Assembly: GCA_964455085.1 (NCBI GenBank) | Contig: CAYVYJ010000003.1 | Span: 7,364-71,363, forward strand | Source: an uncultured Planctomycetia bacterium | Lineage (GTDB): Bacteria; Omnitrophota; Gorgyraeia; Duberdicusellales; 4484-171 | DNA: 64,000 nt | Direction: 5' to 3' | In this document: one piece after another, positions 1-64,000 of the stretch | Position numbering within the stretch: the stretch's first letter is position 1 | Layout of the letters: the number at the start of each line of letters is the position of its first letter | The notes under the pieces: generated by a model | What the model was told of the DNA's origin: nothing | Database searches by the model: none | What the model saw: only the letters and a program-made list of their open reading frames with translations | Made by a program: the position numbers and the translations under genes

Positions 1-110
1 AAGGGGGGCAAAAAGTAAACAAGACCGCTAGTTGCGTCTATTTAAAACATCGACCAAGCGGCATCGAAGTAAAATGCCAACGTGAGCGTTCTCAAGCCTT
101 AAATAGGTTT

Positions 111-314
111 TTGGCCCGAAGAATTCTTGTCAATAAAATTGAAAATCGTATCTGCGGCCGATTATCTGCGGAGCAGAAGCGAATTGAGAAAATAAGAAGG
201 CAAAAACGTAAGCGCTCTAAGCGGTCCAAAGAGAAGCTGCAAAAAGATAAAGTAAAACGTAGCCAAAAGAAGATGGCGCGTTCTTATCGACCACATCCCG
301 AGGAGTTAAGTTGA
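111..314 (+). CDS. Hypothetical very basic Lys/Arg-rich small protein (67 aa); TTG start, coding status uncertain
   Basis: ORF with purine-rich low-complexity KR-rich translation and no recognisable domain; may be non-coding. Confidence 0.25.
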   Translation: MARRILVNKIENRICGRLSAEQKRIEKIRRQKRKRSKRSKEKLQKDKVKRSQKKMARSYRPHPEELS

Positions 315-387
315 TGAAATTGCGCATTTAATTGTATATGTTGAGAAATATGATAAAATAAGTGGCACAGGAAATGAGGTGGATAGC

Positions 388-768
388 ATGAGTTGGGATA
401 AAATTAACCGAAGACGATTCGTAAGGATAAAATTTCCGTTCACGATACATCTCTATTTTCCTCAAGAATCGCCAATCGCCGCGTACACTGAAAATATTAG
501 CGAAGGCGGCCTTAGGGTTACAATTCGCCGAGAACTTAAACTTTCATCTGTAGTTGATTTAGAAATTTACGTAAAATTAAGGCCAGTAAGATGTAAAGGA
601 AAAATTGCCTGGATAAAGAAGTGGGAGAGTAATTATCTTGAAGGTGAAGTTTTCTATGATATCGGATTGGAATTCCAGGGACTGACACCTGGGACTAAGA
701 GCGCAATTAAGGAGCGCCTAGATAGAATCGTAGAGGAAAGACGCAAGAAAGCACAAACCGGCCTTTAA
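388..768 (+). CDS. PilZ-domain c-di-GMP-binding protein
   Basis: RRRFVR (RxxxR) and NISEGG (D/NxSxGG) PilZ motifs; GAGGTGG RBS 6 nt upstream of the ATG at 388. Confidence 0.7.
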   Translation: MSWDKINRRRFVRIKFPFTIHLYFPQESPIAAYTENISEGGLRVTIRRELKLSSVVDLEIYVKLRPVRCKGKIAWIKKWESNYLEGEVFYDIGLEFQGLTPGTKSAIKERLDRIVEERRKKAQTGL

Positions 769-818
769 TCTGGTTTTCGACTTAGATACCTTACCACGAT
801 AATTATAATATTAAAACT

Positions 819-1742
819 ATGAGAAGGTTAAAAAGTGAATTGACTTGGTCATTTTCGAGAAGTCGTCTTTTTTGTGAATGTCGGCGCGCTTACTATTACC
901 ACTACTATGGATCTTGGGGTGGCTGGGAACCTTCTGCTGAGGAGTTAACGCGTCATGTCTACATTTTAAAAAACATTCGTAGTATTGATGCCTGGATCGG
1001 TGATATTGTTCATCAAGTTATTAAATGGGTCTTGGAGAGTAAAGTCGGAGACAATACAACTCTGTTCACGGAAGGCAGAGATATCCCATATGATGAAGCG
1101 AACGCGGCAGTTAAGAAATTATTAATGAAAACCTGGGAGCAGTCACGCAGCAAGGCCTGGAAGAGTAAGGTTAAAGACAATCTCAATCTATTTGAGCACT
1201 ACTACAGGTGTGAACTGGGTCGTAATCAGTTAAAGGTAAAATTAGAGAAAGTACGTAAGAGTATTGATAATTTTTATCACACCGGATTATTGGAAATATT
1301 TTCAAAGTTGCCCCGAGAAAATTTTTTGAGGATTGATCAGTTAGATAGTTTTGATTTTGAAGGAGTAAAGGTGTTTGCAGTTCCGGACTTTGCAGTTTCG
1401 GAGGGTGGCGAATATTTTCTCTATGATTGGAAAACCGGGAAGCAAAACGAAAAGGATATTTGGCAACTATCCTGTTATCAGTATTATGCCGTTAATAAGT
1501 GGGAGGTATCAGCGGAAAAGGTTAAAATAGTCCCGGTCTACCTGACCCAGGAAGAAACTTTGCCCTCACCGATTAAAGCACTGGAACTAGAAAAGGTAAA
1601 AGATTACATTCACCAGAGCTTAAAGAAGATGAGAGATATTCTCATTGATCCTAAGGAAAATATCGCCGACATTAATAATTGCCCTGAAACTACTGAGACC
1701 TGGCGCTGCAAAAACTGTAAATTCCAGGAAATTTGTCGCTAA
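819..1742 (+). CDS. PD-(D/E)XK nuclease, Cas4/AddB(RecB)-like with Fe-S cysteine cluster
   Basis: N-terminal Cys (CECRR), nuclease motifs VPDF...YDWKTGK (DYKTG-like), C-terminal Cys cluster C-x8-C-x2-C-x5-C; no CRISPR or other cas genes nearby. Confidence 0.6.
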   Translation: MRRLKSELTWSFSRSRLFCECRRAYYYHYYGSWGGWEPSAEELTRHVYILKNIRSIDAWIGDIVHQVIKWVLESKVGDNTTLFTEGRDIPYDEANAAVKKLLMKTWEQSRSKAWKSKVKDNLNLFEHYYRCELGRNQLKVKLEKVRKSIDNFYHTGLLEIFSKLPRENFLRIDQLDSFDFEGVKVFAVPDFAVSEGGEYFLYDWKTGKQNEKDIWQLSCYQYYAVNKWEVSAEKVKIVPVYLTQEETLPSPIKALELEKVKDYIHQSLKKMRDILIDPKENIADINNCPETTETWRCKNCKFQEICR

Positions 1743-1805
1743 GGGGTCGTTCTGGACTTAGCCAAAATGTGCTGAAGATACAGCTATACATTTCCCTTTT
1801 GTAGT

Positions 1806-3005
1806 ATGAAAAAATTTAAATACAAAGACTTATTTAAAAAATTGGGCTTACTCCTTGCATCCCTGGCTATACTGTTTGTTACCTTGGAATTATTAGCGCG
1901 GTTATTTGATGTCCCTCCATTGCCACCGCTACCTGGTTATTTTAAATTAGATTCTCAAAACAATCATTACCTAACGCCCAGCGGGAAAAGTTTTTTAAAA
2001 GATAAAGAAGATGGCACATTTCGCATATTTATTTTTGGCGGTTCGAGTATAGAGGCACAAAATTTTCAACTGCTCAGAGAATTATTGACTAAAGAATTCA
2101 CTTCAACGCATTTTGAGGTAATAAACGTTGGTATCAGCTCTTACGGAACAAATAGGATAGTGCCTTTTTTGGAAGAGGCGGCTAAATATAGTCCCGATTT
2201 ATTTATAATATATTCGGGCCACAATGAATTCTTGGAACTGTTTCTGCAAGAAAATATTTACGTTAATTCAATGCAATTCCTATATATTGTACATAAAAAA
2301 TTATCAGGATTTAGAGGGTATGCATTCGTATATCAAGTTTTTAATAAGCTCATGGCGAAGCCTGCCATGCAAATGATGGAACCTATTAGAAATATAGTGC
2401 AAATCTGTTGGACTAACCCATTGTCCGATGATAAAAGAGCTTCAATTTACAAACGCTATAAATCGAATATTTACGAAATGATTAATTTTACAATGGCAAA
2501 AAATATAGAGATAGCTATAAGCACGGTGGCGTATAATTATGTAGATGATAGATATGTTTCGCGACTATATTATAGCTCAAAACATAAAAACACCCAATAT
2601 TCTGAAAATCAGGTCGCTATTGAAAATGTATCTGATGAAGAAGTGCTCGAATTAGCTAATAATCCAAAAAAAGACCCTTATATAGAAAACCGCTTAGGAA
2701 AATACTATTTTAAAAAACAGGATTATAATAAGGCCGCGGAATATTTTGTAAATGCTGCACGAGTTGATTTTCAGCCATTTAGAGCAAATGACACTACAAA
2801 CAGTATAATTAGAAACATTTCGAATGATTTGAATATTCTACTCGCGGATGTGGAGCAAGTGATAATCCAGCACTCTAATCATATGATTCCCGATTTTAAA
2901 TTATTCGATGATTGGTGCCATTTAAATAGAGAGGGTAATAGGCTGATGCAGATTACGTTTTTCAACACAATTAAAGAATCCAATAGGTTAAGGTTAAATG
3001 AATAA
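1806..3005 (+). CDS. Membrane-anchored SGNH/GDSL-like hydrolase family protein
   Basis: N-terminal TM helix; GGSSI block I, SGHNEF block, C-terminal DDWCHLN (DxxH-like) block; visibly AT-rich. Confidence 0.45.
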   Translation: MKKFKYKDLFKKLGLLLASLAILFVTLELLARLFDVPPLPPLPGYFKLDSQNNHYLTPSGKSFLKDKEDGTFRIFIFGGSSIEAQNFQLLRELLTKEFTSTHFEVINVGISSYGTNRIVPFLEEAAKYSPDLFIIYSGHNEFLELFLQENIYVNSMQFLYIVHKKLSGFRGYAFVYQVFNKLMAKPAMQMMEPIRNIVQICWTNPLSDDKRASIYKRYKSNIYEMINFTMAKNIEIAISTVAYNYVDDRYVSRLYYSSKHKNTQYSENQVAIENVSDEEVLELANNPKKDPYIENRLGKYYFKKQDYNKAAEYFVNAARVDFQPFRANDTTNSIIRNISNDLNILLADVEQVIIQHSNHMIPDFKLFDDWCHLNREGNRLMQITFFNTIKESNRLRLNE

Positions 3006-3285
3006 AAAACAATTAATAGTTGCTTGTGTGAGTGTTATTTTATTAGCGATATTTTTAGGATTGAAGACAGGTTTAGTATGGACAACAGTGGTCTCTCAGC
3101 CCGGCCATATTACTAACTCGCGGCATGCAGCACTTTTCTTATACGGCAATCTATTGTTTAGCTCCGATAGCTTTGATTGCCCCAACTTTTTGTGTCCTCT
3201 CTGCGGCTACAAGTATCAGATTATAATCAGCATTCTAACTATAGGTGGTTTATTAATCTATACCTTAAGGAATAAGAAGGAATGA
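2998..3285 (+). CDS. Small Cys-rich membrane protein, hypothetical
   Basis: Two predicted hydrophobic helices; start overlaps the previous stop. Confidence 0.3.
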   Translation: MNKKQLIVACVSVILLAIFLGLKTGLVWTTVVSQPGHITNSRHAALFLYGNLLFSSDSFDCPNFLCPLCGYKYQIIISILTIGGLLIYTLRNKKE

Positions 3286-3369
3286 AATCCCCATTCCTAT
3301 TGCAAAAAAACAAAACGGTGATATACTACAGTTTCTAGAACACCTTGAAAATAAGGAAGATTTAACATT

Positions 3370-3443
3370 GCGCCCGTGGCCCAATTGGATAGGGCGTTTG
3401 GCTACGGACCAGAAGGCTGCAGGTTCGAGTCCTGCCGGGCGCA
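3370..3443 (+). tRNA. tRNA-Arg (anticodon ACG)
   Basis: Cloverleaf: acceptor GCGCCCG/CGGGCGC, D-arm GCCC..GGGC, anticodon loop CTACGGA, T-arm GCAGG-TTCGAGT-CCTGC, discriminator A. Confidence 0.9.
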
Positions 3444-3582
3444 TAGTTTTATTTCTTTTAATATGTCCCTCGTCGCAGGAGATGCTGGGTAAATATCGAA
3501 GAGATTTACCCAGGGCGACTTCGGGATCAATTCAACTACAGTCCGCCAAAGGCGGACTAAGTTCATTGAAGGGGGTAGTCAG

Positions 3583-4056
3583 ATGAAGGTAGTAGTTATT
3601 TATTACTCGCGAGGCGGAACAACCAAGAAGATGGCCGATATAATTGCTGCTCAAATAAAGAAAAACGGCGTGAGTGTCGATATTCTTCCGGTATCAGAAA
3701 TAGAGGCTAAGCAATTACTAGAATATGACGGTATAATTGTCGGTTCTCCTACTTACTATGGAACTTTAGCTGCCCAGATAAAAGAATTATTCGATAAGAG
3801 TGTAGCCTTTCACGGCGAATTAGACGGAAAAATCGGGGCAGCCTTTTCTTCGGCCGCAAATTTAGCCGGTGGAAACGAAACTACAATTTTGAGCATCCTC
3901 GAAGCAATGCTAATCCACGGGATGATCATCCAAGGTGATTATAAAGGTGACCACTACGGTCCGGTAGCAGTAGGTAGTGTGGATGAACGTTGCAGGACTA
4001 ATTGCCAGCGCTACGCCGAAAGATTTGTTAAATTGCTTAAGGAGGTACGATCCTAA
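3583..4056 (+). CDS. Flavodoxin-family protein (WrbA/multimeric flavodoxin-like)
   Basis: VVIYYSRGGTTKKMA N-terminus, SPTYYG motif; GGGGG RBS. Confidence 0.65.
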   Translation: MKVVVIYYSRGGTTKKMADIIAAQIKKNGVSVDILPVSEIEAKQLLEYDGIIVGSPTYYGTLAAQIKELFDKSVAFHGELDGKIGAAFSSAANLAGGNETTILSILEAMLIHGMIIQGDYKGDHYGPVAVGSVDERCRTNCQRYAERFVKLLKEVRS

Positions 4057-4057
4057 A

Positions 4058-4369
4058 ATGATATTAGTAGTTTTGGTTACGGTGCCACAGGAGGAAGCAA
4101 AAACATTAGCCAAAATACTTTTAGAAAAAAGATTATCAGCTTGTGTCAATATTATAAAAGGCCTGGAGTCATTTTTCTGGTGGCAGGGTAAAATTGATAC
4201 CGAAAAAGAATCGCTTTTGATTATTAAAACAACCAATTCTGCTTTTGGGGCACTTAAAAAAGCTATCGTTGAGAATCATTCTTATGAAGTTCCGGAAATA
4301 ATTGCTTTTTGCGTCGACAAGCTGAACCAAGAGTATCAGCAATGGCTGGAAAAGGAAGTGCATGTTTAA
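4058..4369 (+). CDS. cutA: Divalent-cation tolerance protein CutA
   Basis: CutA1-like sequence (ILVVLVTVPQ...SYEVPEII); GGAGG RBS; starts 1 nt after the flavodoxin stop. Confidence 0.7.
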   Translation: MILVVLVTVPQEEAKTLAKILLEKRLSACVNIIKGLESFFWWQGKIDTEKESLLIIKTTNSAFGALKKAIVENHSYEVPEIIAFCVDKLNQEYQQWLEKEVHV

Positions 4370-5066
4370 AGAATGGCTTATCAGTTTGGGAAACTTTTTT
4401 GTACCCTCGACTTTTCTGGGTCTGGGTGCAAGTTTCCTTGCCGGAGTCCTGGCCAGCTTTTCTCCTTGCATTCTGCCTTTAATTCCGATTACATTAGGTA
4501 TTGTCGGTGCAGTATCCGCGTCGACTAGACTGCGTGGCTTTTTGGTAAGCCTAATTTTTGTCTCAGGAGTAGCCGTAGTTTACACTGCTTTGGGGATAAC
4601 TTCAACTTTGTTTGGTATCTTGTGGGGAAAATTTTTTATTAACCCCGTAACCTACTTAGTTTTAGCAATTGTCTTTTTTATTTTAAGTGCTTCTGCTTTT
4701 GGGTTGATTAGATTAAACCTGCCGGTTTCAACTGGTTCGACCTATAGAGCCGGGAAGAGCCTTATCTCGATTTTTATCCTCGGGATGATTAGCGCTTTTG
4801 CGCTTATCCCTTGTAATTTTCCGGTCTTTGGCGCCATCTTAAGTTTGATCGCTGTCAAAGGAAACATCCTTTATGGGGGGTTGGCGCTTTTTCTTTTTGC
4901 CTTTGGCCAGGGAATGCTCTTGATCATATTAGGTACCAGTACTTCCTTAATTCAACGATTGCCAAAGCAAAGTTTAGGGTTTATAATTATACACAAATGT
5001 ATAGGGTTAATTCTGGCAACACTGGGAGTATACTTTGCGGTAAGATTTATATCTTTGTTAGGATGA
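4362..5066 (+). CDS. ccdA: Cytochrome c-type biogenesis / thiol-disulfide electron transporter CcdA (DsbD core family)
   Basis: Polytopic membrane protein with SPC and PCNFP cysteine motifs; overlaps the cutA stop. Confidence 0.7.
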   Translation: MFKEWLISLGNFFVPSTFLGLGASFLAGVLASFSPCILPLIPITLGIVGAVSASTRLRGFLVSLIFVSGVAVVYTALGITSTLFGILWGKFFINPVTYLVLAIVFFILSASAFGLIRLNLPVSTGSTYRAGKSLISIFILGMISAFALIPCNFPVFGAILSLIAVKGNILYGGLALFLFAFGQGMLLIILGTSTSLIQRLPKQSLGFIIIHKCIGLILATLGVYFAVRFISLLG

Positions 5067-5515
5067 AAAAAATTATTCTTCTCTTAAGTCTATTCTGTCT
5101 TTCCTTCTCCTGTTTGGCTGCCGAAAAGAAATTCTCCACCCTGGAAGGTGAAACTATTTCCTATGAAAAAATAATTGCCCAGCCAAAGTCAATTCTCTTT
5201 ATCTGGGCTACCTGGTGTCCTAGTTGCCGTCGTGAACTTACCAAGCTTTTTCAAAAGCGTATATTTTTCGAGGGGGTTGACGTCTGGTATGTAAATACCG
5301 GCGAGAGTAAGTCGATAGTGGATGAATTTGTCAAGGTTAAAAAAATAACCGATTCCGTAAAGAAAAAAATTATCTGCGATAAAAAAAGCCGCATTGCTAA
5401 TAAATTCTCAGTTGCAGCCATCCCTACCTATCTTTTCTTCAAAGACAGCGAGCTTGTTTTCAAATCCTACTTTCTTAATGATAATGTACTAAAAAAAGCT
5501 TTTGGCAGCCAGTAG
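5063..5515 (+). CDS. Thioredoxin-fold thiol:disulfide oxidoreductase (TlpA/ResA-like), secreted
   Basis: Signal peptide; WATWCPSCRRE (WCxxC) active site; ATGA overlap with the ccdA stop. Confidence 0.7.
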   Translation: MKKIILLLSLFCLSFSCLAAEKKFSTLEGETISYEKIIAQPKSILFIWATWCPSCRRELTKLFQKRIFFEGVDVWYVNTGESKSIVDEFVKVKKITDSVKKKIICDKKSRIANKFSVAAIPTYLFFKDSELVFKSYFLNDNVLKKAFGSQ

Positions 5516-5604
5516 AGGAGTTTGGCCGATCAATGCTTAATTTCCTCTAAACGCAAACCCTGCTAATAGTTTCTGTCTCAGCTGCTATCCGACCTAGCTT
5601 TTCG

Positions 5605-5633
5605 TTGACACCCCTAACTTTTTATGATAATTT
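5605..5633 (+). promoter_or_regulatory. Putative sigma70 promoter of proC (TTGACA-N17-TAATTT, TGa extended -10)
   Basis: Hexamers read directly in the proC upstream region. Confidence 0.35.
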
Positions 5634-5644
5634 AATCACCACTT

Positions 5645-6463
5645 ATGAGTCAAAGAAGAAAAGTCGGTATTATTGGTGTGGGTAATATGGGCTGGGCGAT
5701 TGCAAAGGCCCTGGCAGAAAAAACCCAGTATCAAGTTTTTGTTTACGACAAAGATCCTTTAAAAACCCGCAAACCGGAAAAATTTTCTGTCGTAGGAAGT
5801 ACTTCCAAGTTAATTGCAGCGACTAGCCTAGTAATTCTGGCTATAAAACCTCAGGATATCACCACCTTTCTGGCCCAGAATAAACAATATTTGTTAAGGA
5901 AAAAACCTCTTTTAGTCACGATTGCTGCCGGAATCTCCTTAGAATGGCTTGAGAAACAACTAAAAGGTTTAAGCCTAATAAGGATTATGCCCAATCTCGC
6001 AGCAAGGGTAAGAAAGTCATTCTCGTTTGTTTCCGGAGGCAGATTTACTAAAAAGAAAGATCTCTGCACGGTAAAACAAATTTTTAGCCATATCGGGGAG
6101 GTTGTTATGATTAAAGAGAAATACCTAGATAAGGTTACTGCGGTTACTGGTAGTGGTCCAGGTTATGTCTTTTACTTTATGGAATCAATGTATCAAGGTG
6201 CTCTAAAGTTAGGTTTCAGCAAGAGGAAAGCCAAAAAAATGGTAATCCAAACTTTCTTAGGAGCGATAAAGTTAGCCCAAGTTTCCCAGCAGGAGTTTAA
6301 AACATTAATTAAAGGGGTTACTTCTAAAAAAGGAACCACCGAAGCTGCTCTGAAGGTTTTTAAGTGTTGCCATCTTGATCGAGCCATTGTCAAAGGCATG
6401 AATCATGCTTACAGAAGAGCCAGCGAAATTTCAAACAAACTTGTTAAAAACAAAAAGAGGTAA
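5645..6463 (+). CDS. proC: Pyrroline-5-carboxylate reductase
   Basis: KVGIIGVGNMGWAIAKAL Rossmann N-terminus and P5CR-like C-terminal region. Confidence 0.8.
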   Translation: MSQRRKVGIIGVGNMGWAIAKALAEKTQYQVFVYDKDPLKTRKPEKFSVVGSTSKLIAATSLVILAIKPQDITTFLAQNKQYLLRKKPLLVTIAAGISLEWLEKQLKGLSLIRIMPNLAARVRKSFSFVSGGRFTKKKDLCTVKQIFSHIGEVVMIKEKYLDKVTAVTGSGPGYVFYFMESMYQGALKLGFSKRKAKKMVIQTFLGAIKLAQVSQQEFKTLIKGVTSKKGTTEAALKVFKCCHLDRAIVKGMNHAYRRASEISNKLVKNKKR

Positions 6464-6465
6464 TT

Positions 6466-7326
6466 ATGGGAAAAATCGGAATAATCGGGGGAAGCGGTCT
6501 CTATGGCTTAGAAGGGATTAAAGAAAAAGAGGAAGTCGCAATCAATACACCTTACGGTGCGCCTTCGGACCGCTTTTTTATCAGTGAATTAGAGGGTAAA
6601 GAGGTAGTTTTTCTTCCCCGTCATGGTAAGCATCATCAATTTAATCCTTCTTCTATCAACTACCGAGCAAACATTTACGGGATGAAGAAGCTGGGCGTTG
6701 AAAAACTTATATCACTTACCGCATGCGGCTCATTAAAAGAAAGATATCAACCTATGGACTTTGTAATTCCGTTACAGTTTGTCGACAGGACTAATCAAGC
6801 CAGAAAATATACCTTTTTCGACCAAGGAGTTACTGTCCATATTGGGTTTGCTCACCCAGTCTGCCTTGATTTAGCTGGACAGTTAAAACAGGCTGCCGAG
6901 AATGTGGGGGTAACCACCCATTACGGCGGTACTTATCTTAATATGGAAGGGCCGCAGTTTTCTACATTAGCCGAATCAAACCTCTATCGTAGTTGGGGAA
7001 TGGATATTATCGGAATGACCAATATGGCCGAGGCTCGACTAGCCCGGGAGGCTGAGATTTGTTATGTAAGTTTAGCCGCTGTTACTGATTATGACTGCTG
7101 GCATCCGGACCATGACAACGTAACTCTCGATATAATATTAAATAATCTCAAGAATAATGTGGCTAATTCAAAAAAGATACTTACAGAATTTATATCTCTG
7201 GTAACTGACCAACGAAATTGCGGTCATCAGGAGGCTTTGAGGCAGGCAATAGTTACAAGACCTGAGTATATCCCAGCGGAAATTAAGAAAAAATTAGACA
7301 TTATCCTCAGTAAGTACCTAAAATGA
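6466..7326 (+). CDS. mtnP: S-methyl-5'-thioadenosine phosphorylase (PNP family)
   Basis: MGKIGIIGGSGLY...TPYG...FLPRHG PNP/MTAP signature. Confidence 0.8.
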   Translation: MGKIGIIGGSGLYGLEGIKEKEEVAINTPYGAPSDRFFISELEGKEVVFLPRHGKHHQFNPSSINYRANIYGMKKLGVEKLISLTACGSLKERYQPMDFVIPLQFVDRTNQARKYTFFDQGVTVHIGFAHPVCLDLAGQLKQAAENVGVTTHYGGTYLNMEGPQFSTLAESNLYRSWGMDIIGMTNMAEARLAREAEICYVSLAAVTDYDCWHPDHDNVTLDIILNNLKNNVANSKKILTEFISLVTDQRNCGHQEALRQAIVTRPEYIPAEIKKKLDIILSKYLK

Positions 7327-8222
7327 GCGTTTTGGTAGTAGGTTCAATCGGTTTAGATACAATAACCACTCCTTTTGGCAAAGAGAAAAATATCCTTGGC
7401 GGTTCAGCAATTTATTCAGCGATAAGTGCCAAGGTATTCAGCGAAGTTAATTTAGTCGCAGTAGTGGGAAAAGATTTTCCCAGGAAATACATCAATCTAC
7501 TCAAGAAAAAGGGAGTGGATTTAAAAGGTTTAAGGAAGGAACAGGGAAAAACTTTTCGCTGGGAAGGCGAGTATGGCTGGGATTTTTCAAACCCCCGGAC
7601 AATATCTACTGATTTAAACGTTTTTGCCAAGTTTGACCCTGAAATCCCTTCCGCTTACCAAAAGAGTGAATATGTATTTTTAGCTAATATTGATCCTCAA
7701 ATCCAAGCCAAAGTTTTAAACCAGGTAAGCCGGCCAAAAATAGTTGCTTGCGATACCATGAATTATTGGATCGAGAACAAGCTAAAAGCTCTGCTAAAAC
7801 TTCTTAGACGAGTAGATATTTTCCTGCTTAATGAATCGGAAGCCAAGGAATTGACCCAGGAAGTCAATCTGATTAAAGCCGGTAAAAAAGTGCTTAAGTT
7901 AGGTCCCCGGATAGTGATTATAAAAAAGGGTGAACACGGTGTACTTTTATTTGCCCAGAAACATGTTTTTGTCACCCCGGCATATTTACTTGAATCGGTA
8001 TATGATCCTACCGGAGCCGGAGACACTTTCGCCGGTGGATTTATTGGTTATCTGGCGAAATGCCAGCGCTTAAACCAACAAGCCTTAAGAGAAGCGGTTG
8101 TCTACGGGACTATAATGGCCACTTTTGCAGTAGAGGACTTCAGTTTAAGGCGCTTAAAGTCAGTAAGTTTTGTTGATGTCCGCAAGCGACTAAAAGAATT
8201 TAAAAAATTTACTCATTTTTAG
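7323..8222 (+). CDS. PfkB-family (ribokinase-like) sugar/nucleoside kinase
   Basis: DPTGAGDTFAGGFIGYL ribokinase signature; translationally coupled to mtnP. Confidence 0.7.
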   Translation: MSVLVVGSIGLDTITTPFGKEKNILGGSAIYSAISAKVFSEVNLVAVVGKDFPRKYINLLKKKGVDLKGLRKEQGKTFRWEGEYGWDFSNPRTISTDLNVFAKFDPEIPSAYQKSEYVFLANIDPQIQAKVLNQVSRPKIVACDTMNYWIENKLKALLKLLRRVDIFLLNESEAKELTQEVNLIKAGKKVLKLGPRIVIIKKGEHGVLLFAQKHVFVTPAYLLESVYDPTGAGDTFAGGFIGYLAKCQRLNQQALREAVVYGTIMATFAVEDFSLRRLKSVSFVDVRKRLKEFKKFTHF

Positions 8223-8223
8223 A

Positions 8224-10962
8224 ATGAATTATAAGGATAGTTTAAATTTACCGCGAACTACTTTTCCGATGAAGGCAAATCTGCCCCTTCTTGAGCCGAA
8301 GACTATTGCCAGATGGGACAACTTGAATATTTACCAGCGGCTGCGAGAAGAGAATAGGGGTAAGAAAAAATTTGTGCTTCATGACGGGCCGCCTTACGCT
8401 AACGGTAAAATCCATATTGGTCACGCTTTGAATAAGCTGCTTAAAGATATTGTTATAAAGTATAAAATCCTCAGCGGATACGATTGCCCTTATATTATTG
8501 GTTGGGATTGCCATGGTTTGCCGGTTGAACACCAGCTATTTAAGGAATTAGGTTTAAGCAAACACGATGTTGAAGTAGGAGCCTTTAGAAAAAAAGCCCG
8601 AAACTATGCTTTAAAGTTCGTTAAACTGCAAAGCCAAGACTTTAAGCACCTGGGAATATTTTCTGATCCTGAACCTTACCTTACCTTAGCTGCAAGCTAC
8701 GAACAAGCAGTAATGAGACTTTTAGGGGATTTAGTGGCTGATGGCTACGTTTATCGCGGTCGTAAACCGGTTAATTGGTGCCAATCTTGTGAAACAGCCT
8801 TAGCTGAGGCAGAGGTAGAATATCTGGATAAGGAGTCGGACTCGATTTATCTTCTTTTTATACTTGATGACGGTAAAAGAGTTTTTACTCACGAGGAAAT
8901 TTCCCAAATTGGCTTCTTGGTTTGGACTACCACACCTTGGACTCTAATCTCTAACGTTGCAGTGGCTGTGCATCCAAAATTAGAGTATTGTTTAGCCCAG
9001 CTTAAGGAGCAAAAGATTGTTTTCGCTAAAAATTTGCTACCCTTACTGGAAAAAAAGTTTAAAACTAAATTTAAACTATTGAAAACATTCGCCGGTAAGG
9101 ATCTTGAAGGACTAAAGCTTAAGCACCCGTTTATTAAACGAGAATCGCCGATAGTCTTGGCTGATTTCATCTCTCGAGAAGAGGGCAGCGGCTGTGTACA
9201 TATTGCCCCTGGCCACGGAGCAGAAGATTTTTCCCTAACTCATAAATACGATCTTGATATTATTATGCCCCTAGATGAGAAAGGCCGATTCCAGGAACCC
9301 GAGGAGTTTAAGGACAAAAACGTGGGAGAAGCTAATATCGCAGTAATAAAAAAACTAAAAAACAATCAGTCGTTAATTCTTCATGAGACAATAAACCATT
9401 CTTACCCGCATTGTTGGCGTTGCAAGGAACCAATAGTTTTCCGGGCTACCTTTCAATGGTTTTTGAATGTTGACCATAAGAAATTACGGGTCAAGTCGCT
9501 TAAGGAAACAGAGAAAGTTAGATGGATTCCTTCCGCCGGCAAAGAACGAATGAGAGGAATGTTAGCTACCCGACCGGATTGGTGCCTTTCCCGTCAACGA
9601 CTCTGGGGTGTACCGATTCCGGCAGTGAGATGCAATGATTGCCAGAAGGTATATTTGACTAAAGAAATTATTGATAAGGCTGCTGAAATCTTCAGCCAGA
9701 CTGGTTCTGATTCTTGGTTCAGTCTGGACTTGGATAAATTTCTTCCTGCGAAGTTTAACTGCACCTGCGGCAGTAAAAGACTCCTAAAGGAATTTGATAT
9801 CCTTGATGTTTGGTTTGAGTCCGGTGCAAGTTTCTTGGCTGTAGTAAAGAATAACCCTGAGCTTAAATTTCCGGCAGATTTATACTTAGAAGGTAGTGAT
9901 CAGCACCGAGGCTGGTTTCAGGTCTCGCTTATACCTTCGGTGGCCAAGGAAAAATGCGCACCTTTTAAAACAGTGCTAACCCATGGCTTTGTGGTTGATG
10001 CTTCAGGAAAAAAAATGTCAAAATCCCAGGGAAATGTGATTGCCCCTCAGGAGATTTCCAGGAAATACGGAGCGGAGATCTTACGTCTCTGGGCAGCTTA
10101 CGCTGATTACAGCGAAGATGTCAAAATTTCCCAAGAAATAATTAAACAGTTGGCAGATATGTATCGGAAGATGCGTAATACCATCCGGTTTATTTTGGCC
10201 AATATATCTGATTTTGAGTTAAAAAATTGCCGATTAGCTCATAACCATTTATTAGAAGTTGATAAGTTCATGCTGGCTAAAGCCTTGCGTTTTAATCAAG
10301 AAGTCATATCTTACTATGAAACCTTTAGTTTTTACAAAGTCTGCCAAAAGATTTTTAATTTTTGCAACCTTGACTTGAGCTCTTTTTATCTTGACATTTT
10401 AAAAGACAGACTATATACTTTTTCTCGATATTCAGCTGCTCGTCAGAGTGCCCAATTTGTTCTTTACCATATCTTGAATATTTTACTTAAGCTGATTGCA
10501 CCGATTTTATCCTTTACTGCCGAGGAAGCTTATCTTGCCTGGGATAAGTTAGAGGAAAGGGAAGTTTCGATTTTCCTTTCTTCCTTAAAGGTTAATTATC
10601 CAAAGACTTGGGACAGTGAAGAACTTCTTAACCGCTGGGAATCTATTCTTAGCTTACGTAACCAGGTTCTCAAGGAAATTGAAACCAAAAGAGTCAGCGG
10701 TCTGATTGGAAGTTCCCTTGAAGCATGCGTTCTTATAAAGTGTCGGGGCAAAGATTACCCTTTCTATAAGGAGTATCGTGATGCTTTTGCAGAAATCTTC
10801 ATAGTCTCTTCGGTCACAATCGAGGAAGGAGATTTTGCAATCAAGATATCTAAAGCTGGTGGTAAAAAGTGTCTACGCTGTTGGAATTGGAGCGATAGTG
10901 TGGGGAGAAGTTCAAAACATTCTAACCTATGCAGTAAGTGCCAAGAGGCTTTAAAAGCATAA
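8224..10962 (+). CDS. ileS: Isoleucine--tRNA ligase
   Basis: HIGH motif (PYANGKIHIGHALN), KMSKS motif (KMSKSQGN), C-terminal Zn-finger CLRCWNW...CSKC. Confidence 0.95.
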   Translation: MNYKDSLNLPRTTFPMKANLPLLEPKTIARWDNLNIYQRLREENRGKKKFVLHDGPPYANGKIHIGHALNKLLKDIVIKYKILSGYDCPYIIGWDCHGLPVEHQLFKELGLSKHDVEVGAFRKKARNYALKFVKLQSQDFKHLGIFSDPEPYLTLAASYEQAVMRLLGDLVADGYVYRGRKPVNWCQSCETALAEAEVEYLDKESDSIYLLFILDDGKRVFTHEEISQIGFLVWTTTPWTLISNVAVAVHPKLEYCLAQLKEQKIVFAKNLLPLLEKKFKTKFKLLKTFAGKDLEGLKLKHPFIKRESPIVLADFISREEGSGCVHIAPGHGAEDFSLTHKYDLDIIMPLDEKGRFQEPEEFKDKNVGEANIAVIKKLKNNQSLILHETINHSYPHCWRCKEPIVFRATFQWFLNVDHKKLRVKSLKETEKVRWIPSAGKERMRGMLATRPDWCLSRQRLWGVPIPAVRCNDCQKVYLTKEIIDKAAEIFSQTGSDSWFSLDLDKFLPAKFNCTCGSKRLLKEFDILDVWFESGASFLAVVKNNPELKFPADLYLEGSDQHRGWFQVSLIPSVAKEKCAPFKTVLTHGFVVDASGKKMSKSQGNVIAPQEISRKYGAEILRLWAAYADYSEDVKISQEIIKQLADMYRKMRNTIRFILANISDFELKNCRLAHNHLLEVDKFMLAKALRFNQEVISYYETFSFYKVCQKIFNFCNLDLSSFYLDILKDRLYTFSRYSAARQSAQFVLYHILNILLKLIAPILSFTAEEAYLAWDKLEEREVSIFLSSLKVNYPKTWDSEELLNRWESILSLRNQVLKEIETKRVSGLIGSSLEACVLIKCRGKDYPFYKEYRDAFAEIFIVSSVTIEEGDFAIKISKAGGKKCLRCWNWSDSVGRSSKHSNLCSKCQEALKA

Positions 10963-10983
10963 AAACTACAAGGAGGGTAGTCG

Positions 10984-11376
10984 ATGAAGCGACGATTCAC
11001 AAAGAAAGAGCTGGATTTTTATAAAGAAAAATTATTTAACTTAAAAGACGATGTTTTGAACCAAATCCGGGATATATCGCAGGATACCTTAATGAAGTCC
11101 CAGAAAGATATGTCCGGGGATATTTCCGGATACGGTATACATATAGCCGATGTAGCAACTGATAATTACGAACGAGATTTTAACCTGAGTCTTGTATCCA
11201 ATGAGCGAAAAATTGTTCTGGATATAGATCAAGCCCTGAAAAGAATAGAAGATAAGACCTATGGAATCTGTGGGATGTGTAAAAAACCGATTGCTAAGAA
11301 TCGCCTCAACGCTATGCCCCATGCCGACTATTGCCGCAAATGCCAAGAAAAGAGCGAAAAGGAAAATAAAATATAG
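10984..11376 (+). CDS. DksA/TraR-family C4 zinc-finger protein
   Basis: C-terminal CGMC...CRKC four-Cys Zn finger with coiled-coil N-terminus. Confidence 0.65.
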   Translation: MKRRFTKKELDFYKEKLFNLKDDVLNQIRDISQDTLMKSQKDMSGDISGYGIHIADVATDNYERDFNLSLVSNERKIVLDIDQALKRIEDKTYGICGMCKKPIAKNRLNAMPHADYCRKCQEKSEKENKI

Positions 11377-11379
11377 TTT

Positions 11380-11826
11380 ATGCTGATAGCCTGGATGATC
11401 GCCATGGGAGTGTTTCTGGCCGATTACTTCATTAAAGGCTATCTTCATTCGATATTTCCCTTTCAATCGATTCCGGTTATCAAAAACATCTTTCATATTA
11501 CGCTTGTGTTTAACCGCGGTGCGGCGTTTGGAATTTTACAAAAAAACAGTGTTTTTTTAATCTACATCGGTATAATCTTTATTTTAATCTTCCTTTTTCT
11601 GATAAAACATGAAAAAATAAAAAGCCGACTCTTCCTAATCGCTGCTGGCCTAATCCTTGGTGGAGCACTTTCAAACCTCGGTGATCGGTTATTCTTAGGT
11701 TATGTTGTCGACTATATCGATTTACGCATCTGGCCGGTTTTTAACCTTTCCGATTCTTGTATAACTGTTGGTGCCGGACTGCTGCTCTGGGATTCATTCC
11801 GGAGGCGCCGAAAAAATACCCAATAA
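11380..11826 (+). CDS. lspA: Lipoprotein signal peptidase (signal peptidase II)
   Basis: NRGAAFGIL and FNLSD motifs, four TM helices; classic ileS-lspA linkage. Confidence 0.85.
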   Translation: MLIAWMIAMGVFLADYFIKGYLHSIFPFQSIPVIKNIFHITLVFNRGAAFGILQKNSVFLIYIGIIFILIFLFLIKHEKIKSRLFLIAAGLILGGALSNLGDRLFLGYVVDYIDLRIWPVFNLSDSCITVGAGLLLWDSFRRRRKNTQ

Positions 11827-12723
11827 ATGAAAAATCTTTTGATTGTTAACGATGAAGCTTGCCGTCAGCGGCTGGATAAGTTCTTATCTATCCGGTTAGC
11901 CCCAATTTCTCGGACAAAAATTCACCGCTTAATCCAAGCAGGATTAGTTTTAGTGGATGGCAAAGTAAGAAAGGCCGGTTTTCAAATTGGACCTAAACAA
12001 CAAGTCAGGGTATTTATAAAAGAAGAAAAAAAAGAGTTGAAGCCATTCAATTTTCCAGTTAAGATTATCTATGAGGATGATGATATAATAGTCGTTAATA
12101 AACCTACGGGGTTAGTCGTACATCCGCCCCAGCGAAACTGTCACCAAACTCTGGTTAATGCCTTAATTTACCTGAAAAAGAAACTAGCACCAACGAATGA
12201 TTTGCGTCCGGGCGTAGTCCATCGCTTAGATAAGGAAACTAGCGGGGTAATGGTTTTAGCAAAAAATAGATCAAGTTCCGAAAACCTGATATCACAGTTT
12301 AAAGCCAGGAGCGTAGCTAAGGAGTATCGGGCAATAGTCTGGGGCAAGCTGCAAAAAGAAAAAATGCTCATTGATTTACCATTAAGCCGAGACTTAAAGA
12401 ATCGGCTTAAGATGAAGGTAGGTTTTCTCAAAGCAAAAGAAGCTCACACTGAGGTCGAACTAATCGAAAGACTGGGAGATTCAACATACTTAAGGCTTAA
12501 ACCCCTCACCGGAAGGATGCACCAGATCCGGGTACACCTTAAGTTCTTGGGATTTCCGGTTATTGGTGATAAAAAATATGGGATAAAGGATAAATACAAT
12601 GAACTGTTCCTGCATGCAAAAGAATTAAGTTTTGTCCATCCCGGAAACAAAAAACGCTTGAGATTCAACTCAGCGTTGCCAATACGGTTTACAAAATTTC
12701 TTAAGGAAGAGAGGTTACGATAA
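11827..12723 (+). CDS. rluD: 23S rRNA pseudouridine synthase, RluA/RluD family
   Basis: S4-like N-terminus; HRLDKETSGVMVLAKN catalytic motif. Confidence 0.85.
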   Translation: MKNLLIVNDEACRQRLDKFLSIRLAPISRTKIHRLIQAGLVLVDGKVRKAGFQIGPKQQVRVFIKEEKKELKPFNFPVKIIYEDDDIIVVNKPTGLVVHPPQRNCHQTLVNALIYLKKKLAPTNDLRPGVVHRLDKETSGVMVLAKNRSSSENLISQFKARSVAKEYRAIVWGKLQKEKMLIDLPLSRDLKNRLKMKVGFLKAKEAHTEVELIERLGDSTYLRLKPLTGRMHQIRVHLKFLGFPVIGDKKYGIKDKYNELFLHAKELSFVHPGNKKRLRFNSALPIRFTKFLKEERLR

Positions 12724-12731
12724 GGAGTTCG

Positions 12732-14042
12732 ATGTACCGGATAAAATATTTAAATAATTTAGTTACTGAGATTAATATACCTCCGGATAAATCAATATCA
12801 CATCGGGCGGCCATAATAGCTGCGCTTTGTAAGGAAAAAACTACAATTAAACCGTTCCTAGATAGTGCGGATACTTCGGCCACTTTGGATTGTTTAGGGA
12901 AACTAGGGGTTGCTATTGATCAAGAAGGGGATTCATTGGTCGTGGAGGGTGTAGGAATGTATTTCCCTAAAACCGAAAAGGTTGACCTTTACGCTCAGGA
13001 ATCAGGAACAACCATGCGTATACTCAGTGGTTTGTTAGTTGCTCAGAAATTTCCGATTGAATTCCATGCCGCTGAATCTTTAAACAAGCGGCCAATGGAT
13101 AGAATTATTGATCCCTTGAGAAAGATGCAGGCAAACATAAGTGGCCAAAAACAGGGCAATACCTTGCTTGATATTGAACCGATCATCTCAGCACCTTTAT
13201 CGATTTTACCCAGCGCTACCGGAATTAAAGGAAAAAAAATTGACTTAAAAATTGCCAGTGCTCAGGTAAAAACAGCAATTATCTTTGCTTCGCTTTATGC
13301 TGATTCGCAAACTATTATCCGCGAACCTTACCAATCCCGAGATCATACTGAACGCATGTTAAAACTCTTCGGCGCAAGCTTAAGGGTAGAGGAAGGGGCG
13401 ATTATTTCCGGACCAACCCCCCAGCTAACTTCTCCAAAAGATATATATATCCCTTCGGATTTTTCCTCAGCCTCTTTCTTCATTGTCCTAGGATTGATCC
13501 TAGAAAATTGCGACTTGACCTTAAAAGAAGTTAATGTAAATCCTACCCGGTGTGGATTACTGAAGGTACTAAAACGGATGGGGGCTAATATTGAAATCAT
13601 TAACCAAAAAGAGAGTTACGAACCCTATGCCGATATTAAAGTTAAAAGCTCAGCCTTAAAGGGAGCAGTGGTCGAACCCGATGAGATACCTTCAATGATC
13701 GATGAAATACCGATTCTTTGTGTTGCTGCTGCTTTTGCTAGTGGCCGAACTCTTATTCAAGGCATAAGTGAATTAAAGGTTAAAGAGACTGACAGAATTA
13801 ACGCTATTGCCAAAAACTTAAAGGCAGCCGGCATTAGAGTTGATGTTGACACCGATAGTGAAGTGATGATCGAAGGGGTATCTGAACATAAACCGACACA
13901 TTTTATGAGTTTCAATGACCATCGAACCGCAATGAGCGCAATTATTTTGGGAGCGGCAATCGGAAATAATTGTACGGTGGATGATACAAAATGTATCAAC
14001 AAGTCATTTCCTCAATTCATACCTCTATTCGAATCATTGTGA
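12732..14042 (+). CDS. aroA: 3-phosphoshikimate 1-carboxyvinyltransferase (EPSP synthase)
   Basis: [17 protein letters not shown]-terminal motif, KETDRI motif. Confidence 0.8.
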
Positions 14043-14073
14043 CTATCACTATGGCCTCAATAAGGAGACGATA

Positions 14074-14490
14074 ATGAAGAGTTATACCGAGCATCTAACC
14101 TTAAATACTAAACAAAGGATTGAATTCGTTAATCTTACCCCCCGGGTTGATAAAATCGTGGCCAAAAGCGGTGTACAAGAAGGTTTGTGTTTAGTGAATG
14201 CGATGCATATTACGGCTGCGGTCTTTATTAACGACGAGGAGAGCGGCTTAAAAGAGGATTTTAAACTGTGGCTTGAGAGGCTGGTTCCTGAAGATGTTAA
14301 TAAGTATAAACACAATCTTACTGGCGAAGACAATGCCTATGCTCATCTTCGCCGTACACTTATGGGCCGGGAAGTGGTTGTTGCAATAACCGAAGGTGCC
14401 TTGGATTTTGGTCCTTGGGAACAGATCTTCTACGCTGAATTCGATGGCCAACGACCTAAACGAATTTTAGTAAAGGTAATCGGAGAATAA
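14074..14490 (+). CDS. YjbQ/UPF0047-family protein (secondary thiamine-phosphate synthase-like)
   Basis: YjbQ-like sequence; AAGGAG RBS upstream of the ATG at 14074. Confidence 0.6.
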
Positions 14491-14492
14491 TT

Positions 14493-14553
14493 CGGGACAC
14501 ATCCTAAGTAAATTTTCCTTTCCGGTTGGCCTTTTTAAATGGGATGTGTCCCG
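14493..14553. repeat. Perfect 12-bp inverted repeat (CGGGACACATCC / GGATGTGTCCCG) with a ~37-nt loop, straight after the yjbQ stop
   Basis: Read directly; no T-run follows, so it is not a canonical intrinsic terminator. Confidence 0.5.
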
Positions 14554-14565
14554 ACTAAGTTTAGG

Positions 14566-14594
14566 TTGTAATTTACCTGCCCCTATTATATAAT
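14566..14594 (+). promoter_or_regulatory. Putative sigma70 promoter of valS (TTGTAA-N17-TATAAT)
   Basis: Hexamers and spacing read directly. Confidence 0.45.
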
Positions 14595-14618
14595 TCCTTA
14601 GTACAAAAAGGCTAGAAT

Positions 14619-17285
14619 ATGGAAATTCCTTCAAGATATAATCCTAAAGAAATCGAGCCAAGGATTCTAAAACAATGGCTTGAAAATAAGGCTTTTTCTG
14701 CTAAAACCGGCTCTAGAAGTAATTACTCAATTGTTATTCCACCCCCCAATATTACCGGTATCCTTCATATGGGCCACGGTTTAAACACCACGATTCAAGA
14801 TGTTTTAATCCGCTTTCGAAGAATGCAGGGTTATCAAGCCCTCTGGATGCCAGGAACTGACCATGCCGGTATTGCCACTCAAAACGTTGTGGAAAGGGCC
14901 TTGGCCAAAAAGGGGTTACAAAAGGAGACCATCGGTCGGGATAAATTTGTTAAAAAACTGTGGGATTGGCAAGAAAGATACGGATCAACCATAATCGAAC
15001 AGCTTAAAAAATTAGGTGCCAGCTGTGATTGGCAAAGATTGCGTTTTACCTTAGATTCGGGATATAGCCAAGCTGTCAACGAAGTCTTTGTAAAGCTATA
15101 TCAAAAAGGATTAATTTACCAAGGTAATTACATTATTAACTGGTGCCCCCGCTGTAAGACTGCCTTGAGTGACGAAGAGGCAGCTCATAAAGAAATTGAC
15201 GGTTGGTTATACTATATCAAGTATCCGGTAAGGAGCAAAAAAGCTTTACCTCCCGATAAAAAATACATCGTGGTTGCTACAACCCGACCAGAAACAATGC
15301 TCGGTGATACTGCTGTGGCCATAAACCCCAAGGATAAACGGTATAGTTGGTTGAAAAACCTAAAGGTTATCCTGCCGATAGTAGCCAGAGAACTACCAGT
15401 TATAAAAGATAATGCTGTTGATCCTGAGTTTGGTACCGGTATAGTCAAAGTAACTCCGGCGCATGATCCAGCTGATTTTGCTATGGGAAAAAAATATGGC
15501 CTGGAATTTGTCAATATAATGAATGAAGATGCAACACTCAATACAAATGTTCCCAACGATTTTATTGGTCAGGATCGATTCGAAGCTCGAGAAGCTTTAT
15601 TGACGCTTCTCGAAGATAAAAAACTAATTGTAAAAAAAGAGCCTTACAGCATAAGTGCCGGGCATTGTTATCGTTGTCATACAATAATTGAACCAAGAAT
15701 ATCGCTGCAGTGGTTTGTAAAGATGAAGCCTTTAGCCAAAGTAGCAATAAAAGTTGTAGAAAAGGATAAGGTGAAATTTTACCCACCGCGGTGGAAGAAA
15801 GTATATCTTAATTGGATGTATAATATTCAGGATTGGTGCATATCCCGCCAGATTTGGTGGGGCCATCGCTTGCCTGTCTGGTACTGCCTGGATTGCCGAA
15901 AAAATGCCGATAATCAAGTCCATGCCGGTGTAATTGTTGCCAAAATAGCACCCAAAATCTGCCCCAAGTGCGGCAGCACCAACCTATCCCAAGACAAAGA
16001 TGTTTTAGATACCTGGTTTTCAAGTTGGCTTTGGCCTTTTGCGACTTTTGGCTGGCCCAGAGAAACTGAAGAACTTAAGTATTTTTATCCTACCAATTGT
16101 CTTGTTACAGCATCAGAGATTTTATTTTTCTGGGTTGCCAGAATGATTATGGCTAGTTTAGAATTCACCAAACAGATACCTTTTAACCATGTTTTAATCC
16201 ACGGTACAGTTAGAGATGAAGGCGGGGTTAAGATGTCAAAGTCTTTAGGTAATACGATTGATCCCTTAGAAATTATTGATAAGTTTGGTGCCGATGCACT
16301 AAGATTTTCCTTAATGTTGCTTGCGGCGAGTGGTTCCGATGTCTATCTGAATAAGGAAAAATTCTTGGTCGGAAGGAATTTTGCCAATAAAATCTGGAAT
16401 GCCACCCGCTTTATTCTCTTAAAAATAAAGGATAGCAACTTCACAGTATCTGACCTTGAACTTTCCAATTTAGATTTGGTTGATGGCTGGGTAATAACTG
16501 AGCTAAATATTACTATTAGCGAGACTACAGCTCATCTAAATAAATACGCTTTAAACGAAGCAACCAAAAAAATCTACGACTTCTTCTGGCATGTATACTG
16601 TGATTGGTATATAGAGATTACCAAGGATAATTTTACCCAGGATAAAGCCAAGGTGCTAATATATGTTCTTATAAACTCGGTAAAATTACTGCACCCATTA
16701 ATGCCATTCATTACTGAGGAGATTCTTTCTATAATTAAAGAGTATACCGGCCTGTCTTTGGATAAAACCATGACAAAGGCAGCCTGGCCTAAGGGAGAAA
16801 AAGTCGACACAAAAGGAATTGAGCTAGTCGAAAAACTTATTGAGACCGTACAGGCAGTACGGAATATAAAAGTTGTTCTTGGTATGGGTACACAGAAAGT
16901 TGGTTTGCAAATATGCGCAAAAGACGCCTATGTAAGGTTTTTAGAAATAAATAAATCATGGCTGGAGCGTTTAACATCCTCTAAGTTTGTTACGATTATA
17001 AATAAGAATAAAGGTGAGAATTTAGAAAGGGTTCTCTCCGATTTTTGTTTATGGGAGATAAATTTAGCGATTGAAGACTTCGACCGAGATAGCTACATAT
17101 CTTCTTTAGATAAGAAAATAACGAAGAAGGAAAATATTTTTAGCCGAACCAAGCAACGCTTGACTAACGAAGGGTTTCTCCGAAACGCACCCGAGGCGGA
17201 GAAGGAAAAAGAAAGAAGTAAGGGTGGCAGCTTAAAACTCGAAATTAAAATGCTCAAGAATTTAAGAGATGCTTTTAAAAAATAA
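14619..17285 (+). CDS. valS: Valine--tRNA ligase
   Basis: PPPNITGILHMGHG (HIGH), KMSKSLGN (KMSKS), C-terminal coiled coil. Confidence 0.95.
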   Translation: MEIPSRYNPKEIEPRILKQWLENKAFSAKTGSRSNYSIVIPPPNITGILHMGHGLNTTIQDVLIRFRRMQGYQALWMPGTDHAGIATQNVVERALAKKGLQKETIGRDKFVKKLWDWQERYGSTIIEQLKKLGASCDWQRLRFTLDSGYSQAVNEVFVKLYQKGLIYQGNYIINWCPRCKTALSDEEAAHKEIDGWLYYIKYPVRSKKALPPDKKYIVVATTRPETMLGDTAVAINPKDKRYSWLKNLKVILPIVARELPVIKDNAVDPEFGTGIVKVTPAHDPADFAMGKKYGLEFVNIMNEDATLNTNVPNDFIGQDRFEAREALLTLLEDKKLIVKKEPYSISAGHCYRCHTIIEPRISLQWFVKMKPLAKVAIKVVEKDKVKFYPPRWKKVYLNWMYNIQDWCISRQIWWGHRLPVWYCLDCRKNADNQVHAGVIVAKIAPKICPKCGSTNLSQDKDVLDTWFSSWLWPFATFGWPRETEELKYFYPTNCLVTASEILFFWVARMIMASLEFTKQIPFNHVLIHGTVRDEGGVKMSKSLGNTIDPLEIIDKFGADALRFSLMLLAASGSDVYLNKEKFLVGRNFANKIWNATRFILLKIKDSNFTVSDLELSNLDLVDGWVITELNITISETTAHLNKYALNEATKKIYDFFWHVYCDWYIEITKDNFTQDKAKVLIYVLINSVKLLHPLMPFITEEILSIIKEYTGLSLDKTMTKAAWPKGEKVDTKGIELVEKLIETVQAVRNIKVVLGMGTQKVGLQICAKDAYVRFLEINKSWLERLTSSKFVTIINKNKGENLERVLSDFCLWEINLAIEDFDRDSYISSLDKKITKKENIFSRTKQRLTNEGFLRNAPEAEKEKERSKGGSLKLEIKMLKNLRDAFKK

Positions 17286-18141
17286 ACATATTCAATCTGT
17301 AGTAAAGAGCGCCCTAGGGGAAGATGGCTGCCAAAAAGACATAACTACTGCTTTTGCTATTTCTTCGAAACTTAAAGGAAAAGGGGTAATCGTTGCCCAG
17401 GAAAAAGGCATACTCTCGGGAATAGAAGTAGCCAAGGCTGTATTTAAACAGCTTAACAAAGCAATAGTATTTAAGGCTCTAAAGAAAGATGGTCGGGCTT
17501 TCAGGAAAGGCGATAGGATTGCCGTTATTCAAGGAAGTTTGCAAACAATCCTTATTGGCGAACGAGTCGCTTTAAACTTTTTATCACTACTCTCGGGGGT
17601 TGCTACTTTAACCAAAAAGTTCGTTGAAAAAGTTAAAGGCACAGGGGTTGAAATTAAAGATACTCGCAAAACCATACCTAATTTACGGATTTTGGAAAAA
17701 TATGCTGTAGGCGTAGGCGGAGGACGTAACCATCGCTTCTCACTATCTAACGGCATTATTGTTAAAGACAATCACTTAAAGGCTGCCGGCTATATACGCC
17801 GCGGGCGTTTGAATAAAGAGCACTTCTCTAACTTAGTAGCTACTTTAAAGAAAAAAAGTTCCTTGGAGGTAGAGATTGAGGTAGAGAGCCTAGGAGAATT
17901 AAAAGAAGTGCTTAAGCATAAGCCTGACATAGTCATGCTCGATAATTTTTCGGTAAAGAATTTAAAGAGTGCGGTTTGTTTCCGTGATAAATACTATCCG
18001 AAAATCAAGCTCGAAGCATCAGGTGGAGTAAGCTTGGAGAACGTAAGAGCTGTGGCTAGTAGCGGCGTAGATCATATTTCGATAGGTATGATTACCGACT
18101 CTCCGGAAGTAATTGATTTTTCTTTAGATATCTCTGAGTAA
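17269..18141 (+). CDS. nadC: Nicotinate-nucleotide pyrophosphorylase (quinolinate phosphoribosyltransferase)
   Basis: ALGEDGCQKDITT N-terminal QPRTase signature; overlaps the valS 3' end by 17 nt. Confidence 0.8.
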   Translation: MLLKNKHIQSVVKSALGEDGCQKDITTAFAISSKLKGKGVIVAQEKGILSGIEVAKAVFKQLNKAIVFKALKKDGRAFRKGDRIAVIQGSLQTILIGERVALNFLSLLSGVATLTKKFVEKVKGTGVEIKDTRKTIPNLRILEKYAVGVGGGRNHRFSLSNGIIVKDNHLKAAGYIRRGRLNKEHFSNLVATLKKKSSLEVEIEVESLGELKEVLKHKPDIVMLDNFSVKNLKSAVCFRDKYYPKIKLEASGGVSLENVRAVASSGVDHISIGMITDSPEVIDFSLDISE

Positions 18142-18167
18142 TACTCCTTACTACCCCAAAGTAATCA

Positions 18168-20141
18168 ATGGATAAATTTAAACTAATCAGTAAATTTAAA
18201 CCTACTGGTGATCAGCCGCAGGCCATTAATAAATTAATCAAGGGGTTAAGAAGAGCTGAGGACTGCCAAACTCTTTTAGGTGTTACCGGTTCCGGTAAAA
18301 CTTTTACTTTAGCTTGCGTAATTGAGGAGATTAACCGACCAACTTTAGTCATCTCTCACAACAAAACACTTGCCAGCCAATTGTATGCGGAATTCAAGGA
18401 ATTTTTTCCTAGAAATGCTGTAGAGTATTTCGTAAGTTACTATGATTATTATCAGCCGGAGAGCTATATTCCCCAGACTGATACTTATATTGAAAAAGAT
18501 GCTTCAATAAACGAGCGCCTAGACCGGCTCAGACTTTCAACAACCAGTTCTTTAGCCAGCCGTAAAGATGTGATTGTGGTTGCTTCGGTATCGGCAATAT
18601 ATAATTTAGGAGCACCCCAGGATTACCAAGACCTGATTCTTTGGTTGGAGTCCGGTGATTCTACCCCCAGGGAATCTCTATTGCGGAAATTGATTGCTTT
18701 GCAATATCTGCGAAATGATTTTGATTTCAAGCGGGGAACTTTTCGGGTTAAGGGTGACACAGTGGATATTTTTCCCGCTTATACAGAGTACGGAATAAGA
18801 GTAGAGTTTTTCGATGATACAATTGATAAGATATATGAGTTTACTCCTCTTAGCGGAAAAAAAATTGGGGAGTTAGAGAAAATAAGTATTTATCCGGCTA
18901 AACATTTTATTATTAAAAAAGAAAGAGTCAGTCAGGCCTTAGAGACTGTTCAAGTCGAGTTAAAAGACCATTTGGCTCTTTTAGGAAGGGAAAATAAGCT
19001 GCTGGAGGCTCAACGTCTTGAGCAACGCACACATTTCGATATGGAGATGCTGGCTGAGTTCGGGTATTGTCACGGAATTGAAAATTATTCGCGCCACTTA
19101 AGTCAAAGACCACCTGGTTCTCGCCCTTACTGCCTTCTTGACTATTTCCCCTCACCCTTCCTTACTATTATTGACGAGAGTCACGTTACGATACCGCAGT
19201 TACGAGGTATGTATAATGGTGATCGGGCCCGTAAGGAAACTTTAGTCAGGCATGGATTCCGGTTACCATCTTGTTTAGATAATCGCCCACTGCGCTTTGA
19301 TGAATTTATGCCGCTAACTGAGGAGAAAATATTCACTTCGGCAACTCCCGGAGAGTTCGAGACTGAACTATCGGGGAAGAGGATTATTGAACAGATTATC
19401 CGACCTACTGGTTTGCCGGATCCGGAAATTATCCTTAAACCGACTAAAAATCAGATTGACGATTTAATTCTGGAAATTAAGAAGCGGGCTAAACAAAAAG
19501 AACGCAGCTTAGTTATTACCTTGACTAAACGAATGTCGGAGGAATTGGCTGCTTACCTCAGTGAGGCGGGATTGAAAATTACCTACCTACACTCCGAGAT
19601 CAATACACTGGAGCGAACAAAAATATTAAAAGAACTTCGGCTTAAAAAGTTTGATGCCCTCATTGGCATCAATCTACTCCGTGAGGGATTAGACCTGCCG
19701 GAGGTATCCTTAGTGGCAATCCTTGATGCCGATAAAGAAGGATTCTTGCGTTCAGCTACCTCTTTGATCCAAATTTCCGGCCGCTGCGCCCGTAATATAA
19801 AGGGACAAGTCTATATGTATGCTGATACCCTTACTAAATCAATGCAAACGGCAATTAGCGAAAGTCGGCGACGACGCAAGATTCAACTGAAGTACAATTC
19901 CCAGCATAAAATAACGCCACGCAGTGTTGAAAAAGCAATTAAGGCCGGTATTGAAATTTATTTAAAGGAAGAGGAAAATCTCAAATTACGCTTGGGTTTA
20001 GATAATCAGGATCTGCAACTACACCAAGTGGTAGCTCAATTAGAGAAGGAAATGTACCTGGCCGCAAAAAATCTGCACTTTGAGCGGGCCGCACAATTAC
20101 GGGACAAAATAAAAGAACTGAAAAAAGTCATCAAAAAGTGA
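18168..20141 (+). CDS. uvrB: Excinuclease ABC subunit B
   Basis: GVTGSGKTFT Walker A, helicase motifs, C-terminal UVR domain (ERAAQLRDKIKEL). Confidence 0.95.
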   Translation: MDKFKLISKFKPTGDQPQAINKLIKGLRRAEDCQTLLGVTGSGKTFTLACVIEEINRPTLVISHNKTLASQLYAEFKEFFPRNAVEYFVSYYDYYQPESYIPQTDTYIEKDASINERLDRLRLSTTSSLASRKDVIVVASVSAIYNLGAPQDYQDLILWLESGDSTPRESLLRKLIALQYLRNDFDFKRGTFRVKGDTVDIFPAYTEYGIRVEFFDDTIDKIYEFTPLSGKKIGELEKISIYPAKHFIIKKERVSQALETVQVELKDHLALLGRENKLLEAQRLEQRTHFDMEMLAEFGYCHGIENYSRHLSQRPPGSRPYCLLDYFPSPFLTIIDESHVTIPQLRGMYNGDRARKETLVRHGFRLPSCLDNRPLRFDEFMPLTEEKIFTSATPGEFETELSGKRIIEQIIRPTGLPDPEIILKPTKNQIDDLILEIKKRAKQKERSLVITLTKRMSEELAAYLSEAGLKITYLHSEINTLERTKILKELRLKKFDALIGINLLREGLDLPEVSLVAILDADKEGFLRSATSLIQISGRCARNIKGQVYMYADTLTKSMQTAISESRRRRKIQLKYNSQHKITPRSVEKAIKAGIEIYLKEEENLKLRLGLDNQDLQLHQVVAQLEKEMYLAAKNLHFERAAQLRDKIKELKKVIKK

Positions 20142-20178
20142 TTGGAATTTAAATTCTATCCGCTATACTATATACACT

Positions 20179-20916
20179 ATGTTTGCTGTAGATATAGGAA
20201 ACACTACGATACACATTGCCCATTTTAAAAAAGGAAGAATCCTAAAGACCCAGCGACTCCCTACGGCTAAAGTTACCAAGACCTGGCTGCGGAAAACTCT
20301 TAGTTCAAAAACCAATGAAACTATTTTAGTCTGTTCAGTAGTACCTAAAGTAACTAAAATATTTCGAAAGCTAAACTTACCGGTGGGAGTAACCGGTGAG
20401 AACATTAGAGTACCGGTAAAGTCTCTCTACGCCAACAAAAAAGTTGGTATGGACCGGTTAGTAGGAGCTTATGCAGCCAAAAAACTTTTCCCCGGTACAA
20501 GATTAATTCTCGATTTTGGAACTGCCATAACTTTGGATTGCTTATCTAAGAATGGTGTTTATCAGGGTGGTTTAATCCTTCCTGGAATTGGTTCCACTTT
20601 AAACGTACTCGCTGGTTGCGCAATGCTTCCCAAGCGTATACAACTTAGACCGGCCCGACAGTTAATTCCCGCCACAACCACCGGTAGTATCACTAAAGGA
20701 GTGACAGAAGGATTTTCCTTGATGATAAACTCTTTGATTGCTAAATACAAAACAAAGCTGAAAATACCCGCTAAAGCAAAAGTAATTATCACCGGAGGCG
20801 ATGCCAGGATAATTACCTCAAATTTAAAATTCCCTTTTAAATACGAGCCGCTTTTAGTCTTAAAAGGCTTAGAATTTTTAAGCCGTATGCCTAATATCTT
20901 ACAGTCACTTCTCTAA
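20179..20916 (+). CDS. coaX: Type III pantothenate kinase
   Basis: MFAVDIGNTTIHIA N-terminus and overall CoaX pattern. Confidence 0.85.
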   Translation: MFAVDIGNTTIHIAHFKKGRILKTQRLPTAKVTKTWLRKTLSSKTNETILVCSVVPKVTKIFRKLNLPVGVTGENIRVPVKSLYANKKVGMDRLVGAYAAKKLFPGTRLILDFGTAITLDCLSKNGVYQGGLILPGIGSTLNVLAGCAMLPKRIQLRPARQLIPATTTGSITKGVTEGFSLMINSLIAKYKTKLKIPAKAKVIITGGDARIITSNLKFPFKYEPLLVLKGLEFLSRMPNILQSLL

Positions 20917-20969
20917 CTGCCTCGCAGCAAGACAGTTAAGAAAAGGACAAAAAAAAATTAAAAAAAATC

Positions 20970-20997
20970 TTGACAACTTTACGTTGACAGGTATAAT
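20970..20997 (+). promoter_or_regulatory. Sigma70 promoter of groESL (TTGACA-N16-TATAAT)
   Basis: Consensus hexamers read directly. Confidence 0.6.
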
Positions 20998-21024
20998 TTA
21001 GCACTCGGAGTTAGAGATTGCTAA
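20998..21024 (+). promoter_or_regulatory. CIRCE operator (HrcA binding site), TTAGCACTC-N9-GATTGCTAA
   Basis: One mismatch to the TTAGCACTC-N9-GAGTGCTAA consensus; abuts the -10. Confidence 0.7.
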
Positions 21025-21074
21025 GTTTTAACCAAACCAAAATAATATCAACAAAACTTTAAAGGAGGTGTTCA

Positions 21075-21362
21075 ATGAAGTTTAAGCCGCTAGCTGACAG
21101 AATCTTGATTAAACAACTCGAGGCTAAAGAGCAGACCAAAGGTGGTATTGTACTTCCCGATACAGCAAAGGAAAAGCCTCAGGAAGGTAAAATTATTGCC
21201 GTTGGCGAAGGAAAGAAGAGTCCGGAGGGCAATGTAGTACCATTGGCATTGAAAGTCGGTGACAAGGTACTTTACGGAAAGTATTCAGGAACCGAGATCG
21301 CAATAGATGGTGAAGACTATCTGATCATCCGTGAAGAGGATGTTCTGGGTATTATTGCATAA
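21075..21362 (+). CDS. groES: Co-chaperonin GroES
   Basis: [11 protein letters not shown]...[22 protein letters not shown]. Confidence 0.95.
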
Positions 21363-23033
<1,671 letters not shown>

Positions 23034-23053
23034 TTAAGTAATCTAAGTCACGA

Positions 23054-23097
23054 GATATGAGAATATCCCCGTTCAGTTAATCTTGAGCGGGGATATT
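23054..23097 (+). terminator. Rho-independent terminator after groEL
   Basis: ATATCCCCG-16 nt loop-CGGGGATAT followed by a T9 run. Confidence 0.75.
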
Positions 23098-23183
23098 TTT
23101 TTGTTTTCTTAAATTTAGCTATATTTTTCGTTTAGCTAGTGGTATAATAATTGCGTTTTAAAACAGGCCTTTTAAGTCAAATT

Positions 23184-24551
23184 ATGACAAAATCCATTAA
23201 AAATAAGAGCTTTCGTCTGGATACCGTTAACGGATTCAGTTTAAATATCGGACTTTTTCAATATCGCCTAAAACCTGAGGCTAAAGTCATTATGGCTAAT
23301 TCAACTTTAGCTCAGTTTTTAGATCATCCCTTAGATCAGGGATTTATTAAAAAAACTTTAGGCAGTTTATTCTTCAGACCCCTGGATAGAGAAATTTTTC
23401 TAAAGATTTTAAGTCGAAACAAGGAAATCCGATCCTTCGAGGTAACCTTTAGGAAAAGAGATGGCCAGCCATTATGGGTTGCTATCACCGCCCAGCTGGT
23501 GCTTGCCGCCAATAAAAAAGAGCAGTGGTTGGAAGGAGTGGTTCAGGATATCTCGACCTGGAAAAAACTTGCTACCAGACTGACTATGGAAAGGGATTTT
23601 TTTGAAAATCTTCTCGACAACATACCCGATGCTGTTTACTTTAAAGATCGTGAGAATCGTATCATAAAAGTTAATGATTTCTATATTCAAGGAACCGGGC
23701 TTAAGGAAAGTGAAATTATTGGTAAGACTGATTTTGATTTCTTCCCCGAAGAACAAGCAAAGGATATGTTTGAGGATGACAAACGAGTCCTGACTACCGG
23801 CAAACCGATTATTGGCAAGATCGAGAAGACTCTTCTTCCTGATGGTCGCTGGAATCAGGTAATTACCACTAAAGTTCCCATGCGTAATAGCAGCGGAAAG
23901 ATTATCGGAACTATGGGAATAACTCGCGATATGACTACTTATGCTAATCTGGAACGGCAACGGTTGACTATGATGGTAAATGCTTTGGAAGTTTTAGGTA
24001 AGGCGTTGGAGATGCGCGACCCTTACACTTTCAGTCATACCCGACATGTAGCTGGTATTGCTGAAGATATTGCCCGGGCTTTGGGCTGGGATGAAAACCG
24101 TTTTTTAGCTATTCGTTTAGCCGGTGAGCTTCATGACTTAGGTAAAATAAGTATTCCTTTAGATATTTTAAATAAACCCGGTAAACTAAATGCCATAGAA
24201 TATCAGTTAATTCAAGAGCATGTGAAAAATTGCTATAACCTGATTAAGAGCATTGAATTTCCTTTCCCCTTAGCTGATATTATCTACCAGCACCATGAGC
24301 GTCTTGATGGTTCAGGATACCCGCGCGGCCTGAAAGGTGATCAGATACTCCTTGAGGCCAAGATATTGGCAGTCAGCGATGTTTTAGAGGCAATGACTCA
24401 CTATCGGCCATACCGTGAAGCTTTGGGGCTGGCTAAAGCCTGCGAGGAGTTGGAGAAGGGTAAGGGCACAAAATACGATGAAATGGTAGTCGATACTCTT
24501 TTCGGGTTGATTAAAAAGAACGGGAAAAATAAATTTTGGCTTGACGGCTAA
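23184..24551 (+). CDS. PAS-domain HD-GYP c-di-GMP phosphodiesterase (start codon uncertain)
   Basis: PAS region (NIPDAVYFKD...), HD-GYP core (HTRHVAG...ELHDLGKISIP...HHERLDGSGYPRGL); the TGnTATAAT extended -10 at 23140-23148 rules out the ORF-track TTG at 23151. Confidence 0.7.
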   Translation: MTKSIKNKSFRLDTVNGFSLNIGLFQYRLKPEAKVIMANSTLAQFLDHPLDQGFIKKTLGSLFFRPLDREIFLKILSRNKEIRSFEVTFRKRDGQPLWVAITAQLVLAANKKEQWLEGVVQDISTWKKLATRLTMERDFFENLLDNIPDAVYFKDRENRIIKVNDFYIQGTGLKESEIIGKTDFDFFPEEQAKDMFEDDKRVLTTGKPIIGKIEKTLLPDGRWNQVITTKVPMRNSSGKIIGTMGITRDMTTYANLERQRLTMMVNALEVLGKALEMRDPYTFSHTRHVAGIAEDIARALGWDENRFLAIRLAGELHDLGKISIPLDILNKPGKLNAIEYQLIQEHVKNCYNLIKSIEFPFPLADIIYQHHERLDGSGYPRGLKGDQILLEAKILAVSDVLEAMTHYRPYREALGLAKACEELEKGKGTKYDEMVVDTLFGLIKKNGKNKFWLDG

Positions 24552-24596
24552 TTTTTTGTCTTGCCTTTTTAGTTTCTTGTGATATAAAAAGTTCTT

Positions 24597-25133
24597 ATGA
24601 AAGAAGTAAAAATATATGCCCGGGCCGGCCAGGGTGCGATTACTACCGCCACTATACTGGGAGAAGCCCTGTTTTATGAAAATAAATACGCTTATGCATT
24701 TCCTTATTTTGGTGCTGCGCGAATGGGAGCGCCAATGAATGCTTTTGTCAGATTCGACGACAAACCGGTCCGGCTACGTTCTCAGATTTATGAACCCGAT
24801 TACATCATGGTGATTGATCCAACTTTAATTGAAAGTCAAAGGTGTTTTCAAAATTTAAAAAGCGGGGCAAAAGCGGTTGTAGCCGTAAGAAAAAACACAA
24901 ATATCCCTGAAATCAACAACGTTGAAATAAGATCGATTATGGCCGAAAAAATTGCCATGGAAATAATTGGAAAACCATTTGCTAACACTATTTTAGTCGG
25001 TGCCTTTGCAAAGACAACTGCCGAGGTGAGCTTAGAGTCGGTCTTGAAGGCAGTCGAAGCCAGATTTAAAGCTAAGCCAGAGATATTACAGAAAAATCTT
25101 GATGCTGTAAAAAAAGGATACGAAAGTGTTTAG
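24597..25133 (+). CDS. porG: Pyruvate:ferredoxin oxidoreductase gamma subunit
   Basis: IYARAGQGAITTATILGEA...FGAARMGAPM gamma-subunit signature. Confidence 0.85.
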   Translation: MKEVKIYARAGQGAITTATILGEALFYENKYAYAFPYFGAARMGAPMNAFVRFDDKPVRLRSQIYEPDYIMVIDPTLIESQRCFQNLKSGAKAVVAVRKNTNIPEINNVEIRSIMAEKIAMEIIGKPFANTILVGAFAKTTAEVSLESVLKAVEARFKAKPEILQKNLDAVKKGYESV

Positions 25134-25389
25134 TGTATTAGTAAGCCGGGCAAAAACTTCTTCAGCAAATTTAACTGGTTCCTGGCGGTCAACCAAGAAG
25201 CCAAAGTTTTTACAAAAAGGCTGCATTAACTGCAGCTTGTGCAAGTTTATCTGCCCTGAGGGTTGTATTGAAGGTATTGAAAAGAATGCTTATTCAACCG
25301 ACTTAGATTATTGTAAGGGTTGCGGACTTTGTGCCTACATCTGTCCCAAAGACGATATTGAAATGGTTCCTAATCAGGATGGGGATTAG
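25126..25389 (+). CDS. porD: PFOR delta subunit (2x[4Fe-4S] ferredoxin)
   Basis: Two CxxCxxCxxxCP motifs. Confidence 0.85.
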   Translation: MFSVLVSRAKTSSANLTGSWRSTKKPKFLQKGCINCSLCKFICPEGCIEGIEKNAYSTDLDYCKGCGLCAYICPKDDIEMVPNQDGD

Positions 25390-25406
25390 ATTTTAAAACT
25401 TATTCT

Positions 25407-26582
25407 ATGAAGAAATATTTAGAAGGTTCCTGGGCAATGGCGGAAGCGGCAAAATTATGTCGCCCCGGCGTTGTTGCTGCCTATCCAATTACCCCACAGA
25501 CCCATATAGTTGAGCACCTATCCAAATTTGTTGCTGACGGAGAACTAAAAGCACAAACCCTGAACGTGGAGAGCGAACACTCAGCTGCCTCAGTAGTTTT
25601 AGGTTCTCAGGCAACTGGAGTAAGAAGTTTTACCTGTACTAGCTCGCAGGGTTTACTCTTGATGGGTGAAGTTGTCTTTTGTATTGCCGGTATGAGATTG
25701 CCGGTTATGATGGTTTGCGCCAACCGAGCAGTGTCGGCGCCGATTAATATTTGGAACGACCAGCAAGATTCAATTGCCTTAAGAGATGCAGGCTGGATAC
25801 AACTTTATGCTGAAACCAATCAAGAAGCGGTTGATTTAATTATTGCCGGTTATCGGCTGGGAGAAAACCCTAAGGTTATGTTACCGGTAATGGTTTGCGC
25901 CGACGGTTTTATTTTAACCCATGGTTTGGAAACAATTGATATGCCTGAGCAGGAGCTAGTCGATAAGTTTCTCCCTGAATATAATCCGGCCTATAAGCTT
26001 GACGTTGATCTGCCAATGAGCTTTGGCCTCTTAGCTGACCCTACAGTATATACTGAAACTCGTTATGCCCTCCATAAAACCTTAGAGGAGGTCCTTGATT
26101 TAATACCTAAAATTGGTAATCAATACATGAGCCTAACTGGTAGGAATAGCCTAAAGTTAATTGAGGCTTATAAATTAGAAGATGCTGATCTGGCAATAGT
26201 AGCTATGGGTTCGGTTTGCGGAACTATTAAAGACGTCATCGATATTGAAAGAGAAAAAGGCAAAAAAGTTGGTCTCCTGAAAATTATTGCTTATCGACCA
26301 TTTCCTAAGCTGGCAATCAATGTGGCTTTGAGTAAAATCCCTAATCTGGCCATACTGGATAAAGATATTTCGTTAGGCTCCGATGGTGCTCTCTATACAG
26401 AAATTAAATCAATATTAAATTCGGATAAAAAAGTCAGTGGTTTTGTTGCCGGTCTGGGCGGAAGAGACATAACTGTTGATACTATAAAAAATATTATTGC
26501 CGCAGCCGAGAAAGAAACCAGTAGTTGTACATTTGTGGAGTTAAATAAGGATTTGCTTTGGGATGAGTTCAGGGCATCCTAA
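25407..26582 (+). CDS. porA: PFOR alpha subunit
   Basis: N-terminal EGSWAMAEAAKLCRPGVVAAYPITPQT signature. Confidence 0.85.
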   Translation: MKKYLEGSWAMAEAAKLCRPGVVAAYPITPQTHIVEHLSKFVADGELKAQTLNVESEHSAASVVLGSQATGVRSFTCTSSQGLLLMGEVVFCIAGMRLPVMMVCANRAVSAPINIWNDQQDSIALRDAGWIQLYAETNQEAVDLIIAGYRLGENPKVMLPVMVCADGFILTHGLETIDMPEQELVDKFLPEYNPAYKLDVDLPMSFGLLADPTVYTETRYALHKTLEEVLDLIPKIGNQYMSLTGRNSLKLIEAYKLEDADLAIVAMGSVCGTIKDVIDIEREKGKKVGLLKIIAYRPFPKLAINVALSKIPNLAILDKDISLGSDGALYTEIKSILNSDKKVSGFVAGLGGRDITVDTIKNIIAAAEKETSSCTFVELNKDLLWDEFRAS

Positions 26583-26595
26583 AAAAAGAGGATAG

Positions 26596-27480
26596 ATGGC
26601 TAAAAAACACTTTGAAGAAAACTTTTATGTATCAGGGCATACTGCTTGTGCTGGCTGCGGCCAATCGATGGGCGTACGGATTGTTATGAATTCGGCAGGT
26701 AAAAATACTATGGTTACCAATTCTACCGGTTGTCTTGAAGTTTTTTCTACTAAGGCGCCAGAGACCTCATTTGGCGTTCCCTGGATACACTCTTTGTTTG
26801 AAAATTCCGCAGCGGTAGCAAGTGGCATTGAAGCTGCTTTAAAATATTTAAATAAACTTGATGAAATCCGAGTTATATCACAGGCTGGTGATGGTGGAAC
26901 CAGCGATATTGGTTTACAAGCAATTTCCGGTATGCTTGAGCGAGGACAAGATGTTTTATTTGTTTGTTATGATAATGAGGCCTATATGAATACCGGAATC
27001 CAAAGAAGCGGCTCCACACCTTTTTATGCTAATACTACTACCTCACCGGTAGGTAAACACTCCCTAGGTAATCCTCGGCCAAAAAAGCCTATGGTTGAAA
27101 TCTGCGCTGCCCACCATATACCTTATTCAGCTTCGGCTTCAGTCGGTAACCCTAAAGATGTCGAAAGAAAGGTTAAAAAAGCCTTGTCAATAAGAGGTTC
27201 AAAGTATTTACAAATCCATGTACCTTGTCCCTTGGGTTGGAAATCCGAATCATCCCGAACAATTGAGATTGCAAAGTTGGCAATTACTACCGGATTGTAT
27301 CCATTGGTCGAGTATGAGTGCGGTAAGCTTACAAAAGTAACCAAAATTTCTTCACCAAAGCCGGTCCAAGAATACCTTAAAACTCAAGGTAGATTTAAAC
27401 ATTTGCTTAAAGACGCAAAGGCATTGAAAGAAGTCCAAAGCGTAGCCGACAAAAACATCGAATATTACGGTTTGAAATAA
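26596..27480 (+). CDS. porB: PFOR beta subunit (TPP-binding)
   Basis: CAGCG Fe-S Cys plus GDG...N TPP-binding motif (QAGDGGTSDIG...CYDNEAYMNTG). Confidence 0.85.
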   Translation: MAKKHFEENFYVSGHTACAGCGQSMGVRIVMNSAGKNTMVTNSTGCLEVFSTKAPETSFGVPWIHSLFENSAAVASGIEAALKYLNKLDEIRVISQAGDGGTSDIGLQAISGMLERGQDVLFVCYDNEAYMNTGIQRSGSTPFYANTTTSPVGKHSLGNPRPKKPMVEICAAHHIPYSASASVGNPKDVERKVKKALSIRGSKYLQIHVPCPLGWKSESSRTIEIAKLAITTGLYPLVEYECGKLTKVTKISSPKPVQEYLKTQGRFKHLLKDAKALKEVQSVADKNIEYYGLK

Positions 27481-27516
27481 GACTTAAACTAAATCATACC
27501 CAGAAAAGGAGGAAGA

Positions 27517-27702
27517 ATGGCAAAAGTTATTATTGATGAGAATGCCTGTGTAGGTTGTGGTTTGTGTGTGAACGCTTGTGATACTGTTTTTAAATTAGGT
27601 GACGATGGTATTGCTAAGGTAGTGACTGAGAAGTGTTCTGATTGCGACCTTCACGATGTTGCTTCTCAATGTCCGGTCAATTGCATTGTCGTAGAAGACT
27701 AA
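27517..27702 (+). CDS. Small [4Fe-4S] ferredoxin
   Basis: CVGCGLCVNAC plus C...C...CP cluster; AGGAGG RBS. Confidence 0.8.
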   Translation: MAKVIIDENACVGCGLCVNACDTVFKLGDDGIAKVVTEKCSDCDLHDVASQCPVNCIVVED

Positions 27703-27724
27703 ACAATTTCTGAAGATAAAAATA

Positions 27725-27768
27725 CCCCCGCCGCAAGATTGCAGAATCTTAAAGCGGGGGATTTATTT
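27725..27768. terminator. Bidirectional intrinsic terminator between the ferredoxin (+) and the convergent minus-strand gene
   Basis: CCCCCGC..AAGATT-gcag-AATCTT..GCGGGGG nested stem followed by ATTTATTTTA. Confidence 0.6.
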
Positions 27769-29183
27769 TACAAAGGGAACTTTAAGGTTATTTCCTGGTT
27801 AAGACCCTCAAGGAACTTTAATCTTTCGATGAATTCCTTCCGTAATTTAATTTCATCGTGATAGGTTTGCTTTTTAGTTTCAAAGTCCTTCTGGTTAAAA
27901 GGTGTTTTATCACTCAACTGAATGATATATACGCCTTTATCTAGAGGGAGAATCTCTGAGTGAATTCCTCCCGGCTCAAGCGAGAAGACTATTGCGCTCA
28001 CCGCCTCATCCAAGCCTAAACCTTCAATATAATCGGTGTATTTAAAATATCCGGTAGTCCTGAATTCAACATTAGATTTAGCCGGGAGTTTATTCAGGTC
28101 ACTTATTTTCGCTTCTTTAATTTCTTCCAAAAATTCTTGCCCGAACTTTCTTGTTTCGGCTTCGGCCCGGGTAAGGATTAATTTTTCGGTGACCTCGTCT
28201 TTTATTTCACCAAGGGTAGGGATAAATTCTGGTCTCTCATCATCTTTGCCAACTATAATAATACCTTTTCCCAACTTTATCGGTCTGCTGATTTGATTTA
28301 TGGCTAAATTAAAAGCAGTTTGGTTTAATACCGGCTGCCAGCCAATTTCGCTAATCGGCTCATCTATGCCGACAAATCCGGTCTCTTTAAGCTTAAATGA
28401 TGTTTTTTCCTCTAGCTGATCAAGAGTAGTTAAATTTGATAATAGGTTTAATTCTTCATCGCTTAATGGGTCATCTTTACTAATTAAAAAATATTTTATA
28501 TTTATTTTGGCTTCACGCTGAAATAAAGCTCTGTTATCCTGGTAAAACTCTTCAATCTCACCAGGATTTATCCCGACGTCAACGCGGAATTTCTCATAAG
28601 GGATAAACAAATAGTTAATTTTTGCTTCTTGAGTATCAATTGCATATAAAGCGCGTATCTGGTTATCACTGACGGTAATTTGAACCAGCTGCGCCCATAA
28701 TTTATCAATAGCAATAAAATCCCGGATATATTCTTCAAAACTACGCGGGGTAAGATTGATGTTGTAGATCCGGGAAATATACTCGATATATCGCTCATAA
28801 ACTTCTCGGTCAAATTTTCCGCCCGGGCTAAAATTCCGATTAACCCATTTCGCTATTTCATCATCGCTCACTGTAATTTTCCTTCCCTTAACCTTCCAAA
28901 GTAAACGAAAGTAGGTCTTGGCTTTTTCGATAACCTCACTAGAACTAATTGCCTTTTTACCATCTTGAGAATTGGTATGAAGGATGAAATCCAAACGGGC
29001 TAAATCAATATAGTATTTAAAGTCCGGAATCGGTATCCGGCGGTTTGCGATTTCAGCAACTATCGGCATATTCCGCTGTTGGAGAAAGGAACGGGCACCG
29101 GAGAGAACAAAAACTACGATAACCGCTATGGCGACCACCCAAATAATCTTTTTAGCATGTTGTCCGCGAATTGTGGTAAGCAT
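27768..29183 (-). CDS. Membrane-anchored SurA/PpiD-like periplasmic chaperone / degenerate parvulin PPIase domain protein
   Basis: N-terminal TM anchor, long helical region, parvulin-like NQISRPIKLGKGIIIVGKD segment; low-certainty call. Confidence 0.45.
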   Translation of the reverse strand: MLTTIRGQHAKKIIWVVAIAVIVVFVLSGARSFLQQRNMPIVAEIANRRIPIPDFKYYIDLARLDFILHTNSQDGKKAISSSEVIEKAKTYFRLLWKVKGRKITVSDDEIAKWVNRNFSPGGKFDREVYERYIEYISRIYNINLTPRSFEEYIRDFIAIDKLWAQLVQITVSDNQIRALYAIDTQEAKINYLFIPYEKFRVDVGINPGEIEEFYQDNRALFQREAKINIKYFLISKDDPLSDEELNLLSNLTTLDQLEEKTSFKLKETGFVGIDEPISEIGWQPVLNQTAFNLAINQISRPIKLGKGIIIVGKDDERPEFIPTLGEIKDEVTEKLILTRAEAETRKFGQEFLEEIKEAKISDLNKLPAKSNVEFRTTGYFKYTDYIEGLGLDEAVSAIVFSLEPGGIHSEILPLDKGVYIIQLSDKTPFNQKDFETKKQTYHDEIKLRKEFIERLKFLEGLNQEITLKFPL

Positions 29184-29365
29184 GTTCCTATCATAGCTTT
29201 TATCGGAAAATTTTCAAGAAAAAAATCGAAAATGTTTTAAGCCAGTTCATTTGCATAACCTAAAGATTTAATCTAAACATACCCAGTAGCTTCAGCACCA
29301 ATAAATGGCTTGCAAATATTTTTATTTTGTGCTACCTTTGAGTTGAGAAAATACTCTTTGAAAAC

Positions 29366-29733
29366 CGGGGGTGCATGGACTCGACTTAGAGGTTAGATGA
29401 AGTGGTTGCATGCCGTAGGGGTAAGGCCGAACGTATCCGGGCTTACAAAACACAAAGGCAAATACACAATTTGCTTACGCAAACACACCTGAGTTAGTAG
29501 AAGTAAACTAACCAGGGCTCTTAAATTTTTGCCTCAGGAAATTTAAGAGTTCGGTTATGAGGCTAGAAATAAACCTCTGGCTTTGAGGGTTTATTTCGAA
29601 ACAAAACAAAGTTGCTTTCTGGGGAATCCCGCCTTCTGGAGTCTCCAGAAAAAAGATAAAGAAAAGGCTAAGCATGTAGGAGCTGTTTGTCAACCCTTTA
29701 AGGACGCGGGTTCGAATCCCGCCACCTCCACCA
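29366..29733 (+). ncRNA. ssrA: tmRNA (SsrA transfer-messenger RNA)
   Basis: 5' GGGGGTGCATGGACTCGAC and 3' GGACGCGGGTTCGAATCCCGCCACCTCCACCA (T-arm, acceptor pairing with the 5' end, encoded CCA); ~368 nt. Confidence 0.85.
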
Positions 29734-29790
29734 TAGTTTATTTAGTTTAAGTGCAATTGAATCGAAAGGTCAATAAAAAGAGGAGGGGTT

Positions 29791-30102
29791 ATGGCGAAGA
29801 AAGAATTTTTTAAGGAAGCTGTGGATCGACTATGGCCCAAGGCCAAGAAAGAATTAGATAAGGGGATGAGGAATGCTAAAAAAATGCTGGCAACAAGTGA
29901 GACTTACCTTAAAAAGCTTTCCGTAAAAGGAGCTGCTGAGACCAAAAAAATATCATTATCCTTAAAACGCGAAAAAGCTTATTACGATTTAGGTAAAGCT
30001 ACTGCCTCAGTCGCCGTAACCAAGTGGAAAACTAGCCGTAAAATCGCTTCGTTGATAAAGGTGATCAAAACTTTAAGTAAAAAAATCGCTAAAATAAAAT
30101 AA
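29791..30102 (+). CDS. Hypothetical Lys-rich helical small protein (103 aa)
   Basis: Strong AGAGGAGGGG RBS; no recognisable domain. Confidence 0.4.
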   Translation: MAKKEFFKEAVDRLWPKAKKELDKGMRNAKKMLATSETYLKKLSVKGAAETKKISLSLKREKAYYDLGKATASVAVTKWKTSRKIASLIKVIKTLSKKIAKIK

Positions 30103-30140
30103 ATAGCTAACAACTGCTAGCCAGAAAGGAGAGACAATCA

Positions 30141-30458
30141 ATGGGGATTGAGGTAAATGCTGCTAATTTCAAACAAGAAGTTATTGATGCTAAAATACCG
30201 GTAATAGTTGATTTCTGGGCTCCCTGGTGTGGACCCTGTAAGGCGATTGTCCCGCATCTGGACGAATTCGCCAGAACTTATAAGGGTAAAGTCCAGATTT
30301 GTAAGTTAAATGTCGACGAGTCTCCAGAAATTGCCACTCAATATGTAGTTATGAGTATTCCCACTGTAATGGTATTTAAAGCCGGGAATGTTATGGAAAA
30401 AAGAGTGGGGGTAATGAATAAAAAGGAACTTGAGAAATTTATCCAACCCTATCTTTGA
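30141..30458 (+). CDS. trxA: Thioredoxin
   Basis: WAPWCGPCK active site. Confidence 0.9.
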   Translation: MGIEVNAANFKQEVIDAKIPVIVDFWAPWCGPCKAIVPHLDEFARTYKGKVQICKLNVDESPEIATQYVVMSIPTVMVFKAGNVMEKRVGVMNKKELEKFIQPYL

Positions 30459-30478
30459 TTTAGACCTGCTATTATAAT

Positions 30479-31003
30479 CTAGCCCTTAACTCCAGTTATC
30501 GCGAAGAAATTAGGGATAAATTTATCGGATTTAGTACCCATTACATCTTCTTTAAATGGTGTAGTTGCGATTAACACACCACCCTGCTTAAGCACACGAT
30601 TGGTCTCCCTTAAAGCTATATTTATGTTTTCACCGCGCATGTGCTCAAATAGTTCGCAAGCGGTAACCAGCTGGAAAAAATTACTTTGGGAAGGAATTTT
30701 AGTAATAGATCCTTTCTTAAGGGTTGCCGACTTAAGTAACTGATCAACCCGTTCTATAGTCCGATTAGCAATATCTACTCCATAGACCTTAAATAAACCG
30801 CTTTTTAGCGCCTTGTTTAGTAAATAGCCGTCGGTTATACCAATATCTAAATAAGGCAAAGATTCGCCTTCGGGGCGATACTTAATCATTTTTGAAAAGA
30901 CAATATCTAATCGCCCGTGCGCCAGACGCCGCTCTTTAAGCGGCCTTCCAGCACCATGTTCATAGAACTTCTCGTCTACCAATTCTTCTTTTAATAGTCG
31001 CAC
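30479..31003 (-). CDS. Class I SAM-dependent methyltransferase
   Basis: LDIGITDGYL (motif I-like), LKQGGVLI (post II/III) Rossmann MTase pattern. Confidence 0.6.
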   Translation of the reverse strand: MRLLKEELVDEKFYEHGAGRPLKERRLAHGRLDIVFSKMIKYRPEGESLPYLDIGITDGYLLNKALKSGLFKVYGVDIANRTIERVDQLLKSATLKKGSITKIPSQSNFFQLVTACELFEHMRGENINIALRETNRVLKQGGVLIATTPFKEDVMGTKSDKFIPNFFAITGVKG

Positions 31004-31248
31004 TTTTTATTATCCTGGTTATTACAAAACTACGGCTTTAAATGACAATATTTCATCGCCAGAGCCACTGTAGGTTGTCTGCCGACACCTTATAGCTTAG
31101 ATTAACAGTATTTTGCTTAAAGTCAATATTCTTTCCAGTAAATGCCCCTAACTCGCTACACTTAAAAGTCCTTCACCATCTGCGGTCGTTTAGGACTACT
31201 TCGGCTACAGTTCGCCTTTGTGGCGGCCTAAGTCTCATTAAAAAAACC

Positions 31249-31277
31249 TTGCTATCCTGCTTATAACTTGTTATAAT
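31249..31277 (+). promoter_or_regulatory. Sigma70 promoter for the tRNA-Met/tRNA-Val pair (TTGCTA-N17-TATAAT)
   Basis: Read directly, ~35 nt upstream of the first tRNA. Confidence 0.5.
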
Positions 31278-31312
31278 TCTTATTACTTTTTAGGGCTGGA
31301 TTGTTTTTTATC

Positions 31313-31386
31313 GGGCCTGTAGCTCAGTTGGTTAGAGCAGTTGACTCATAATCAATTGGTCCGGGGTTCGAATCCCTGCAGGCCCA
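31313..31386 (+). tRNA. tRNA with CAT anticodon (elongator Met or lysidine-modified Ile2; not initiator-like)
   Basis: Cloverleaf GGGCCTG...anticodon loop CTCATAA...T-arm CGGGG-TTCGAAT-CCCTG; lacks the 3 G-C anticodon-stem pairs and 1:72 mismatch of initiators. Confidence 0.85.
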
Positions 31387-31437
31387 TGAGTTTTTATCAC
31401 CTAAGGGGTCTTGGGGATTAAGCTATATTATTTCAGC

Positions 31438-31511
31438 GGGCACATAGCTCAGTTGGTTAGAGCGCTACGCTCACATCGTAGAGGTCGCCCGTTCAATTCG
31501 GGCTGTGCCCA
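31438..31511 (+). tRNA. tRNA-Val (anticodon CAC)
   Basis: Cloverleaf GGGCACA...anticodon loop CTCACAT...T-arm GCCCG-TTCAATT-CGGGC, discriminator A. Confidence 0.85.
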
Positions 31512-31533
31512 TATGAAGATTTGAGCTGATTCT

Positions 31534-32259
31534 ATGAATTTAAAGGATGAAATCAGAAAGCTAGTGGAATTACAAGAAATTGATTCCCGAATATATAAGT
31601 TACAAGAAGAAAAGGACCAAAACTTACCAGCTCAATTGGAGGAAAACCGCAGAGAATTTGAGGAAACATCCAAAAACTTTACCACTGCCGAAGAAAAACT
31701 CAAAAATCTGCAGCTAAGTAAGAAAGATAAGGAGATCGAGCTGGCTTCGAAAGAGGAGGGGCTTAAGAAACTGCAAACCCAACTCTATCAGCTAAAAAGC
31801 AATAAAGAGTACCAAGCCATGCTTACCGAAATTGGATCTGCCAAGGCTGATACATCACTAGCTGAGGAAAATGTATTAATTGTTCTTGAAGCTCTAGAAG
31901 CAGCAAAAAAGGAATGCCTGGCCCAACGAGAAGCTTTGGACCAGGAAAAGAAAAACTTTACTGAAAAAGAAGCTAAACTTACCGGGTTAATCAAAGATGC
32001 TGAGGCTGAAATCTCAAATTTAAGAACCAAGCGTAAAACTCTTGCAGCAAGCGTCGATAAAGAAATCCTCACCCACTATGAACGGCTTTTGGAATCACGA
32101 CAAGGATTGGCCTTGATTCCGGTAAAGGGAAATGATTGTGGCGCCTGTAATATGCGGCTTACCCATCAAAAGATAAATGAAATAAAGATGTTTGAACATT
32201 TGGTATCATGTGATGTCTGTGTGAGACTACTTTACATACCCGAGGATATTAACCAATGA
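31534..32259 (+). CDS. Coiled-coil C4 zinc-ribbon protein (COG1579/DUF164-like)
   Basis: Long coiled coil plus C-terminal CGAC...CDVC zinc ribbon; 3' end overlaps rnhA. Confidence 0.5.
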   Translation: MNLKDEIRKLVELQEIDSRIYKLQEEKDQNLPAQLEENRREFEETSKNFTTAEEKLKNLQLSKKDKEIELASKEEGLKKLQTQLYQLKSNKEYQAMLTEIGSAKADTSLAEENVLIVLEALEAAKKECLAQREALDQEKKNFTEKEAKLTGLIKDAEAEISNLRTKRKTLAASVDKEILTHYERLLESRQGLALIPVKGNDCGACNMRLTHQKINEIKMFEHLVSCDVCVRLLYIPEDINQ

Positions 32260-32651
32260 TTAAAGTCTATACTGACGGAGCATCAATTGGTAACCCCGGC
32301 AAAAGTGGTATTGGTTACCTAATTTACAAAGATAGCCGACTTTTGAAAAAAGAAAGTGTCTACCTGGGCATTCAATCAAACAATTTTGCCGAATATATGG
32401 CTTTAATTTTTTCCCTGGTCGATATTGTTGAATTAGGCGAAAAAAAGATTGAGGTCTTCTCGGACAGTAAACTAGTTTGTGAACAAATTAAAGGTAATTT
32501 TAAGGTAAAAAACAAAAACATTTATCCGCTTTTTGTCTTAGCTAAAAAATTAATTTCAAAATTGGATAGTTTCAAAATCCTTCACATTGATCGCGAGAGA
32601 AACAAAGAAGCCGATGAGTTAGCTAAACGAGCTACCGGCTTTTTAATTTAA
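32256..32651 (+). CDS. rnhA: Ribonuclease HI
   Basis: VYTDGAS...G.GY N-terminus and DRERNKEADELAKRA C-terminal motif. Confidence 0.85.
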   Translation: MIKVYTDGASIGNPGKSGIGYLIYKDSRLLKKESVYLGIQSNNFAEYMALIFSLVDIVELGEKKIEVFSDSKLVCEQIKGNFKVKNKNIYPLFVLAKKLISKLDSFKILHIDRERNKEADELAKRATGFLI

Positions 32652-32676
32652 AATAACCAATAAGCAGGAGGTAGTG

Positions 32677-33432
32677 ATGAGCGGACATTCCAAATGGGCA
32701 AGCATTAAACACAAAAAGGGTGCTGCCGATGCAAAACGGGGACGTCTTTTTACCAAGTTGATTCGGGAAATTACTGTTGCTGCTAAAAATGCTGGTGGCA
32801 ATCCCGACACAAACCCCAGTTTAAGAACTGCTATTGCCCGCGCTACCGATGCCAATATGCCTAAAGATAATATTTCTAAGGCGATTAAGAAAGGTACAGG
32901 TGAGCTTCCGGGAGTAACTTACGAAAGTTGTGCCTTTGAAGGATATGGTCCGGGAGGAGTAGCACTGTTAGTCGAAACCCTGACTGATAACAAAAACCGC
33001 TCCTCAGCAGAAATCCGTAACATTTTTTCCAAGAAAGGGGGAAATATGGCCGGAGCCGGCAGCGTAGCCTGGATTTTCACCTCTAAAGGTTATATTTTAA
33101 TCGATAAGGCACAAATAAGCGAAGATGAGTTATTCTCAATAGCTGTAGATGCCGGCGCAGAAGATATTAAAGCCGGTGATAAAAATTATGAAGTATTTAC
33201 AGGTCCTAAAGATTTTGAGGCAGTTAAAGCAGTAATCGAAGCTAAAAATATTAAATGGGTATCAGCCGAGCTAACTAAGCTACCTAATTCAACTATTAAA
33301 ATTAGCGGCAATGATGCCAAGCAGCTTCTCTCCTTAATTGAAATTTTAGAGGACCACGACGATGTGCAAAAAGTTTATGCTAATTTTGATATCCCGGATG
33401 AAGTATTAGAGGAAATAGCACAAGAAATCTAA
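32677..33432 (+). CDS. yebC: YebC/PmpR-family transcriptional regulator
   Basis: MSGHSKWASIKHKKGAADAKRG N-terminus; AGGAGG RBS. Confidence 0.9.
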   Translation: MSGHSKWASIKHKKGAADAKRGRLFTKLIREITVAAKNAGGNPDTNPSLRTAIARATDANMPKDNISKAIKKGTGELPGVTYESCAFEGYGPGGVALLVETLTDNKNRSSAEIRNIFSKKGGNMAGAGSVAWIFTSKGYILIDKAQISEDELFSIAVDAGAEDIKAGDKNYEVFTGPKDFEAVKAVIEAKNIKWVSAELTKLPNSTIKISGNDAKQLLSLIEILEDHDDVQKVYANFDIPDEVLEEIAQEI

Positions 33433-33433
33433 G

Positions 33434-33931
33434 ATGAAGGTTTTGGGTGTAGACGTTGGTCTCCGGACCTGTGGTTATGTCGTCACCGCAGTAAAAAACC
33501 TGGAAGTAAGTTTAATTAAAGAGGGGCAGATAAAACCTGGTCTGAGCCAAAGTTTTCCTCAAAAACTTAATTGCATCTTTGAAGAATTAGAAAAAGAAAT
33601 TAATCAACATAAACCAAGAGCGATTGTGGTCGAGAAACTTTATTCCCACTATCGTCATCCGACAACTCTGGGAATCCTAGCCCAGGTAAGAGGCGTAGTG
33701 GTTCTTCTAGCACATCAAAAGGGGTTAGGTTTTTTTGAATATTCACCGACTCGGGCCCGAAAATCTTTTTTAGGCCGGGGTAATGTGAATTCCACTCAGG
33801 TAAAGAAGATGGCCGAGAAGGTAACCGGAAAAAAGTTTAAATCCCTGCATACTGCAGATGCTTTTTCATTAGTGGTTGCTTTTTCTCACGCCCAAAAGTT
33901 AAACCAGCTGCTAGAGGAGCGCTGTCGATGA
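33434..33931 (+). CDS. ruvC: Holliday junction resolvase RuvC
   Basis: MKVLGVDVGLRTCGYVV N-terminus. Confidence 0.85.
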   Translation: MKVLGVDVGLRTCGYVVTAVKNLEVSLIKEGQIKPGLSQSFPQKLNCIFEELEKEINQHKPRAIVVEKLYSHYRHPTTLGILAQVRGVVVLLAHQKGLGFFEYSPTRARKSFLGRGNVNSTQVKKMAEKVTGKKFKSLHTADAFSLVVAFSHAQKLNQLLEERCR

Positions 33932-34536
33932 TTTACCAGATTAAAGGAATATTAACTAAAAAGGAAGAAAACCGGGTAGTAGTTAACGTAGATGGTATTT
34001 TTTATGAGATAAGTGTGCCACGGACTGTCTCATCTCGGCTAGGTCATGAGACCAGGGAAATAACACTAGTTATCTACCACTACTTCAAAATCGATAAAAA
34101 TAAAGGTTTACCGGTAATGGTTGGCTTTATTGAAGAGTTAGAAAGAGATTTCTTTGAAAAGTTTATCACTGTCTCAGGGGTTGGGCCAACAGCGGCTTTA
34201 CGGGCTTTTGATAGGCCGGTAGCGAGAATCGCCCAGGCCATTGAAGAAAACGATAGTTCGTTCCTGGAAAGTTTGACCGGTATTGGAAAACAGCGGGCAA
34301 AGCAGATTATCGCCCACCTTCAAGGTAAGGTAGGCCGGTTTGCTCTAATTAAGGAGGGACAGCCTTTAAAAGAACCTCAAAGCAAAGCGATTATCGCCGA
34401 AGCAAAGGAAATCTTAAAACGCCTGCAATACAAAAGCAGTGAAGCCGATAGCATGATTAAGAAGGCATTGGAGCAGGCACCGGGAATTGATAGCAGTGAA
34501 GAACTGCTTAATGAGATTTATCGGCAACGAAAATAA
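33928..34536 (+). CDS. ruvA: Holliday junction branch-migration protein RuvA
   Basis: MIYQIKG...OB-fold N-terminus, HhH region GVGPTAAL. Confidence 0.85.
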   Translation: MIYQIKGILTKKEENRVVVNVDGIFYEISVPRTVSSRLGHETREITLVIYHYFKIDKNKGLPVMVGFIEELERDFFEKFITVSGVGPTAALRAFDRPVARIAQAIEENDSSFLESLTGIGKQRAKQIIAHLQGKVGRFALIKEGQPLKEPQSKAIIAEAKEILKRLQYKSSEADSMIKKALEQAPGIDSSEELLNEIYRQRK

Positions 34537-34551
34537 GGATTTATCTAAACA

Positions 34552-35163
34552 ATGAACAATCAAAAGGTAAAATCAATTCTGGAAGCATTATTGTTTATCA
34601 ATGAACGGCCGATTGACGTAAACGAACTTACCCAAGTCTTAGAGACTTCTCGTAAAGAAACTGTGGCAATGCTTGAGAAGCTTTCCCTTGAATATCGACA
34701 ACGTTCTTCAGGTATTTGCATTGTTAAGGTCGCCGGCGGTTACCAAATGTGTTCGGCACCCGATAATGAAACTTGGGTTAAAAAGATGTATCAAGAGAGA
34801 ACTAAACAAAAACTCTCAACTGCGGCTTTAGAAACCTTAGCTGTGATTGCCTATAAGCAGCCGGTTACCCGGATTGAAATCGAAGCTATCCGGGGAGTTA
34901 ATGTAGACGGAATGGTGAGAAAATTGAACGAACTGGGATTAATAAAGATTGCCGGACGAAAAGATGTTGTTGGTAAACCTTTTCTTTATATTACTACGCG
35001 AAAATTTTTAGAGTATTTTGGCATTAATGCTTTAAGTGATTTGCCTAAACTGGAAGAATTCACAGCTTTAGCCGGGAAAAATCAACTGGGCGCTGAGACT
35101 GAAGCCGGCCCAGTTAAGGAAGAGGTTGAGCAAACTGCACAACCTCAAAGCGAATTAGGGTAG
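34552..35163 (+). CDS. scpB: Segregation and condensation protein B
   Basis: ILEALLFINERPIDVNEL...winged-helix repeats. Confidence 0.85.
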   Translation: MNNQKVKSILEALLFINERPIDVNELTQVLETSRKETVAMLEKLSLEYRQRSSGICIVKVAGGYQMCSAPDNETWVKKMYQERTKQKLSTAALETLAVIAYKQPVTRIEIEAIRGVNVDGMVRKLNELGLIKIAGRKDVVGKPFLYITTRKFLEYFGINALSDLPKLEEFTALAGKNQLGAETEAGPVKEEVEQTAQPQSELG

Positions 35164-35187
35164 ATGAGACTGGCTTCATTCGATAGA

Positions 35188-35216
35188 TTGAAACAATTAT
35201 GGTAGGATCAGATAAT
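35188..35216 (+). promoter_or_regulatory. Putative sigma70 promoter of metK (TTGAAA-N17-GATAAT)
   Basis: Read directly; no SAM-riboswitch-like structure in the ~100-nt leader. Confidence 0.4.
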
Positions 35217-35266
35217 AATTAAGAAAATCGTTAGAAATACTTAAAAAACTACAGGAGGGTTAAGAG

Positions 35267-36403
35267 ATGAAAACTTATTTTGCATCAGAGTCAGTAACCG
35301 AAGGGCATCCCGATAAGGTTTGTGACCAAATATCCGATGCGGTATTGGATGCTGTTTTAGCTAATGACACTAAGGGACGGGTAGCTTGTGAAGCCTTAGT
35401 TACTCGTGGTTTTGTAATGGTGGCCGGTGAAATTACTACCAACTGTTATGTAGCGGTCCCAAAAATTGTCCGCGGCCTATTAAAAGATATTGGATATGAT
35501 GACCCGGCAGTAGGGTTTGACTATGAAAGCTGCGGTGTGGCTACCGCAATTCAAGAGCAATCTCCGGATATTGCCCTGGGTGTAGATACCGGCGGTGCTG
35601 GTGATCAAGGATTAATGTTTGGCTATGCAAATTCAGAGACCCCGGAACTTATGCCTTTACCGATTATCTTATCCCATAAATTAGTCAAACGTTTAGCCCA
35701 AATCCGTAAGGAAGGGATAACTCCTTATTTGCGGCCGGACGGAAAAGCGCAAGTGTCTGTAGAGTATGAAAATGGGGTACCCAAACGCGTGGATGCGGTA
35801 ATTATCGGCGCTCACCACACCAAGGATGCTAAAATGGATGTTTTAAAGGATGATGTTAGAAAACTGGTAATCGAACATATCATCCCCAAAGATATGCTGG
35901 ATAAAGATACAAAATATTTTATCAACGGAACCGGGCGATTTGAGGTTGGTGGGCCGGTTTCCGATACCGGTGTAACCGGACGGAAAATTATCGTTGATAC
36001 CTACGGTGGTTATGCCCGTCACGGTGGTGGCGCCTTTAGTGGTAAGGACCCTTCAAAGGTCGATCGTTCAGCATCCTATATGGCCCGCTACATTGCCAAG
36101 AACATTGTTAGCGCTGGTATTGCTCGCGCCTGTGAAATACAACTATCTTATTGTATTGGCATAGCTGAACCGGTATCAGTAAGCGTAGATACTTTCGGAA
36201 CATCTCAGATAGCTGACGAAAAAATCTCTACGGCTATCCGCCAAATCTTTAAGCTTACTCCAGCCGGAATTATTGAGGAGTTAAACCTCTTACGGCCGAT
36301 TTATACAAAAACCGCTGCTTACGGTCACTTTGGACGGGAAGAAGAAGGTTTTAGCTGGGAGAAGACTGACCGGGTAAGCGATTTAAAGAATGCTCTAAAA
36401 TAA
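35267..36403 (+). CDS. metK: S-adenosylmethionine synthetase
   Basis: [25 protein letters not shown] and GGGAFSGKD motifs. Confidence 0.95.
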
Positions 36404-36430
36404 GAAAATCTTAACCAAAGGAGTAGAGAG

Positions 36431-37693
36431 GTGAATTGCGATATAAAAAATAAAAACCTAAAACGAGAAGGTAAACGGAGAATCGAATGGGCCCTGATGC
36501 GAATGCCAGTACTGGAACAAATCCGGGAACGCTTTAGACGGGAAAAACCCTTAAAAGGGTTGACTATCGGAGCCTGTCTGCACGTTACTACCGAAACGGC
36601 AGCCTTAGCCTTAACTTTAAAAGCAGCCGGCGCCCGCACCTTGCTTTGTGCCTCAAATCCTTTATCGACTCAGGATGATACAGCTGCATCTTTAGCCTTT
36701 GATTATGATATTGAAGTATTTGCAATTAATGCCGAAGATACTAAAACTTACTATAAACATATTGATTCGGTATTGAAACTTAACCCGGTTATCACTCTTG
36801 ATGACGGAGCGGATTTAGTATCTACGATTCACAAACGGGCTGCTTCGCAAAAAAACCTAAAGCTACCCTGGGCAAGCACTGAAGAGACGACTACTGGTGT
36901 AATTCGCCTCAAAGCTTTGCAAAAGGAAGGCCGGCTTCTTTATCCGATTATTGCCGTAAATGATGCTTATACCAAACACCTCTTTGATAACCGCTACGGC
37001 ACTGGTCAATCAACCCTTGATGGAGTAATCCGGGCTACCAATAAATTGATAGCCGGGACAACCGTAGTTATCTGCGGTTATGGCTGGTGTGGCAAGGGTG
37101 CAGCCAGAAAAGCTCAAGGATTAGGCGCAAATGTAATTGTCTGTGAGGTTGACCATCTTAAAGGGTTGGAAGCCATAATGGATGGTTTCCGGGTAATACC
37201 GATGCGCCAAGCAGCCTTAATCGGCGATATCTTTATCACCCTTACCGGAGATATAAATGTTATCTCTAGTCAGCACTTCCCCTTATTAAAAAATAAATCA
37301 ATTATCTGTAATTCCGGGCATTTTGATGTTGAAATCAACATTAAGGCATTGGAGAAAATGACAGTTTCTAAAAAGGAAGTTAAACCTTTGGTCACCGAAT
37401 ATACACTTAAAAATAAAAGGAAGATTTATTTATTAGGCGAAGGCCGATTAGTTAACTTAGCCTGTGCCGAAGGCCATCCGGCTGAAGTCATGGATCTAAG
37501 TTTTGCCAATCAAGCTTTAAGTTGTGAGTATATTGCTAAGAATCATCAGAAGTTGAAGAAACAAGTCTATAAAGTCCCGGATAAAATCGATGCTATGGTA
37601 GCAAAGTTTAAACTCAAAGCTATGGGCATAAAAATCGATACCTTAACTGCTGAGCAGAGGAAGTATCTTGCCAGCTGGCAAGAAGGAACCTAA
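36431..37693 (+). CDS. ahcY: Adenosylhomocysteinase (GTG start)
   Basis: SAHH pattern: N-terminal substrate domain, NAD domain GYGWCGKG. Confidence 0.9.
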   Translation: MNCDIKNKNLKREGKRRIEWALMRMPVLEQIRERFRREKPLKGLTIGACLHVTTETAALALTLKAAGARTLLCASNPLSTQDDTAASLAFDYDIEVFAINAEDTKTYYKHIDSVLKLNPVITLDDGADLVSTIHKRAASQKNLKLPWASTEETTTGVIRLKALQKEGRLLYPIIAVNDAYTKHLFDNRYGTGQSTLDGVIRATNKLIAGTTVVICGYGWCGKGAARKAQGLGANVIVCEVDHLKGLEAIMDGFRVIPMRQAALIGDIFITLTGDINVISSQHFPLLKNKSIICNSGHFDVEINIKALEKMTVSKKEVKPLVTEYTLKNKRKIYLLGEGRLVNLACAEGHPAEVMDLSFANQALSCEYIAKNHQKLKKQVYKVPDKIDAMVAKFKLKAMGIKIDTLTAEQRKYLASWQEGT

Positions 37694-37698
37694 GGTCA

Positions 37699-38652
37699 AT
37701 GAAGCGAATCGGAGTCTTAACTCGTGACTGTGCCGGAATAAATGCGGCAATTCGAGCCCTGGTGCGCAGCGCCTCGGTTTATAATCTTGAGGTCTACGGC
37801 ATCTTTCGCGGTTACCAAGGACTTATCGAAGGTGATTTACAGCTCCTAACCCGGCGTTCGGTCTCAGGAATTATTAATCTCGGCGGAACTATTTTAAAAA
37901 CCGCTCGCTCAAAGCGGTTCCTGACCCCCACTGGACAGCGTCAGGCAGTTAAAACTCTCCGTACTAATAATATTGACGGATTGATTGTTATCGGCGGCAA
38001 TGGTTCCTTAACTGGAGCTCATATTTTAGCCAGTAAATATTCTCTGCCGGTTATCGGTATTCCGGCAACAATTGACAATGACCTTAATGGTGTTGAGATG
38101 AGTATCGGTGCAGATACGGCAATCAATGTAGCTTTGGATGCTTTAGATAAAGTAAGAGACACTGCTACGTCTCTGGAACGGATATTCATAGTTGAAGTTA
38201 TGGGACGCGACTGCGGTTATATTGCTTCCCGGGTCGCCTTAGCCGGTGGTTGTGAAGAAGTCTTACTGCCAGAAAGAAGTTTTAATATTAAGAAAATTTG
38301 TGAAGAAATAGTCGAAGGAAATATCCGTGGAAAAGTCAGCTGGATAATTATTGTTGCCGAAGGAAAGGCAAAGGCAGCCGAGATTGCCAAAAAAATTAAT
38401 AAAATTACCGGTCTGGAAACCCGCGAGGTAGTCTTGGGCCACATTCAGCGCGGAGGCCGGCCTACAGCTTTTGACCGCATCCTGGCAGCCCGTTATGCCA
38501 ATCATGCCCTAGAGGTTTTAAAGAAAGGAGCAAGCAATAAGTGCATCACCCTAAAGGGAGGAAAACTAACAACCATAGCGTTAGCTAAAGCAATCCGACC
38601 TAAAGATATGGAAGTAAATAGCTACTATAAATTGGTTAAAATTCTTACCTAA
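37699..38652 (+). CDS. pfkA: ATP-dependent 6-phosphofructokinase
   Basis: IGVLTRDCAGINAAIRA, IGGNGSL, PATIDNDL, MGRDCGY motifs. Confidence 0.85.
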   Translation: MKRIGVLTRDCAGINAAIRALVRSASVYNLEVYGIFRGYQGLIEGDLQLLTRRSVSGIINLGGTILKTARSKRFLTPTGQRQAVKTLRTNNIDGLIVIGGNGSLTGAHILASKYSLPVIGIPATIDNDLNGVEMSIGADTAINVALDALDKVRDTATSLERIFIVEVMGRDCGYIASRVALAGGCEEVLLPERSFNIKKICEEIVEGNIRGKVSWIIIVAEGKAKAAEIAKKINKITGLETREVVLGHIQRGGRPTAFDRILAARYANHALEVLKKGASNKCITLKGGKLTTIALAKAIRPKDMEVNSYYKLVKILT

Positions 38653-38673
38653 AATATTACCGGGAGGGATAAA

Positions 38674-40077
38674 ATGATCTACAAAACTGAAAGCGAAATT
38701 TTAAATAATCCGATCTTCGAAGAAAGGGCCGGTGAAATTGTAATCAAAGACCAGGCTGCTTTTGTCGAAACAGCTATTGATAACCTGCTGGATACAATAA
38801 TCTTGAGTCCCGATGCCCACTTGCGTCGACTTTGTTACTGGGTCAGTCACAGCTGCGCTCAAACTAAAGGAGTAATTCTTTCCTCAATCCAAGGCCTATA
38901 TAAAGCCATGGGAAAAGGTAGAGTAAGCGGCTTTACCGTTCCGGCAATGAACATCAGAACACTTACTTTTGACTTAGCCTGCGGAATATTCCGCGCGGCA
39001 AGCAAGATAAATGCCGGAGCATTTATCTTCGAAATTGCTAAGAGTGAGATCGGTTATACCGCACAAAGACCCATAGAATACAGCACAATTATCCTTTTAG
39101 CCGCAATGAAGGAAGGCTATCAGGGTCCGGTTTTTATTCAAGGCGACCACTTCCAGGTTAAGGCCACAAACTACTTAAAAGACAAAGACAGCGAGATTGA
39201 TCCGCTCAAAAATCTGATTAAAGAAGCTATTGAGTCCGGCTTTTATAATATTGACATTGACTCATCCACCCTGGTTGACTTATCAAAAGAAACTCTTAAT
39301 GAACAACAAAGACTTAATTATGAAGTCTGTGCATTGTTTACAAAATACATCCGGGGATTGCAACCGGAGGACATCGAGATATCAATCGGTGGAGAAATCG
39401 GTGAAGTCGGCGGGAAAAATTCACGTCCTGAGGAACTGGACGCATTTATGGATGGGTATAAAAAGGCTATCGGCACCTTGGAAAGTATCTCTAAGATAAG
39501 TATTCAAACCGGGACCAGTCACGGTGGTGTAGTTCTCCCGGACGGTACTATTGCCAAAGTCAGTATTGATTTTGATACCTTAACTAATCTTTCCAAACTT
39601 GCCCGCGTTAACTACGGTTTAAGTGGTGCGGTCCAACACGGAGCCTCAACCTTGCCTAGCGAAGCTTTCCATCGTTTTCCGGAGGTGGGTTGTGCTGAAA
39701 TCCACTTAGCAACTCAATTTCAAAATATAGTCTACGATTATCTGCCGATTCCCTTGAAGGAGAAAATTTATAGTTGGCTGCACAAAGAGTGTGCCGGAGA
39801 AATGAAGAAAGACTGGACTGAGGACCAATTCATTTATAAGACCCGGAAAAAAGCCCTGGGGCCGTTTAAGAAAGAAATTCATTCCCTTTCCCAAGACGTC
39901 CGGTCAAAAATATCAAAAGTCTTGGAAGAGGAGTTTTCCTTTCTCTTTGACAAACTAAATATAAAAAACAGCAAAGATTTCCTGAATAAATATGTTACAG
40001 TTGTAAAGGTAACTAAACCTAAGGAAGATTTTCTAAAAGAAAAAAAGGACCTCGGAGTGTTGGAAGGGGCGGATTAG
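38674..40077 (+). CDS. fba: Class II fructose/ketose-bisphosphate aldolase family protein (unusually long, 467 aa)
   Basis: Class II FBA blocks: QGDHF (Zn His), [33 protein letters not shown]; follows pfkA. Confidence 0.6.
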
Positions 40078-40106
40078 ACCCCTCGGGAATACTCGGGGTT
40101 TAATTC

Positions 40107-40129
40107 CCTCGACTTCGTCGAGGTTATTA
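40107..40129 (+). terminator. Putative hairpin terminator after fba (CCTCGAC-TTCG-GTCGAGG + TTATT)
   Basis: Perfect 7-bp stem with a UUCG tetraloop and a short T tract. Confidence 0.4.
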
Positions 40130-40141
40130 AAGGAGGTTAAA

Positions 40142-41797
40142 ATGCGGTCAGATAGAGTCAAAAAAGGTCTAGAGAGGATGCCGAATCGTGCCCTTCTTTA
40201 CGGAACCGGTTTATGCTCTGGCCAGATCAATAAACCTTTTATCGGAATTGCTTCCAGCTTTACTGACCTTATCCCCGGACACATCAATATGCGTACTCTG
40301 GAACGCTATATCGAAAGGGGAGTTGAATCAGGCGGCGGTACCCCTTTTATTTTCGGTGTCCCGGGAATATGCGATGGTATTGCCATGGGACATCAAGGGA
40401 TGAGACAATCGCTTCCTTCGCGAGAGTTAATTGCCGACATCATTGAAAGTGTGGCCTCAGCCCACGCCTTAGACGGATTACTCCTGCTTACTAACTGCGA
40501 TAAAATTACTCCTGGTATGATCATGGGCGCCTTAAGAGTAAACATTCCCACCATCGTAGTTACGGCCGGACCGATGCTGGCTGGACACTTAGGAACTAAG
40601 CGGCTTTCTTTGGTCCGAGATACCTTTGAGGCGGTAGGACGATTTAAGGCTGGTGAGATTAGTGAAGGAAAACGCCAAGGCTTAGAAATTGAAGCTTGCC
40701 CTTCAGCTGGTTCCTGTCAGGGCCTTTACACCGCCAACACTATGGCTTGTTTAACCGAGAGCTTAGGGCTTTCGCTCCCCTTTTGTGCTACTAGCCCAGC
40801 GGTTTTAAACCAGAAAATAAGAATTGCCTATAATAGCGGTCAGCGAATCGTAGAACTAGTAGCTAAAAACTTAAAACCCCGGGATATTGTAAATAAAAAA
40901 TCATTGGAAAATGCAATCCGGGTTGATATGGCGCTGGGTGGCTCAACTAACACTGTCCTTCACCTAATGGCGATTGCTAACGAAGCTAAGGTGAGTTTAA
41001 GCCTGGATGATTTTGACCGCATAAGCAAAAATACGCCGCATATTTCTAACTTAAGACCAGGTGGTGATTATTTTATAGAAGATTTACACTATGCCGGAGG
41101 TATTCCTGCGGTATTGAAGCGACTGATAAACAAATTAAAGGAAAATGAAACTGTTAGCGGACAGAAGATAAAAACCATAGCCAAAGTTGCAAAAATTTAT
41201 GCTAATGATGTAATCCGACCGCTTAAGGAAGCCTATCACAAGCAAGGTGGAATCGCAGTTCTCTATGGTAATTTAGCAACTGAAGGGTCCGTAGTTAAGC
41301 AGACGGCTGTCGAATCCAATATTTTAAAATTCTCAGGTCCGGCTCGGGTCTTCAATTCTGAAGAAGAAGCAATGGCAGCGATTCTGGGAAAAAAGATTAA
41401 AAAAGGAGAGGTCATTGTAATTCGTTACGAAGGGCCAAGTGGCGGACCAGGTATGCGTGAGATGCTGGCACCAACAGCAGCAATTGTCGGATTGGGATTA
41501 TCTAAGCATACCGCCTTAATCACTGACGGCCGTTTCTCTGGCGGAACCCGCGGGCCCTGCATCGGACATATTTCACCGGAAGCTGCTTCTGGTGGGTTAA
41601 TCGCCTACATCAAGAATGGTGACCGAATCCTGATTGATATACCAAAACGGAGGATCGAGGTTAAATTAAGTACTGCTGAGATACTCAAGCGAAAAAAACA
41701 AATCAAACTTCTGCCAGCTAAGGTAAAATCAGGTTATTTGTCGAGGTACGGGAAAATGGCAACCTCGGCATCGAAAGGGGCAGTGTTTAAGGCCTAA
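40142..41797 (+). CDS. ilvD: Dihydroxy-acid dehydratase
   Basis: [12 protein letters not shown] Fe-S motif region and IlvD/EDD-family end SGGTRG. Confidence 0.9.
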
Positions 41798-41829
41798 ATT
41801 GCTTAAGTGATTTTAGGAAACAATTATTG

Positions 41830-41858
41830 TTGACATTATCCTAAGCCTTTGTTATTAT
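41830..41858 (+). promoter_or_regulatory. Putative sigma70 promoter of the mre operon (TTGACA-N17-TATTAT)
   Basis: Read directly; predicts a short SD-less leader to the mreB ATG at 41879. Confidence 0.45.
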
Positions 41859-41878
41859 TTAACCTGCAGAGAAACCAG

Positions 41879-42937
41879 ATGAAAACCTTACAAATAATTA
41901 CCAAGAAAATCAGTAATCTCTTAGGAACGTTTTCTAATGATATCGGTATTGACTTAGGTACCGCCACTACCTTAGTCTATCTGCGCGGAGAGGGTATTGT
42001 TCTCTGCGAACCTTCGGTTTGTGCAATTTATAAAAATAGCGGTATCCCTCTAGCCGTAGGTGAGGAAGCTAAGAGAATGCTGGGCAAGACTCCGGGAAGC
42101 ATTGTTGCCATACGACCGATGAAAGACGGGGTTATTGCTGATTTTGGCGTAACTGAACAGATGTTGCGCTACTTTATAAAAAAAGCCTACCCGCGAAGAA
42201 TAATCATCGGACCAAGAATGGTAGTAGCTGTCCCCTCAGGTATTACTGAAGTGGAGAGACGAGCAGTAAAGGATTCAGCTCACCGAGCCGGAGCCCGTGA
42301 GGTAATCCCGGTAGAGGAGCCGATTGCTGCAGCAATCGGCGTGGGGCTGCCTATTGCCGAACCTCAAGGAAGTATGATTATTGATGTCGGAGGAGGTACT
42401 ACTGAAATTGCGGTTATTTCTCTCGGCGGTATTGTTCATGCTCGTTCGATTCGCGTAGGGGGTGATGAGATGGATATCGCAATCACCGAACATATGAAGA
42501 AAAACTACAATCTCATGGTCGGAGAAAGAACGGCTGAGGAGATAAAAATTAAGGTTGGTTCAGCTTGGCCAATTGATGAAGAGCTAACAATTGAAGTGAG
42601 GGGCCGCGATCTAATTACCGGTCTTCCTAAATTTATTAAAGCCGATTCAGATGAAATAAGAAGTGCTCTGGAAAGCCCCTTGCGGGAAATTGCCGAAGCA
42701 ACAAAAGTTACTTTGGAGAGGACACCACCGGAATTAGCTGCAGATTTAATCGAGAGAGGGATTGTTCTTTGTGGCGGAGGAGCGCTCCTAAGAGGATTGG
42801 ATAAATTAATCTCCGAGGAGACCGGTTTAGCTTGTTTTGTGGCTGATGATCCCTTAACTGCGGTAGCATTAGGGACAGGAAAAATTTTGGAAGAGCCTAA
42901 ATTCTTAAAGAAGCTTTCCCTTGTATCTTCCTTCTAA
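41879..42937 (+). CDS. mreB: Rod shape-determining protein MreB
   Basis: [17 protein letters not shown] actin-fold phosphate-1 motif; the ORF-track TTG at 41849 is unlikely given the promoter. Confidence 0.9.
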
Positions 42938-43646
42938 AATAAAACTTAAAATTCTAGTTCTAGCTGCCCTGGTTGGATTTCTGTTTTTTTTGCCATTTAA
43001 GGGTGTGTTCCAAAGTTTATTGTCATTTCTTTCTCATCAATTAACCGTTACTCCCCAAGAATCCTTCCAGCAAATAAAAAAATTTGAAAAAGAAAATATT
43101 ACCTTACAACTGCAGCTTGAAACTTCTCAAATTCTCAAAGCAGAAAATCAACGGCTTAAAAGCATACTCGACTTTCGAAATGAGGAAAAAATTGATTTAA
43201 TCGGAGCTAATGTCATCAGCTTCTCGCCTTCAAGCTGGCGACGATATCTCTTAATCGACGCAGGAAAGGATCGGGGAGTAAAAGAAGGACTCCTGGTAGT
43301 CGATGAAAAGGGAAAATTAATCGGCAAGGTTAGCGAAACTAAAGCTACTCACGCCGGGCTTACCTTAGTTAACGATCCAAATTTTAGCTTGGCGGTATTT
43401 GTCGGTGAAAGTGCCAGCGGCCTGCTTCGGGGAAACTTAACCGGAGCTAAGATTTTGTATATCGAAGATGCCGACAATGTAAAGGTTAACGATAGAGTCT
43501 GGGTAAAGGTATCAACTCAACCTTCATCGATTACCATCGGAGAAGTCGCCAGCGTTAAAAAGAGCAAAAATCAGCTTTTTTGCGATATCAAAGTAAGCTT
43601 ATCCCAGCCAGGAGCCTTTTTTAAACAAGTATTTATAATCAAATGA
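42921..43646 (+). CDS. mreC: Rod shape-determining protein MreC
   Basis: N-terminal TM, coiled coil, C-terminal beta domains; operon context. Confidence 0.7.
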
Positions 43647-44125
43647 AAAGATTAAACTCTCAGCTCCTGATTTCGTTTTTACTTCTTTTTTTTCTTGATC
43701 TGGCAAGACCTCTGGGTTATTCTTTAATAACAGAATTTCTTTTATTAGGGATTATCTTTATCTCCTTAAATAGCGATCTTTTATCGGGACTTATTCTCGG
43801 TATCGCTTTTGGTCTTTTTGCTGATTACTTGAGTCCCACTCTGCGACCTTTGAGATCCCTCGAGCTTCCCCTTATTTGCTTTCTAAACCACTACCTTTTT
43901 TCTTGCTTCCGTTTTGTAGATAAGAAAAAACAAGTTTTAATGGTAAAAAACTCTTTGGTGTTCCTGGCACTGATTATTCACATCATACTCAATACCCTTG
44001 GCACCGGCTTGATTTTACCGCTTTTTTGGATACAATTTTTTATACAGTCGGCCTTAATCTATTTTGCTCTGGATTACTTCTTGCTAAGGAATAAAACTAC
44101 CTACTCCTTTAAAGTAATCCGATAA
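43643..44125 (+). CDS. mreD: Rod shape-determining protein MreD
   Basis: Small polytopic membrane protein in the conserved position. Confidence 0.5.
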   Translation: MKRLNSQLLISFLLLFFLDLARPLGYSLITEFLLLGIIFISLNSDLLSGLILGIAFGLFADYLSPTLRPLRSLELPLICFLNHYLFSCFRFVDKKKQVLMVKNSLVFLALIIHIILNTLGTGLILPLFWIQFFIQSALIYFALDYFLLRNKTTYSFKVIR

Positions 44126-44141
44126 ATTATAAAGATTAGTC

Positions 44142-45827
44142 ATGAACCGAATCAAAAAAGTCTATCTGGCTGGATTTTGTCTGCTGATCTTAGCCTTATT
44201 CTTTTATCAAATCATTAACGGTAACTATTACCGACAACGGGCTCAGAATAATTATGTTCGTCTTATCCCGCAGGCGGCAATCCGAGGCTCAATTTTTGAC
44301 CGCAAGGCTAATCTTCTTGCCTATGACCGGGCAATATTCAACATCAGTATCATTCCCCAGGAAATTAAAAAAGCAAAAAGTTCTTTATTTGAAAGTTTAG
44401 CCGAATTTCTAAATTACGATTTATCTCTAATTAAGAAAAATTACCAAGAGAATTTTAAGAACCCTTTTAGTCCCGTAAATATAATCCTTGATGTCGATAA
44501 AGCTACTGCCTTAAGACTTAAAGCGGAGTTTCGGGATTTAATTTTAATTAACTCCCAACCCCAACGATATTATCCTTATGCCCAAAATTTTGCTCACCTC
44601 ATTGGTTATGTGAAAGAAGCAACCTCACACTATGAGCAGTTGAAAAAATACGGTTACCAGCCCTTGGAGCGGGTAGGCTTTTTAGGGCTTGAGCAGTATT
44701 ATAACGCCTATCTTAGAGGTGAGGATGGTGGAGATTTAATAGAAGTAGATGCCCGGGGACGAGTAGTTGGATTCCTCGGCCAAAGGCACCCTGAGAAAGG
44801 TGCTGATATCTACCTTACTGTCGACAGTCAAATACAAAATCTTGGCTTTGAAGTCTTAGGGAAACAAAAAGGGGTAATTATTCTCATGGACTCACTAACC
44901 GGTGAAGTTATTTCTCTCTGTTCTTCGCCCTCCTTTAACCCTAACAATTTTACAAAGGGTGAGGATGTCGCAAGATTTCTTAACAATCGACATAGCCCCT
45001 TAATCAATCGGGCTCTCCAGGCAACTTATCCGATCGGATCCACTTTTAAGCCCCTGGCTGCCCTGGCTGCCCTAGAAGAGGGGGCAGTATCCCCAGCTAA
45101 AACATTCCTCTGCACCGGCAAGGTAAAAATTGGTCTGTCTGAATTTGGTTGCTGGGATATTCATAATGTTCAAAATCTTTATCCGGCCCTGGCTCACTCC
45201 TGTAACTCTTATTTTTATAATCTCGGCTTGAACCTAGGACCAAATGCCTTATCCCGCTGGGCAAAAAAGTTTGGTCTCGATTCATTAACCGGGATTGACT
45301 TACCTTATGAAAAAAACGGCTTCGTTCCTACACTTCGCTGGAAAAAGAAAACCCTAAAACAAAATTGGTTCATAGGGGATACCCTTAATTTCTCCATCGG
45401 CCAAGGGTTCCTGGAGGCAACACCCTTGGAGGCTGTGGTAGCAATCAATGTCTTTGCCAGCGACGGTTACCTGGTAAAACCGTATATCTTAAAGAAGGTA
45501 AATCAAACTCCTTCAGGATTAGTTTCAAAAACTTACCTCAAAGGCCATAAAAAAAACTTTCAAGCGGTTAAGCGAGGCTTAAGAGGAGCTGTTGGTGATG
45601 CTACCGGTACCGCAGAACTCCTTAATACCTTAGGCTTAGATATGTCCGGTAAGACCGGCACAGCTCAAAATAACCGAGCACCCCACGGATGGTTTGTGGG
45701 ATATTTTCCCTACAAAGATACAAAGTATACAATCTGTGTGTTTTTAGAAAATGGCGGCTCAAGCTATGAAGCGTTAAAGGTTACCTATAAATTCCTTAAA
45801 AAAATAAAAGAATCAGACCTTCTTTAA
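44142..45827 (+). CDS. mrdA: Penicillin-binding protein 2 (elongasome transpeptidase)
   Basis: STFKP active-site motif, SCN (HSCNSYF) and KTGTA motifs. Confidence 0.85.
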   Translation: MNRIKKVYLAGFCLLILALFFYQIINGNYYRQRAQNNYVRLIPQAAIRGSIFDRKANLLAYDRAIFNISIIPQEIKKAKSSLFESLAEFLNYDLSLIKKNYQENFKNPFSPVNIILDVDKATALRLKAEFRDLILINSQPQRYYPYAQNFAHLIGYVKEATSHYEQLKKYGYQPLERVGFLGLEQYYNAYLRGEDGGDLIEVDARGRVVGFLGQRHPEKGADIYLTVDSQIQNLGFEVLGKQKGVIILMDSLTGEVISLCSSPSFNPNNFTKGEDVARFLNNRHSPLINRALQATYPIGSTFKPLAALAALEEGAVSPAKTFLCTGKVKIGLSEFGCWDIHNVQNLYPALAHSCNSYFYNLGLNLGPNALSRWAKKFGLDSLTGIDLPYEKNGFVPTLRWKKKTLKQNWFIGDTLNFSIGQGFLEATPLEAVVAINVFASDGYLVKPYILKKVNQTPSGLVSKTYLKGHKKNFQAVKRGLRGAVGDATGTAELLNTLGLDMSGKTGTAQNNRAPHGWFVGYFPYKDTKYTICVFLENGGSSYEALKVTYKFLKKIKESDLL

Positions 45828-45830
45828 GCA

Positions 45831-46919
45831 ATGTTTAATCTGGGAGCGGTTAAATTAAAATTATCGGGCCTTAAGACAATTATCATCTGCATAATCATCC
45901 TTAATCTCTTAAGCTTATTATCAATTTACAGTAGCCTTCATCAAGGTGGAGAGTTCCTGGAGCGGCAGATTCTTTATAAGCAAATTCTCTGGATTGCTGC
46001 TTCCTGGATTTTGATACTTTTTCTTGCCCGGGTAAATTACCGAATATATTTTGGCATCGGCTATATACTCTACGCCCTAAACATAATCTTACTCTTAGCC
46101 GTATCTTTTTTCGGAAAAACCGTAATGGGAGCCCAGCGCTGGATTTCAATCTTGGGTATTACTTTCCAACCCTCGGAAATATCCAAAATTGCTATAATTA
46201 TCCTTCTGGCCAGGGTTCTTTCGCAGAACGAACAGAAAGGCCCAAAGGGATTCCTGCTCCCTTTGAGTCTAGTTGCATTCAATGCCCTGGTTATTTTTAA
46301 ACAACCAGATTTAGGTACAGCTTTAATCATTGTTTTTCTTTTTATTGGCCTGGGACTATTTTCCCGGATAAGTAAACGCTACTTTTTAGCCCTTTTTCTG
46401 ATTGGACTACTTCTTGCTCCTTTTGGCTTAAGCCAGCTCAAAGACTACCAACGCCAAAGGTTAACCGTCTTCATCAATCCCAGTGTTGATCCTCTTGGTT
46501 CTGGATACACAATTATTCAATCAAAGATTGCAGTTGGTTCAGGTAGGCTGACCGGCCAGGGATTCCTGGCTGGAACCCAGAATCAATTCAACTTCCTTCC
46601 TGAGAGACACACCGACTTTATATTCACCGTAATTGCTGAAGAGTGGGGATTTATTGGTGCATTATTCCTGCTGCTAATTTACTGGTTAATCTTAAAAAAA
46701 ATTTTGGAAAAAACTAAGGAGCTAGCTGATCCCTTTGCCTCCTACCTTTGCTTGGGGATAAGCTTACTCTTTTTCATCCATATCTTTATTAATATCGGTA
46801 TGACCTTAGGGATACTTCCGGTAGTAGGCCTGCCCTTGATCTTCCTTAGTTATGGCGGAACTAACCTTTTCGTTAACTCTATCCTCTTAGGAATCTTCTT
46901 AAATATTGCTCAGCGATGA
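45831..46919 (+). CDS. rodA: Peptidoglycan glycosyltransferase RodA (SEDS family)
   Basis: SEDS polytopic pattern (QPSEISKIAIII, FIFTVIAEEWGFIG). Confidence 0.85.
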   Translation: MFNLGAVKLKLSGLKTIIICIIILNLLSLLSIYSSLHQGGEFLERQILYKQILWIAASWILILFLARVNYRIYFGIGYILYALNIILLLAVSFFGKTVMGAQRWISILGITFQPSEISKIAIIILLARVLSQNEQKGPKGFLLPLSLVAFNALVIFKQPDLGTALIIVFLFIGLGLFSRISKRYFLALFLIGLLLAPFGLSQLKDYQRQRLTVFINPSVDPLGSGYTIIQSKIAVGSGRLTGQGFLAGTQNQFNFLPERHTDFIFTVIAEEWGFIGALFLLLIYWLILKKILEKTKELADPFASYLCLGISLLFFIHIFINIGMTLGILPVVGLPLIFLSYGGTNLFVNSILLGIFLNIAQR

Positions 46920-48562
46920 TTGATTTTACCAATTTCCAAAAACCCCAGAGGTATATTGGCAATGAATGGAATGTGCTAACCAGAACGCACTCAGGAAAGA
47001 TAAATGTCTGTCTCTCTTATCCGGATCTTTACGAAATCGGAATGAGTAATCTGGGAATAAGAATTATCTATGGCCTGCTTAATCAATACCCTGAGATAGC
47101 CTGTGAACGGGTATTTATGCCGGCTAATGATTTACTCCGTTTCTTAAAAGAAAAAGGCGAAAAATTATTTTCATTAGAAAGCCAACGTCCCTTAAATGAA
47201 TTTGAAATTTTAGGCTTCCATCTCGGCTGTGAACTAAACTTTACTAACATGCTTAATATTCTGGACTTAGGCGGTATCCTCTTAAGAGCCGAGGAGAGAA
47301 GCGAAACCATAGTCATCGGCGGCGGCATTGCTAATCCTGAACCGCTGGCTGAATTTATCGACCTATTTTTACTTGGTGAGTTTGAAGAAGTGGCTGAGCA
47401 ATTTACCGGGGTTTTAAAACAATACACCAATAAAGAAGAGAGACTAAAGGCCTTTGCTCAAATCAAGGGGTTTTATGTGCCTAAATTTTACTCGGTGTCA
47501 TTTAAAAATAATCGCTATAGTTTTGTTAAAAAATACTCCTTAGCAATGCTTCCTCTAAACCGGGTCTACCTTAAGGACCTTGATCAGGGCTACTATCCTG
47601 CTCAGTGGCTTACTCCTCATACTCAAATCACTCATGACCGAGCCCAGATTGAAATCGCCCGGGGTTGCCCCAACCAGTGCAGATTTTGTCAGGCCCGGGC
47701 ATTATATTGGCCCTACCGTCAAAGAAGCCTGGTCAAAATTAAACAAATGATCGAAGAAATCTATAAGTGGAGTGGCTATGAGGACTTCTCCCTTCTTTCC
47801 CTTTCGGCATCTGACTATTCTGACATCCAGGGACTGATTGCTGAGGTCTGGGATTATTGCAAAAGCCGACGGATCGGACTATCACTACCTTCCCTGCGTA
47901 TTGACGATATTCTCGGACCGTTATATCAGCAACTTAGCACACTTAAAAAAACTTCGCTGACGGTTGCTGTTGAGGCACCGCGCGATTGCCTGCGGAAAAA
48001 ATTAAATAAAAACTGTGATATCAATAAATTATTCGAAGCAGCCCGGCTAATCCGAAAACTGGGAGCAAAAAAACTCAAACTCTACTTTATGTTTGGCTTT
48101 CCTGATGAGGCCCAAGAAGACTTAATTGCTATCGGTGAGTTTCTCAACCGGCTGCGAAGAAATAGTCAGATTGAGCTTAATGCCAGTATAAATATGTTTA
48201 TACCCAAACCCTTATCACTCTGGCAAAGTACGATTATGGATAGTCTAGAAAGACTTGAGGCGAAGCGAGAGACCATAATCGGAAATATCCCGAAGACTTC
48301 TCAGATTAAATTTTCCCTATCCTCGGCTAAAAAAACTATTTTAGAGGCAATTATCGCCCGGGCTGATAGAAAGTTTTCAAAAGTTATCTACCGAGCTTAT
48401 CAATTGGGAGCCCGATATGATGGACATAATGAGTATTTTTCCTGGAATATCTGGGAAAAGTCAATGAGTGAGGAGGGAGTAGATTATCAAACTTATCTTT
48501 ACCAGGATCGCCAGAACCATCCTTGGTCGTTAATTAGTTCGGAAAATGGATCATGCAAATAA
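46916..48562 (+). CDS. Radical SAM protein with N-terminal B12-binding-like domain (TIGR03960-like)
   Basis: GCPNQCRFC CxxxCxxC radical-SAM cluster motif; QRYIGNEWN N-terminal block; ATGA overlap with the rodA stop. Confidence 0.75.
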   Translation: MIDFTNFQKPQRYIGNEWNVLTRTHSGKINVCLSYPDLYEIGMSNLGIRIIYGLLNQYPEIACERVFMPANDLLRFLKEKGEKLFSLESQRPLNEFEILGFHLGCELNFTNMLNILDLGGILLRAEERSETIVIGGGIANPEPLAEFIDLFLLGEFEEVAEQFTGVLKQYTNKEERLKAFAQIKGFYVPKFYSVSFKNNRYSFVKKYSLAMLPLNRVYLKDLDQGYYPAQWLTPHTQITHDRAQIEIARGCPNQCRFCQARALYWPYRQRSLVKIKQMIEEIYKWSGYEDFSLLSLSASDYSDIQGLIAEVWDYCKSRRIGLSLPSLRIDDILGPLYQQLSTLKKTSLTVAVEAPRDCLRKKLNKNCDINKLFEAARLIRKLGAKKLKLYFMFGFPDEAQEDLIAIGEFLNRLRRNSQIELNASINMFIPKPLSLWQSTIMDSLERLEAKRETIIGNIPKTSQIKFSLSSAKKTILEAIIARADRKFSKVIYRAYQLGARYDGHNEYFSWNIWEKSMSEEGVDYQTYLYQDRQNHPWSLISSENGSCK

Positions 48563-48855
48563 CTAAATACCCACTTAAGGTAACTCTCACTAAGCGCGGG
48601 AAGATGATTTATTTCTCGCAAATCGATTTAATACATCTCCTGGAACGGGCCCTAAGAAGAACTGATTTACCGCTTTATTTTACGCAAGGATTCAGGCCAC
48701 ATGTTAAAATCAGTTTATTGACTGGCTTAAAAGTGGGGCAGGAAGGTGAAATCAAGGCAGTTTTTTATTTTAGCCAAAGTATTTCCCTTAACTGCTTAAA
48801 GCAAGCTTTAGCCAATCAACTCCCTCAAGGATTAGCAATTGCCTCAATCAACTGA
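48553..48855 (+). CDS. Radical-SAM-linked small protein (DUF2344/TIGR03936-like)
   Basis: Small partner ORF overlapping the rSAM 3' end, with QGFRPH motif. Confidence 0.55.
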   Translation: MQITKYPLKVTLTKRGKMIYFSQIDLIHLLERALRRTDLPLYFTQGFRPHVKISLLTGLKVGQEGEIKAVFYFSQSISLNCLKQALANQLPQGLAIASIN

Positions 48856-48892
48856 TAAGATATTTATTAAAGGTAGAAATAGAGGAGGAGGA

Positions 48893-49252
48893 TTAACGCT
48901 TAAGTAAGGCAGCCTTGATTCGTCTGGCTTTGAAGAACTTTTTAGTGAAGTTTTTAGCTCTGGACTGATCATACTTCTTGCAAGAGAAAATGTTAATATA
49001 GGCAGTAGACCAGTGCTCAGAGAAATGACCGGTTATCGAGCTAGTTTCGATTAACTGGACCAAGGAATAACCCTTAGTAAAGGCTTTCTTTTCGCCAAAG
49101 TAAGGCAGCAGGGTTTTCCCGTATTTTTTCATTTTTATCAGCTTACATAACTTATTAGTATATTCCTGTAATTTCTTTTTAGAAGAAATTATAGTCAGAT
49201 CACACCCATAAAGGTCCATAACTAACTCGTAACCAAACAATCTTTTTGCCAT
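48893..49252 (-). CDS. Small pyruvoyl-type S-adenosylmethionine decarboxylase proenzyme homolog (class 1b SpeD/SpeH-like)
   Basis: MDLYGCD N-terminus and LIETSSITGHFSE self-processing-site region resembling the ESH...HTWPE block; AAGGAGGTGA RBS. Confidence 0.65.
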   Translation of the reverse strand: MAKRLFGYELVMDLYGCDLTIISSKKKLQEYTNKLCKLIKMKKYGKTLLPYFGEKKAFTKGYSLVQLIETSSITGHFSEHWSTAYINIFSCKKYDQSRAKNFTKKFFKARRIKAALLKR

Positions 49253-49468
49253 TTAATCACCTCCTTTTAAAAAATTGTCTCTAGTTTTGAAATGGGTATT
49301 TGATGGAAGGAAGAAGAGGGGGGCGTAACACAAAGAATCGCCTATAAAGCGAACCCTTGTGCATCTTAAGTGTCCGTCAGTCGGGTGATTTTTTTCTGTC
49401 ACCATCCTTTTTTATTATTTTTTTATTCTTATATAGCATAAAAGCTAATCATTCCTGTAATTTAAGTT

Positions 49469-49497
49469 TTTATATCACATTTTTATCGTTTTGGCAA
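49469..49497 (-). promoter_or_regulatory. Putative minus-strand sigma70 promoter (TTGCCA-N17-TATAAA, TGa extended -10) driving the AdoMetDC-like gene through a ~215-nt leader
   Basis: Read on the reverse complement; sits just past the stop of the upstream dehydrogenase gene. Confidence 0.35.
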
Positions 49498-49504
49498 GAG
49501 TTTT

Positions 49505-50722
49505 TTAACTGGTTTCCCGAATTTCTGTGGGGAGTCCGATCCTATTCAGTAATTCAATAAAGGGATCAGGATCTAGCTCCTCAACATTAACCATAGCTTT
49601 CCTATCCCAGATACCCTTAGCTACCAGTATGGCTGCGGCAACCGGCGGAACACCAGCAGTATAGCAGATAGCTTGAGATTCTACTTCCCTATAACATGCA
49701 GCATGGTCACAGTTATTGTAAATAAAAATTTCTTTATCTTTACCGTCTTTGCTGCCGCGAATTAAGTTTCCGATACAGGTTTTCCCGCTATAGCCAGGTG
49801 CTAAAGAAAGAGGGTCAGGCAAAACAGCCTTTAGAACCTTAAGCGGTACCACCTCAACTCCCTCGGCAGTTGTCACCGGCTTAACCGAAGTCAATCCCAG
49901 TTTAGTAAGGACCGTAAAAATATTTATATAGTGGTCGCTAAAACCCATCCAGAACCGGATGCTGTTGGCATCGATATTCTTGGATAAGGAGTGAATTTCA
50001 TCGTGACCACTTAAATAGACTGTCTGTTCGCCGACTACCGGAAAATCATAAATTCTCTTTATTGAATGGATTTTGTTGGCTACCCATTTTCGATTAATCC
50101 AAGACCAGGCTTTTATAAATTCGCGGAAATTTATTTCCGGATCAAAGTTAGTTGCGAAATATTTACCGTGTTCTCCGGCATTAACGTCCATTATGTCAAT
50201 TGTATCAATAGTATCAAAATGATGTTTAACAGCAAGCGCAGAGTAGGCATTTACAACTCCGGGGTCAAACCCTACGCCAAGAATAACGGTAATCCCTTTT
50301 TCTTGGCAGATGTCCTTACGTTTCCATTCATAGTTTGCATACCAGGGGGGATCCTCACAAGGCTTATCCGGTTCCTCATGGACTGCGGTATCCATGTAGG
50401 CGACACCAGCCTGGATACAAGCCTCAAGCAGTGATTTGTTTACGTAGGCAGTAGCGAGATTAATTACGATCTGGGAGTTAGTTTCCTTTATCAGTTTTAC
50501 TGTAGCCGGGATATCGTAGACATCTATCTGGCGCGAGTAAAGTTTTTTAGTTTTATCCTTTAAGCTACTCCTTCGTTTAATGCTTTCGATGATCGCATCA
50601 CACTTATGCTGCTTTCTTGATGCAATACAGATATCACCTAAGAGATCATTGTTTTGTGCGCACTTATGCCCTGCCACATGAGCAACCCCACCAGCACCGA
50701 TAATCAACACATTTTTTTTCAT
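49505..50722 (-). CDS. Carboxy(nor)spermidine dehydrogenase (saccharopine dehydrogenase family)
   Basis: N-terminal NVLIIGAGGVAHVAGHKCAQ Rossmann region and ~400 aa length. Confidence 0.65.
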   Translation of the reverse strand: MKKNVLIIGAGGVAHVAGHKCAQNNDLLGDICIASRKQHKCDAIIESIKRRSSLKDKTKKLYSRQIDVYDIPATVKLIKETNSQIVINLATAYVNKSLLEACIQAGVAYMDTAVHEEPDKPCEDPPWYANYEWKRKDICQEKGITVILGVGFDPGVVNAYSALAVKHHFDTIDTIDIMDVNAGEHGKYFATNFDPEINFREFIKAWSWINRKWVANKIHSIKRIYDFPVVGEQTVYLSGHDEIHSLSKNIDANSIRFWMGFSDHYINIFTVLTKLGLTSVKPVTTAEGVEVVPLKVLKAVLPDPLSLAPGYSGKTCIGNLIRGSKDGKDKEIFIYNNCDHAACYREVESQAICYTAGVPPVAAAILVAKGIWDRKAMVNVEELDPDPFIELLNRIGLPTEIRETS

Positions 50723-50740
50723 TTTAACCTGCCTCCGAAG

Positions 50741-51844
50741 TTAGGATAAACTGTTTTGAAAATCTTTATACCCAAAACGGCGGACTACCTCCAAAGACCT
50801 ATCCAGCCTTTTTACTACAATTGAAGGCATTTTCAAGCCGTTAAACCAATTTTTTTTAACCATTGTATAACCGGCGGCATCAGCAATACGGATCACTTTA
50901 CCCACTTTTAGCCGGGATTTGAATCGGTAAGTACCGAAGATGTCTCCGGCCAAACAAGACCGCCCGGCAATCATATATTTAAACCGGCCCTGACCGGAAG
51001 TTTTTATCTTGGCACTCTGGCCATAAACTAACAAGTCTAACATGTGGGCTTCGGTTGAAGAATCAACTATGGCAATATTAATTTCATTATCAACGATATC
51101 TAATACTTTAGTCACCAGTTCAGCCGAGTCAATAATCGTAGCTTCTCCCGGTTCCAGATAAACCTGAACCCCAAATCGACTTTGAAACTCTTTTAGCAAT
51201 TTCCAAAATTTTTCGATTGGATAACCTTTTTTGGTAAAATAAATCCCACCGCCAAGGCTTACCCAGTTCAAAGTCTTTAACAAATCTCCGTAGTCGCGGC
51301 TAATTTTATTCAAATTCATGGCAAAATTTTTAAAATTATCGTTTTCACAGTTAAAATGGAACATCACTCCTTTAATTAAAGGTGCTACCTTAAGCAGCAA
51401 TCTTTTATCAATAATACCCAGTCTTGAGAACTTCCTTGCCGGGTCAGCTAAATCAAAGTGCGAGAAACTAACTTGGGGGTTTACTCTTAATCCTATATCC
51501 AGTGAACTGACCTGACCGTAAAACATCTTCAATTGTGATATCGAATTAAAAATTATTTTATCAGCGTATGGTTTGACTTTGTTTATCTCATTCTTCGAGA
51601 AAGCTACACTGTAGGCATGGATTTCTTTGCCGAATTTTTCTTTTCCCAAACGGGCCTCATACAAAGAACTACTGGTTGTGCCATCCAGATATTTACTGAT
51701 TAGACCGAAAACCGACCAGGTGGAAAAACACTTCAGGGCTAACAACGATTTTACCCCGGATTGTTCCCGGATGTACTTTATTATTTTTAGATTTCTTAAT
51801 AATTTACTTTCCTGAATTAAATAGTAGGGTGTTGGTAAAATCAT
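50741..51844 (-). CDS. nspC: Carboxy(nor)spermidine decarboxylase (NspC-like, PLP fold III)
   Basis: N-terminal PYYLIQESKLLRNL NspC pattern, ~370 aa; tandem with the dehydrogenase. Confidence 0.7.
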   Translation of the reverse strand: MILPTPYYLIQESKLLRNLKIIKYIREQSGVKSLLALKCFSTWSVFGLISKYLDGTTSSSLYEARLGKEKFGKEIHAYSVAFSKNEINKVKPYADKIIFNSISQLKMFYGQVSSLDIGLRVNPQVSFSHFDLADPARKFSRLGIIDKRLLLKVAPLIKGVMFHFNCENDNFKNFAMNLNKISRDYGDLLKTLNWVSLGGGIYFTKKGYPIEKFWKLLKEFQSRFGVQVYLEPGEATIIDSAELVTKVLDIVDNEINIAIVDSSTEAHMLDLLVYGQSAKIKTSGQGRFKYMIAGRSCLAGDIFGTYRFKSRLKVGKVIRIADAAGYTMVKKNWFNGLKMPSIVVKRLDRSLEVVRRFGYKDFQNSLS

Positions 51845-51976
51845 AATTTAACCACCTCCTAAGTAAACTTTGGGCTATATTAGCAATATTTAATTATTAT
51901 GGCAAGGCTTTTTTCATAAATTGCTTGAGAATCATCCTTATTTCTGTTAAAATCGGGCTGGTATTATAACGGTTAG

Positions 51977-52048
51977 CCGAGGTGGCTCAGTTGGTAGAGC
52001 AGGGCATTCGTAATGCTCAGGCCGAGAGTTCGATTCTCTCCCTCGGCT
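51977..52048 (+). tRNA. tRNA-Thr (anticodon CGT)
   Basis: Cloverleaf GCCGAGG...anticodon loop TTCGTAA...T-arm GAGAG-TTCGATT-CTCTC, 3' CCTCGGC-T. Confidence 0.85.
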
Positions 52049-52096
52049 TAATTAAGAAAGCACCTAAGTTACAAAGGCGTAACCCCGAAAACCACG

Positions 52097-53350
52097 ATGG
52101 TTTTAAAATACATTAAGATTCTGACTCGACGGAACTTTTTCCTCCTTTGGTTTGGCCAGATTATCTCCCAATTCGGAGACCGGCTCACCCAGATAGCCTT
52201 AGTCGGCTTAGTCTCCCAGATCTCCATGTCATCTTCACGTTTAGCCTTGGTAATGAGTATGGCCATAATCCCGGTGTTTATCGTTTCGCCTATCTCGGGG
52301 GTCTATATTGATCGCTGGAGCAAGCGAAAGACTATGTACATCAGTGACTTCTTAAGAGGGATTTTTATATTGCTGATCCCTTTCTTTTTCTTAAAGCTTA
52401 AATCATTTATCGCAATCTATGTCCTTATTTTTCTCTCCTTTAGCGCTGGAAGGTTTTTTATCCCGGCTAAAATGGCCTTTATTCCTAAAGTCTCTAAAAA
52501 AGAAGATATTTTCCTGGCTAATTCCCTGATTTCGATAACTGCTACCATTGCTGCGGTTATCGGCTTTGGCCTGGGAGGAATTATTGTGGAGAAGTGGGGT
52601 ATTAATGCTGCCTTTAGCCTCGATGCAACTACCTTTTTCATCTCTTGTTTAGCCGTGTTTTTTATCAGTACCAGGGAAAAAGGAGACTTTAAGGTACAAG
52701 ATATTTTATACCTGGGAAAGAATGTGGTTAGTGGGGTCAAGCAATCATTTATCTGGGAATTTCGGGAGGGAATAAAATATATCTTCAACTCCCACGAGAC
52801 AAAATATGCTTTTAAGATGTTCCTGTTTATTTTCTCCTATATTGGCGGATTATATGTTGTCTTTATTCGCTTTATTCAAAGGGTCTTATCTTCTCTGACT
52901 ACTGATTTAGGCTTTATTACTGTATCTTTAGGCCTGGGTATCTTTTTAGGCTCTTTAATTTACGGACGAATTGCCCATAAATTCTTGGTAAAAAAAGTTA
53001 TAAGTCTGTCTCTTTTTCTTACTTCACTTTATCTGATATTCTTTGTTCTAGTACTACGGGCTTACCCTCAAACCCTTTATGCCATTGGTTTGGCCTTTAT
53101 TCTGGGAATGATAACCTCTCCGGTATTTGTAGGAGTGAATGCTTTAATCCATAAGGAGAGCGATGAAAAAGTATTGGGAAGGATTTTCAGCGGATTAGAA
53201 TTCACCTCGCACTTAGGATTTTTGCTATCAATGTTTATCTGCTCAGCCTTGGCAGATTTCTTCAATCCCTTTACAATCATTATCTCACTTGGTATAATTG
53301 GCTTTTTCTTATCAACCATATCGCTATTTACCCATGATCAAAGTAACTGA
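52097..53350 (+). CDS. MFS transporter
   Basis: 12-TM pattern with MFS motif region (GVYIDRWSKRK). Confidence 0.7.
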   Translation: MVLKYIKILTRRNFFLLWFGQIISQFGDRLTQIALVGLVSQISMSSSRLALVMSMAIIPVFIVSPISGVYIDRWSKRKTMYISDFLRGIFILLIPFFFLKLKSFIAIYVLIFLSFSAGRFFIPAKMAFIPKVSKKEDIFLANSLISITATIAAVIGFGLGGIIVEKWGINAAFSLDATTFFISCLAVFFISTREKGDFKVQDILYLGKNVVSGVKQSFIWEFREGIKYIFNSHETKYAFKMFLFIFSYIGGLYVVFIRFIQRVLSSLTTDLGFITVSLGLGIFLGSLIYGRIAHKFLVKKVISLSLFLTSLYLIFFVLVLRAYPQTLYAIGLAFILGMITSPVFVGVNALIHKESDEKVLGRIFSGLEFTSHLGFLLSMFICSALADFFNPFTIIISLGIIGFFLSTISLFTHDQSN

Positions 53351-54620
53351 ATACAAAGAACCTCAACATAACTTGAAGAGTGAAAAGTTTTTCGCACCCA
53401 GCAAGCTCTATTTACCCTTGTCCCAACATACGGGAAGCCCCTCTTCACTTTGCGTACAGAAAAATGACCTGGTCTCAGAAGGTATGCTCCTGGCCAAAGA
53501 AGATGGATTCATCTCGACCCAGCTGCACGCACCCAGAAGCGGAAAAATAGTCGATATTACTAACTGGTATCACCCGATATTAAAACAGGCGCCAGCAATT
53601 GTGCTTAAGACCGATGATGAACTAAAAAAATATTCCCTTAGCCGGGATCCAGCAACCCTTGGGAACGATGAACTGTTGGCGATTATTAAAAATAGCGGCT
53701 TGGTTGGTATGGGAGGAGGTGCTTTTCCCACTCATGCCAAATTAGATTCCGCCAAAGAAATCGATACCCTGATAATCAATGGCTGTGAGTGTGAACCCTA
53801 TTTAGCCTGTGATTACCGCTTAATGATTGAGAATGCTACTGAGATATTTAAAGCTATTGGAATAATCTCGAAATTAGTTAATCCCAAGGAAGTAATTTTT
53901 GCAGTCGAGAAAAATAAACCCCAAGCAATAAAAAAACTAAACCTTCATATTAATACTAAGAATTTTGATTCTTCGCCGATAAAACTGTTTATTTTACCTA
54001 CTGCTTATCCCCAAGGAGAGGAGAAGTGGCTGATTCAGGCTACAACCGCTAAAAAAGTCGGGCCGGAAAAACTCCCGCTTGATGTCGGTTGTCTAGTCCT
54101 TAATGTTGCAACCTGCTTTGCGATCTACGAAGCAGTTTATCTTGATAAACCTCTAATTGAAAGACTGGTTAGTTTTTGCGGCGACGCTCTGAGGATTCCT
54201 AAGAATATCTGGGTTAAAATCGGAACTACTCTCCGGGAACTTTTTGAGGCAAAAGTTTTAGAATTTATAAAGGAACCTAAGCGGGTTATTTGCGGCGGGC
54301 CGATGATGGGAATTGCGCTTGATAGCTTAGATTATCCGATTTTAAAAGGGAGCGGTGGTTTTCTCTTTTTGAAGGAGGAGGAGCTTGAAGCAGGAGAGGA
54401 ACCCTGTATTCGTTGCAGCCGTTGTGTCGACGTCTGTCCAATGAATCTTCTACCGCTTGAGTATGTGAAAAGGGTGAAGAAAGATGAATTTGCTTCTTTA
54501 GCCGATTTTAATATTATTGATTGCACCGAGTGTGGTTGCTGCAGTTATGTTTGTCCAGGAAAAATACCGATTACTCACTATATAAAAACCGGGAAAAAAT
54601 ATGGTCTTAACAATAACTAA
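53334..54620 (+). CDS. rnfC: Rnf electron-transport complex subunit C
   Basis: GMGGGAFPTHAKL NADH/FMN-site motif; two CxxCxxCxxxCP ferredoxin motifs. Confidence 0.85.
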   Translation: MIKVTEYKEPQHNLKSEKFFAPSKLYLPLSQHTGSPSSLCVQKNDLVSEGMLLAKEDGFISTQLHAPRSGKIVDITNWYHPILKQAPAIVLKTDDELKKYSLSRDPATLGNDELLAIIKNSGLVGMGGGAFPTHAKLDSAKEIDTLIINGCECEPYLACDYRLMIENATEIFKAIGIISKLVNPKEVIFAVEKNKPQAIKKLNLHINTKNFDSSPIKLFILPTAYPQGEEKWLIQATTAKKVGPEKLPLDVGCLVLNVATCFAIYEAVYLDKPLIERLVSFCGDALRIPKNIWVKIGTTLRELFEAKVLEFIKEPKRVICGGPMMGIALDSLDYPILKGSGGFLFLKEEELEAGEEPCIRCSRCVDVCPMNLLPLEYVKRVKKDEFASLADFNIIDCTECGCCSYVCPGKIPITHYIKTGKKYGLNNN

Positions 54621-55539
54621 CCCTCCCCATTTAAAGTCAACTCTCAATACACCTTTCCTGATGCGGCAGGTTATAATTGCCTTATTGCCAGCTGTAGCTG
54701 CTTCACTATATTTCTTTGGAGCAAGGGCAGTGCTGCTGATTGCAAACTGCATACTGAGTGCAGTAATTACTGAAAAAATAATTTTAAGCTTACGAAAACG
54801 GCCCTCAGCAATCAGCGACTATAGCGCTGTTTTAACTGGTTTACTCCTGGCCCTTATTTTACCGCCTTCTATAGCCTGGTACGGGGCAACTCTTGGTTCA
54901 GCAGTAGCGATTATTATCGGCAAACATATCTTTGGCGGATTAGGGGCAAATATCTTTAATCCAGCCTTAATCGGCCGGGCCTTTCTTATGGCAGCTTACC
55001 CGGAGATGCTTACTACTTTTATAAAACCAAATTCAATCAATGCCCTAACCTCAGCTACACCCTTGGTTTTGAGGAAATTCAACCAAGTAATAACTCCCGA
55101 TTTAACGCTCTTTTTGGGGAAGGTTTCAGGAAGTTTGGGTGAGACCTCGGCAATTTGCTTAATTATCGGAGGCTTATACCTTTTAATCAGAAAAATTGCT
55201 GACTGGCGCATCCCCTTAAGTCTCCTCCTTACCACTACAATTATTTCCGGGGTGTTTTATTTAATTGATCCTGGATCGGGTTCGGTCTTCTTCCATCTCT
55301 TTGGCGGCGGACTTCTGCTCGGAGCCTTTTTTATGGCCGCTGACCCGGTAACCACGCCAACCACAAAAAAAGGCCGATACTTTTTTGGTCTTGGTTGCGG
55401 AATATTAATAATGGTAATACGATACTTTAGCGGTTTGCCGGAAGGCGTGATGTATGCAATCCTGTTTATGAATGCATTAACTCCTTTAATCAACCGCTAC
55501 ACAAAACCAAGGAGATTCGGGTATGCGAGAAGTAGTTAA
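54601..55539 (+). CDS. rnfD: Rnf complex subunit D
   Basis: NqrB/RnfD polytopic pattern with the FMN-attachment region (TGATVSS-like context). Confidence 0.85.
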   Translation: MVLTITNPPHLKSTLNTPFLMRQVIIALLPAVAASLYFFGARAVLLIANCILSAVITEKIILSLRKRPSAISDYSAVLTGLLLALILPPSIAWYGATLGSAVAIIIGKHIFGGLGANIFNPALIGRAFLMAAYPEMLTTFIKPNSINALTSATPLVLRKFNQVITPDLTLFLGKVSGSLGETSAICLIIGGLYLLIRKIADWRIPLSLLLTTTIISGVFYLIDPGSGSVFFHLFGGGLLLGAFFMAADPVTTPTTKKGRYFFGLGCGILIMVIRYFSGLPEGVMYAILFMNALTPLINRYTKPRRFGYARSS

Positions 55540-56089
55540 AATAACCTCGGTATTAACTACAGTTTGTCTGGTCTGTGCTTTTTTACTTTCCTTTGTCTGG
55601 GGGCTATCCCATAAAAAGATTGCTTTTAATGCTGAAAGAAGAGTGGAGGAAGCCTTGTCGATTCTAGCCCCCCAAGCAGCCGAAATAAGGGAGGCTCATA
55701 TCGACGAGGAGCTGATATACAAACTTTTTGATCAAAATGAAAGTCTAATCGCTTATGCTTTTATAGCTTCCGGCCAAGGCTATCAAGGAAAAATCAAAAT
55801 GCTGGTAGTAGCGGAGGCAAGCTTAAACCGTCTGGTGGGTATTGAAGTAGTAGAGTCTTTGGAAACTCCCGGATTAGGGGCAAAAATACAAGAGGATTTC
55901 TTTAAGCAACAATTTGCCAATTTAAGTTTAAAAGGCGAGATTGTCTGCCGAAAAGGTGTACTTGATGGGCCGGGGCAGATAAAAGCGATTACCGGGGCAA
56001 CTGTTTCTTCCCAGGCTGTAGTCAATATCTTGAACCAACGCCTTAAGCAAATACGGGAAGTAATTAAGGCCGAGAGGAAGTTAGAATGA
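55523..56089 (+). CDS. rnfG: Rnf complex subunit G (FMN-binding)
   Basis: N-terminal TM plus FMN_bind domain with the TGATVSS covalent-FMN motif. Confidence 0.8.
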   Translation: MREVVKITSVLTTVCLVCAFLLSFVWGLSHKKIAFNAERRVEEALSILAPQAAEIREAHIDEELIYKLFDQNESLIAYAFIASGQGYQGKIKMLVVAEASLNRLVGIEVVESLETPGLGAKIQEDFFKQQFANLSLKGEIVCRKGVLDGPGQIKAITGATVSSQAVVNILNQRLKQIREVIKAERKLE

Positions 56090-57606
56090 AACTCTTTGTT
56101 GAAACCAGCGCCTCAATGAAAAAAACAAAATTTATCGCCATAATCATAATCCTGTCGGCACTGCTTTATGCCAACTCCCTTAACGGTGATTTTGTTTCCG
56201 ATGATATTGGTTCTATTCGTGATAACCCCTCAATAGATAAATTTTCTGGTTTGAATTTAAGTGCAATCTTTAATTGGGTTGGCTATAAAATTTCCGGTCT
56301 CAACCCTTTTGCGCATCATTTAAGTAATCTTATCCTTCACGCAGCCTGTTCAGTCTTGGTCTTTTATATTCTTCTGGGTTTTTTCAGTCTCTGGCCTAGC
56401 TTCTTAGCCACACTTCTTTTTGTAGCTCACCCGGTACACACTGAAACTATTGCCTGGATTTCCGGAAAAGCCTACGCATTCTCAGCGCTTTTAATTTTTG
56501 CTTCTTTTCTTCTTTACCGCCGGGCTACCAGTCAAGATAAGCTAAAACCTTATGCCTATTTATTTTCGATTATCCTTTGTAACCCTTTTCATGCTTACTG
56601 GTATCTGGGAGTCTATCCGGCCATGATCATCCTTTATGATTTTACTTATCGCCGGGTAAAGAAAAACTGGCCCTACTGGATACCCTATATTGGATTAGTT
56701 ACAGTCTGGGTAATCAAGCGGATTATGGCGATTACTCAAAGAATTGATGTTTTAAGTTCGCCGACAATAATTGGCACCAATAACCTCATTTACAAATTAG
56801 CCTTTTCTTTCTTCTCGCACTTAAAATTACTACTTTGGCCCGGTCGATTAACTCTCTACCATGAACCAACTACCATTACCCAAGAATTACTTCTGGTTGA
56901 GATAATTGCTATTGGTGCAATTATTTGTTTTCTACCCTTTCTTTTTAAGCGGGCTAAGGAACTTTTCTTTGCTTTGGGAATATATGTTCTCTTTCTGGCT
57001 CCTACCTACAGTCCGATCTTAATCAGCTGGACTATTGCTGAGCGCTATCTCTATGTCCCCTCAGTGGGATTTTTTATCTTTATTGCTTTCATAATCGAAA
57101 ACTATTACCGACGGCCAAAGGCAAAAATCATCATTGCCATCCTAATGGTCTTGACTATCGGAACTTATTCAATAAGGACAATTATCCGAAACAACGACTG
57201 GAGCAGCCGAGCAAATCTCTGGCGGGCCACGGTTAGAGTCTCTCCCTTAAGCGCTAAGGCTCACAACAATATGGGCGATATTTATACCGTCGAAGGTGAT
57301 TTAGTGCGGGCTGCTGATGCCTTTAAATACGCAATAAAACTTAATCCTAACTACGCTGAAGCTTATCATAATCTTGGCACTACTTATGGCAAGCTGAACC
57401 AAATTAAGCTGGCAGCAAAATTTTACAAAAAAGCGCTATCTTTAGCGCCGTCACTCTATCAATCACATCAAAATCTCGGTGCGATTTATTTTAATCGGGG
57501 AGATTTCGGTCTGGCTAAAAAGCATCTGAGCCAAGCTTTAAAGTTTCTTCCCCAAGATTCGCCTAACCGAGCTGTGATTTTGAATGCTTTGGAAAGAATA
57601 CCTTAA
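56086..57606 (+). CDS. TMTC/DUF1736-like polytopic membrane protein with C-terminal TPR repeats (putative GT-C glycosyltransferase)
   Basis: HLSNLILHAACSVLVF and FVAHPVHTETIAWISG blocks typical of the DUF1736/TMTC family, DD motif in the first loop, 4-5 TPRs at the C-terminus; inserted between rnfG and rnfE. Confidence 0.55.
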   Translation: MKLFVETSASMKKTKFIAIIIILSALLYANSLNGDFVSDDIGSIRDNPSIDKFSGLNLSAIFNWVGYKISGLNPFAHHLSNLILHAACSVLVFYILLGFFSLWPSFLATLLFVAHPVHTETIAWISGKAYAFSALLIFASFLLYRRATSQDKLKPYAYLFSIILCNPFHAYWYLGVYPAMIILYDFTYRRVKKNWPYWIPYIGLVTVWVIKRIMAITQRIDVLSSPTIIGTNNLIYKLAFSFFSHLKLLLWPGRLTLYHEPTTITQELLLVEIIAIGAIICFLPFLFKRAKELFFALGIYVLFLAPTYSPILISWTIAERYLYVPSVGFFIFIAFIIENYYRRPKAKIIIAILMVLTIGTYSIRTIIRNNDWSSRANLWRATVRVSPLSAKAHNNMGDIYTVEGDLVRAADAFKYAIKLNPNYAEAYHNLGTTYGKLNQIKLAAKFYKKALSLAPSLYQSHQNLGAIYFNRGDFGLAKKHLSQALKFLPQDSPNRAVILNALERIP

Positions 57607-57624
57607 ACTTAGAATAAACTGTAG

Positions 57625-58200
57625 ATGAAAGATTTTATTAAAGGATTATGGATGGATCATCCGGTATTTCGCCAGCTCCTTGGCATGTGTCCAACTCTGG
57701 CCGTAACTACCTCGGCGATAAATGGACTCTCCATGGGCTTAGCTGTAATCTTTGTCTTATTCTTTTCATCATTAGTAGTTGCCTTGATTAAAAAAATAGT
57801 TCCGCACCAGGTACGGATTGCCGTCTACACTGTAATTATTGCTACTTTTGTTACCATTGTCGACTTATTCTTAAAAGCTCAGTTTCCCGAAATTAGCCGC
57901 AACCTGGGGCCTTACGTGCCTTTAATTGTGGTTAACTGCATTATCCTGGGTCGCTGCGAAGCTTTTGCCTCAAAAAGCAGTGTCTTAAACTCCTTAGGTG
58001 ATGCTTTAGGTATGGGAATCGGATTTAGCTGGGGGCTATTTATTCTGGGTTCGATTCGCGAGGTTTTAGGCGCCGGGAGTATCCTGGGAATAAAACTGAT
58101 GCCGGCAAATTATCCCCATTTAATTGTAATGATTCTTCCGGCCGGAGCATTTTTAGTCTTAGGCCTTTTAGTGGCACTAATGAATAAAATTGAAAGCTAA
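57625..58200 (+). CDS. rnfE: Rnf complex subunit E
   Basis: PVFRQLLGMCPTLAVTTS...LIVVNCIILGR RnfE/NqrD pattern. Confidence 0.85.
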   Translation: MKDFIKGLWMDHPVFRQLLGMCPTLAVTTSAINGLSMGLAVIFVLFFSSLVVALIKKIVPHQVRIAVYTVIIATFVTIVDLFLKAQFPEISRNLGPYVPLIVVNCIILGRCEAFASKSSVLNSLGDALGMGIGFSWGLFILGSIREVLGAGSILGIKLMPANYPHLIVMILPAGAFLVLGLLVALMNKIES

Positions 58201-58202
58201 AT

Positions 58203-58784
58203 ATGACTGATTTAATTTTAATATTTATCTCAACCCTTTTAATAAACAATCTTGTTTTATCCTATTTTTTAGGGATTTGTCCCTTTCTGGGAGTTTCCGG
58301 AAAAATCGAGTCGGCTTGTGGTATGGGTATGGCGGTTACTTTTGTAATGACCCTAGCCACCAGTATTAGCTGGTTAATCTACAACCTGATTTTAGTTAAA
58401 TTTGGCCTATTGTTCCTGGAATATGTGGTCTTCATCTTAGTTATTGCTTCCTTAGTTCAAATTGTGGAGATGTTCATCCGTAAGTACTCTAACCAGCTTT
58501 ACCAGGCCTTAGGAATATACCTTCCCTTGATTACCACTAATTGCGCAATCCTGGGTGCTGCCCTTTTTATGGTAACCAGAAATTATAACTTTCTGGAAGC
58601 AGTTGTTTTTGGTTTCTCCGGCGGCCTAGGATTTTCTCTGGTTTTGATGATTATGGCTGGAATCAGGGAAGAGGCAAGTTATGCTGATATTCCCGGTGTA
58701 TTTAAGGGAGCTTCTCTAACCTTAATTACTGCTGGTTTACTGGCACTTATATTTATGGGTTTTTCCGGTTTAATTGCCTCCTAA
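58203..58784 (+). CDS. rnfA: Rnf complex subunit A
   Basis: LGICPFLGVS...ITTNCAILG RnfA/NqrE pattern. Confidence 0.85.
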   Translation: MTDLILIFISTLLINNLVLSYFLGICPFLGVSGKIESACGMGMAVTFVMTLATSISWLIYNLILVKFGLLFLEYVVFILVIASLVQIVEMFIRKYSNQLYQALGIYLPLITTNCAILGAALFMVTRNYNFLEAVVFGFSGGLGFSLVLMIMAGIREEASYADIPGVFKGASLTLITAGLLALIFMGFSGLIAS

Positions 58785-59595
58785 AATGGAAAAAATTACA
58801 ATTGCTATCGTTGTTTTGGGAATAACTGGTTTCTTGTTTTCACTACTCCTGGCTCTCTTAAGCAAGAAGCTAAAAGTAGCTGAAAATCCTCAGACTGCAA
58901 AAATCCTGGATTTGCTTCCCGGTTTAAATTGCGGCGCCTGCGGTTTTAGCGGCTGTCGAGCCTATGCTCAAGCTGTAGCCGCAGAATGTAATGTCTTCTC
59001 TGGCTGCCTTCCAGCAGGAGCAGAAGTCAACAAGCAAATTGCCGAAATGTTGGGATTAATCGGCTGTGTCTCAGCAGATAAACCAGTAGTTATCTGCCAC
59101 TGCGCTGCCAAGGGGGGCGAGAAGAAGTCATCAGCAAACTACATCGGCCCCAATACCTGTAGGGCTGCTGAGATAACCGGAGGTCCAATTGATTGTATTT
59201 ATGGTTGTCTTGGTTTTGGTGATTGTGTAAAAGTCTGTCCAAGGGGAGCACTTACCTTGAAGGAGAAATCGATTGAAGTCAATATTAAAAAATGTAGCGG
59301 CTGTGGAAAGTGTCTGAATATCTGCCCCCGTAAACTCTTTGAAACTGTCCAGCTCACACCAGGTCTTGACCTCTATAATGTTGCCTGCAATAATAAAGAT
59401 CCTGCTTTAGCCGTAAAAAAAGTCTGTGGCCGGGGTTGTATTGGTTGCGGAATCTGTACCCGGGTAGAAGATTCGCCTTATTATTTAAAAAACAATCTCG
59501 CTCTGATCGACTATAGAAAAGCTGAGAAGCTTAAAAGTTTAGAAGCCGGAAAAATAAAGTGCCCGACAAAGTGTATTTTGAGCCAAAGCCGGTGA
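58774..59595 (+). CDS. rnfB: Rnf complex subunit B (polyferredoxin)
   Basis: N-terminal TM, CGACGFSGC motif and several CxxCxxCxxxCP clusters. Confidence 0.85.
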   Translation: MPPKMEKITIAIVVLGITGFLFSLLLALLSKKLKVAENPQTAKILDLLPGLNCGACGFSGCRAYAQAVAAECNVFSGCLPAGAEVNKQIAEMLGLIGCVSADKPVVICHCAAKGGEKKSSANYIGPNTCRAAEITGGPIDCIYGCLGFGDCVKVCPRGALTLKEKSIEVNIKKCSGCGKCLNICPRKLFETVQLTPGLDLYNVACNNKDPALAVKKVCGRGCIGCGICTRVEDSPYYLKNNLALIDYRKAEKLKSLEAGKIKCPTKCILSQSR

Positions 59596-59596
59596 T

Positions 59597-59989
59597 ATGC
59601 TTAAAGAGATTGTAACCATAACCGAAACCAAGGATGATAAAGTTAAGATAAAATTCATTAAAAAGGCAGCTTGCTCTTGCTGCAAACTTACCTCTCTGTG
59701 TGGTAAGGGCGAAGAGGAGCTAATGATAGACAATTGTGGTTTTAGTCTCAAGCCCGGTGATAAAATCGAAGTCGGTATTGAAGAAAAGCAAAACCTGCTG
59801 GCCAGTTTAATTGTCTTTCTCCTGCCGGGAGTGATTTTTCTGACCAGTTTACTTATCTTTAGACAACAGGGAGAATTGGTCAGTTTTTTTCTTGCTATCT
59901 TCGCACTTTGCGTCTATTATGGAGGTGCTAAGATGCTGCTTAAAAAAGAGCAGAAGAAGTTTAGTTTAAAAATCTTAGGTAAACTCTAA
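59597..59989 (+). CDS. RseC/MucC-family (SoxR-reducing-system) membrane protein
   Basis: N-terminal Cys cluster (CSCCKLTSLC) followed by two TM helices; immediately downstream of rnfB. Confidence 0.55.
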   Translation: MLKEIVTITETKDDKVKIKFIKKAACSCCKLTSLCGKGEEELMIDNCGFSLKPGDKIEVGIEEKQNLLASLIVFLLPGVIFLTSLLIFRQQGELVSFFLAIFALCVYYGGAKMLLKKEQKKFSLKILGKL

Positions 59990-59994
59990 AACCA

Positions 59995-60606
59995 ATGCCA
60001 AAACTAACCAATATTGCCGTATTAGCCTCAGGTAAAGGGACAAATTTTGCGGCTTTAGCCTTAGGAGTCAGGAGAAAAAAATTACCGGCTAAAATAAAAC
60101 TCTTAATTACCGACAAAAGAAATGCTTTAGCCAGAAAGAAAGCTAAAAATCTGGGTATAAAGGATATTTTCATCAACCCCAAAGAATTTAAGTCTCGATT
60201 GACCTATGAACGCCGGATAGTCAAACTATTGAAGCAGGAGAAAGTTGAGCTGGTTCTCTTAGCTGGATACATGCGAATTCTTTCACCCTTTTTTATAAAC
60301 TGTTTTAAACAAAAAATTCTCAATATTCATCCGGCACTCCTGCCGGCTTTCAGAGGCACCGATGCCATTGGCCGGGCATTTAGATATGGCTGCAAAATAA
60401 CCGGGGTAACAGTCCACTTTGTCGATAGTCAAGTTGATCAGGGGCCAGTAATTCTTCAAGAAGCAATTAAAATCACCCCGGGGATGAACCAAGAAAGACT
60501 GGAGGCAAAAATCCATTGTTTAGAACACAAACTCTACCCCCAAGCTTTAAAACTGATCCTTGATAAAAGAGTAAAAATAAGGAACAGAGATGTCAGGATT
60601 ATTTAA
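59995..60606 (+). CDS. purN: Phosphoribosylglycinamide formyltransferase
   Basis: IAVLASGKGTNF...NIHPALLPAFRG formyl-transferase motifs. Confidence 0.85.
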   Translation: MPKLTNIAVLASGKGTNFAALALGVRRKKLPAKIKLLITDKRNALARKKAKNLGIKDIFINPKEFKSRLTYERRIVKLLKQEKVELVLLAGYMRILSPFFINCFKQKILNIHPALLPAFRGTDAIGRAFRYGCKITGVTVHFVDSQVDQGPVILQEAIKITPGMNQERLEAKIHCLEHKLYPQALKLILDKRVKIRNRDVRII

Positions 60607-61024
60607 ATTTATTTTGTTACCGCTTCTGTTTCTATGTCTTGGTCTATCGATTGGTGAAAAGGTAATCGAGGTTAAAGTCGATAAAAGAGTAGTTGAGACT
60701 GGTGAAATTTTTACCTATCAAATCGATATTCAAAGTGAGCTTGACACTGCCACACTGAAATTACCGGAATTTAAAAACTTTAGCATAGTCTCCCAGAGCC
60801 AATCCCGAAATTACACTTCTAAAGCCGGGGTTAAAAAAGTAATCATTAACTTTACCTATCTTCTCTTTGCGCCGGAGCCGGGAAAATTTACTATTGAGGC
60901 GGTTAGCCTGGAGAGTGAGACTGAAAGCCACCAGAGCCGGGAAATTACCATAACTGTAACCGGGGAATCACTGGAGAAGAAGCGAAAAATCCTTCCCTAC
61001 ATTGAAAAAGGAACCAACCTCTAA
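60590..61024 (+). CDS. Hypothetical secreted protein (signal peptide, beta-rich)
   Basis: Signal peptide LLPLLFLCLGLSIG; no recognisable domain. Confidence 0.35.
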   Translation: MSGLFKFILLPLLFLCLGLSIGEKVIEVKVDKRVVETGEIFTYQIDIQSELDTATLKLPEFKNFSIVSQSQSRNYTSKAGVKKVIINFTYLLFAPEPGKFTIEAVSLESETESHQSREITITVTGESLEKKRKILPYIEKGTNL

Positions 61025-61130
61025 ACTAATCTTTCATCGGCCGCTTAACCTAAGCTAAGCCTTAAGTCATCAGGCATAATTGCTGCGCTAATAAAGGAAA
61101 TTTGCCTCAGTGGGAGAGAAAAGAAATATC

Positions 61131-61158
61131 TTGCCAAAAGTATCACTTATGCTATAAT
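61131..61158 (+). promoter_or_regulatory. Sigma70 promoter of hflKC (TTGCCA-N16-TATAAT); predicts a leaderless or near-leaderless hflK mRNA
   Basis: The -10 ends 7 nt before the hflK ATG at 61166. Confidence 0.45.
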
Positions 61159-61165
61159 TCTGGCT

Positions 61166-62161
61166 ATGGATTTTGAAAGCCAAAACCCCGATGAAATCTT
61201 AAAAAACCTTAAGGAAAAACTTAATTTCCCTAAGACCCAGAAGTTCCAGCTTTTTTTAATCCTGGGAATTTTTCTGGCTATATTCCTTCTAAAAGGGGTT
61301 TTTTATACAATCCAGCCCAATGAAGTAGGAGTGGTCTTACGTTTCGGTAAATTTGTCCGAACTACTCAACCCGGTTTACACTTTAAAATTCCCTTAGGAA
61401 TTGAAAATGTAACCCCGGTTAAGGTAGAGTACGTCTACAAGGATGAGTTTGGATTTCGGACCAAATCCGCTGGTATAAAAACCGTCTACAGCCAAAAGTC
61501 ATACGCTGATGAGTCGTTAATGCTCACCGGGGATTTAAACGTTTTGAATTTAGAGTGGATTGTCCAGTTTAAAATTAATGACCCTTACAAAGCTCTGTTT
61601 AATATTCGAAATCTTAGTAAGACGCTCCGGGATATCTCGGAGTCAGTGATGCGTAAAATTGTTGGCGACTATACTTTTAACGAAATTCTTACCACCAAAC
61701 GAATCGAAGTAAATATCAAGGCTCAAGAAAATATGCAAGAAATCCTTGACGCCTACGGAACTGGTCTTCAAATCGTAACGGTCAAGTTACAAGATGTTAA
61801 CCCGCCGGATACGGTAAAACCGGCATTTAATGAAGTAAACCAAGCTAAGCAGGAAAAAGAAAAGTTAGTCAATGAAGCTTGGAAGGTCTACAACCAAAAA
61901 ATTCCTCAAGCCAGGGGTGAGGCTTCAAAGATGGTTAAGGAAGCTGAAGGTTATGCCTTGGAGAAAGTTAACCGAGCTAAGGGTGAAGCTAAGCGATTTT
62001 TAATTCTCTATGAAGAGTATGCCCGGGCTAAGGAAGTAACCACCAGGCGTTTTTATCTGGAAAATATGGAGGAAATCCTGACCAAAGCCGGTAAGAAATA
62101 TATACTTGACCCTAAAGAGCGGGGGATTTTGTCCTTATTAAAGTTAGAAAATGAACAATAA
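61166..62161 (+). CDS. hflK: FtsH protease modulator HflK (SPFH domain)
   Basis: N-terminal TM, SPFH/band-7 domain, C-terminal coiled coil. Confidence 0.8.
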   Translation: MDFESQNPDEILKNLKEKLNFPKTQKFQLFLILGIFLAIFLLKGVFYTIQPNEVGVVLRFGKFVRTTQPGLHFKIPLGIENVTPVKVEYVYKDEFGFRTKSAGIKTVYSQKSYADESLMLTGDLNVLNLEWIVQFKINDPYKALFNIRNLSKTLRDISESVMRKIVGDYTFNEILTTKRIEVNIKAQENMQEILDAYGTGLQIVTVKLQDVNPPDTVKPAFNEVNQAKQEKEKLVNEAWKVYNQKIPQARGEASKMVKEAEGYALEKVNRAKGEAKRFLILYEEYARAKEVTTRRFYLENMEEILTKAGKKYILDPKERGILSLLKLENEQ

Positions 62162-63101
62162 AAACTTAGGTTTAATTGTTGCCGCTATAGTTGTAGTCCT
62201 GATTTTACTGGGCAATCCTTTCTATATTATTAAGGAAGGCCGCCAAGCCATAATTACTCAATTCGGCCAACCAATCGGTGATCCGGTTACCCAAGCCGGC
62301 CTGCACCTTAAGCTCCCCTTTATTCAAAAAGTTACTTATTTTGAAAAGCGAATATTAGAATGGGACGGCTACCCGAACCAAATACCAACTAAAGATAAAC
62401 GCTATATCTGGGTTGATTCTACTGCCCGCTGGCGGATAAAAAACCCTTTAAAGTTCTTCCAATCGGTTTACGATGAGCGAGGAGCCCAAGCCCGGCTTGA
62501 CGACATAATTGATTCAGCGGTAAGAGATGCGGTTACTTCCCAGAATTTAATCGAGCTGGTACGTTCCAGCAATACAATCGTAACCGATTTAGAAAAAATT
62601 GAAAAAGAGATTGAGTTTATCGATGAAGGTGCATTAGAGACAATAAAGGTAGGCCGGGATAATATCCGCAAAGATATTCTCAAGAAGGCAAAAGAGCTGG
62701 CCCCTCAATATGGAATTGAACTTATTGATGTAAGAATAAAGAGGATAAATTATGTTGAAGAGGTAAGACGTAAAGTCTATGAAAGGATGATTGCCGAACG
62801 TAAACGGGCTGCGGAACAATATCGTTCCGAGGGCCGAGGCATAAGAGCTGAGGTAGAGGGACGTACCGAAAAAGAACTTAAGGGGATTCTCTCCGACGCT
62901 TACCGAAAAGCTCAAGAGATAAAGGGAGGAGCTGATGCCGAGTCTACCAAAATCTATGCTGAAGCTTTCAGCAAAGACTCGGAGTTTTACGCTTTTCTCA
63001 AGACCCTGGAAACCTATAGCAAGACTGTAGATAAGGGTACTACCATTATTCTTACCACCGAAGGAGAGTACTATAAGTATTTAACTAACCCCTCTCCTTA
63101 A
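62151..63101 (+). CDS. hflC: FtsH protease modulator HflC (SPFH domain)
   Basis: SPFH domain paralog overlapping the hflK stop. Confidence 0.8.
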   Translation: MNNKNLGLIVAAIVVVLILLGNPFYIIKEGRQAIITQFGQPIGDPVTQAGLHLKLPFIQKVTYFEKRILEWDGYPNQIPTKDKRYIWVDSTARWRIKNPLKFFQSVYDERGAQARLDDIIDSAVRDAVTSQNLIELVRSSNTIVTDLEKIEKEIEFIDEGALETIKVGRDNIRKDILKKAKELAPQYGIELIDVRIKRINYVEEVRRKVYERMIAERKRAAEQYRSEGRGIRAEVEGRTEKELKGILSDAYRKAQEIKGGADAESTKIYAEAFSKDSEFYAFLKTLETYSKTVDKGTTIILTTEGEYYKYLTNPSP

Positions 63102-63137
63102 AACAGCCTTTTCCAAATTTTAAGAAAAGAGCGGATT

Positions 63138-63989
63138 ATGAATACAGCTATCTTACTTATTTCATGTCCCGATAAAAAAGGTATTAACGCCGCCATTACT
63201 AACTTCGTCTACCAGAATAACGGTAACATTGAGCATGCCGATCAACACATTGACTCCCAATCCAACACTTTTTTTATGCGTATTGAATGGTCGCTGGAGG
63301 GTTTTAAGCTTAGTAAGGATGAGCTAAGCAAAAGTTTTCTTCCTCTGGCCAATAAATTTAATATGAACTGGGAGCTCTACTTCAGTAGCACTCCTACCAA
63401 TGTGGCAATTTTCGCCTCTTACACTACCCACTGCCTATATGATCTTCTGCTTAAATATAAACAAAACTACTTTAATTGTCAGATACCTTTGATTATTAGC
63501 AACTCTCACCAGGCCAAAGACATTGCCAGACGCTTTGGTATAAAGTTCGTTAAATTTCCCATAAACCCGCAAAATAAGCCGGCAGTGGAACAAAAGCAAA
63601 TCGCTCTGCTTAAGAAGGAAAAAGTTGATACCATTGTTTTAGCTCGCTATACTCAAATTTTGACTAGTCAATTTATTGTTGCCTTTCCTAACCGGATTAT
63701 CAACATTCATCACTCTTTTTTGCCAGCCTTCATCGGAAACAATCCTTATCAACAAGCTTATCGGCGGGGGGTAAAAATCATTGGTGCTACCAGCCACTAC
63801 GTTACTGAGCGGCTGGATGCCGGGCCGATTATCGAACAAGATACTACCCGGGTCAATCACCGCGACTCTTTAGCTGATTTAAAGCGTGAAGGTCAGGAAC
63901 TAGAAAGAACAGTGTTAAGCAAAGCTTTACGCTGGCATCTGGAGCGTAAAATACTGGTCTATAATAATAAAACTGTAGTCTTTGATTAA
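63138..63989 (+). CDS. purU: Formyltetrahydrofolate deformylase
   Basis: N-terminal ACT domain plus formyl-transferase core (HHSFLPAF, SHYVTERLDAGPII). Confidence 0.85.
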   Translation: MNTAILLISCPDKKGINAAITNFVYQNNGNIEHADQHIDSQSNTFFMRIEWSLEGFKLSKDELSKSFLPLANKFNMNWELYFSSTPTNVAIFASYTTHCLYDLLLKYKQNYFNCQIPLIISNSHQAKDIARRFGIKFVKFPINPQNKPAVEQKQIALLKKEKVDTIVLARYTQILTSQFIVAFPNRIINIHHSFLPAFIGNNPYQQAYRRGVKIIGATSHYVTERLDAGPIIEQDTTRVNHRDSLADLKREGQELERTVLSKALRWHLERKILVYNNKTVVFD

Positions 63990-64000
63990 ATTTATTACCT

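Follow-up and report, generated by a model that had tools for sequence, protein, structure and literature searches.

Do the first 3.3 kb of this 64-kb stretch of DNA (the window, meaning the whole stretch analysed) form one accessory module, or are they genes of separate origin that lie side by side? A sequence-only reading had described positions 111–3285 as an AT-rich, accessory-looking cluster without housekeeping functions, ending at a tRNA gene, in which a c-di-GMP receptor, a stand-alone nuclease and a membrane hydrolase had the look of a signalling-controlled effector module. Our analysis makes it very probable that the region is instead two unrelated neighbours, a conserved core block (3–1742) and a small variable slot with a lineage-specific insert (1743–3368; Table 1). 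The supposed sensor-plus-nuclease cluster is mostly ordinary conserved Omnitrophota chromosome, and only the 1.5-kb insert is accessory. The consequence for new biology is small; the locus consists of ordinary, individually recognizable genes and a small cargo beside a tRNA.

Table 1 Features at the 5' end of the 64-kb window
Position	Strand	Feature	Basis
3–314	+	ArfB-like GGQ (RF-1 domain) peptidyl-tRNA hydrolase, C-terminal 103 codons	Reading frame and Pfam RF-1; truncated by the window start
388–768	+	Single-domain PilZ protein, 126 aa	Pfam PilZ
819–1742	+	Stand-alone Cas4-family (PDDEXK_1, ACE-like) nuclease, 307 aa, four-cysteine Fe-S site	PDDEXK_1 (9e-19), PADLOC, conserved residues, fold
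1743–3368	.	Variable slot from the nuclease stop codon to tRNA-Arg(ACG)	GC 0.343; content differs among relatives
1806–3005	+	Membrane-anchored SGNH-fold esterase, 399 aa, with helical and TPR-like insertions	Pfam, catalytic blocks, fold
2998–3285	+	Orphan 95-aa ORF with N-terminal hydrophobic helix and four cysteines; putative gene	ORF list
3369–3444	+	tRNA-Arg (anticodon ACG)	ARAGORN; Rfam tRNA, 66.5 bits

The first gene of the block enters the window from upstream. Frame 3 is open from base 3, its translation begins GGQKVNKT, and the product contains an RF-1 domain (Pfam, 2.8e-16; 59.9 bits, cut-off 35). The full-length gene, at 3510–3884 of the identical contig L001, encodes 124 aa; the protein has 140 aa in relatives. 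Its C-terminal tail is strongly basic, with lysine and arginine making up 42% of the last 55 residues, and it is this tail, truncated by the window edge, that had been taken for a separate basic mini-protein at 111–314. Because 111–314 belongs to a translation-related RF-1 domain gene, the statement that the first 3.3 kb encode no housekeeping function was wrong. In its small size (124–140 aa), GGQ catalytic domain and highly basic C-terminal tail, the protein resembles the ribosome rescue factor ArfB (YaeJ), and may release peptides from stalled ribosomes by means of that tail. However, it reaches only 41.8–47 bits (41.8 for the 3–314 product) with the NCBIfam ArfB equivalog model (NF006718), whose cut-off is 100, and we therefore call it ArfB-like rather than ArfB. 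The model aligns with just the N-terminal 34 residues, and the remainder fits RF1/RF2 GGQ domains better. The locus neatly illustrates that a module can be mimicked by short-range adjacency and the edge of a window, the 'mini-protein' being the tail of a truncated translation factor.

The second gene was correctly recognized as encoding a PilZ domain (PF07238, 2.4e-15; 57.1 bits against a cut-off of 22.5). Its true start is probably the ATG at 388, which yields the N-terminus MSWDKI common to the orthologs; translation could alternatively begin with a GTG at 379. Two motifs are kept in the orthologs, RxxxR (R9..R13) and (D/N)xSxxG (N36-I-S-E-G-G41): across an alignment of 17 sequences, R8, R9 and R13 never vary, R10 is nearly invariant, and N/D36, S38 (Gly in 3 of the 17), G40 and G41 are conserved. 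With about 125 aa, a domain score above the Pfam cut-off, both binding motifs and no other domain, the protein resembles single-domain PilZ c-di-GMP receptors and is a putative receptor itself, judging from its intact motifs. It differs from them in that its ortholog group is narrow, comprising 25 clusters from one clade; identity to the orthologs in syntenic relatives is 59–67% where measured.

The third gene encodes a PD-(D/E)XK Fe-S nuclease, as had been proposed. Along with the Pfam match to PDDEXK_1, we found D190, D203-x-K205 and Q216..Y220 invariant across 28 sequences with identities as low as 34%, as are one N-terminal cysteine (C21) and three C-terminal ones (C297, C300 and C306). 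The D...(D/E)xK...QxxxY site and the 1+3 cysteine cluster that mark the broad Cas4 family are thus both present. An AlphaFold2 model (pLDDT 92.3) had its best PDB matches in ACE1 (9iab/9iac) and the AdnA nuclease domain, and its fold also matched Cas4 SSO0001, Dna2 and Exo5. Unlike CRISPR-associated Cas4, the protein falls under the cut-offs of the Cas4 models (27.5 bits versus 65 for TIGR00372 and 15.3 versus 22.7 for PF01930). There are no CRISPR-like repeats in the 64-kb window, and no cas families among the genes around the nuclease in the window or among the families listed for its neighbours at 63 loci (upstream) and 62 loci (downstream).

Members of this nuclease subfamily carry a strongly conserved N-terminal segment of their own (WSxSR...C..Y..YY..W.GW). 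Relatives occur in at least 596 species genomes from about ten phyla, including Omnitrophota, Planctomycetota, Myxococcota, Lentisphaerota, Latescibacterota and Methylomirabilota. PilZ aside, the upstream neighbours across 63 nuclease loci are heterogeneous housekeeping genes, and no defence gene recurs beside the nuclease, any one defence family matching at most 2 of about 60 neighbours per side. A single domain of about 300 aa, encoded outside CRISPR loci and with a distribution that looks vertically inherited, resembles the solo Cas4/PDDEXK_1 nucleases (Hudaiberdiev et al. 2017; PMC5704561). We found no published biochemistry on any member of the subfamily. By analogy with ACE1, AdnA and AddB, the most likely task of the enzyme is to thread and cut the ends of single-stranded DNA during repair or DNA processing. 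A weaker, novel reading is that the whole family of ~300-aa proteins is an uncharacterized housekeeping enzyme for single-stranded DNA ends, related to ACE/AdnA and always stand-alone. Stand-alone Cas4/ACE-like Fe-S nucleases of this kind make up a large and well-conserved subfamily, whose role may be repair or defence, as with solo-Cas4 proteins.

A more specialized role would be that of an ACE-type partner to a prokaryotic Argonaute (pAgo) encoded elsewhere in the genome, whose guide DNA the nuclease would process. The protein shares with the Argonaute-associated Cas4 family enzymes ACE1/ACE2 (Bobadilla Ugarte et al. 2025; PMC12094033) the D...DxK...QxxxY site and the one N-terminal and three C-terminal cysteines for the 4Fe-4S 'iron staple', the ACE1 crystal structures are its best structural matches, and the PADLOC model Aga_Cas4-like_Nuc (PDLC02406) matches it over its full length (2.3e-23, 81 bits); some ACEs have a pAgo encoded elsewhere in the genome (PMC12094033). 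We nevertheless regard this role as highly improbable. Similarity to ACE1 is remote (14–17% identity when the structures are aligned; profile E-value 2e-4, over the C-terminal half only), no pAgo, cas gene or CRISPR array lies near the nuclease, and no Argonaute/Piwi model is among the 25 families listed on each side for its 63 upstream and 62 downstream neighbours. Many ACE-like proteins, moreover, are found in genomes without any pAgo (PMC12094033), and the broad, single-gene, apparently vertical distribution of the family is that of solo-Cas4 (PMC5704561).

Gene order and composition place these three genes in the core chromosome. The order ArfB-like (RF-1), PilZ, nuclease is retained in all eight distinct relatives whose contigs span both PilZ and nuclease genes. 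L003–L006, L089/L090, L094 and L095 share the order RF-1, PilZ, nuclease, tRNA-Arg, flavodoxin, (CutA), DsbD and thioredoxin-like, followed by P5CR, PNP, PfkB and IleRS where contigs extend. The tRNA at the end of the cluster had been rightly noted; tRNA-Arg(ACG) holds the same position after the nuclease in L003–L007, L014 and L095. Identity of the nuclease reaches 71% in the closest relative, L095, and its 66% identity to the L003 counterpart lies within the 53–78% range of the neighbouring genes. GC content is 0.396 over 111–1805 against a window mean of 0.406; the PilZ (0.405) and nuclease (0.397) genes deviate by at most 0.5 s.d. from the other genes, and in GC and GC3 together they lie within about 1.2 s.d. 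of the 56 window genes. The sequence-only reading had itself named conserved synteny, core-like composition and no pairing of PilZ with nuclease elsewhere as observations that would speak against an accessory cluster, and because all three were found for the 5' half, we do not regard that half as accessory. Bases 3–1742 would then be vertically inherited core chromosome of an Omnitrophota bacterium.

The same evidence bears on whether the entire 3.3 kb could be one horizontally acquired island integrated at tRNA-Arg, a scenario we find barely credible. The span does terminate at a tRNA, and its GC of 0.370 (z = −2.7) is the lowest of all same-size windows save near-overlapping ones, but this low value comes entirely from 1806–3285 (0.341), the GC of 111–1805 being that of the background. 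In relatives the 5' genes keep synteny with the flanking core genes and have diverged to the same extent, and the first 'gene' is a piece of a translation factor whose remainder lies upstream of the window.

Within the core block, PilZ and the nuclease appear to be neighbours without functional coupling. Of the 63 nuclease loci scored, 4 have PilZ as the next gene upstream, and these all come from close relatives. The earlier reading had itself allowed that the adjacency might be chance. Relatives of the two were not found together outside the one clade, and the only more distant PilZ relative found (39% identical) lacks the nuclease and adjoins a second PilZ and YmdB. A PADLOC search, of the kind that had been suggested as a check, detected no defence system: its sole match was that of the nuclease to the Argonaute-associated Cas4-like model. 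PilZ, the SGNH protein and the 95-aa ORF matched nothing, and there is no adjacent cyclase. The locus differs in this from nucleotide-second-messenger defence systems (CBASS-like or type III CRISPR-like), as it has neither an adjacent signal synthase nor a defence system detectable by HMMs around PilZ and nuclease.

The proposal of a defence or DNA-processing switch, in which PilZ binds c-di-GMP and turns the neighbouring Fe-S nuclease on or off, is therefore unsupported as a signalling-controlled module, and we consider it very unlikely. Its appeal lies in two genes on the same strand, 51 bp apart and adjacent in eight distinct relatives, with the PilZ binding motifs and the nuclease catalytic residues both intact. 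Yet this adjacency is no better conserved than about ten surrounding housekeeping genes, and so carries no specific signal; the four loci with PilZ upstream stand against a family found in at least 596 genomes. L014, with a 58% identical nuclease, retains that gene and the block downstream of it, but patatin and ThyX stand upstream in place of PilZ. No gene overlap hints at translational coupling, and a crude motif scan of the window ORFs of at least 150 aa found no GGDEF motif. Likewise very unlikely is the stricter form, in which the ArfB-like, PilZ and nuclease genes make up a single transcription unit in one clade and PilZ gates the Cas4-family nuclease by c-di-GMP; if true, c-di-GMP would for the first time be connected with a Cas4-type DNA nuclease. 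We favour the reading that the three genes are neighbours by common descent in one clade and do not form a functional module. The spacers between PilZ and nuclease measure 50–86 bp in the clade, always on the same strand, and this clade-wide adjacency would fit an operon equally well, which counts against the reading that we favour.

Beyond the nuclease, the locus changes character. The gene at 1806–3005 does encode a membrane SGNH hydrolase, with one N-terminal transmembrane helix at about residues 8–36. Pfam gave a borderline match to Lipase_GDSL (23.9 bits, cut-off 23.6) and one TPR, and a second Pfam score stayed below its cut-off (27.6 bits versus 32.9). The catalytic blocks are clear: G78-G79-S80, G109, G138-H-N140 and H372 are invariant and D369 nearly so, giving blocks I (GxS), II (G), III (GxN) and V (DxxH) of the SGNH/GDSL hydrolases, and the SGNH fold is present in a model (pLDDT 87.3) that Foldseek matched to an acetyl xylan esterase and GDSL acylhydrolases (E about 1e-6, TM 0.66–0.72 on the target). 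The protein shares its fold and conserved Ser, Gly, Asn and Asp-x-x-His with these esterases (acetyl xylan esterase 7ddy; Bacteroides GDSL acylhydrolases 4iyj and 4ppy), but is about twice their size, has an N-terminal membrane anchor, and contains a long helical insertion (about residues 141–231) and a TPR-like one (about residues 277–342). It also barely reaches the Pfam cut-off, and its relatives often carry long TPR arrays.

Homologues of the SGNH protein are sparse (64 hits, the best 66% identical). Elsewhere they are surrounded by envelope and glycan genes (pilin-like, PMT_2, glycosyltransferase and paralogous SGNH-TPR genes), and nothing links the protein to PilZ or the nuclease as a cluster partner. 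The protein would be an outward-facing, membrane-anchored esterase that probably works as a deacetylase or acyl-esterase on an envelope glycan or lipid. The insert would also encode a small orphan membrane protein, from the 95-aa ORF that overlaps the SGNH stop codon by 8 nt. This ORF has no match in Pfam, NCBIfam, PADLOC or PHROGs, and tblastn recovered it only from the identical contigs L001 and L002, on the latter of which it is called as a gene.

The AT-richness ascribed to 111–3285 holds for 1806–3285 (GC 0.341), which the earlier reading had rightly singled out, and not for 111–1805. The SGNH gene (GC 0.333, z = −3.3; GC3 0.318, z = −2.8) is the lowest in GC among all 1200-bp windows of the 64 kb (z = −3.8); its synonymous codon usage is about 1 s.d. 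from the mean, and the 95-aa ORF deviates weakly (0.368). The SGNH family itself accounts for some of this AT-richness: its homologues lie 2–5 GC points below their own loci. The label 'accessory' likewise suits 1806–3285, with its deviant composition and its absence in all relatives, and not the ArfB-like, PilZ and nuclease genes. Neither the SGNH gene nor the 95-aa ORF was present in any of the 80 nuclease loci or in L095, the closest relative.

The slot between nuclease and tRNA is empty in several relatives. The tRNA follows the nuclease by 57–175 bp in L005, L006, L007 and L014; in L095 a tRNA-Arg(TCG) lies 33 bp past the nuclease and tRNA-Arg(ACG) about 195 bp past it; and L094 has no gene there. 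Other relatives hold different cargo, namely a small unrelated ORF and an integrase fragment in L003 and an NYN-domain gene in L004 and L089–L091, and these fillers have a GC of 0.32–0.37 against 0.385–0.41 for their loci. This distribution points to gain rather than loss: the slot probably took up about 1.5 kb of AT-rich DNA in this lineage alone, while in relatives it stayed empty or received other cargo. That the SGNH gene and the 95-aa ORF were ancestral at the slot and lost in relatives is unlikely. The window has no integration scars and the SGNH family is AT-rich wherever found, as such an origin would allow. However, the pair is missing from every relative examined, the closest included, so that many independent precise losses would be needed, and confinement of the SGNH gene to one tip speaks against ancestral presence; its GC3 is 2.8 s.d. 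low, its homologues occur in unrelated contexts, and in other relatives the slot contains other cargo, a fragment of an integrase gene or scars left by tRNA fragments.

Lineage-specific uptake would agree with tRNA-linked integration hot spots and genomic islets, which likewise differ in content between related genomes at one tRNA and carry AT-rich cargo. The window's cargo departs from them in lying 5' of the tRNA, in its small size (1.5 kb, two ORFs) and in having no integrase, att-like repeats or tRNA fragments in the window. Traces of that kind are seen at the slot in relatives, with the integrase remnant in L003 and duplicated tRNA ends or tRNA-fragment scars in L007 and L094.

The genes at window 111–3285, which a sequence-only reading had taken as a single AT-rich accessory cluster, are not one unit: the 5′ half, with genes for a GGQ factor related to translation, a PilZ protein and a solo nuclease of the Cas4 family, is conserved core chromosome, and the 3′ half is a short piece of cargo, specific to this lineage, inserted in a variable slot on the tRNA side. 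All relevant genes of window 1–3700 lie on the plus strand. The PilZ call agreed with a Pfam match (57 bits), and the nuclease call with a PDDEXK_1 match (9e-19); the nuclease scored under the Cas4 cut-offs and matched the PADLOC Aga_Cas4-like_Nuc model over its full length (2.3e-23). The proposed membrane SGNH-type hydrolase does have a single N-terminal transmembrane helix, together with one TPR match. The 95-amino-acid open reading frame (ORF) called behind it, which overlaps the SGNH stop codon by 8 nt, had no family match in Pfam, NCBIfam, PADLOC or PHROGs, and the cluster does end at a tRNA gene.

Features at the start of the window
Feature	Coordinates	Strand	Matches and remarks
ArfB-like GGQ fragment	3..314	+	RF-1 domain; cut by window start
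PilZ	388..768 (likely start, ATG 388)	+	PF07238
Nuclease, 307 aa	819..1742	+	PDDEXK_1, PADLOC Aga_Cas4-like_Nuc
SGNH-type hydrolase, 399 aa	1806..3005	+	transmembrane helix, TPR
95-aa ORF	2998..3285	+	
tRNA-Arg(ACG)	3369..3444	+	tRNA search and Rfam

The supposed basic mini-protein (111–314, TTG start) is not a separate gene. It is in frame with an ORF open from window base 3, the Pfam RF-1 domain is recognized in the fragment so defined (2.8e-16, 59.9 bits, cut-off 35), and the identical public contig L001 carries the complete gene, for a protein of 124 aa, preceded by further genes, one of them for a CDP-alcohol phosphatidyltransferase. Samples SRR24302423 and SRR31802796 carry identical contigs. 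On these grounds the basic stretch is the tail, rich in lysine and arginine (42% K+R), of a small GGQ protein of ArfB-like architecture. We call it ArfB-like because it reached 41.8 bits against the NCBIfam ArfB model, below the cut-off of 100.

Windowed GC upheld the claim of AT-richness for the 3′ half only (0.341 for 1806–3285 versus 0.396 for 111–1805; window mean 0.406). Among 56 window genes, PilZ (GC 0.405) and the nuclease (0.397) were unremarkable for GC and GC3. The SGNH gene was the compositional extreme (GC 0.333, z = −3.3; GC3 0.318, z = −2.8) and the most AT-rich 1,200-bp window of all (z = −3.8). Two caveats apply: its homologues in three other organisms have a GC content 2–5 points under their own surroundings, and in synonymous codon usage the window copy departs from the mean by only ~1 s.d. 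Taken alone, composition is suggestive and not decisive.

Synteny was assessed by comparing the window proteins with 80 fetched loci using tblastn. Close relatives, with nucleases ~65% identical, share the order ArfB-like, PilZ, nuclease, flavodoxin, CutA, DsbD and thioredoxin-like, followed, contig extent permitting, by P5CR, PNP, PfkB and IleRS. In the best-covered relative (L003), identities ranged from 53 to 78%, with the nuclease mid-range at 66%. The closest relative (L095, 71% nuclease identity) has the same gene order, as do four contigs reached via the PilZ protein (L089–L091 and L094). Accessory status was contradicted for this conserved half and upheld for the SGNH gene and 95-aa ORF. 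In four more distant Omnitrophota loci (L010, L015, L016 and L020), the ArfB-like gene is on the opposite strand, 0.9–2 kb ahead of the nuclease, so that a loose ArfB–nuclease neighbourhood outlives the PilZ adjacency; in L010 a cation-efflux gene stands between the two.

The immediate ORF neighbours of the nuclease were scanned against Pfam and PADLOC at 63 upstream and 62 downstream loci. PilZ was upstream in 4 of the 63, without exception close relatives, and flavodoxin downstream in 4 of the 62; the remaining neighbours were heterogeneous (EPSP synthase, response regulators, MutY-like genes, cation efflux, CBS and others). A relative with 58% nuclease identity (L014) still has the nuclease followed by tRNA-Arg, flavodoxin and CutA, with a patatin-like phospholipase and ThyX upstream; on this evidence it is the downstream block, and not PilZ, that the nuclease accompanies. 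The PilZ orthologue group is small (25 clusters at 54–68% identity, except one at 39%), and the 39%-identical member adjoins a second PilZ gene and a YmdB-like phosphoesterase, without a nuclease. Conserved synteny, core-like composition and no co-occurrence elsewhere argue against the PilZ–nuclease pair as an accessory module. As to cyclase or phosphodiesterase genes close by, GGDEF and EAL motifs were absent from window ORFs of at least 150 aa in a crude scan. Beyond the adjacency of the two genes, nothing favoured the proposed signalling-controlled effector module, and we consider a c-di-GMP-gated nuclease very improbable.

A defence system was likewise considered. PADLOC, run on five cluster proteins, matched the nuclease only, and PADLOC and Pfam scans of the neighbours at ~63 loci brought up no family of defence, Argonaute or cas genes that recurs: no defence family matched more than two neighbours, and Argonaute and cas were absent among the first 25 families, which leaves room for a single match further down. 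There is no CRISPR array in the window. As to a phage origin, the only PHROGs matches were generic 'exonuclease' families, all to the nuclease; the remaining cluster proteins had none. Two distant loci of the 63 have a MutY-like gene (HhH-GPD plus NUDIX_4) upstream of the nuclease; these genes probably account for the two PADLOC 'nicking endonuclease' matches and hint weakly at a DNA-repair setting.

The 3′ half occupies a slot (1743–3368) between the nuclease stop codon and tRNA-Arg(ACG). In four relatives (L005, L006, L007 and L014) this tRNA gene lies 57–175 bp past the nuclease stop codon; in the window, 1.6 kb separates them. The SGNH gene and 95-aa ORF had no match in the 80 fetched loci, in L089–L091 and L094, or in L095. 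Other relatives fill the slot differently: L004 (4208–4789), L089 (6725–7306), L090 and L091 carry an NYN-domain gene on the minus strand, and L003 a small unrelated ORF with a C-terminal fragment of a tyrosine recombinase (9557–9763). Every filler of the slot has a higher AT content than its own locus. The NYN-domain gene has a weak match to a TOTE conflict-system domain.

In L095 and L003, the nuclease is followed first by tRNA-Arg(TCG) and then by tRNA-Arg(ACG). The TCG gene lies at 6957–7030 in L095, 8939–9014 in L003 and, again upstream of tRNA-Arg(ACG), 10089–10162 in the more distant L025. The window has no TCG gene at this position, none was found in the 64 kb, and the gene may have been displaced by the insertion. 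Partial tRNA-Arg(ACG) copies occur in two relatives: in L007, 11 nt of the 5′ end recur (~933–943) ~115 bp upstream of the gene (1050–1125), and in L094, ~21 nt of the 3′ end recur ~150 bp downstream of the tRNA. These look like scars of earlier integration or excision at this tRNA. Within the window we found no integrase, no direct or inverted repeats bracketing 1743–3368 and no second copy of the 5′ or 3′ end of the tRNA, so the mode of acquisition leaves no visible mark; slot junctions aligned with relatives had no recognizable breakpoint homology. Of 24 Omnitrophota loci, 13 have a tRNA gene no more than ~1.2 kb from the nuclease, versus essentially none of 55 loci from other phyla (L026–L082), which led us to reject a tRNA link as a property of the whole nuclease family. 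The tRNAs concerned (L003–L025) vary (Arg-ACG, Arg-TCG, Lys-CTT, Ser-GCT and Ser-GGA), and the proximity is probably inherited synteny in small genomes.

The window nuclease is a stand-alone member of the Cas4 family. Its named homologues belong to Candidatus Omnitrophota, one relative being Ca. Susulua stagnicola. With one genome scanned per species, relatives turned up in at least 596 genomes of the Omnitrophota, Planctomycetota, Myxococcota, Acidobacteriota, Verrucomicrobiota, Lentisphaerota, Latescibacterota, Methylomirabilota and other phyla. An exhaustive HMMER search gave 218 clusters (50% identity) at E ≤ 1e-30 and 1,100 at E ≤ 1e-10; nearly all of the best 150 matches were stand-alone proteins of ~300 aa. 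Across 28 sequences, down to 34% identity, C21, C297, C300, C306, D190, D203, K205, Q216 and Y220 were invariant, and a distinctive WSxSR...C..Y..YY..W.GW segment was conserved at the N terminus. The AlphaFold2 model is confident (pLDDT 92.3), and its top PDB matches were crystal structures of the Argonaute-associated Cas4 family enzyme ACE1 (9iab and 9iac, TM 0.58–0.66), followed by the AdnA nuclease domain and then by Cas4 SSO0001, Dna2 and Exo5; a sequence profile reached ACE1 at E = 2e-4 only, in the C-terminal half. ACE1 is a 4Fe–4S endonuclease of single-stranded DNA (ssDNA), which it threads along a narrow channel, and genomes without prokaryotic Argonaute hold many ACE-like proteins (PMC12094033). 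By analogy, ssDNA ends are probably the substrate of the window nuclease. It also fits the description of solo-Cas4 genes, which for the most part are inherited vertically, evolve under ordinary purifying selection and are enriched in environmental bacteria with small genomes, the pfam12705 branch having no major CRISPR-associated branches (PMC5704561). The wider interest is confined to this large, unstudied family of ACE/AdnA-like stand-alone nucleases.

For the SGNH protein, 18 homologues down to 25% identity retain G78-G79-S80 (block I), G109 (II), G138-x-N140 (III) and H372 (V) as invariant residues, with the block V Asp, D369, nearly so. The model (pLDDT 87.3) resembles acetyl xylan esterases and GDSL acylhydrolases, with large helical and TPR-like insertions. 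Homologues number 64 and are patchily distributed, many with long TPR arrays. They never stand beside PilZ or a PD-(D/E)XK nuclease in other genomes; they lie among pilin-like, PMT_2, GT2 glycosyltransferase, cellulase and paralogous SGNH–TPR genes, neighbourhoods that suggest a role in envelope or glycan modification.

Rfam at permissive thresholds found the tRNA as the sole structured RNA in window 1–6000. Terminator-like sites were at chance level, and promoter-like sites in modest excess (17 versus a shuffle mean of 10.2, s.d. 2.7) under a model that may not suit Omnitrophota promoters; the sole usable hint was a promoter-like site at 3300–3327, ahead of the tRNA. Between tRNA-Arg and the flavodoxin-like gene lie two short hairpins without a T-run, at 3485–3513 (CTGGGTAAATATC/GAGATTTACCCAG) and ~3541–3561 (GTCCGCCAAAGGCGGAC), which may be processing or termination signals. 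Elsewhere in the window, a tmRNA gene (29367–29733) has an unusual predicted tag peptide, ANTQFAYANTPELVEVN, with a VN C terminus versus the common LAA type.

Follow-up and report, generated by a model that had tools for sequence, protein, structure and literature searches.

Radical-SAM proteins of family TIGR03960 (rSAM_fuse_unch) and their DUF2344 partners of family TIGR03936 (sam_1_link_chp) are uncharacterised, and no description of a function for the pair was found in the literature, in agreement with the initial annotation of the locus studied here. Close relatives in Omnitrophota MAGs already bear the TIGR03960/TIGR03936 names at NCBI. The DUF2344 half-domain alone counts 8,613 representatives at 50% clustering, and Pfam treats DUF2344 as half of a pseudouridine-synthase domain (PMC7955657). 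Among described enzymes, the class B radical-SAM methylases MgmA (9ccb), CysS (9n1b), TsrM (6wte) and TokK (7kdx) share 12-18% identity with the large protein of our locus, in which cobalamin binding is predicted; they work without a TruA-like partner and on unrelated substrates. TruA (T. thermophilus 1vs3, E. coli 2nqp), at 11-18% identity, has two lobes, whereas the DUF2344 partner has one. MiaB and RimO carry the UPF0004 three-cysteine auxiliary-cluster site and a TRAM domain, neither of which was matched in the radical-SAM protein.

In the window, by which we mean the whole 64-kb stretch of DNA analysed, the pair closes a seven-gene operon on the + strand (41830-48855), consisting of a promoter-like site, mreB-mreC-mreD-mrdA-rodA, a TIGR03960 radical-SAM gene and a TIGR03936/DUF2344 gene. 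The putative sigma-70-like promoter (41830..41858, +), with a -35 box TTGACA, a 17-nt spacer and a TG-extended -10 box TATTAT, matches the consensus at 11/12 positions and is the best site of an 8-kb scan; its -35 box is where the initial annotation had placed the start of the region, 41830. The mechanical open reading frame of mreB starts at TTG 41849, which the promoter overlaps, so that the alternative start ATG 41879 is the likely one.

mreB (41879..42937) scores 503 bits with NCBIfam PRK13927 and 490 bits with TIGR00904, above the curated cut-offs, and matches Pfam MreB_Mbl. mreC (42921-43646), which overlaps mreB by 17 nt, passes the threshold of Pfam MreC (86.7 bits) but not that of TIGR00219 (73.5 bits, cut-off 92.75). 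mreD (43643-44125) overlaps mreC by 4 nt and stays below the TIGR03426 cut-off (30.4 versus 34.85 bits); its product is polytopic and hydrophobic, and its position is conserved across related loci. The PBP2 transpeptidase gene mrdA (44142-45827) scores 498.9 bits with TIGR03423 (cut-off 455), with Pfam PBP_dimer and Transpeptidase domains, and the SEDS glycosyltransferase gene rodA (45831-46919) scores 374.4 bits with TIGR02210 (cut-off 336.7). The last two genes, encoding a 548-aa radical-SAM protein (46916-48562) and a 100-aa DUF2344 protein (48553-48855), both pass the NCBIfam curated cut-offs of the families to which they had been provisionally assigned (TIGR03960, 492.8 versus 462.3 bits; TIGR03936, 83.9 versus 71.9 bits).

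The junctions between the seven genes are, in order, -17, -4, +16, +3, -4 and -10 nt, hence all overlapping or short. The rodA stop and the radical-SAM start overlap in cgATGAtt, and the radical-SAM and DUF2344 genes overlap by 10 nt. Gene identities, order, coordinates, cysteine motif, ATGA overlap and tight spacing were thus all as first annotated. A transcript boundary between rodA and the radical-SAM gene had been named as a possible objection; the junction contains no terminator-like site and no promoter above chance. With co-oriented, tightly spaced genes, one promoter-like site and no terminator at that junction, the sequence is that expected of an elongasome operon. It is bounded by a convergent AdoMetDC-like gene (48893..49252, - strand; Pfam AdoMet_dc, 63.1 bits), 37 nt past the DUF2344 stop. 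The same 362-, 548- and 100-aa genes were present in independent gene calls from 3 contigs and 3 sequencing runs.

The radical-SAM protein aligns with profile positions 6-563 of 605 of TIGR03960 and matches Pfam Radical_SAM_N2 (PF19864, 152.1 bits) and Radical_SAM (PF04055, 63.7 bits). Its N-terminal Rossmann domain resembles B12-binding ones and is followed by a radical-SAM barrel, with a helical region at the C-terminus; the predicted cobalamin-binding domain joined to the barrel is the arrangement of class B methylases. Behind the Rossmann domain, C251-x3-C255-x2-C258 (CPNQCRFC, codons 47666..47689, +) is, judging by its translation and invariant columns, the site for the SAM-cleaving [4Fe-4S] cluster: the three cysteines do not vary among 19 close and 17 distant homologues, and CxxxCxxC is present in 152/153 homologues. 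The N-terminal domain has no family-wide conserved cysteine. Identity with MiaB or RimO was rejected on scores of 23.9 bits with TIGR00089 (cut-off 251) and 18.0 bits with TIGR01125 (cut-off 357).

Modules, CxxxCxxC motif, Radical_SAM_N2 domain and adjacency in the window are thus those of the known families, but the Omnitrophota pair differs from the same pair elsewhere by its half DUF2344 and the lack of a C-terminal cysteine motif. This motif, C-x2-8-C-x2-CG (LPWDHID...DC-x-C-xx-CG tail), is absent from all 54 Omnitrophota proteins, against presence in 80/92 of the others. Since the tail lies outside the curated TIGR03960 definition, the tail-less protein is a variant and not an exclusion. 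The DUF2344 partner (Pfam PF10105, 78.3 bits, cut-off 23.8) is small because it matches only positions 4-94 of the 209 of TIGR03936, that is, the N-terminal half, a feature absent from the initial annotation. This half alone is present in 51/51 Omnitrophota loci, against 190-262 aa elsewhere, and an HMM of the C-terminal half, which gave 71 matches in other phyla, had none in Omnitrophota loci, the window included.

The 100-aa partner is modelled with confidence as a single lobe of the TruA pseudouridine-synthase fold. In a weak profile alignment with TruA 1vs3 (E 0.73), the catalytic RTD loop faces K60, a proline in other phyla, and among 13 to 29 DUF2344 sequences no invariant Asp was found in the catalytic loop before the 'GVH' strand, where TruA-family enzymes carry theirs without exception. 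A pseudouridine synthase is ruled out, with one lobe instead of two and no Asp at the catalytic-loop position. The protein is very basic (pI 10.0), with invariant K14, R32, R35 and R36. No membrane segment was found in either the radical-SAM or the DUF2344 protein.

Neighbourhoods were compared in samples totalling 152 loci, which were chosen by peptide patterns, without phylogenetic balance. Within Omnitrophota, rodA lies directly upstream of the radical-SAM gene in 49/50 loci of the window's clade and in 4/5 of a second deep clade, whose radical-SAM proteins are 36-41% identical to those of the first and whose loci lack DUF2344. rodA and the radical-SAM gene are spaced by -35 to +351 nt, with an overlap in 25/52 loci and at most 14 nt in 34/52. 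The junction is broken in 1/50 loci, less often than those with ilvD or with AdoMetDC downstream (7/48); it persists in two loci (L015 and L046) where mreBCD-mrdA is not upstream. With the rodA junction kept in 53/55 loci, the pair behaves as an integral operon member. However, synteny also extends to the unrelated flanking genes, ilvD and AdoMetDC (the latter in 41/48 loci).

Two architectures occur in the family, the radical-SAM and DUF2344 genes being adjacent and co-oriented in 58 split loci and fused in 20. Outside the phylum the picture is different. DUF2344 is not nearby in six loci. Directly upstream, rodA is found in only 5/70 loci (within 3 kb in 11/70), against RNase E/G directly downstream in 32 of 66 to 68. 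Ribosomal protein L19 follows directly in 6/68, and every other downstream family occurs at most twice. The RNase E/G adjacency is common to split and fused forms, over 26-60% GC. Upstream, a membrane M50 peptidase is found most often (19/72). In about half of the loci the adjacent genes include neither rodA nor RNase E/G, some have his-operon genes or uvrA upstream, and a MiaB/RimO-type enzyme comes directly after the pair in two (L077, L079). The linkage to rodA is therefore not sporadic within Omnitrophota, but does not extend as a rule to other phyla.

Several loci show both kinds of neighbours. L069, from Atribacterota, reads mreC-mreD-mrdA-rodA-rSAM-DUF2344-rng-rplU-rpmA-obg, and Firmicutes-type loci read minCDE-rodA-x-M50 peptidase-rSAM-DUF2344-rng-rplU-rpmA. 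In these, as in L065 and L118, the pair lies precisely where the mre/rodA and RNA-processing sides join. In the window only the elongasome side is left: RNase E/G, rplU, rpmA and obg are all absent from the 64 kb, and the convergent AdoMetDC gene takes the place of the RNase E/G neighbour. No RNase E/G was found near the pair in 40 Omnitrophota loci. The two sides also meet in E. coli, which lacks the pair and has mreBCD-yhdE-rng, and B. subtilis has a neighbourhood of the same kind, mreBCD-minCD-spoIVFA/B-rplU-ysxB-rpmA-obg. Adjacency of elongasome genes to RNase G in pair-less E. coli means that rodA adjacency can be an inherited neighbourhood and not a shared function.

The fold of the partner and the neighbours in other phyla point to a job on RNA or the ribosome over one on the cell wall. 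The reading that we favour, tentatively and at somewhat short of even chances, is that the pair is a cytoplasmic RNA- or ribosome-directed radical-SAM enzyme which has remained within an old mre/rodA-RNase G-L21/L27/Obg neighbourhood. The last two genes of the operon would encode a two-subunit enzyme in a minimal form specific to Omnitrophota. The small subunit may be an adaptor that recognises the substrate, most likely RNA, and the large subunit would generate a 5'-deoxyadenosyl radical and modify rRNA, tRNA or another ribosome-associated substrate, with C-methylation as the most plausible chemistry because of its closest structural neighbours. The substrate might have a link with processing by RNase E/G and with the maturation of ribosomes. 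The place behind rodA, with overlapping stop and start, would ensure co-expression with the growth machinery, and could be a remnant of the arrangement mre/min/rodA, (M50 peptidase), radical-SAM gene, DUF2344, RNase E/G, rplU-rpmA-obg, from which the RNase E/G link was presumably lost in Omnitrophota.

Some observations count against this reading: Omnitrophota combine absence of RNase E/G (0/40) with retention of the rodA junction (53/55), their second clade keeps rodA even without DUF2344 in the locus, and elsewhere the M50 peptidase is the commonest upstream gene and rodA recurs in Atribacterota and several other lineages.

The initial annotation had proposed, from the coupling to rodA, a radical modification related to the cell envelope or peptidoglycan. 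In the developed form of this view, the pair would act on either an elongasome protein or one of the cytoplasmic precursors of peptidoglycan, UDP-MurNAc-peptide or lipid II, hence the coupling. The rodA junction conserved in two deep clades, the stop/start overlap in half of the loci with no boundary signal, the survival of the rodA/radical-SAM junction where mreBCD-mrdA is not upstream, the reappearance of rodA directly upstream in L065 and L069 (Atribacterota), L082, L084, L102 and L118, and the frequent membrane peptidase upstream are all consistent with it. We nevertheless consider it unlikely. Both proteins are soluble, the partner has the fold of an RNA enzyme, rodA adjacency is far rarer outside Omnitrophota than RNase E/G adjacency, the same block co-conserves unrelated genes, and the mre genes adjoin RNase G in E. 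coli with no shared function implied. ATGA overlaps of 4 nt are common at operon junctions and no special signal, and the position behind rodA is no evidence of peptidoglycan chemistry. The cell-wall interpretation is thus supported only weakly.

Two further readings have, to our judgement, a small chance of being correct. In one, quite unlikely, the pair modifies a protein, either a ribosomal protein (as RimO does on S12; here L21, L27 or L19), Obg or RNase E/G, the TruA-like lobe being a docking scaffold. The top structural match, MgmA, does methylate a protein side chain, and L21, L27, L19 and Obg are among the neighbours; yet no TRAM or peptide-recognition domain was detected, the only specific structural relatives of the highly basic partner bind RNA, and no conserved small-peptide gene lies beside the pair. 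In the other, held by us to be rather improbable, the pair does housekeeping work that has nothing to do with its neighbours (a cofactor, lipid or small-molecule step), and the linkages are inherited synteny in a growth-rate-regulated supercluster. This would suit the many loci with neither rodA nor RNase E/G adjacent, the B12-domain relatives CysS, TokK, AprD4 and OxsB, which act on small molecules, and the loci with DUF2344 not nearby (six outside Omnitrophota, and clade 2 within). But RNase E/G, in split and fused loci alike and over many lineages, is adjacent far more often than any other neighbour, no recurrent biosynthetic-cluster-like neighbours were found, and the 20 fusions argue for a TruA-like module that belongs to the catalytic unit. 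Very unlikely, finally, is that Omnitrophota recruited the minimalised enzyme to the elongasome operon to serve cell-wall growth in a new way, by radical modification of lipid II/peptidoglycan precursor or of RodA, PBP2 or MreB, in which case the lost RNase E/G link and half adaptor would reflect a change of substrate.

Reduction of DUF2344 to its N-terminal half (51/51) and absence of the C-terminal cysteine motif from the radical-SAM protein (54/54) appear to be undescribed so far in Omnitrophota. This natural minimal version indicates that the conserved core is the N-terminal lobe plus the tail-less enzyme. TIGR03960 with DUF2344 is one of the larger radical-SAM systems without known function, and two handles on the family emerge: a catalytically dead TruA-like lobe as partner, and RNase E/G with ribosomal proteins as dominant conserved neighbours. 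Should the RNA reading be true, an RNA or ribosome modification not described before would be carried out by a radical enzyme whose targeting relies on a borrowed pseudouridine-synthase fold; a true cell-wall reading would mean new peptidoglycan biology. Under either, genetics and mass spectrometry of nucleosides or muropeptides have a well-defined target in this family.

The window represents a housekeeping region in the chromosome of a bacterium from Candidatus Omnitrophota, and the close homologues of its radical-SAM and DUF2344 genes that are named in the source records are all from Omnitrophota. Seven co-oriented genes, mreB through DUF2344, lie on the + strand 3' of a strong match to the sigma-70 consensus (TTGACA, 17 nt, TG-extended TATTAT; 41830-41858, + strand), the gene 5' of the operon being ilvD, which ends at 41797 on the same strand. 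HMM scores were unambiguous for mreB (41879-42937, with a mechanical ORF from TTG 41849), mrdA, encoding PBP2 (44142-45827), and rodA (45831-46919). They were weaker for mreC (42921-43646) and mreD (43643-44125), whose positions are consistent. The radical-SAM gene (46916-48562, TIGR03960) and the DUF2344 gene (48553-48855, TIGR03936) follow. From mreB/mreC onwards, the six junctions measure -17, -4, +16, +3, -4 and -10 nt; at the fifth, the rodA stop and the radical-SAM start are merged in ATGA. A convergent AdoMetDC-like gene lies 37 nt past the DUF2344 stop, and therefore the operon ends with the pair. Contigs from three separate sequencing runs, with genes called independently, yielded the same genes. 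The initial annotation is confirmed in all its elements. Both proteins of the pair score above their family cut-offs (492.8 versus 462.3 bits on TIGR03960, 83.9 versus 71.9 on TIGR03936).

A scan of the operon sequence found no promoter-like or terminator-like site at the rodA/radical-SAM junction, in agreement with the coupling first proposed; within the operon as a whole, such matches occurred no more often than they did after shuffling of the sequence. Rfam and tRNA scans revealed no RNA element inside or beside the operon. Elsewhere, the window carries genes for a tmRNA (tag peptide ANTQFAYANTPELVEVN) and for four tRNAs (Arg-ACG, Met, Val-CAC and Thr-CGT), at 29367-29733, 3369-3444, 31313-31511 and 51975-52049.

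The convergent gene belongs to a polyamine operon on the - strand (48893-51844), 3' of the pair. Its AdoMetDC-like product (48893-49252, - strand, 119 aa) passes Pfam and falls far below the TIGR03330 cut-off. A 250-nt spacer (49253-49504) separates it from the rest, namely the genes for a carboxynorspermidine decarboxylase and for a carboxynorspermidine synthase-like protein (486.7 bits against a cut-off of 800). With metK and ahcY, for SAM synthesis and SAH recycling (35267-37693, 4-6 kb upstream of the operon), the radical-SAM and AdoMetDC genes bring to four the SAM-related genes within 14 kb, a clustering that is probably a coincidence. Between pfkA and ilvD, a 467-aa protein (38674-40077) weakly resembles class II fructose/tagatose-bisphosphate aldolases, with a score far under the threshold (46 bits against a cut-off of 216), and may be a divergent long aldolase. 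An Rnf-type gene run (53298-57606), identified solely via the Pfam labels of identical contigs, follows an MFS transporter gene and encodes RnfC-like, RnfD/NqrB-like and FMN_bind products and a TPR protein.

The gene neighbourhood of the pair was surveyed in 72 loci from species-representative genomes and 80 from metagenomes, in which genes were called and then scored with HMMs built from the matches. Within the window's clade, rodA was found at most 500 bp upstream in 49 of the 50 loci that extend far enough upstream, the lone exception (locus L029) carrying a 7.6-kb insertion. A second deep Omnitrophota clade, clade 2 (loci L073-L076 and L103), has rodA adjoining the radical-SAM gene in 4 of 5 loci. 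The linkage to rodA is therefore nearly universal, and not sporadic, within Omnitrophota. The junctions inside the operon are no more stable than that between rodA and the radical-SAM gene, which persists in two loci (L015 and L046) where mreBCD-mrdA is not upstream; spacing ranges from -35 to +351 nt, with overlap in 25 of 52 loci. Functionally unrelated flanks are also conserved in the same block: mreB is usually preceded by ilvD, and the convergent AdoMetDC gene lies downstream in 41/48 loci of the window's clade. RNase E/G was found downstream of the pair in none of 40 loci of this clade.

Clade 2 radical-SAM proteins are 36-41% identical to that of the window and are named Omnitrophota in the source records. 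A separate phylum for these five loci was ruled out, their closest named relatives being Omnitrophota, and they were left out of the outside-phylum counts. No DUF2344 gene was found within their sequenced flanks. Downstream genes vary by locus, examples being a GGDEF/GAF/HAMP protein and an MshEN-domain protein. The Omnitrophota-type operon also occurs in many MAG records labelled 'uncultured Planctomycetia' (L001, L003, L005 and others). One contig labelled 'Methanosarcinales archaeon' (L014, JAIWAR010000077.1) carries mrdA-rodA-rSAM with 75% identity to the window, and so is probably a mis-binned Omnitrophota contig.

Outside Omnitrophota, the association with rodA did not hold up: the gene was directly upstream in 5/70 loci (L065 and L069, both Atribacterota, L082, L102 and L118), versus 32/66-68 for RNase E/G directly downstream. 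A short contig (L084) adds a sixth case of direct rodA adjacency, and rodA was at most 3 kb away in 11/70 loci. By Pfam tally, the immediate downstream neighbours in 68 loci were RNase_E_G (32), Ribosomal_L19 (6), PFK (2) and others once each; those upstream in 72 loci included Peptidase_M50 (19), FTSW_RODA_SPOVE (6) and His_biosynth (4). RNase E/G adjacency was seen for split and fused architectures, at 26-60% GC. The commonest upstream neighbour, more so than rodA, is thus a small SpoIVFB-like membrane metalloprotease of family M50, directly before the radical-SAM gene in L087 (6751-7614) and L095 (7219-7788), for example. In the six L19 loci, rplS replaces RNase E/G after DUF2344, and this may be a second translation-related neighbourhood, independent of the first. 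In two loci, L077 (10491-11918) and L079, the gene directly after the pair encodes a methylthiotransferase of the MiaB/RimO type (UPF0004, Radical_SAM and TRAM).

Several gene orders bridge the two kinds of neighbours. One Atribacterota locus (L069) reads mreC-mreD-mrdA-rodA-rSAM-DUF2344-rng-rplU-rpmA-obg, Firmicutes-type loci read minCDE-rodA-x-M50 peptidase-rSAM-DUF2344-rng-rplU-x-rpmA, and three others (L058, L060 and L061) read rSAM-DUF2344-rng-x-mreB. E. coli has no pair, yet has mreBCD-yhdE-rng; the B. subtilis order is mreBCD-minCD-spoIVFA/B-rplU-ysxB-rpmA-obg. The pair thus marks the point where, in an old neighbourhood, genes for cell shape meet those for RNA processing and the ribosome; Omnitrophota retained the cell-shape side alone.

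The DUF2344 protein of the window (100 aa) covers only positions 4-94 of the 209 of TIGR03936. A truncation, frameshift or assembly artefact was ruled out by 49 homologues of similar length (81-111 aa, 47-100% identity) and by identical calls in three independent runs; the 37 nt left before the convergent gene also count against truncation. In the collected loci, Omnitrophota DUF2344 proteins are short in 51/51 cases (82-119 aa), and complete ones of other phyla all either measure 190-262 aa or form part of a fusion with the enzyme. The missing half was not found as a separate ORF: an HMM of the C-terminal half had no match in the window (best E 1.2) and none in any Omnitrophota locus, versus 71 matches in other phyla. 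An internal duplication was also considered. Aligning the N-terminal with the C-terminal half by hhalign gave a probability of 0.6%, so that duplication is without sequence support, and the sole argument left for it would be the structural pseudo-symmetry of pseudouridine synthases.

The 100-aa protein is predicted to form a beta-alpha-beta-beta-alpha-beta lobe (pLDDT 94.2). Independently of this model, Pfam assigns DUF2344 to the pseudouridine-synthase clan and regards it as one of the two moieties of that duplicated domain (PMC7955657). When short and long DUF2344 sequences were combined in one profile, the only near-threshold PDB match was a TruA chain (E 0.73, not significant alone). This alignment sets 'lGvEG' opposite TruA 'AGVHA', in the strand after the catalytic R-T-D, and places the catalytic Asp position on K60, a site occupied by Pro in other phyla. 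No alignment contained a conserved Asp in the catalytic-loop region. Because pseudouridine synthases require an absolutely conserved Asp (PMC4075521), the protein, though a TruA-like lobe, is not an active pseudouridine synthase; it resembles TruA in the lobe but fails the defining features of that family. With a pI of 10.0 the lobe is very basic, and its residues K14, R32, R35 and R36 are invariant.

The radical-SAM protein has Pfam domains Radical_SAM_N2 and Radical_SAM and the motif C251-x3-C255-x2-C258. Its predicted structure (pLDDT 83.6) is also close to RimO (17.4), MiaB (16.5) and AprD4 (16.7). It thus shares the fold of class B radical-SAM methylases and of MiaB/RimO, but HMM scores and the absence of the UPF0004 three-Cys site and TRAM domain of methylthiotransferases ruled out membership of the MiaB/RimO family, whose defining features it fails. 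A Cys-rich tail, C-x2-8-C-x2-CG, follows 'LPWDHID' in 80/92 other family members; all 54 complete Omnitrophota proteins end before it, and those of clade 2 also lack it. The initial annotation had correctly recognized the small DUF2344-like partner, while its half-size nature and the tail-less enzyme had been missed. No hydrophobic segment was found in either subunit. The radical-SAM enzyme of the window is soluble and has a Rossmann domain of the B12 type, and it is encoded together with a basic TruA-like lobe devoid of the catalytic Asp.

Elsewhere, lobe and enzyme are fused in 20 loci, so they form one functional unit. We tentatively favour, at a little short of an even chance, an RNA- or ribosome-maturation-directed radical-SAM enzyme with the lobe as substrate presenter. 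The lobe would present a substrate, most likely a structured RNA within the RNase E/G and ribosome-maturation sphere, on which the enzyme would perform 5'-deoxyadenosyl-radical chemistry; structural relatives make C-methylation the best guess. In Omnitrophota, expression from the elongasome operon would tie the level of the pair to growth. A cell-wall target, proposed initially from the coupling to rodA, seems unlikely. Operon stability in Omnitrophota, the recurrence of rodA or M50-peptidase neighbours elsewhere, and clade 2, which retains rodA beside the radical-SAM gene without DUF2344, speak for it. The initial interpretation is supported in part: operon membership is real and phylum-wide, but the functional evidence points away from peptidoglycan, towards RNA or the ribosome, and proves neither. 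Less probable still, and equally so, are a RimO- or MgmA-like protein substrate and a housekeeping role unrelated to the neighbours.

Both families are already defined by HMM, and NCBI names the Omnitrophota proteins accordingly. A literature search found no functional study of TIGR03960 or TIGR03936 proteins, consistent with the earlier statement that the pair has no described function. The locus itself is unremarkable within a recognized but uncharacterized family, and its pair is a variant found throughout the lineage, in which the partner is half-size and both the Cys tail and the RNase E/G neighbour are absent. The family is a large one (8,613 clusters at 50% identity, by DUF2344 half-domain count), and its function can be tested directly, given the assignment of the partner to a TruA lobe, the linkage to RNase E/G and the existence of this natural minimal form.

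Follow-up and report, generated by a model that had tools for sequence, protein, structure and literature searches.

A predicted S-adenosylmethionine-independent spermidine module in Omnitrophota, with a speD-speE relic ahead of its pyruvoyl decarboxylase gene

What is a small homologue of S-adenosylmethionine decarboxylase (AdoMetDC) doing beside the two genes of an aspartate-semialdehyde-dependent polyamine route? The question is raised by three co-directional open reading frames (ORFs) on the minus strand of the window, by which we mean the whole 64-kb stretch of DNA that was analysed. They are speDC (48893-49252, 119 aa), a pyruvoyl proenzyme and predicted L-ornithine decarboxylase (ODC); CASDH (49505-50722, 405 aa), an NADPH-dependent carboxyspermidine dehydrogenase; and CASDC (50741-51844, 367 aa), a PLP-dependent carboxy(nor)spermidine decarboxylase. 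A preliminary description of this DNA had called their co-location unexpected, but speDC genes clustered with casdh/casdc have already been reported (Li, Liang, Phillips and Michael, J Biol Chem 2023, PMC10407285). Because such clusters and the SpeDC enzymes of Omnitrophota are both published, the module adds a member to a known kind. The new element here is a relic of speD and speE that lies, with three conserved features, in the gap between casdh and speDC. Taken as a whole, we estimate with a probability of roughly 75% that the locus encodes a spermidine pathway independent of S-adenosylmethionine (SAM), that one pathway replaced another at this site, and that the relic is now the leader of speDC.

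The block lies between tRNA-Thr(cgt) (51975-52049, plus strand), a conserved marker of the module's outer flank, and the rodA, radical-SAM and DUF2344 genes on the opposite flank, in agreement with the preliminary description. It is also, as stated there, the only multi-gene minus-strand block of the window; the other family-matching minus-strand ORFs of at least 110 aa are just two, both isolated (27768-29183 and 30479-31003). Its GC content of 0.39 is similar to that of the remainder of the window and thus gives no sign of recent transfer. Window ORFs of at least 110 aa had no match to the spermidine synthase, PLP-dependent ODC or arginine decarboxylase (ADC), or agmatinase/arginase families, and tblastn with an Omnitrophota SpeE query found no match in the 64 kb.

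The small decarboxylase

The product of 48893-49252 matches Pfam AdoMet_dc (PF02675) with 63.1 bits (cut-off 25), and its AlphaFold2 model (pLDDT 91) superposes on the AdoMetDC of T. maritima (1VR7/1TLU) with a TM-score of 0.85 and an rmsd of 1.6-2.0 Å, which upholds its earlier identification as a small class 1b AdoMetDC-family homolog. The segment IETSSITGH, previously proposed as a processing region that departs from the classical ESH, occupies residues 68-76 and does align with the ESH processing site of the T. maritima enzyme. Residues S71, H76 and C91 align to S63, H68 and C83 of that enzyme, and S71 aligns with S229 of D. phosphitoxidans, where the substitution S229A abolished ODC activity (PMC10407285). 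From these alignments we predict self-cleavage at T70|S71, conversion of S71 to the pyruvoyl group, and catalytic roles for H76 and C91.

Class 1b AdoMetDCs (T. maritima TM0655, 1TLU/1VR7; B. subtilis SpeD, TIGR03330) thus share with the window protein the fold, the His/Cys pair and a predicted self-cleavage at a serine within the chain. However, the window protein is only 21-25% identical to them, has TSS for ESH, has lost their proline, carries substitutions at Q66, F77 and Y85, falls under the equivalog cut-off, and has ornithine as its predicted substrate. The closer likeness is to SpeDC, a group of pyruvoyl-dependent L-ornithine decarboxylases that evolved from AdoMetDC/SpeD, whose characterised members include those of Ca. 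Velamenicoccus archaeovorus LiM and the OLB16 fusion protein, both from Omnitrophota (PMC10407285). The shared features are the fold, the QLIET|S site, the catalytic His and Cys, the four diagnostic residues (Q66, T70, F77, Y85), the absence of the AdoMetDC proline, which is replaced by E79, a length of about 120 aa, clustering with casdh/casdc, and the phylum itself. The four residues were located by alignment to characterised sequences, and their match to the logo of PMC10407285 is by inference; reference domain sequences were taken from an OCR'd supplement, with obvious misreads corrected. The window protein, whose function is a prediction, is 35-46% identical to the alignable characterised SpeDC members, and gene order differs from the known cluster, being casdc-casdh-(relic)-speDC here and speDC-casdc-casdh there.

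The preliminary description had suggested that the protein might be one of the homologs neofunctionalised as ADC or ODC, and had proposed aligning it with these and with characterised AdoMetDC. In that alignment it groups with the proven ODC domains. Ten compared positions split 113 SpeD-family sequences (those in the fetched loci described below, plus references) cleanly into 81 with the pattern Q..ETS..HF..Y..C and 32 with ..ESH..H[TSA]xP..A..C; the window protein shares the first pattern with two experimentally proven ODC domains, unlike three proven AdoMetDCs, which have the second. Class HMMs gave 190.8 bits for the SpeDC type, built from sequences less than 60% identical to the window protein, against 30.1 bits for canonical SpeD. 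With the ODC domain of the OLB16 fusion protein the window protein shares 39% identity (E 3e-29), and it shares 46% with a 140-aa orthologue from Anaerolinea thermophila, equal in length to the characterised ODC of strain UNI-1. Membership of the SpeDC clade, outside the bona fide AdoMetDC class, is therefore supported, and the evidence favours ornithine over arginine as substrate. Clade membership is an imperfect predictor of substrate because the clade holds one characterised ADC, from Pelagibacter phage HTVC201P (PMC10407285).

We give almost no credence to the reading of the small protein as a genuine AdoMetDC that feeds an aminopropyltransferase encoded elsewhere: the Pfam match, the name "S-adenosylmethionine decarboxylase" borne by homologues in NCBI records, and the presence of metK and ahcY in a genome view of 64 kb speak for it, but the protein reaches only 27.6 bits on TIGR03330 (cut-off 75.65), TSS and E79 stand in place of ESH and of a proline invariant in bona fide AdoMetDCs, all characterised members of the motif class are without AdoMetDC activity, the window holds a decayed speD directly upstream of speDC and no intact speD or speE, and orthologues 64-74% identical to the window protein adjoin canonical speD in sister genomes, a pairing with speD and speE which argues that speDC is not the SAM decarboxylase.

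The dehydrogenase and the decarboxylase

The two larger genes had been named CASDH and CASDC, and both family matches and residues bear this out. The dehydrogenase contains both saccharopine-dehydrogenase domains, Sacchrp_dh_NADP (PF03435) and Sacchrp_dh_C (PF16653). Alignments place V114, W127 and H240-D241 at its signature positions, which is the putrescine type; the A. tumefaciens CASDH has I113/W126/D241 (Xi et al., Sci Adv 2023, PMC10599626), and the [I/V]/W/D signature occurs in all 21 CASDH orthologues that adjoin speDC. The decarboxylase scores 432.7 bits against TIGR01047 nspC, above the cut-off of 409, and its best PDB match is 3MT1, a putative CANSDC of Sinorhizobium (452 bits, full length), with the motif ALKCF conserved; K38 in this motif is the putative Schiff-base lysine that binds PLP. 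The pair resembles the A. tumefaciens CASDH/CASDC pathway in its dehydrogenase-decarboxylase composition, its [I/V]-W-D signature and the closeness of its decarboxylase to the Sinorhizobium enzyme, but differs in that putrescine here would come from a predicted pyruvoyl ODC instead of a PLP-dependent ODC or an ADC.

CASDC requires PLP, and across Omnitrophota the route to PLP is absent or only partial (PMC10407285), a gap that counts against the pathway reading.

The two large genes could instead turn 1,3-diaminopropane into norspermidine, as their Vibrio counterparts do, with the small decarboxylase unrelated or serving another polyamine. Their top NCBIfam names are carboxynorspermidine synthase and decarboxylase, V114 corresponds to V112 of the V. 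cholerae CANSDH, and promiscuity is possible in these enzymes (PMC10599626). However, the dehydrogenase reaches 486.7 bits against NF043000, the Vibrio-type equivalog, where the cut-off is 800; residue 127 is the W of A. tumefaciens CASDH and not the E of CANSDH; the 64-kb window has neither an aminotransferase nor a decarboxylase for diaminobutyrate; and the gene order with speDC is kept in 18 loci. We consider this reading very improbable.

Another way to finish spermidine is the CAPA pathway, in which the small protein would be SpeDA, an arginine decarboxylase, the dehydrogenase would act on agmatine, and a ureohydrolase encoded elsewhere would complete the product. Many enzymes annotated as CASDH are actually CAPADH, the agmatine-using type with the signature N104/F113/E228 (PMC10599626). 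The four closest solved structures have CAPADH-type residues (N in first and His-Glu in third place in 4INA, 4RL6, 8DEB and 8H4Z; F at +9 in 4INA, 8DEB and 8H4Z), and the single ADC of the SpeDC clade lends this reading further room. The window enzyme has V, then W at +13 and not +9, and D; it is also without the four-residue deletion of the CAPADH type. Since the N/F/E signature is absent, the module is not the CAPA variant (CAPADH/CAPADC, Synechocystis, PMC10599626), and that the [I/V]/W/D type is common to the orthologues adjoining speDC, that no window ORF belongs to the arginase/agmatinase family, and that the SpeDC diagnostic residues are present also stand against it. We regard the CAPA reading as unlikely, and the CASDH as most likely a user of putrescine and not agmatine.

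Together the three genes most likely convert ornithine to spermidine without SAM, activities and substrates being read here from homologies and signatures. First, the SpeDC-type proenzyme would cut itself at T70|S71 into a beta chain of about 8 kDa and an alpha chain of about 5.5 kDa, with S71 becoming an N-terminal pyruvoyl group, and would then decarboxylate L-ornithine to putrescine. CASDH, with NADPH, would join putrescine and L-aspartate beta-semialdehyde to form carboxyspermidine, which CASDC would convert to spermidine.

Proposed origin and possible role of the leader

A scan of a genome collection yielded at least 567 confirmed relatives of the small protein, and 80 loci were fetched and compared. 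Canonical speD and speE adjoin the SpeDC-type gene in 31 of the 80, and CASDH/CASDC are present at 18, all with conserved gene order. One complete Omnitrophota chromosome (L011, type-i) reads MFS, tRNA-Thr, speD, speE, speDC, DUF2344, rSAM, rodA. Its flanks are those of the window, marking the same chromosomal site, and speD-speE-speDC directly follow the same tRNA-Thr. We hypothesize that this was the ancestral order, combining ornithine decarboxylase with a SAM-dependent route, and that in the window lineage casdc-casdh were placed between tRNA-Thr and the speD promoter, where the pair now stands. Afterwards, an in-frame deletion would have taken out most of speD and speE, and the remainder (promoter, a short ORF termed uORF-A, relic ORF and hairpin) would now be the leader of speDC.

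This remainder fills the 252-bp gap between casdh and speDC (49253-49504). A promoter-like site (49469-49497, minus strand), whose position is kept in 15 related leaders, follows directly on the CASDH stop codon, with a -35 element TTGCCA (49497-49492), a 17-nt spacer, and TGn plus a -10 element TATAAA (49477-49469). It is a generic promoter type, since the same consensus precedes other genes in relatives.

Next comes uORF-A (49377-49439, minus strand; MLYKNKKIIKKDGDRKKSPD, stop TGA; 20 codons), which begins in an invariant block, TTAGCTTTTATGCTATA, and in the +1 frame overlaps the relic ORF at its beginning. The ATG of uORF-A lies within the loop closed by a 4-bp stem, TAGC/GCTA (49447-49434). 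The length of uORF-A is exactly 20 codons in 13 distinct leaders, with 0, 11 and 25 stops in the three frames. The stop is invariant in position, 26 nt beyond the relic ATG, and varies in codon among TGA, TAG and TAA, most often being UGA followed by C.

The relic ORF itself (49253-49405, minus strand, 50 codons) consists of the first ~40 codons of canonical speD and, continuing in the same reading frame, the 3' end of speE, and its TAA stop abuts the speDC ATG. By hhalign, residues 3-40 of the relic profile match residues 2-39 of the SpeD profile (probability 92%, E 6e-7), and in one relative (L030) the relic C-terminus matches residues 251-276 of the 281 of SpeE. Within the relic lies a conserved stem-loop (49335-49355, minus strand; RNAalifold and pair counts), extendable in the window to 49360-49330 with -13.4 kcal/mol. 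Pairing holds in 88.5% of cells, a value reached in 0 of 500 shuffles and compared with at most 52% in slid controls, and a terminator scan flags the structure as terminator-like. Most relatives carry a T run of up to seven after it, and several reach the full seven; in the window the run is only weak (TTCTTTGTGTT).

The relic ORF, uORF-A and the hairpin may together constitute a leader-peptide attenuator. Ribosomes would probably translate the relic up to the speDC start, which could couple their translation and could keep transcription from terminating early. Translation of uORF-A would set the number of ribosomes that enter the overlapping relic ORF, and those ribosomes would override the internal terminator hairpin and the C-rich, G-poor tract downstream of it. 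The idea that the wreck of speD-speE was recruited as a cis-regulatory leader tuning ornithine decarboxylase synthesis to polyamine or ornithine levels is one we offer as speculative and rather doubtful.

The gap may equally be viewed as a decaying pseudogene scar without present function, its open frame and hairpin inherited leftovers, and we take this as a serious possibility, though not a probable one. Conservation of the relic peptide is poor, with only 22-40% identity among relatives and no alignment past about residue 35; speDC has a strong Shine-Dalgarno of its own (GGAGG, 49264-49260); the promoter consensus is generic; RNAalifold on the leaders found no conserved antiterminator, and Rfam no family matching the leader; and the leader is confined to one sub-clade. 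Against simple decay, the relic frame is without internal stops in 14 distinct leaders, although its length varies from 50 to 110 codons and its offset to speDC is 0, 1 or 2. In eight genome-collection leaders this frame holds 3 stops, all terminal, and the other two hold 41 and 54. In 13 of the 14 leaders the relic frame runs on without a stop until -18 to +28 nt from the speDC ATG, and in the fourteenth (L023) it is fused in frame to speDC. The constant 20 codons of uORF-A, closed by three different stop codons at one position, and compensatory changes at 7 of 8 hairpin pairs likewise argue against a scar. The synteny, the open frame and the covariation are observations, and any regulatory role for the leader is a proposal.

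Known systems offer a parallel. In E. coli, speFL is an ornithine-sensing leader ORF upstream of the ODC gene speF, and the mdtU leader ORF responds to spermidine and is Rho-dependent (PMC7815308). As in these and in eukaryotic AdoMetDC uORFs, a short conserved ORF precedes a polyamine gene in the window and is combined with a candidate termination signal that translation could override. However, the window peptides have no sequence similarity to the peptides of any of the three, and the candidate leader is made of what was left of speD-speE and has two overlapping ORFs.

Implications for polyamine metabolism and its evolution

Many homologues of the small gene are publicly labelled S-adenosylmethionine decarboxylase, the genome-collection scan having confirmed at least 567 relatives, and the sequence evidence points to ornithine decarboxylases. 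Polyamine reconstructions that rely on the label would therefore be wrong in Omnitrophota and other uncultured phyla.

The locus also appears to record a pathway swap at one site, from SAM-dependent speD/speE to aspartate-semialdehyde-dependent CASDH/CASDC, through which the predicted pyruvoyl ODC stayed put and which left a datable scar. The swap bears on a question posed in PMC10407285, namely how modules integrate after transfer. Should the scar indeed work as a leader in regulation, it would exemplify clearly how a regulatory element can arise from a pseudogene, and no polyamine-responsive leader would have been proposed before it outside Gammaproteobacteria. Made from pseudogene debris, it would then be a counterpart in bacteria of speFL, mdtU and the eukaryotic AdoMetDC uORFs.

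The polyamine module and its probable diamine substrate

All three co-directional minus-strand open reading frames of the preliminary description are present, with exactly the boundaries it had assigned. They encode a carboxyspermidine decarboxylase (CASDC; 50741-51844, 367 aa), which scores 432.7 bits against TIGR01047 nspC (cut-off 409), a carboxyspermidine dehydrogenase (CASDH; 49505-50722, 405 aa) with both saccharopine-dehydrogenase domains, and a small pyruvoyl proenzyme (48893-49252, 119 aa), which matches Pfam AdoMet_dc at 63.1 bits. One side of the module is occupied by tRNA-Thr(cgt) (51975-52049) together with an MFS transporter gene, and the opposite flank by DUF2344, radical-SAM and rodA genes. 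Outside the module, the window holds two minus-strand ORFs of at least 110 aa with a protein-family match, both isolated. Several metagenome contigs carry identical copies of the locus with unchanged neighbours, the great majority of the small protein's homologues belong to Candidatus Omnitrophota, and the GC content of the block bears no sign of recent transfer.

Many annotated CASDHs condense agmatine and have been named CAPADH, and three signature positions separate the types: N104/F113/E228 in CAPADH, I113/W126/D241 in Agrobacterium tumefaciens CASDH and V112/E125/D240 in Vibrio cholerae CANSDH (Xi et al., Sci Adv 2023, PMC10599626). A CAPA pathway fed by an arginine decarboxylase is one reading of the module, and the solved structures nearest to the window dehydrogenase (4INA, 4RL6, 8DEB, 8H4Z) do have the CAPADH pattern: the first position is N and the third His-Glu in all four, and F stands at +9 in three of them (4INA, 8DEB, 8H4Z). 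The window enzyme itself has V114, W127 (at +13) and H240-D241, and full-length orthologues encoded beside speDC read [I/V]/W/D in 21 of 21 cases. This feature contradicts the CAPA reading, which we consider unlikely. The same feature contradicts norspermidine synthesis, a still less probable reading under which the top NCBIfam match of the 405-aa dehydrogenase, carboxynorspermidine synthase, would be taken at its name; that match reaches 486.7 bits, against a cut-off of 800 for this Vibrio-type model. The signature is of the putrescine type, and it fits an ornithine decarboxylase (ODC) partner. The identification of the two larger genes as CASDH and CASDC in the preliminary description is backed by the TIGR01047 score above cut-off, the saccharopine-dehydrogenase domains and the [I/V]/W/D signature.

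A SpeDC-type proenzyme and the proposed pathway

Many prokaryotic homologues of AdoMetDC/SpeD lack AdoMetDC activity and are instead pyruvoyl-dependent arginine (SpeDA) or ornithine (SpeDC) decarboxylases (Li et al., J Biol Chem 2023, PMC10407285). SpeDC forms a single clade, recognisable from Gln, Thr, Phe and Tyr at four diagnostic positions around the processing serine, and a proline is invariant in bona fide AdoMetDCs (PMC10407285). In two fusion proteins the C-terminal domain is a proven ODC, and S229A in 'QLIETS' abolishes activity (PMC10407285 supplement). At the site compared, the small protein reads GYSLVQLIETSSITGHFSEHWSTAYINIFSC. It is 39% identical to the proven ODC fusion domains (E 3e-29) and scores 18.7 bits against Thermotoga maritima AdoMetDC and 27.6 bits against TIGR03330, the equivalog model of bona fide AdoMetDCs, whose cut-off is 75.65. 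Three proven AdoMetDCs and two proven ODCs served as references for all SpeD-family ORFs of 80 genome-collection loci, and at the ten positions examined this set fell cleanly into 81 sequences of the form Q..ETS..HF..Y..C and 32 of the form ..ESH..H[T/S/A]xP..A..C; with Q66, E69, T70, S71, S72, H76, F77, E79, Y85 and C91, the small protein groups with the ODC references. It likewise scores 190.8 bits on a SpeDC-type HMM, built solely from sequences sharing under 60% identity with it, versus 30.1 on a canonical-class HMM.

The small protein's AlphaFold2 model (pLDDT 91) can be superposed on the T. maritima AdoMetDC structure with a TM-score of 0.85 at 22% identity, and from this superposition the fold and self-processing chemistry would therefore be retained; cleavage is predicted between T70 and S71, converting S71 to the pyruvoyl group. 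That the protein is a genuine AdoMetDC, as its Pfam family might suggest, is contradicted by the tested residues and is highly improbable. The earlier suggestion of a small AdoMetDC homologue of the neofunctionalised arginine or ornithine decarboxylase sort is supported, and the SpeDC residues and class HMMs sharpen it to ornithine; alignment with characterised AdoMetDC and ODC homologues places the protein with the latter and away from the former.

In NCBI and JGI records, SpeDC-type homologues are labelled 'S-adenosylmethionine decarboxylase' or 'S-adenosylmethionine/arginine decarboxylase-like enzyme', which is probably a systematic mis-annotation. In a phage collection, where we sought the lone arginine decarboxylase of the SpeDC clade, that of HTVC201P, to gauge the discriminating power of the motif, the window protein had zero matches, and an Anaerolinea SpeDC query returned distant phage SpeD homologues only, Pelagibacter phage HTVC201P being absent. 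SpeDC, CASDH and Omnitrophota all go unmentioned in a homospermidine paper (JBC 2026).

We propose that SpeDC would convert ornithine to putrescine, that CASDH would join putrescine and aspartate semialdehyde (with NADPH) to give carboxyspermidine, and that the PLP enzyme CASDC (K38 in ALKCF) would decarboxylate this to spermidine, a route that would be free of SAM. The homologies and signatures are direct observations; from them we infer the enzyme activities. Among window ORFs of at least 110 aa, no arginase/agmatinase, agmatine deiminase, PLP-dependent ODC or arginine decarboxylase, spermidine synthase or diaminobutyrate enzyme was found. Published speDC genes cluster with speD/speE, casdh/casdc or hss, and two of the characterised SpeDC enzymes are from Omnitrophota (PMC10407285). 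The module is a further case of the published arrangement of SpeDC with CASDH/CASDC, from a phylum that has already yielded characterised SpeDC enzymes.

Several other genes in the window deserve mention. The MFS transporter gene (MFS_3/MFS_1; 52097-53350, plus strand) is divergent beyond tRNA-Thr and stays next to the polyamine genes whether these are arranged with speD/speE or with CASDH/CASDC; it may encode a polyamine transporter. A PNP_UDP_1 phosphorylase gene (6466-7326), whose product could be a methylthioadenosine phosphorylase, and a metK-ahcY pair (35267-37693) are on the plus strand. Directly after rodA, two overlapping plus-strand genes (46916-48855) encode a radical-SAM protein (families Radical_SAM_N2 and Radical_SAM) and a 100-aa DUF2344 protein that covers only about half of the Pfam model; this pair adjoins speDC in many Omnitrophota loci. 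The tmRNA (29367-29733, plus strand) encodes the tag peptide ANTQFAYANTPELVEVN, whose end is without the usual hydrophobic LAA-like tail. Within the rnf operon, a gene for a 506-aa TPR-repeat protein (56086-57606, plus strand) lies between the FMN-binding subunit and Rnf-Nqr membrane subunit genes, as it does in identical metagenome contigs.

Relatives of the locus and the relic of speD-speE

Scanning a single genome from each species gave at least 567 relatives, and the best 80 loci were analysed. Among these 80, a SpeDC-type gene stands beside a canonical speD (ESH, WPE) and speE in 31 and beside CASDH/CASDC in 18. The complete Omnitrophota chromosome L011 reads MFS, tRNA-Thr(cgt), speD, speE, speDC, DUF2344, rSAM, rodA, with flanks as in the window and a SpeDC 74% identical to the window's. 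Because the SpeDC gene coexists with a canonical speD at the same site in sister genomes, it is very probably not the SAM decarboxylase. The order speDC-casdc-casdh occurs in some Omnitrophota and speD-speDC-speE in Atribacteria, Anaerolinea and Patescibacteria, and these other orders were seen at loci L018, L019, L021, L024 and L025 and at L056, L074 and L080-L086. One ODC gene has been paired several times with either spermidine route.

The 252-bp gap between the CASDH and speDC genes (49253-49504) is kept in relatives. On the minus strand, a promoter-like site (49469-49497) directly follows the CASDH stop codon; then come an invariant block, TTAGCTTTTATGCTATA, and a 50-codon ORF (49405-49253) whose TAA stop abuts the speDC ATG. 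Compared by hhalign with canonical Omnitrophota SpeD, its profile aligns to residues 2-39 at 92% probability (E 6e-7). A better preserved copy at L030, another relative, is 46% identical to SpeD 1-41, its end matches SpeE residues 251-276 of 281, and its stop has the same 8-nt overlap with speDC as speE has in L011. A direct tblastn of canonical SpeD against the window did not detect the ORF, which is seen only by profile comparison and through the L030 intermediate. On these alignments, the 50-codon ORF is the remains of speD, and its homologies to SpeD and SpeE therefore make the history of the locus readable. We hypothesize that casdc-casdh inserted between tRNA-Thr and the speD promoter, and that a later in-frame deletion joined about 40 speD codons to the speE tail.

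A common promoter was dropped as a sign of speD ancestry, because the consensus also precedes unrelated genes. This recurrent consensus in these Omnitrophota (an A/T-rich stretch, CTTGCAAA, about 17 nt, then TTTGnTTTAATAT or TGTGnTATAAAA), seen upstream at L018, L031, L016 and L028 and at window 49469-49497, probably represents the group's housekeeping promoter type.

Other loci show related changes. In the Omnitrophota genome L007, a 111-aa ORF 5' of speDC (7459-7794) resembles a decaying speD (29% identity to SpeD) and reads ESY and RPG where SpeD has ESH and WPE; the speDC ORF (7791-8360) has an N-terminal extension of about 70 aa, and both speE and CASDH are absent within 8 kb. L007 may have lost speD independently. 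In the complete Omnitrophota chromosome L023 (7779-8360), the relic ORF is joined in frame to speDC, and gene callers would therefore give an 'AdoMetDC' of about 190 aa; several database homologues of 159-190 aa may be the same artefact or fusion.

A candidate leader element upstream of speDC

Three features of the gap, namely the open relic ORF, a short upstream ORF (uORF-A) and a hairpin, are conserved beyond the expectation of neutral decay. A pattern scan of metagenomes added 12 further leaders, 22 of its 34 hits being chance matches outside the context. In 14 distinct leaders the relic ORF has 50-110 codons without internal stops, at an offset of 0, 1 or 2 from the speDC frame, and ends between -18 and +28 nt from the speDC ATG (fused in frame in L023). 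Over eight genome-collection leaders its frame holds three stops, all terminal, versus 41 and 54 in the others. Across 13 distinct leaders the overlapping uORF-A (49439-49377, minus strand; MLYKNKKIIKKDGDRKKSPD) is always exactly 20 codons long; the three frames contain 0, 11 and 25 stops, and the uORF-A stop stands at one invariant position, as TGA, TAG or TAA depending on the leader and usually with C next. The hairpin (49355-49335, minus strand), inside the relic ORF, shows covariation: 88.5% of cells are paired and seven of eight pairs have compensatory changes, a value matched by none of 500 shuffles, and slid controls reached at most 52%. A seven-T run follows it in several relatives and a weak T run in the window, where the stem can be extended (-13.4 kcal/mol). 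An Rfam search of 48500-52300 (E up to 1) gave no match besides the tRNA and one chance snRNA, and nothing for the leader. Just 3' of the hairpin, a C-rich, G-poor tract, GTTACGCCCCCCTCTTCTTCCTTCCATCAAATACCC (49285-49330, minus strand), resembles a Rho loading site, and related leaders have similar pyrimidine-rich tracts.

Because a conserved promoter lies upstream of the hairpin and none downstream, speDC transcripts must read through it. We hypothesize that uORF-A and the hairpin form a leader-peptide attenuator for speDC, in which ribosomes on the relic ORF would carry transcription and translation into speDC and uORF-A would tune ribosome entry into the relic ORF. There are precedents for polyamine-linked leader ORFs in Escherichia coli speFL and mdtU (PMC7815308). 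Several findings count against a leader function: the relic peptide is poorly conserved, the leader occurs in a single sub-clade, its promoter is of a generic type, and no conserved antiterminator was detected in the leaders. A further one is that an upstream ORF overlapping the speD start in the +1 frame is missing from about half of the genomes whose speD is intact, and uORF-A is therefore not ancestral to all of these genomes. A +1 frameshift from uORF-A into the relic at GAC-UGA-C (cf. prfB and antizyme) was rejected: the relic keeps the ancestral speD ATG in every leader, and there is no slippery codon.

Public records appear to mislabel the SpeDC-type gene family. The candidate leader element is a reason for experiment, and the scar beside speDC would document the in-situ replacement of speD and speE.

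Follow-up and report, generated by a model that had tools for sequence, protein, structure and literature searches.

The window, meaning the whole stretch of 64,000 nucleotides that was analysed, contains an rnf operon in the order rnfC-rnfD-rnfG-X-rnfE-rnfA-rnfB-rseC-like, where X denotes an inserted gene of 506 aa and every gene lies on the forward strand. The genes of the region and the features referred to below are:

52097..53350, forward strand: MFS transporter gene (Pfam MFS_1 and MFS_3), overlapping the rnfC start
53270..53298, forward strand: best sigma-70-like promoter match of the region, just 5' of rnfC, a consensus match only
53334..54620, forward strand: rnfC (TIGR01945, 457.6 bits, cutoff 246; RnfC_N, Complex1_51K and Fer4 domains)
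54601..55539, forward strand: rnfD (PF03116, 364.8 bits; TIGR01946, 326 bits)
55523..56089, forward strand: rnfG (FMN_bind, 53.7 bits; TIGR01947, 100.8 bits, just below the cutoff of 102)
56086..57606, forward strand: X, with a GT-C-fold membrane domain and C-terminal TPRs
56086..57198, forward strand: membrane domain of X (aa 1-371), 11 TM helices, GT-C fold
56200..56205, forward strand: codons of D39-D40 in FVSDD, first outside loop, corresponding to TMTC motif M1, the GT-C catalytic acidic pair
56428..56445, forward strand: codons of H115-E120, HPVHTE, at the boundary of TM3 and outside loop 2
57037..57054, forward strand: codons of A318-Y323, AERYLY, in outside loop 5, corresponding to TMTC motif M7, ERxxY
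57202..57603, forward strand: TPR domain of X (aa 373-506), comprising three canonical TPRs and the helices that flank them, predicted periplasmic
57625..58200, forward strand: rnfE (TIGR01948, 226.4 bits, cutoff 213.4; PF02508)
58203..58784, forward strand: rnfA (TIGR01943, 255.8 bits, cutoff 229.3)
58786..59595, forward strand: rnfB (NF005503, 180.6 bits; TIGR01944, 71.5 bits, cutoff 68.7; FeS and Fer4 domains)
59597..59989, forward strand: gene for an RseC/MucC-like small membrane protein (PF04246, 70.5 bits)

All six Rnf subunits are recognised by Pfam and NCBIfam, and C, D, E, A and B exceed their TIGR cutoffs. RnfG, the membrane-anchored periplasmic FMN-binding subunit, gives a clear FMN_bind match, and its motif for covalent FMN attachment (flavinylation), AITGATVSS, is kept in the window and throughout the relatives, whether or not they have X. 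For rnfC and rnfB the gene callers chose the ATG at 53334 and 58786; the open reading frames open at TTG 53298 and TTG 58774, respectively. The promoter match agrees with the consensus in 11 of 12 hexamer positions and has a TG extension. The MFS gene is context and not part of Rnf. It is found 5' of rnfC in related loci both with and without X, and the rseC-like gene 3' of rnfB is kept in both kinds of loci of the clade as well.

The contiguity of the rnf structural genes is broken by X, a non-Rnf gene of 1521 nt between rnfG and rnfE. The original prediction had described this gene order with tight or overlapping junctions, and both were found: the ATGA at 56086-56089 is common to the rnfG stop and the X start, a GAGG Shine-Dalgarno-like motif lies 8 nt 5' of this start, and the gap between the X stop and the ATG of rnfE is 18 nt. 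Homologues start near Met11 of X (56116). X itself might begin there, 30 nt further 3', which would leave the junction with rnfG tight all the same. A promoter and terminator scan around X gave no convincing candidate flanking the gene, and the GC content of X (0.39-0.42) is no different from that of its flanks. X may be co-transcribed with the rnf genes and translated off the polycistronic mRNA.

X had been described as a TPR-bearing, TMTC/DUF1736-like protein with a GT-C fold. Pfam TPR profiles indeed match residues 373-499, and structure prediction yields a confident fold whose helix map comprises 11 TM helices, i.e. the multi-helix membrane fold common to PMT, ALG and STT3 enzymes. The DUF1736 label applies to its remote relatives rather than to X itself. 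In the HMM search of 56086..57606 the membrane domain matched neither DUF1736 nor PMT_2 of Pfam even at E<=10, and PF08409 is not among the 25 commonest matched families in 26 members of the X subfamily, whereas three remote homologues (L056, L067 and L070, 26-27% identical) match TMTC_DUF1736 (PF08409) with 30.9-33.1 bits at a cutoff of 27. As these homologues lie above the cutoff, X is linked transitively to the TMTC family. Matches to PMT_2 (PF13231) in relatives stay below threshold (18.5-24.9 bits against a cutoff of 26.1), and P0005 has a precomputed weak match to this family.

The open reading frame of X is intact and has hundreds of full-length homologues, and its membrane domain retrieves 35,262 cluster representatives at E<=1e-3. 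Paralogues of the family often occur in tandem arrays, and the homologues P0011-P0015 and P0017 stand in unrelated gene contexts. Among the 80 best GTDB loci there is no case of a family member within an rnf operon. A stand-alone RnfD-family gene comes directly after one non-Rnf homologue (L009), and another homologue (L175) is located two genes 5' of an ApbE-family gene; neither kind of neighbour recurs in any other locus that was fetched.

The distribution of charged residues in X, with 10 Lys and Arg among 36 inside positions compared to 8 among 121 outside positions, fits an N-in/TPR-out topology. D39 and D40, in the loop after TM1 that is predicted to be outside, are invariant in two sets of homologues (26 and 23 sequences, archaeal ones included). 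The homologue alignments also show H115, P116, E120, E319 and R320 to be invariant, while the conservation of Y323 is 90% or more. The DD pair of M1 is regarded as the GT-C catalytic acidic pair, and the Arg of ERxxY in M7 binds the lipid phosphate (PMC7801869). The X-family consensus LLFAVHPIHT is identical to residues 125-134 of human TMTC3 as quoted in the same paper. By the motif definitions given there, M2 to M5 are absent from X: the segment of M2 (SHKSYRP) is deleted and the first outside loop is approximately 22 residues shorter than in TMTCs, G-K-A-Y is found at M3 (RxD), CNPFHAYW at M4 (KE(T/Q)xxT) and LYHEP at M5 (DW), where the conserved YHE (H259, E260) takes the place of the DW. 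Distant homologues of X keep YRP, xD and KE. X is most likely a periplasm-facing, TMTC-like predicted glycosyltransferase. The missing motifs include the proposed metal- and phosphate-binding KE and DW, however, and the catalytic competence of X is therefore not assured.

To assess how unusual the insertion is we considered 68 rnfE-anchored metagenome loci, each with both rnfG and rnfE. The distance from rnfG to rnfE does not exceed 374 nt in 66 of them (median 35 nt), and the two loci with a 1.5-kb insert contain the same gene. An insertion at this junction is hence unusual, and a literature search found no description of the arrangement, in agreement with the original prediction. The insertion is not a peculiarity of one genome with pseudogene-like decay. 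X occupies the same rnfG/rnfE slot with tight junctions in the window, in L005/L091/L092, in L008/L172 and in L174. These represent four or more related lineages of Omnitrophota, among which the identity of X goes down to 47%. Its dN/dS is 0.134 at a dS of 0.55, on a par with 0.128 for rnfC and 0.121 for rnfG. X is a real and conserved gene under purifying selection, with no sign of decay.

The slot is not occupied throughout the group. Four relatives that are just as close (L089, L090, L093 and L094; RnfE 80-88% identical) have a clean junction, rnfE coming straight after rnfG and nothing being left of X between them. X is also missing in L095-L102 and in all more remote loci whose contig carries both rnfG and rnfE. 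In the Rnf tree L089 and L090 fall inside an X-bearing clade (95-100% bootstrap), a placement that might be confounded by recombination within the operon. X and Rnf do not co-occur consistently across related genomes. No informative alignment column in RnfD, RnfG, RnfE or RnfA distinguishes operons with X from those without it, no Ser/Thr-rich segment of RnfG is peculiar to the former, and the window contains no genes for donor synthesis. The close relatives manage without X, and X is therefore probably an accessory passenger rather than a new Rnf subunit. The original prediction had left open whether X is an assembly or glycosylation factor or a neutral insertion. From the genome comparisons, an accessory role that Rnf can do without seems the more likely.

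The explanation we favour, at a probability of roughly 55%, is that X is a bacterial TMTC-like GT-C enzyme, carried by the rnf operon as a passenger and kept for a function of its own outside the Rnf machine. The gene would have entered the rnfG/rnfE junction in the ancestor of a narrow Omnitrophota clade and been retained by purifying selection for this function. The conserved D39-D40, HPxHTE and ERxxY would be situated on the periplasmic side of the 11-helix inner-membrane domain. By analogy to PMT, TMTC, ArnT and TfpW, the enzyme would use a polyprenyl-phosphate-sugar as donor and pass the sugar on to an acceptor in the envelope or periplasm, and the short periplasmic TPR domain would most likely recruit a protein substrate. 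Rnf presumably works without X, and some lineages may have shed the gene cleanly or never acquired it. One must keep in mind that a single intra-operon slot held down to 47% identity, with junctions of the translational-coupling type, suggests more than a transient passenger. The absence of M2-M5 and of donor-synthesis genes from the window also speaks against the proposed enzyme.

The same slot and junctions could point to a dedicated Rnf factor, either a periplasm-facing glycosyltransferase or a TPR assembly chaperone, with RnfG as the most obvious target. The start of X overlaps the stop of the rnfG gene directly 5' of it, and the slot is kept under purifying selection in at least four lineages. 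A further hint arises from TfpW, whose architecture (11 TM, a DDX motif in loop 1, periplasmic TPR) is that of X and whose gene directly follows that of its substrate, pilA; X follows rnfG in a similar way and might by analogy act on this periplasm-exposed subunit. The RnfD-family gene adjoining the L009 homologue and the ApbE-family gene near that of L175 are Rnf-related neighbours of non-Rnf homologues and count against a mere passenger as well. We nevertheless consider a dedicated factor unlikely. Close relatives have intact rnf operons without X, neither a residue nor a segment of the Rnf subunits compared co-varies with it, no other fetched family member is situated within an rnf operon, the two suggestive neighbours are each unique to a single locus among those fetched, and our literature search found no paper that ties Rnf to glycosylation of its subunits. 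More doubtful still is the specific version in which X is an operon-encoded modifier in these ultra-small bacteria, acting by O-glycosylation or, through its TPRs, as a chaperone; its target would be the FMN domain that RnfG exposes to the periplasm, or else a loop of RnfD or RnfE on that side.

Even less credit is given to a non-catalytic GT-C relic whose TPRs form a periplasmic scaffold anchored in the membrane, or which binds lipid-linked sugars. X and its Omnitrophota/CPR subfamily have lost YRP (M2), the Asp of RxD (M3), KE (M4) and DW (M5), which distant homologues and TMTCs retain, and the membrane domain matches no Pfam catalytic-domain model. Against this, the DD pair, HPxHTE and the phosphate-binding Arg of ERxxY are invariant across very divergent homologues, and a reduced motif set throughout a large, selected subfamily is more typical of changed specificity than of inactivation. 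The YHE in place of DW is also similar to the HEH with which ArnT binds metal (PMC7801869). An artefact, be it a chimeric metagenome assembly or a mis-called reading frame within a normal rnf operon, has a negligible chance of being correct. The source is evidently a metagenome-assembled genome, and the mosaic dS values of related contigs testify to recombination or chimeric assembly around the X/rnfE boundary. The identical X protein in identical context is nevertheless present in nine independently assembled contigs, of which the four shown stem from four different sequencing runs, the arrangement recurs in divergent relatives from other studies, and X is an intact reading frame with a high-confidence fold and hundreds of full-length homologues.

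In anaerobes the Rnf complex is central to energy conservation, and few bacterial operons are as stereotyped as its operon of six genes. Because of this an internal, selected and translationally coupled seventh gene is unusual. If X acted on Rnf, the periplasmic face of the complex would prove to mature through a step not known before; if it modified Rnf, X would be the first known glycosyltransferase built into a respiratory ion-pump operon and would offer a tractable bacterial model of TMTC-type substrate recognition. In the more likely case that X does not act on Rnf, the locus marks out a large branch of the TMTC/PMT clan in bacteria and archaea, so far unannotated, to which current Pfam and NCBIfam models give no label but "TPR protein". 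In this case the near-identical operons with and without X also provide a natural presence/absence series for probing the role of such enzymes, and the locus shows that even highly conserved respiratory operons can take in, and later drop, passenger genes.

Among known systems, the eukaryotic protein O-mannosyltransferases TMTC1-4 (GT-C/PMT clan, PF08409) have, like X, 11 TM helices, a cytoplasmic N-terminus and non-cytoplasmic C-terminal TPRs, with the DD of M1 in the first outside loop and the ERxxY of M7 between TM9 and TM10. X differs in that only its remote bacterial homologues match PF08409, in having K-x-Y for RxD, no KE(T/Q)xxT and YHE for DW, and in the extent of its TPRs, as the C-terminal TPR regions of TMTCs extend over several hundred residues compared to approximately three TPRs in X. 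Furthermore, X is bacterial and encoded inside an rnf operon. ArnT, the modelling template for TMTCs, belongs to the wider set of GT-C enzymes. Solved structures of this fold have only 8-15% sequence identity to X, and a search of the PDB with a profile of its membrane domain gave no match at E<=10. The yeast and fungal Pmt1/2/4, ALG12 and STT3/AglB likewise have an acidic catalytic motif in their first outside loop. In PMTs the place of the TPRs is taken by a MIR domain, and STT3 and ALG enzymes act on different acceptors.

The GT-C pilin arabinofuranosyl/oligosaccharyl transferase TfpW of Pseudomonas aeruginosa, compared here by the architecture given in its paper, resembles X in its inner-membrane location, 11 predicted TM helices, N-in orientation, periplasmic C-terminal TPR and a gene position immediately 3' of a gene for a periplasm-exposed protein. 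Its essential DDX motif lies in periplasmic loop 1, as the DD of X lies in the first outside loop. TfpW modifies PilA, whose gene is directly 5' of tfpW (TfpW paper). With 646 aa TfpW is longer than X, and its gene is linked to pilA and to D-Araf biosynthesis genes, whereas X is linked to rnfG and rnfE and has neither donor-synthesis genes nor an adjacent pilin gene.

The operon of the window agrees with canonical rnfCDGEAB in its six subunits, their C-D-G-E-A-B order and normal family scores, with a conserved rseC-like gene 3' of rnfB, and differs by the non-Rnf gene inside, between rnfG and rnfE. Variants with rnfH (Rhodobacter), mmcA (Methanosarcina) or cytochrome or apbE genes (Desulfovibrio) have been described; these carry the additional genes at the operon ends.

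The rnf operon occupies positions 53298-59989 of the window and consists of eight open reading frames (ORFs) running in one direction with tight or overlapping junctions. The original prediction placed a gene for a 506-residue protein with a membrane domain and C-terminal TPRs (here X) between rnfG and rnfE, and this gene order is borne out by the ORFs and their Pfam and NCBIfam matches:

rnfC: TIGR01945, 457.6 bits
rnfD: TIGR01946, 326 bits
55523-56089, rnfG: FMN_bind match; TIGR01947, 100.8 bits (trusted cutoff 102)
56086-57606 (+), X (506 aa): TPR matches only (Pfam/NCBIfam)
rnfE: TIGR01948, 226.4 bits
rnfA: TIGR01943, 255.8 bits
rnfB: TIGR01944, 71.5 bits
rseC-like gene: RseC/MucC-family protein

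Among the NCBIfam models, RnfG is matched best by NF041840, which describes the methanogen type of RnfG (119.9 bits, cutoff 230). The stop of rnfG and the start of X overlap in the ATGA at 56086-56089, which a GAGG motif precedes by 8 nt, and the ATG of rnfE follows 18 nt after the end of X. The start of X is ambiguous (ATG at 56086 or at 56116); as the homologues align from Met11 (56116), the true start may be the latter, and the junction to rnfG is tight even so. Residues 1-8 are modelled with a pLDDT below 50. An identical X protein in identical context occurs on nine contigs from independent assemblies, and the four of them that were displayed stem from four sequencing runs, which effectively rules out an assembly artefact. 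The base composition does not shift across the insert. In a consensus scan the best promoter-like site lies just upstream of rnfC and no convincing site was found around X, a pattern which is compatible with a single rnf-X transcript but falls short of proof.

An MFS_3/MFS_1 transporter gene (52097-53350) overlaps the start of rnfC and is kept directly upstream of it across the Omnitrophota clade, a placement taken from the names of homologues, with or without X (including the relative loci L095, L097, L101 and L102); the rseC-like gene and purN are kept directly downstream of rnfB in the same clade. Further upstream, a divergently oriented pair (49505-51844, minus strand) of a saccharopine-dehydrogenase-like and an Orn/DAP/Arg-decarboxylase-like gene, presumably the carboxy(nor)spermidine dehydrogenase/decarboxylase polyamine pair, likewise precedes the MFS-rnf block in relatives. 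On the downstream side, two genes of the formyltransferase fold (59995-60606 and 63138-63989) follow closely on rnf and enclose two genes of the Band_7 family and one BatD-like gene; one is purN (TIGR00639, 217.6 bits), and the other, with ACT and Formyl_trans_N domains, may be read as purU-like. In one X-bearing lineage the rnf operon has a second passenger, an IS200/IS605-type Y1 transposase gene (PF01797) that separates rnfB from the rseC-like gene in L005 (7732-8589) and, at the corresponding place, in L092.

The comparative check of the G/E junction found X in the same slot in relatives: the rnf operons of L005, L006, L007, L091 and L092 carry a copy 61-63% identical to that of the window, and those of L008, L172 and L174 carry copies of 47%, 48% and 49% identity, every one with tight junctions. 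The arrangement is rare. Among the 80 JGI metagenome loci nearest by RnfE, 68 hold both rnfG and rnfE; their spacing is at most 374 nt in 66 of these (median 35 nt), and a 1.5-kb insert, the X ortholog, is present in L091 and L092 only. rnfG is directly followed by rnfE in L089, L090, L093 and L094 (RnfE 88%, 86%, 83% and 80% identical) and in L095-L102 (72-79%). The spacers in these operons are short, and neither that of L089 (33 nt) nor the AT-rich one of approximately 106 nt in L090 contains a remnant of X. Outside of rnf, six homologous proteins (P0011, P0012, P0013, P0014, P0015 and P0017) with 43-51% identity and similar scores are encoded in unrelated contexts. Of the 80 top-scoring GTDB species representatives, not one has X within an rnf operon, and many of them have tandem paralogue arrays. 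Such arrays hold two to four diverged members of the X family (23-29% identical to X; L031, L049, L051, L060, L063, L069, L085 and others) and their hosts are Omnitrophota, Planctomycetia, Terriglobia, Bacteroidota and Clostridia MAGs. The window itself contains neither X paralogues nor sugar-donor genes.

The neighbour-joining tree of concatenated RnfD, RnfG, RnfE and RnfA has the form (window with X, (L090 without X, (L089 without X, (L005, L091, L092, all with X)))), with bootstrap values of 96, 100, 95 and 100. As the operons lacking X are nested among those bearing it, either at least two clean losses took place or the insertion was spread by homologous recombination. In the tree of the X family the Rnf-embedded copies fall into one region, with weak support and two non-Rnf copies among them. 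For the estimation of selection we took the closer pair L005 and L091 (dS about 0.5), since dS between the window and L005 is saturated. The dN/dS is 0.134 for X, compared to 0.128 for rnfC, 0.121 for rnfG and 0.084 for rnfD, which marks X as a functional gene.

The synonymous divergence of this pair is a mosaic, with a dS of 0.37-0.55 in rnfC, rnfD, rnfG and X and of 0.04-0.11 in rnfE, rnfA and rnfB; L092 resembles L091 upstream of the X/rnfE junction and L005 downstream of it. The pattern suggests either homologous recombination that broke at the X/rnfE boundary or a chimeric strain assembly.

Three canonical TPRs are located at residues 373-499 of X. Residues 1-379 had no relevant match in Pfam (E<=10), and only TPR families were among the top 25 in a Pfam scan of 26 alignment members. 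Against PDB sequences the full-length profile retrieved TPR proteins only and the membrane domain alone nothing (E<=10). The AlphaFold2 model from 26 homologues is confident (pLDDT 85.6, pTM 0.86) and has 11 long membrane helices and, after them, eight of the TPR type; its Foldseek matches are limited to the TPR part. Of the 36 residues in loops placed on the inside, 10 are Lys or Arg, compared to 8 of the 121 in loops placed on the outside. In 23 divergent homologues, including archaeal ones, D39-D40 ("FVSDD"), H115-P116-E120 ("HPxHTE"), P252, L255 and E319-R320 ("AERYLY") are invariant. The catalytic type of the invariant residues speaks against X being a non-catalytic scaffold, the least likely of the functional readings.

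We favor, with a probability of roughly 0.55, a reading of X as a TMTC-like GT-C glycosyltransferase that faces the periplasm. The gene would have been captured into the rnfG/rnfE junction in the ancestor of a narrow Omnitrophota clade, would be expressed together with rnf and retained for a function of its own, and, being dispensable for Rnf, would have been shed repeatedly. That X could instead be a factor dedicated to the modification or assembly of Rnf appears improbable to us, if less so than the scaffold. Two loci outside any rnf operon relate to such a link. ApbE enzymes flavinylate RnfG, RnfD and NqrC, and in L175 (4016-5214) the genes after that of the X homologue P0017 encode a NIL+4Fe-4S protein and then a member of the ApbE family (PF27030). 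In L009, a complete Omnitrophota chromosome (CP070797.1), an X homologue of 45% identity is followed 69 nt downstream by a stand-alone RnfD/NqrB-family gene (9521-10618; 365 aa; PF03116, 63 bits), whose product has an extra C-terminal part of approximately 110 residues and whose next gene encodes desulfoferrodoxin. By tblastn against all fetched loci neither neighbour recurs; both contexts are thus single observations, and a recurrent link of the X clade to RnfD-like or ApbE genes was dropped. Within Rnf itself, operons with and without X are not distinguished by any alignment column of RnfD, RnfG, RnfE or RnfA, the flavinylation motif of RnfG is intact in both groups, and no Ser/Thr-rich segment of RnfG specific to X-bearing operons was found. 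The Omnitrophota genome papers note that the Rnf complex is conserved and mention no inserted gene, and a literature search on Rnf and glycosylation found nothing relevant. The arrangement within rnf is real and undescribed, and on the comparative evidence X is unlikely to be a new core component of Rnf.

The protein itself adds a new member to a known superfamily. TMTCs were defined by Eisenhaber et al (PMC7801869) as having 11 TM helices, their N-terminus in the cytoplasm and their TPRs in the lumen, with the motifs M1 (DD) and M2 (SHKSYRP) in the first outside loop (EL1), M3 (RxD) in EL2, M4 (KE(T/Q)xxT) in EL3, M5 (DW) in the DUF1736 loop, which joins TM7 to TM8, and M7 (ERxxY) between TM9 and TM10. 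X shares their architecture, M1 and M7, and "LLFAVHPIHT" of the X-family consensus is identical in every letter to the human TMTC3 segment quoted there. In contrast, X and the whole Omnitrophota/CPR subfamily are without the M2 segment because their EL1 is about 22 residues shorter; RxD is replaced by K/R-x-Y, KE is absent, and DW is replaced by "LYHEP". YRP, xD and KE are kept in more distant bacterial and archaeal homologues. Those of the Latescibacterota loci L056, L067 and L070 (identity to X 26-27%, tblastn E of about 1e-31 to 1e-33) reach the cutoff of Pfam TMTC_DUF1736 and come near that of PMT_2. Taken together, the architecture, M1 and M7, and these DUF1736 matches place X in the GT-C/PMT clan with a TMTC-like architecture, in a reduced and currently unmodelled branch. 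The original prediction of a DUF1736-like protein thus stands for architecture, M1 and M7, while by the Pfam criterion X lies outside the DUF1736 family. The branch is a large one: with the membrane domain of X alone as query, the cluster representatives found number 35,262 at E<=1e-3 and 6,606 at E<=1e-10. Public annotation of the branch nearly always reads "tetratricopeptide repeat protein", with an occasional JGI label "protein O-mannosyl-transferase".

A characterised GT-C of like architecture is TfpW of P. aeruginosa, which shares with X the 11 TM helices, a DDX/DD motif in periplasmic loop 1 (DDX being essential in TfpW) and a periplasmic TPR domain. The likeness extends to gene position, which makes TfpW a lead towards a functional link of X to Rnf: TfpW is encoded immediately after the gene of its substrate, pilA, and X after rnfG, the gene of the periplasm-exposed FMN subunit.
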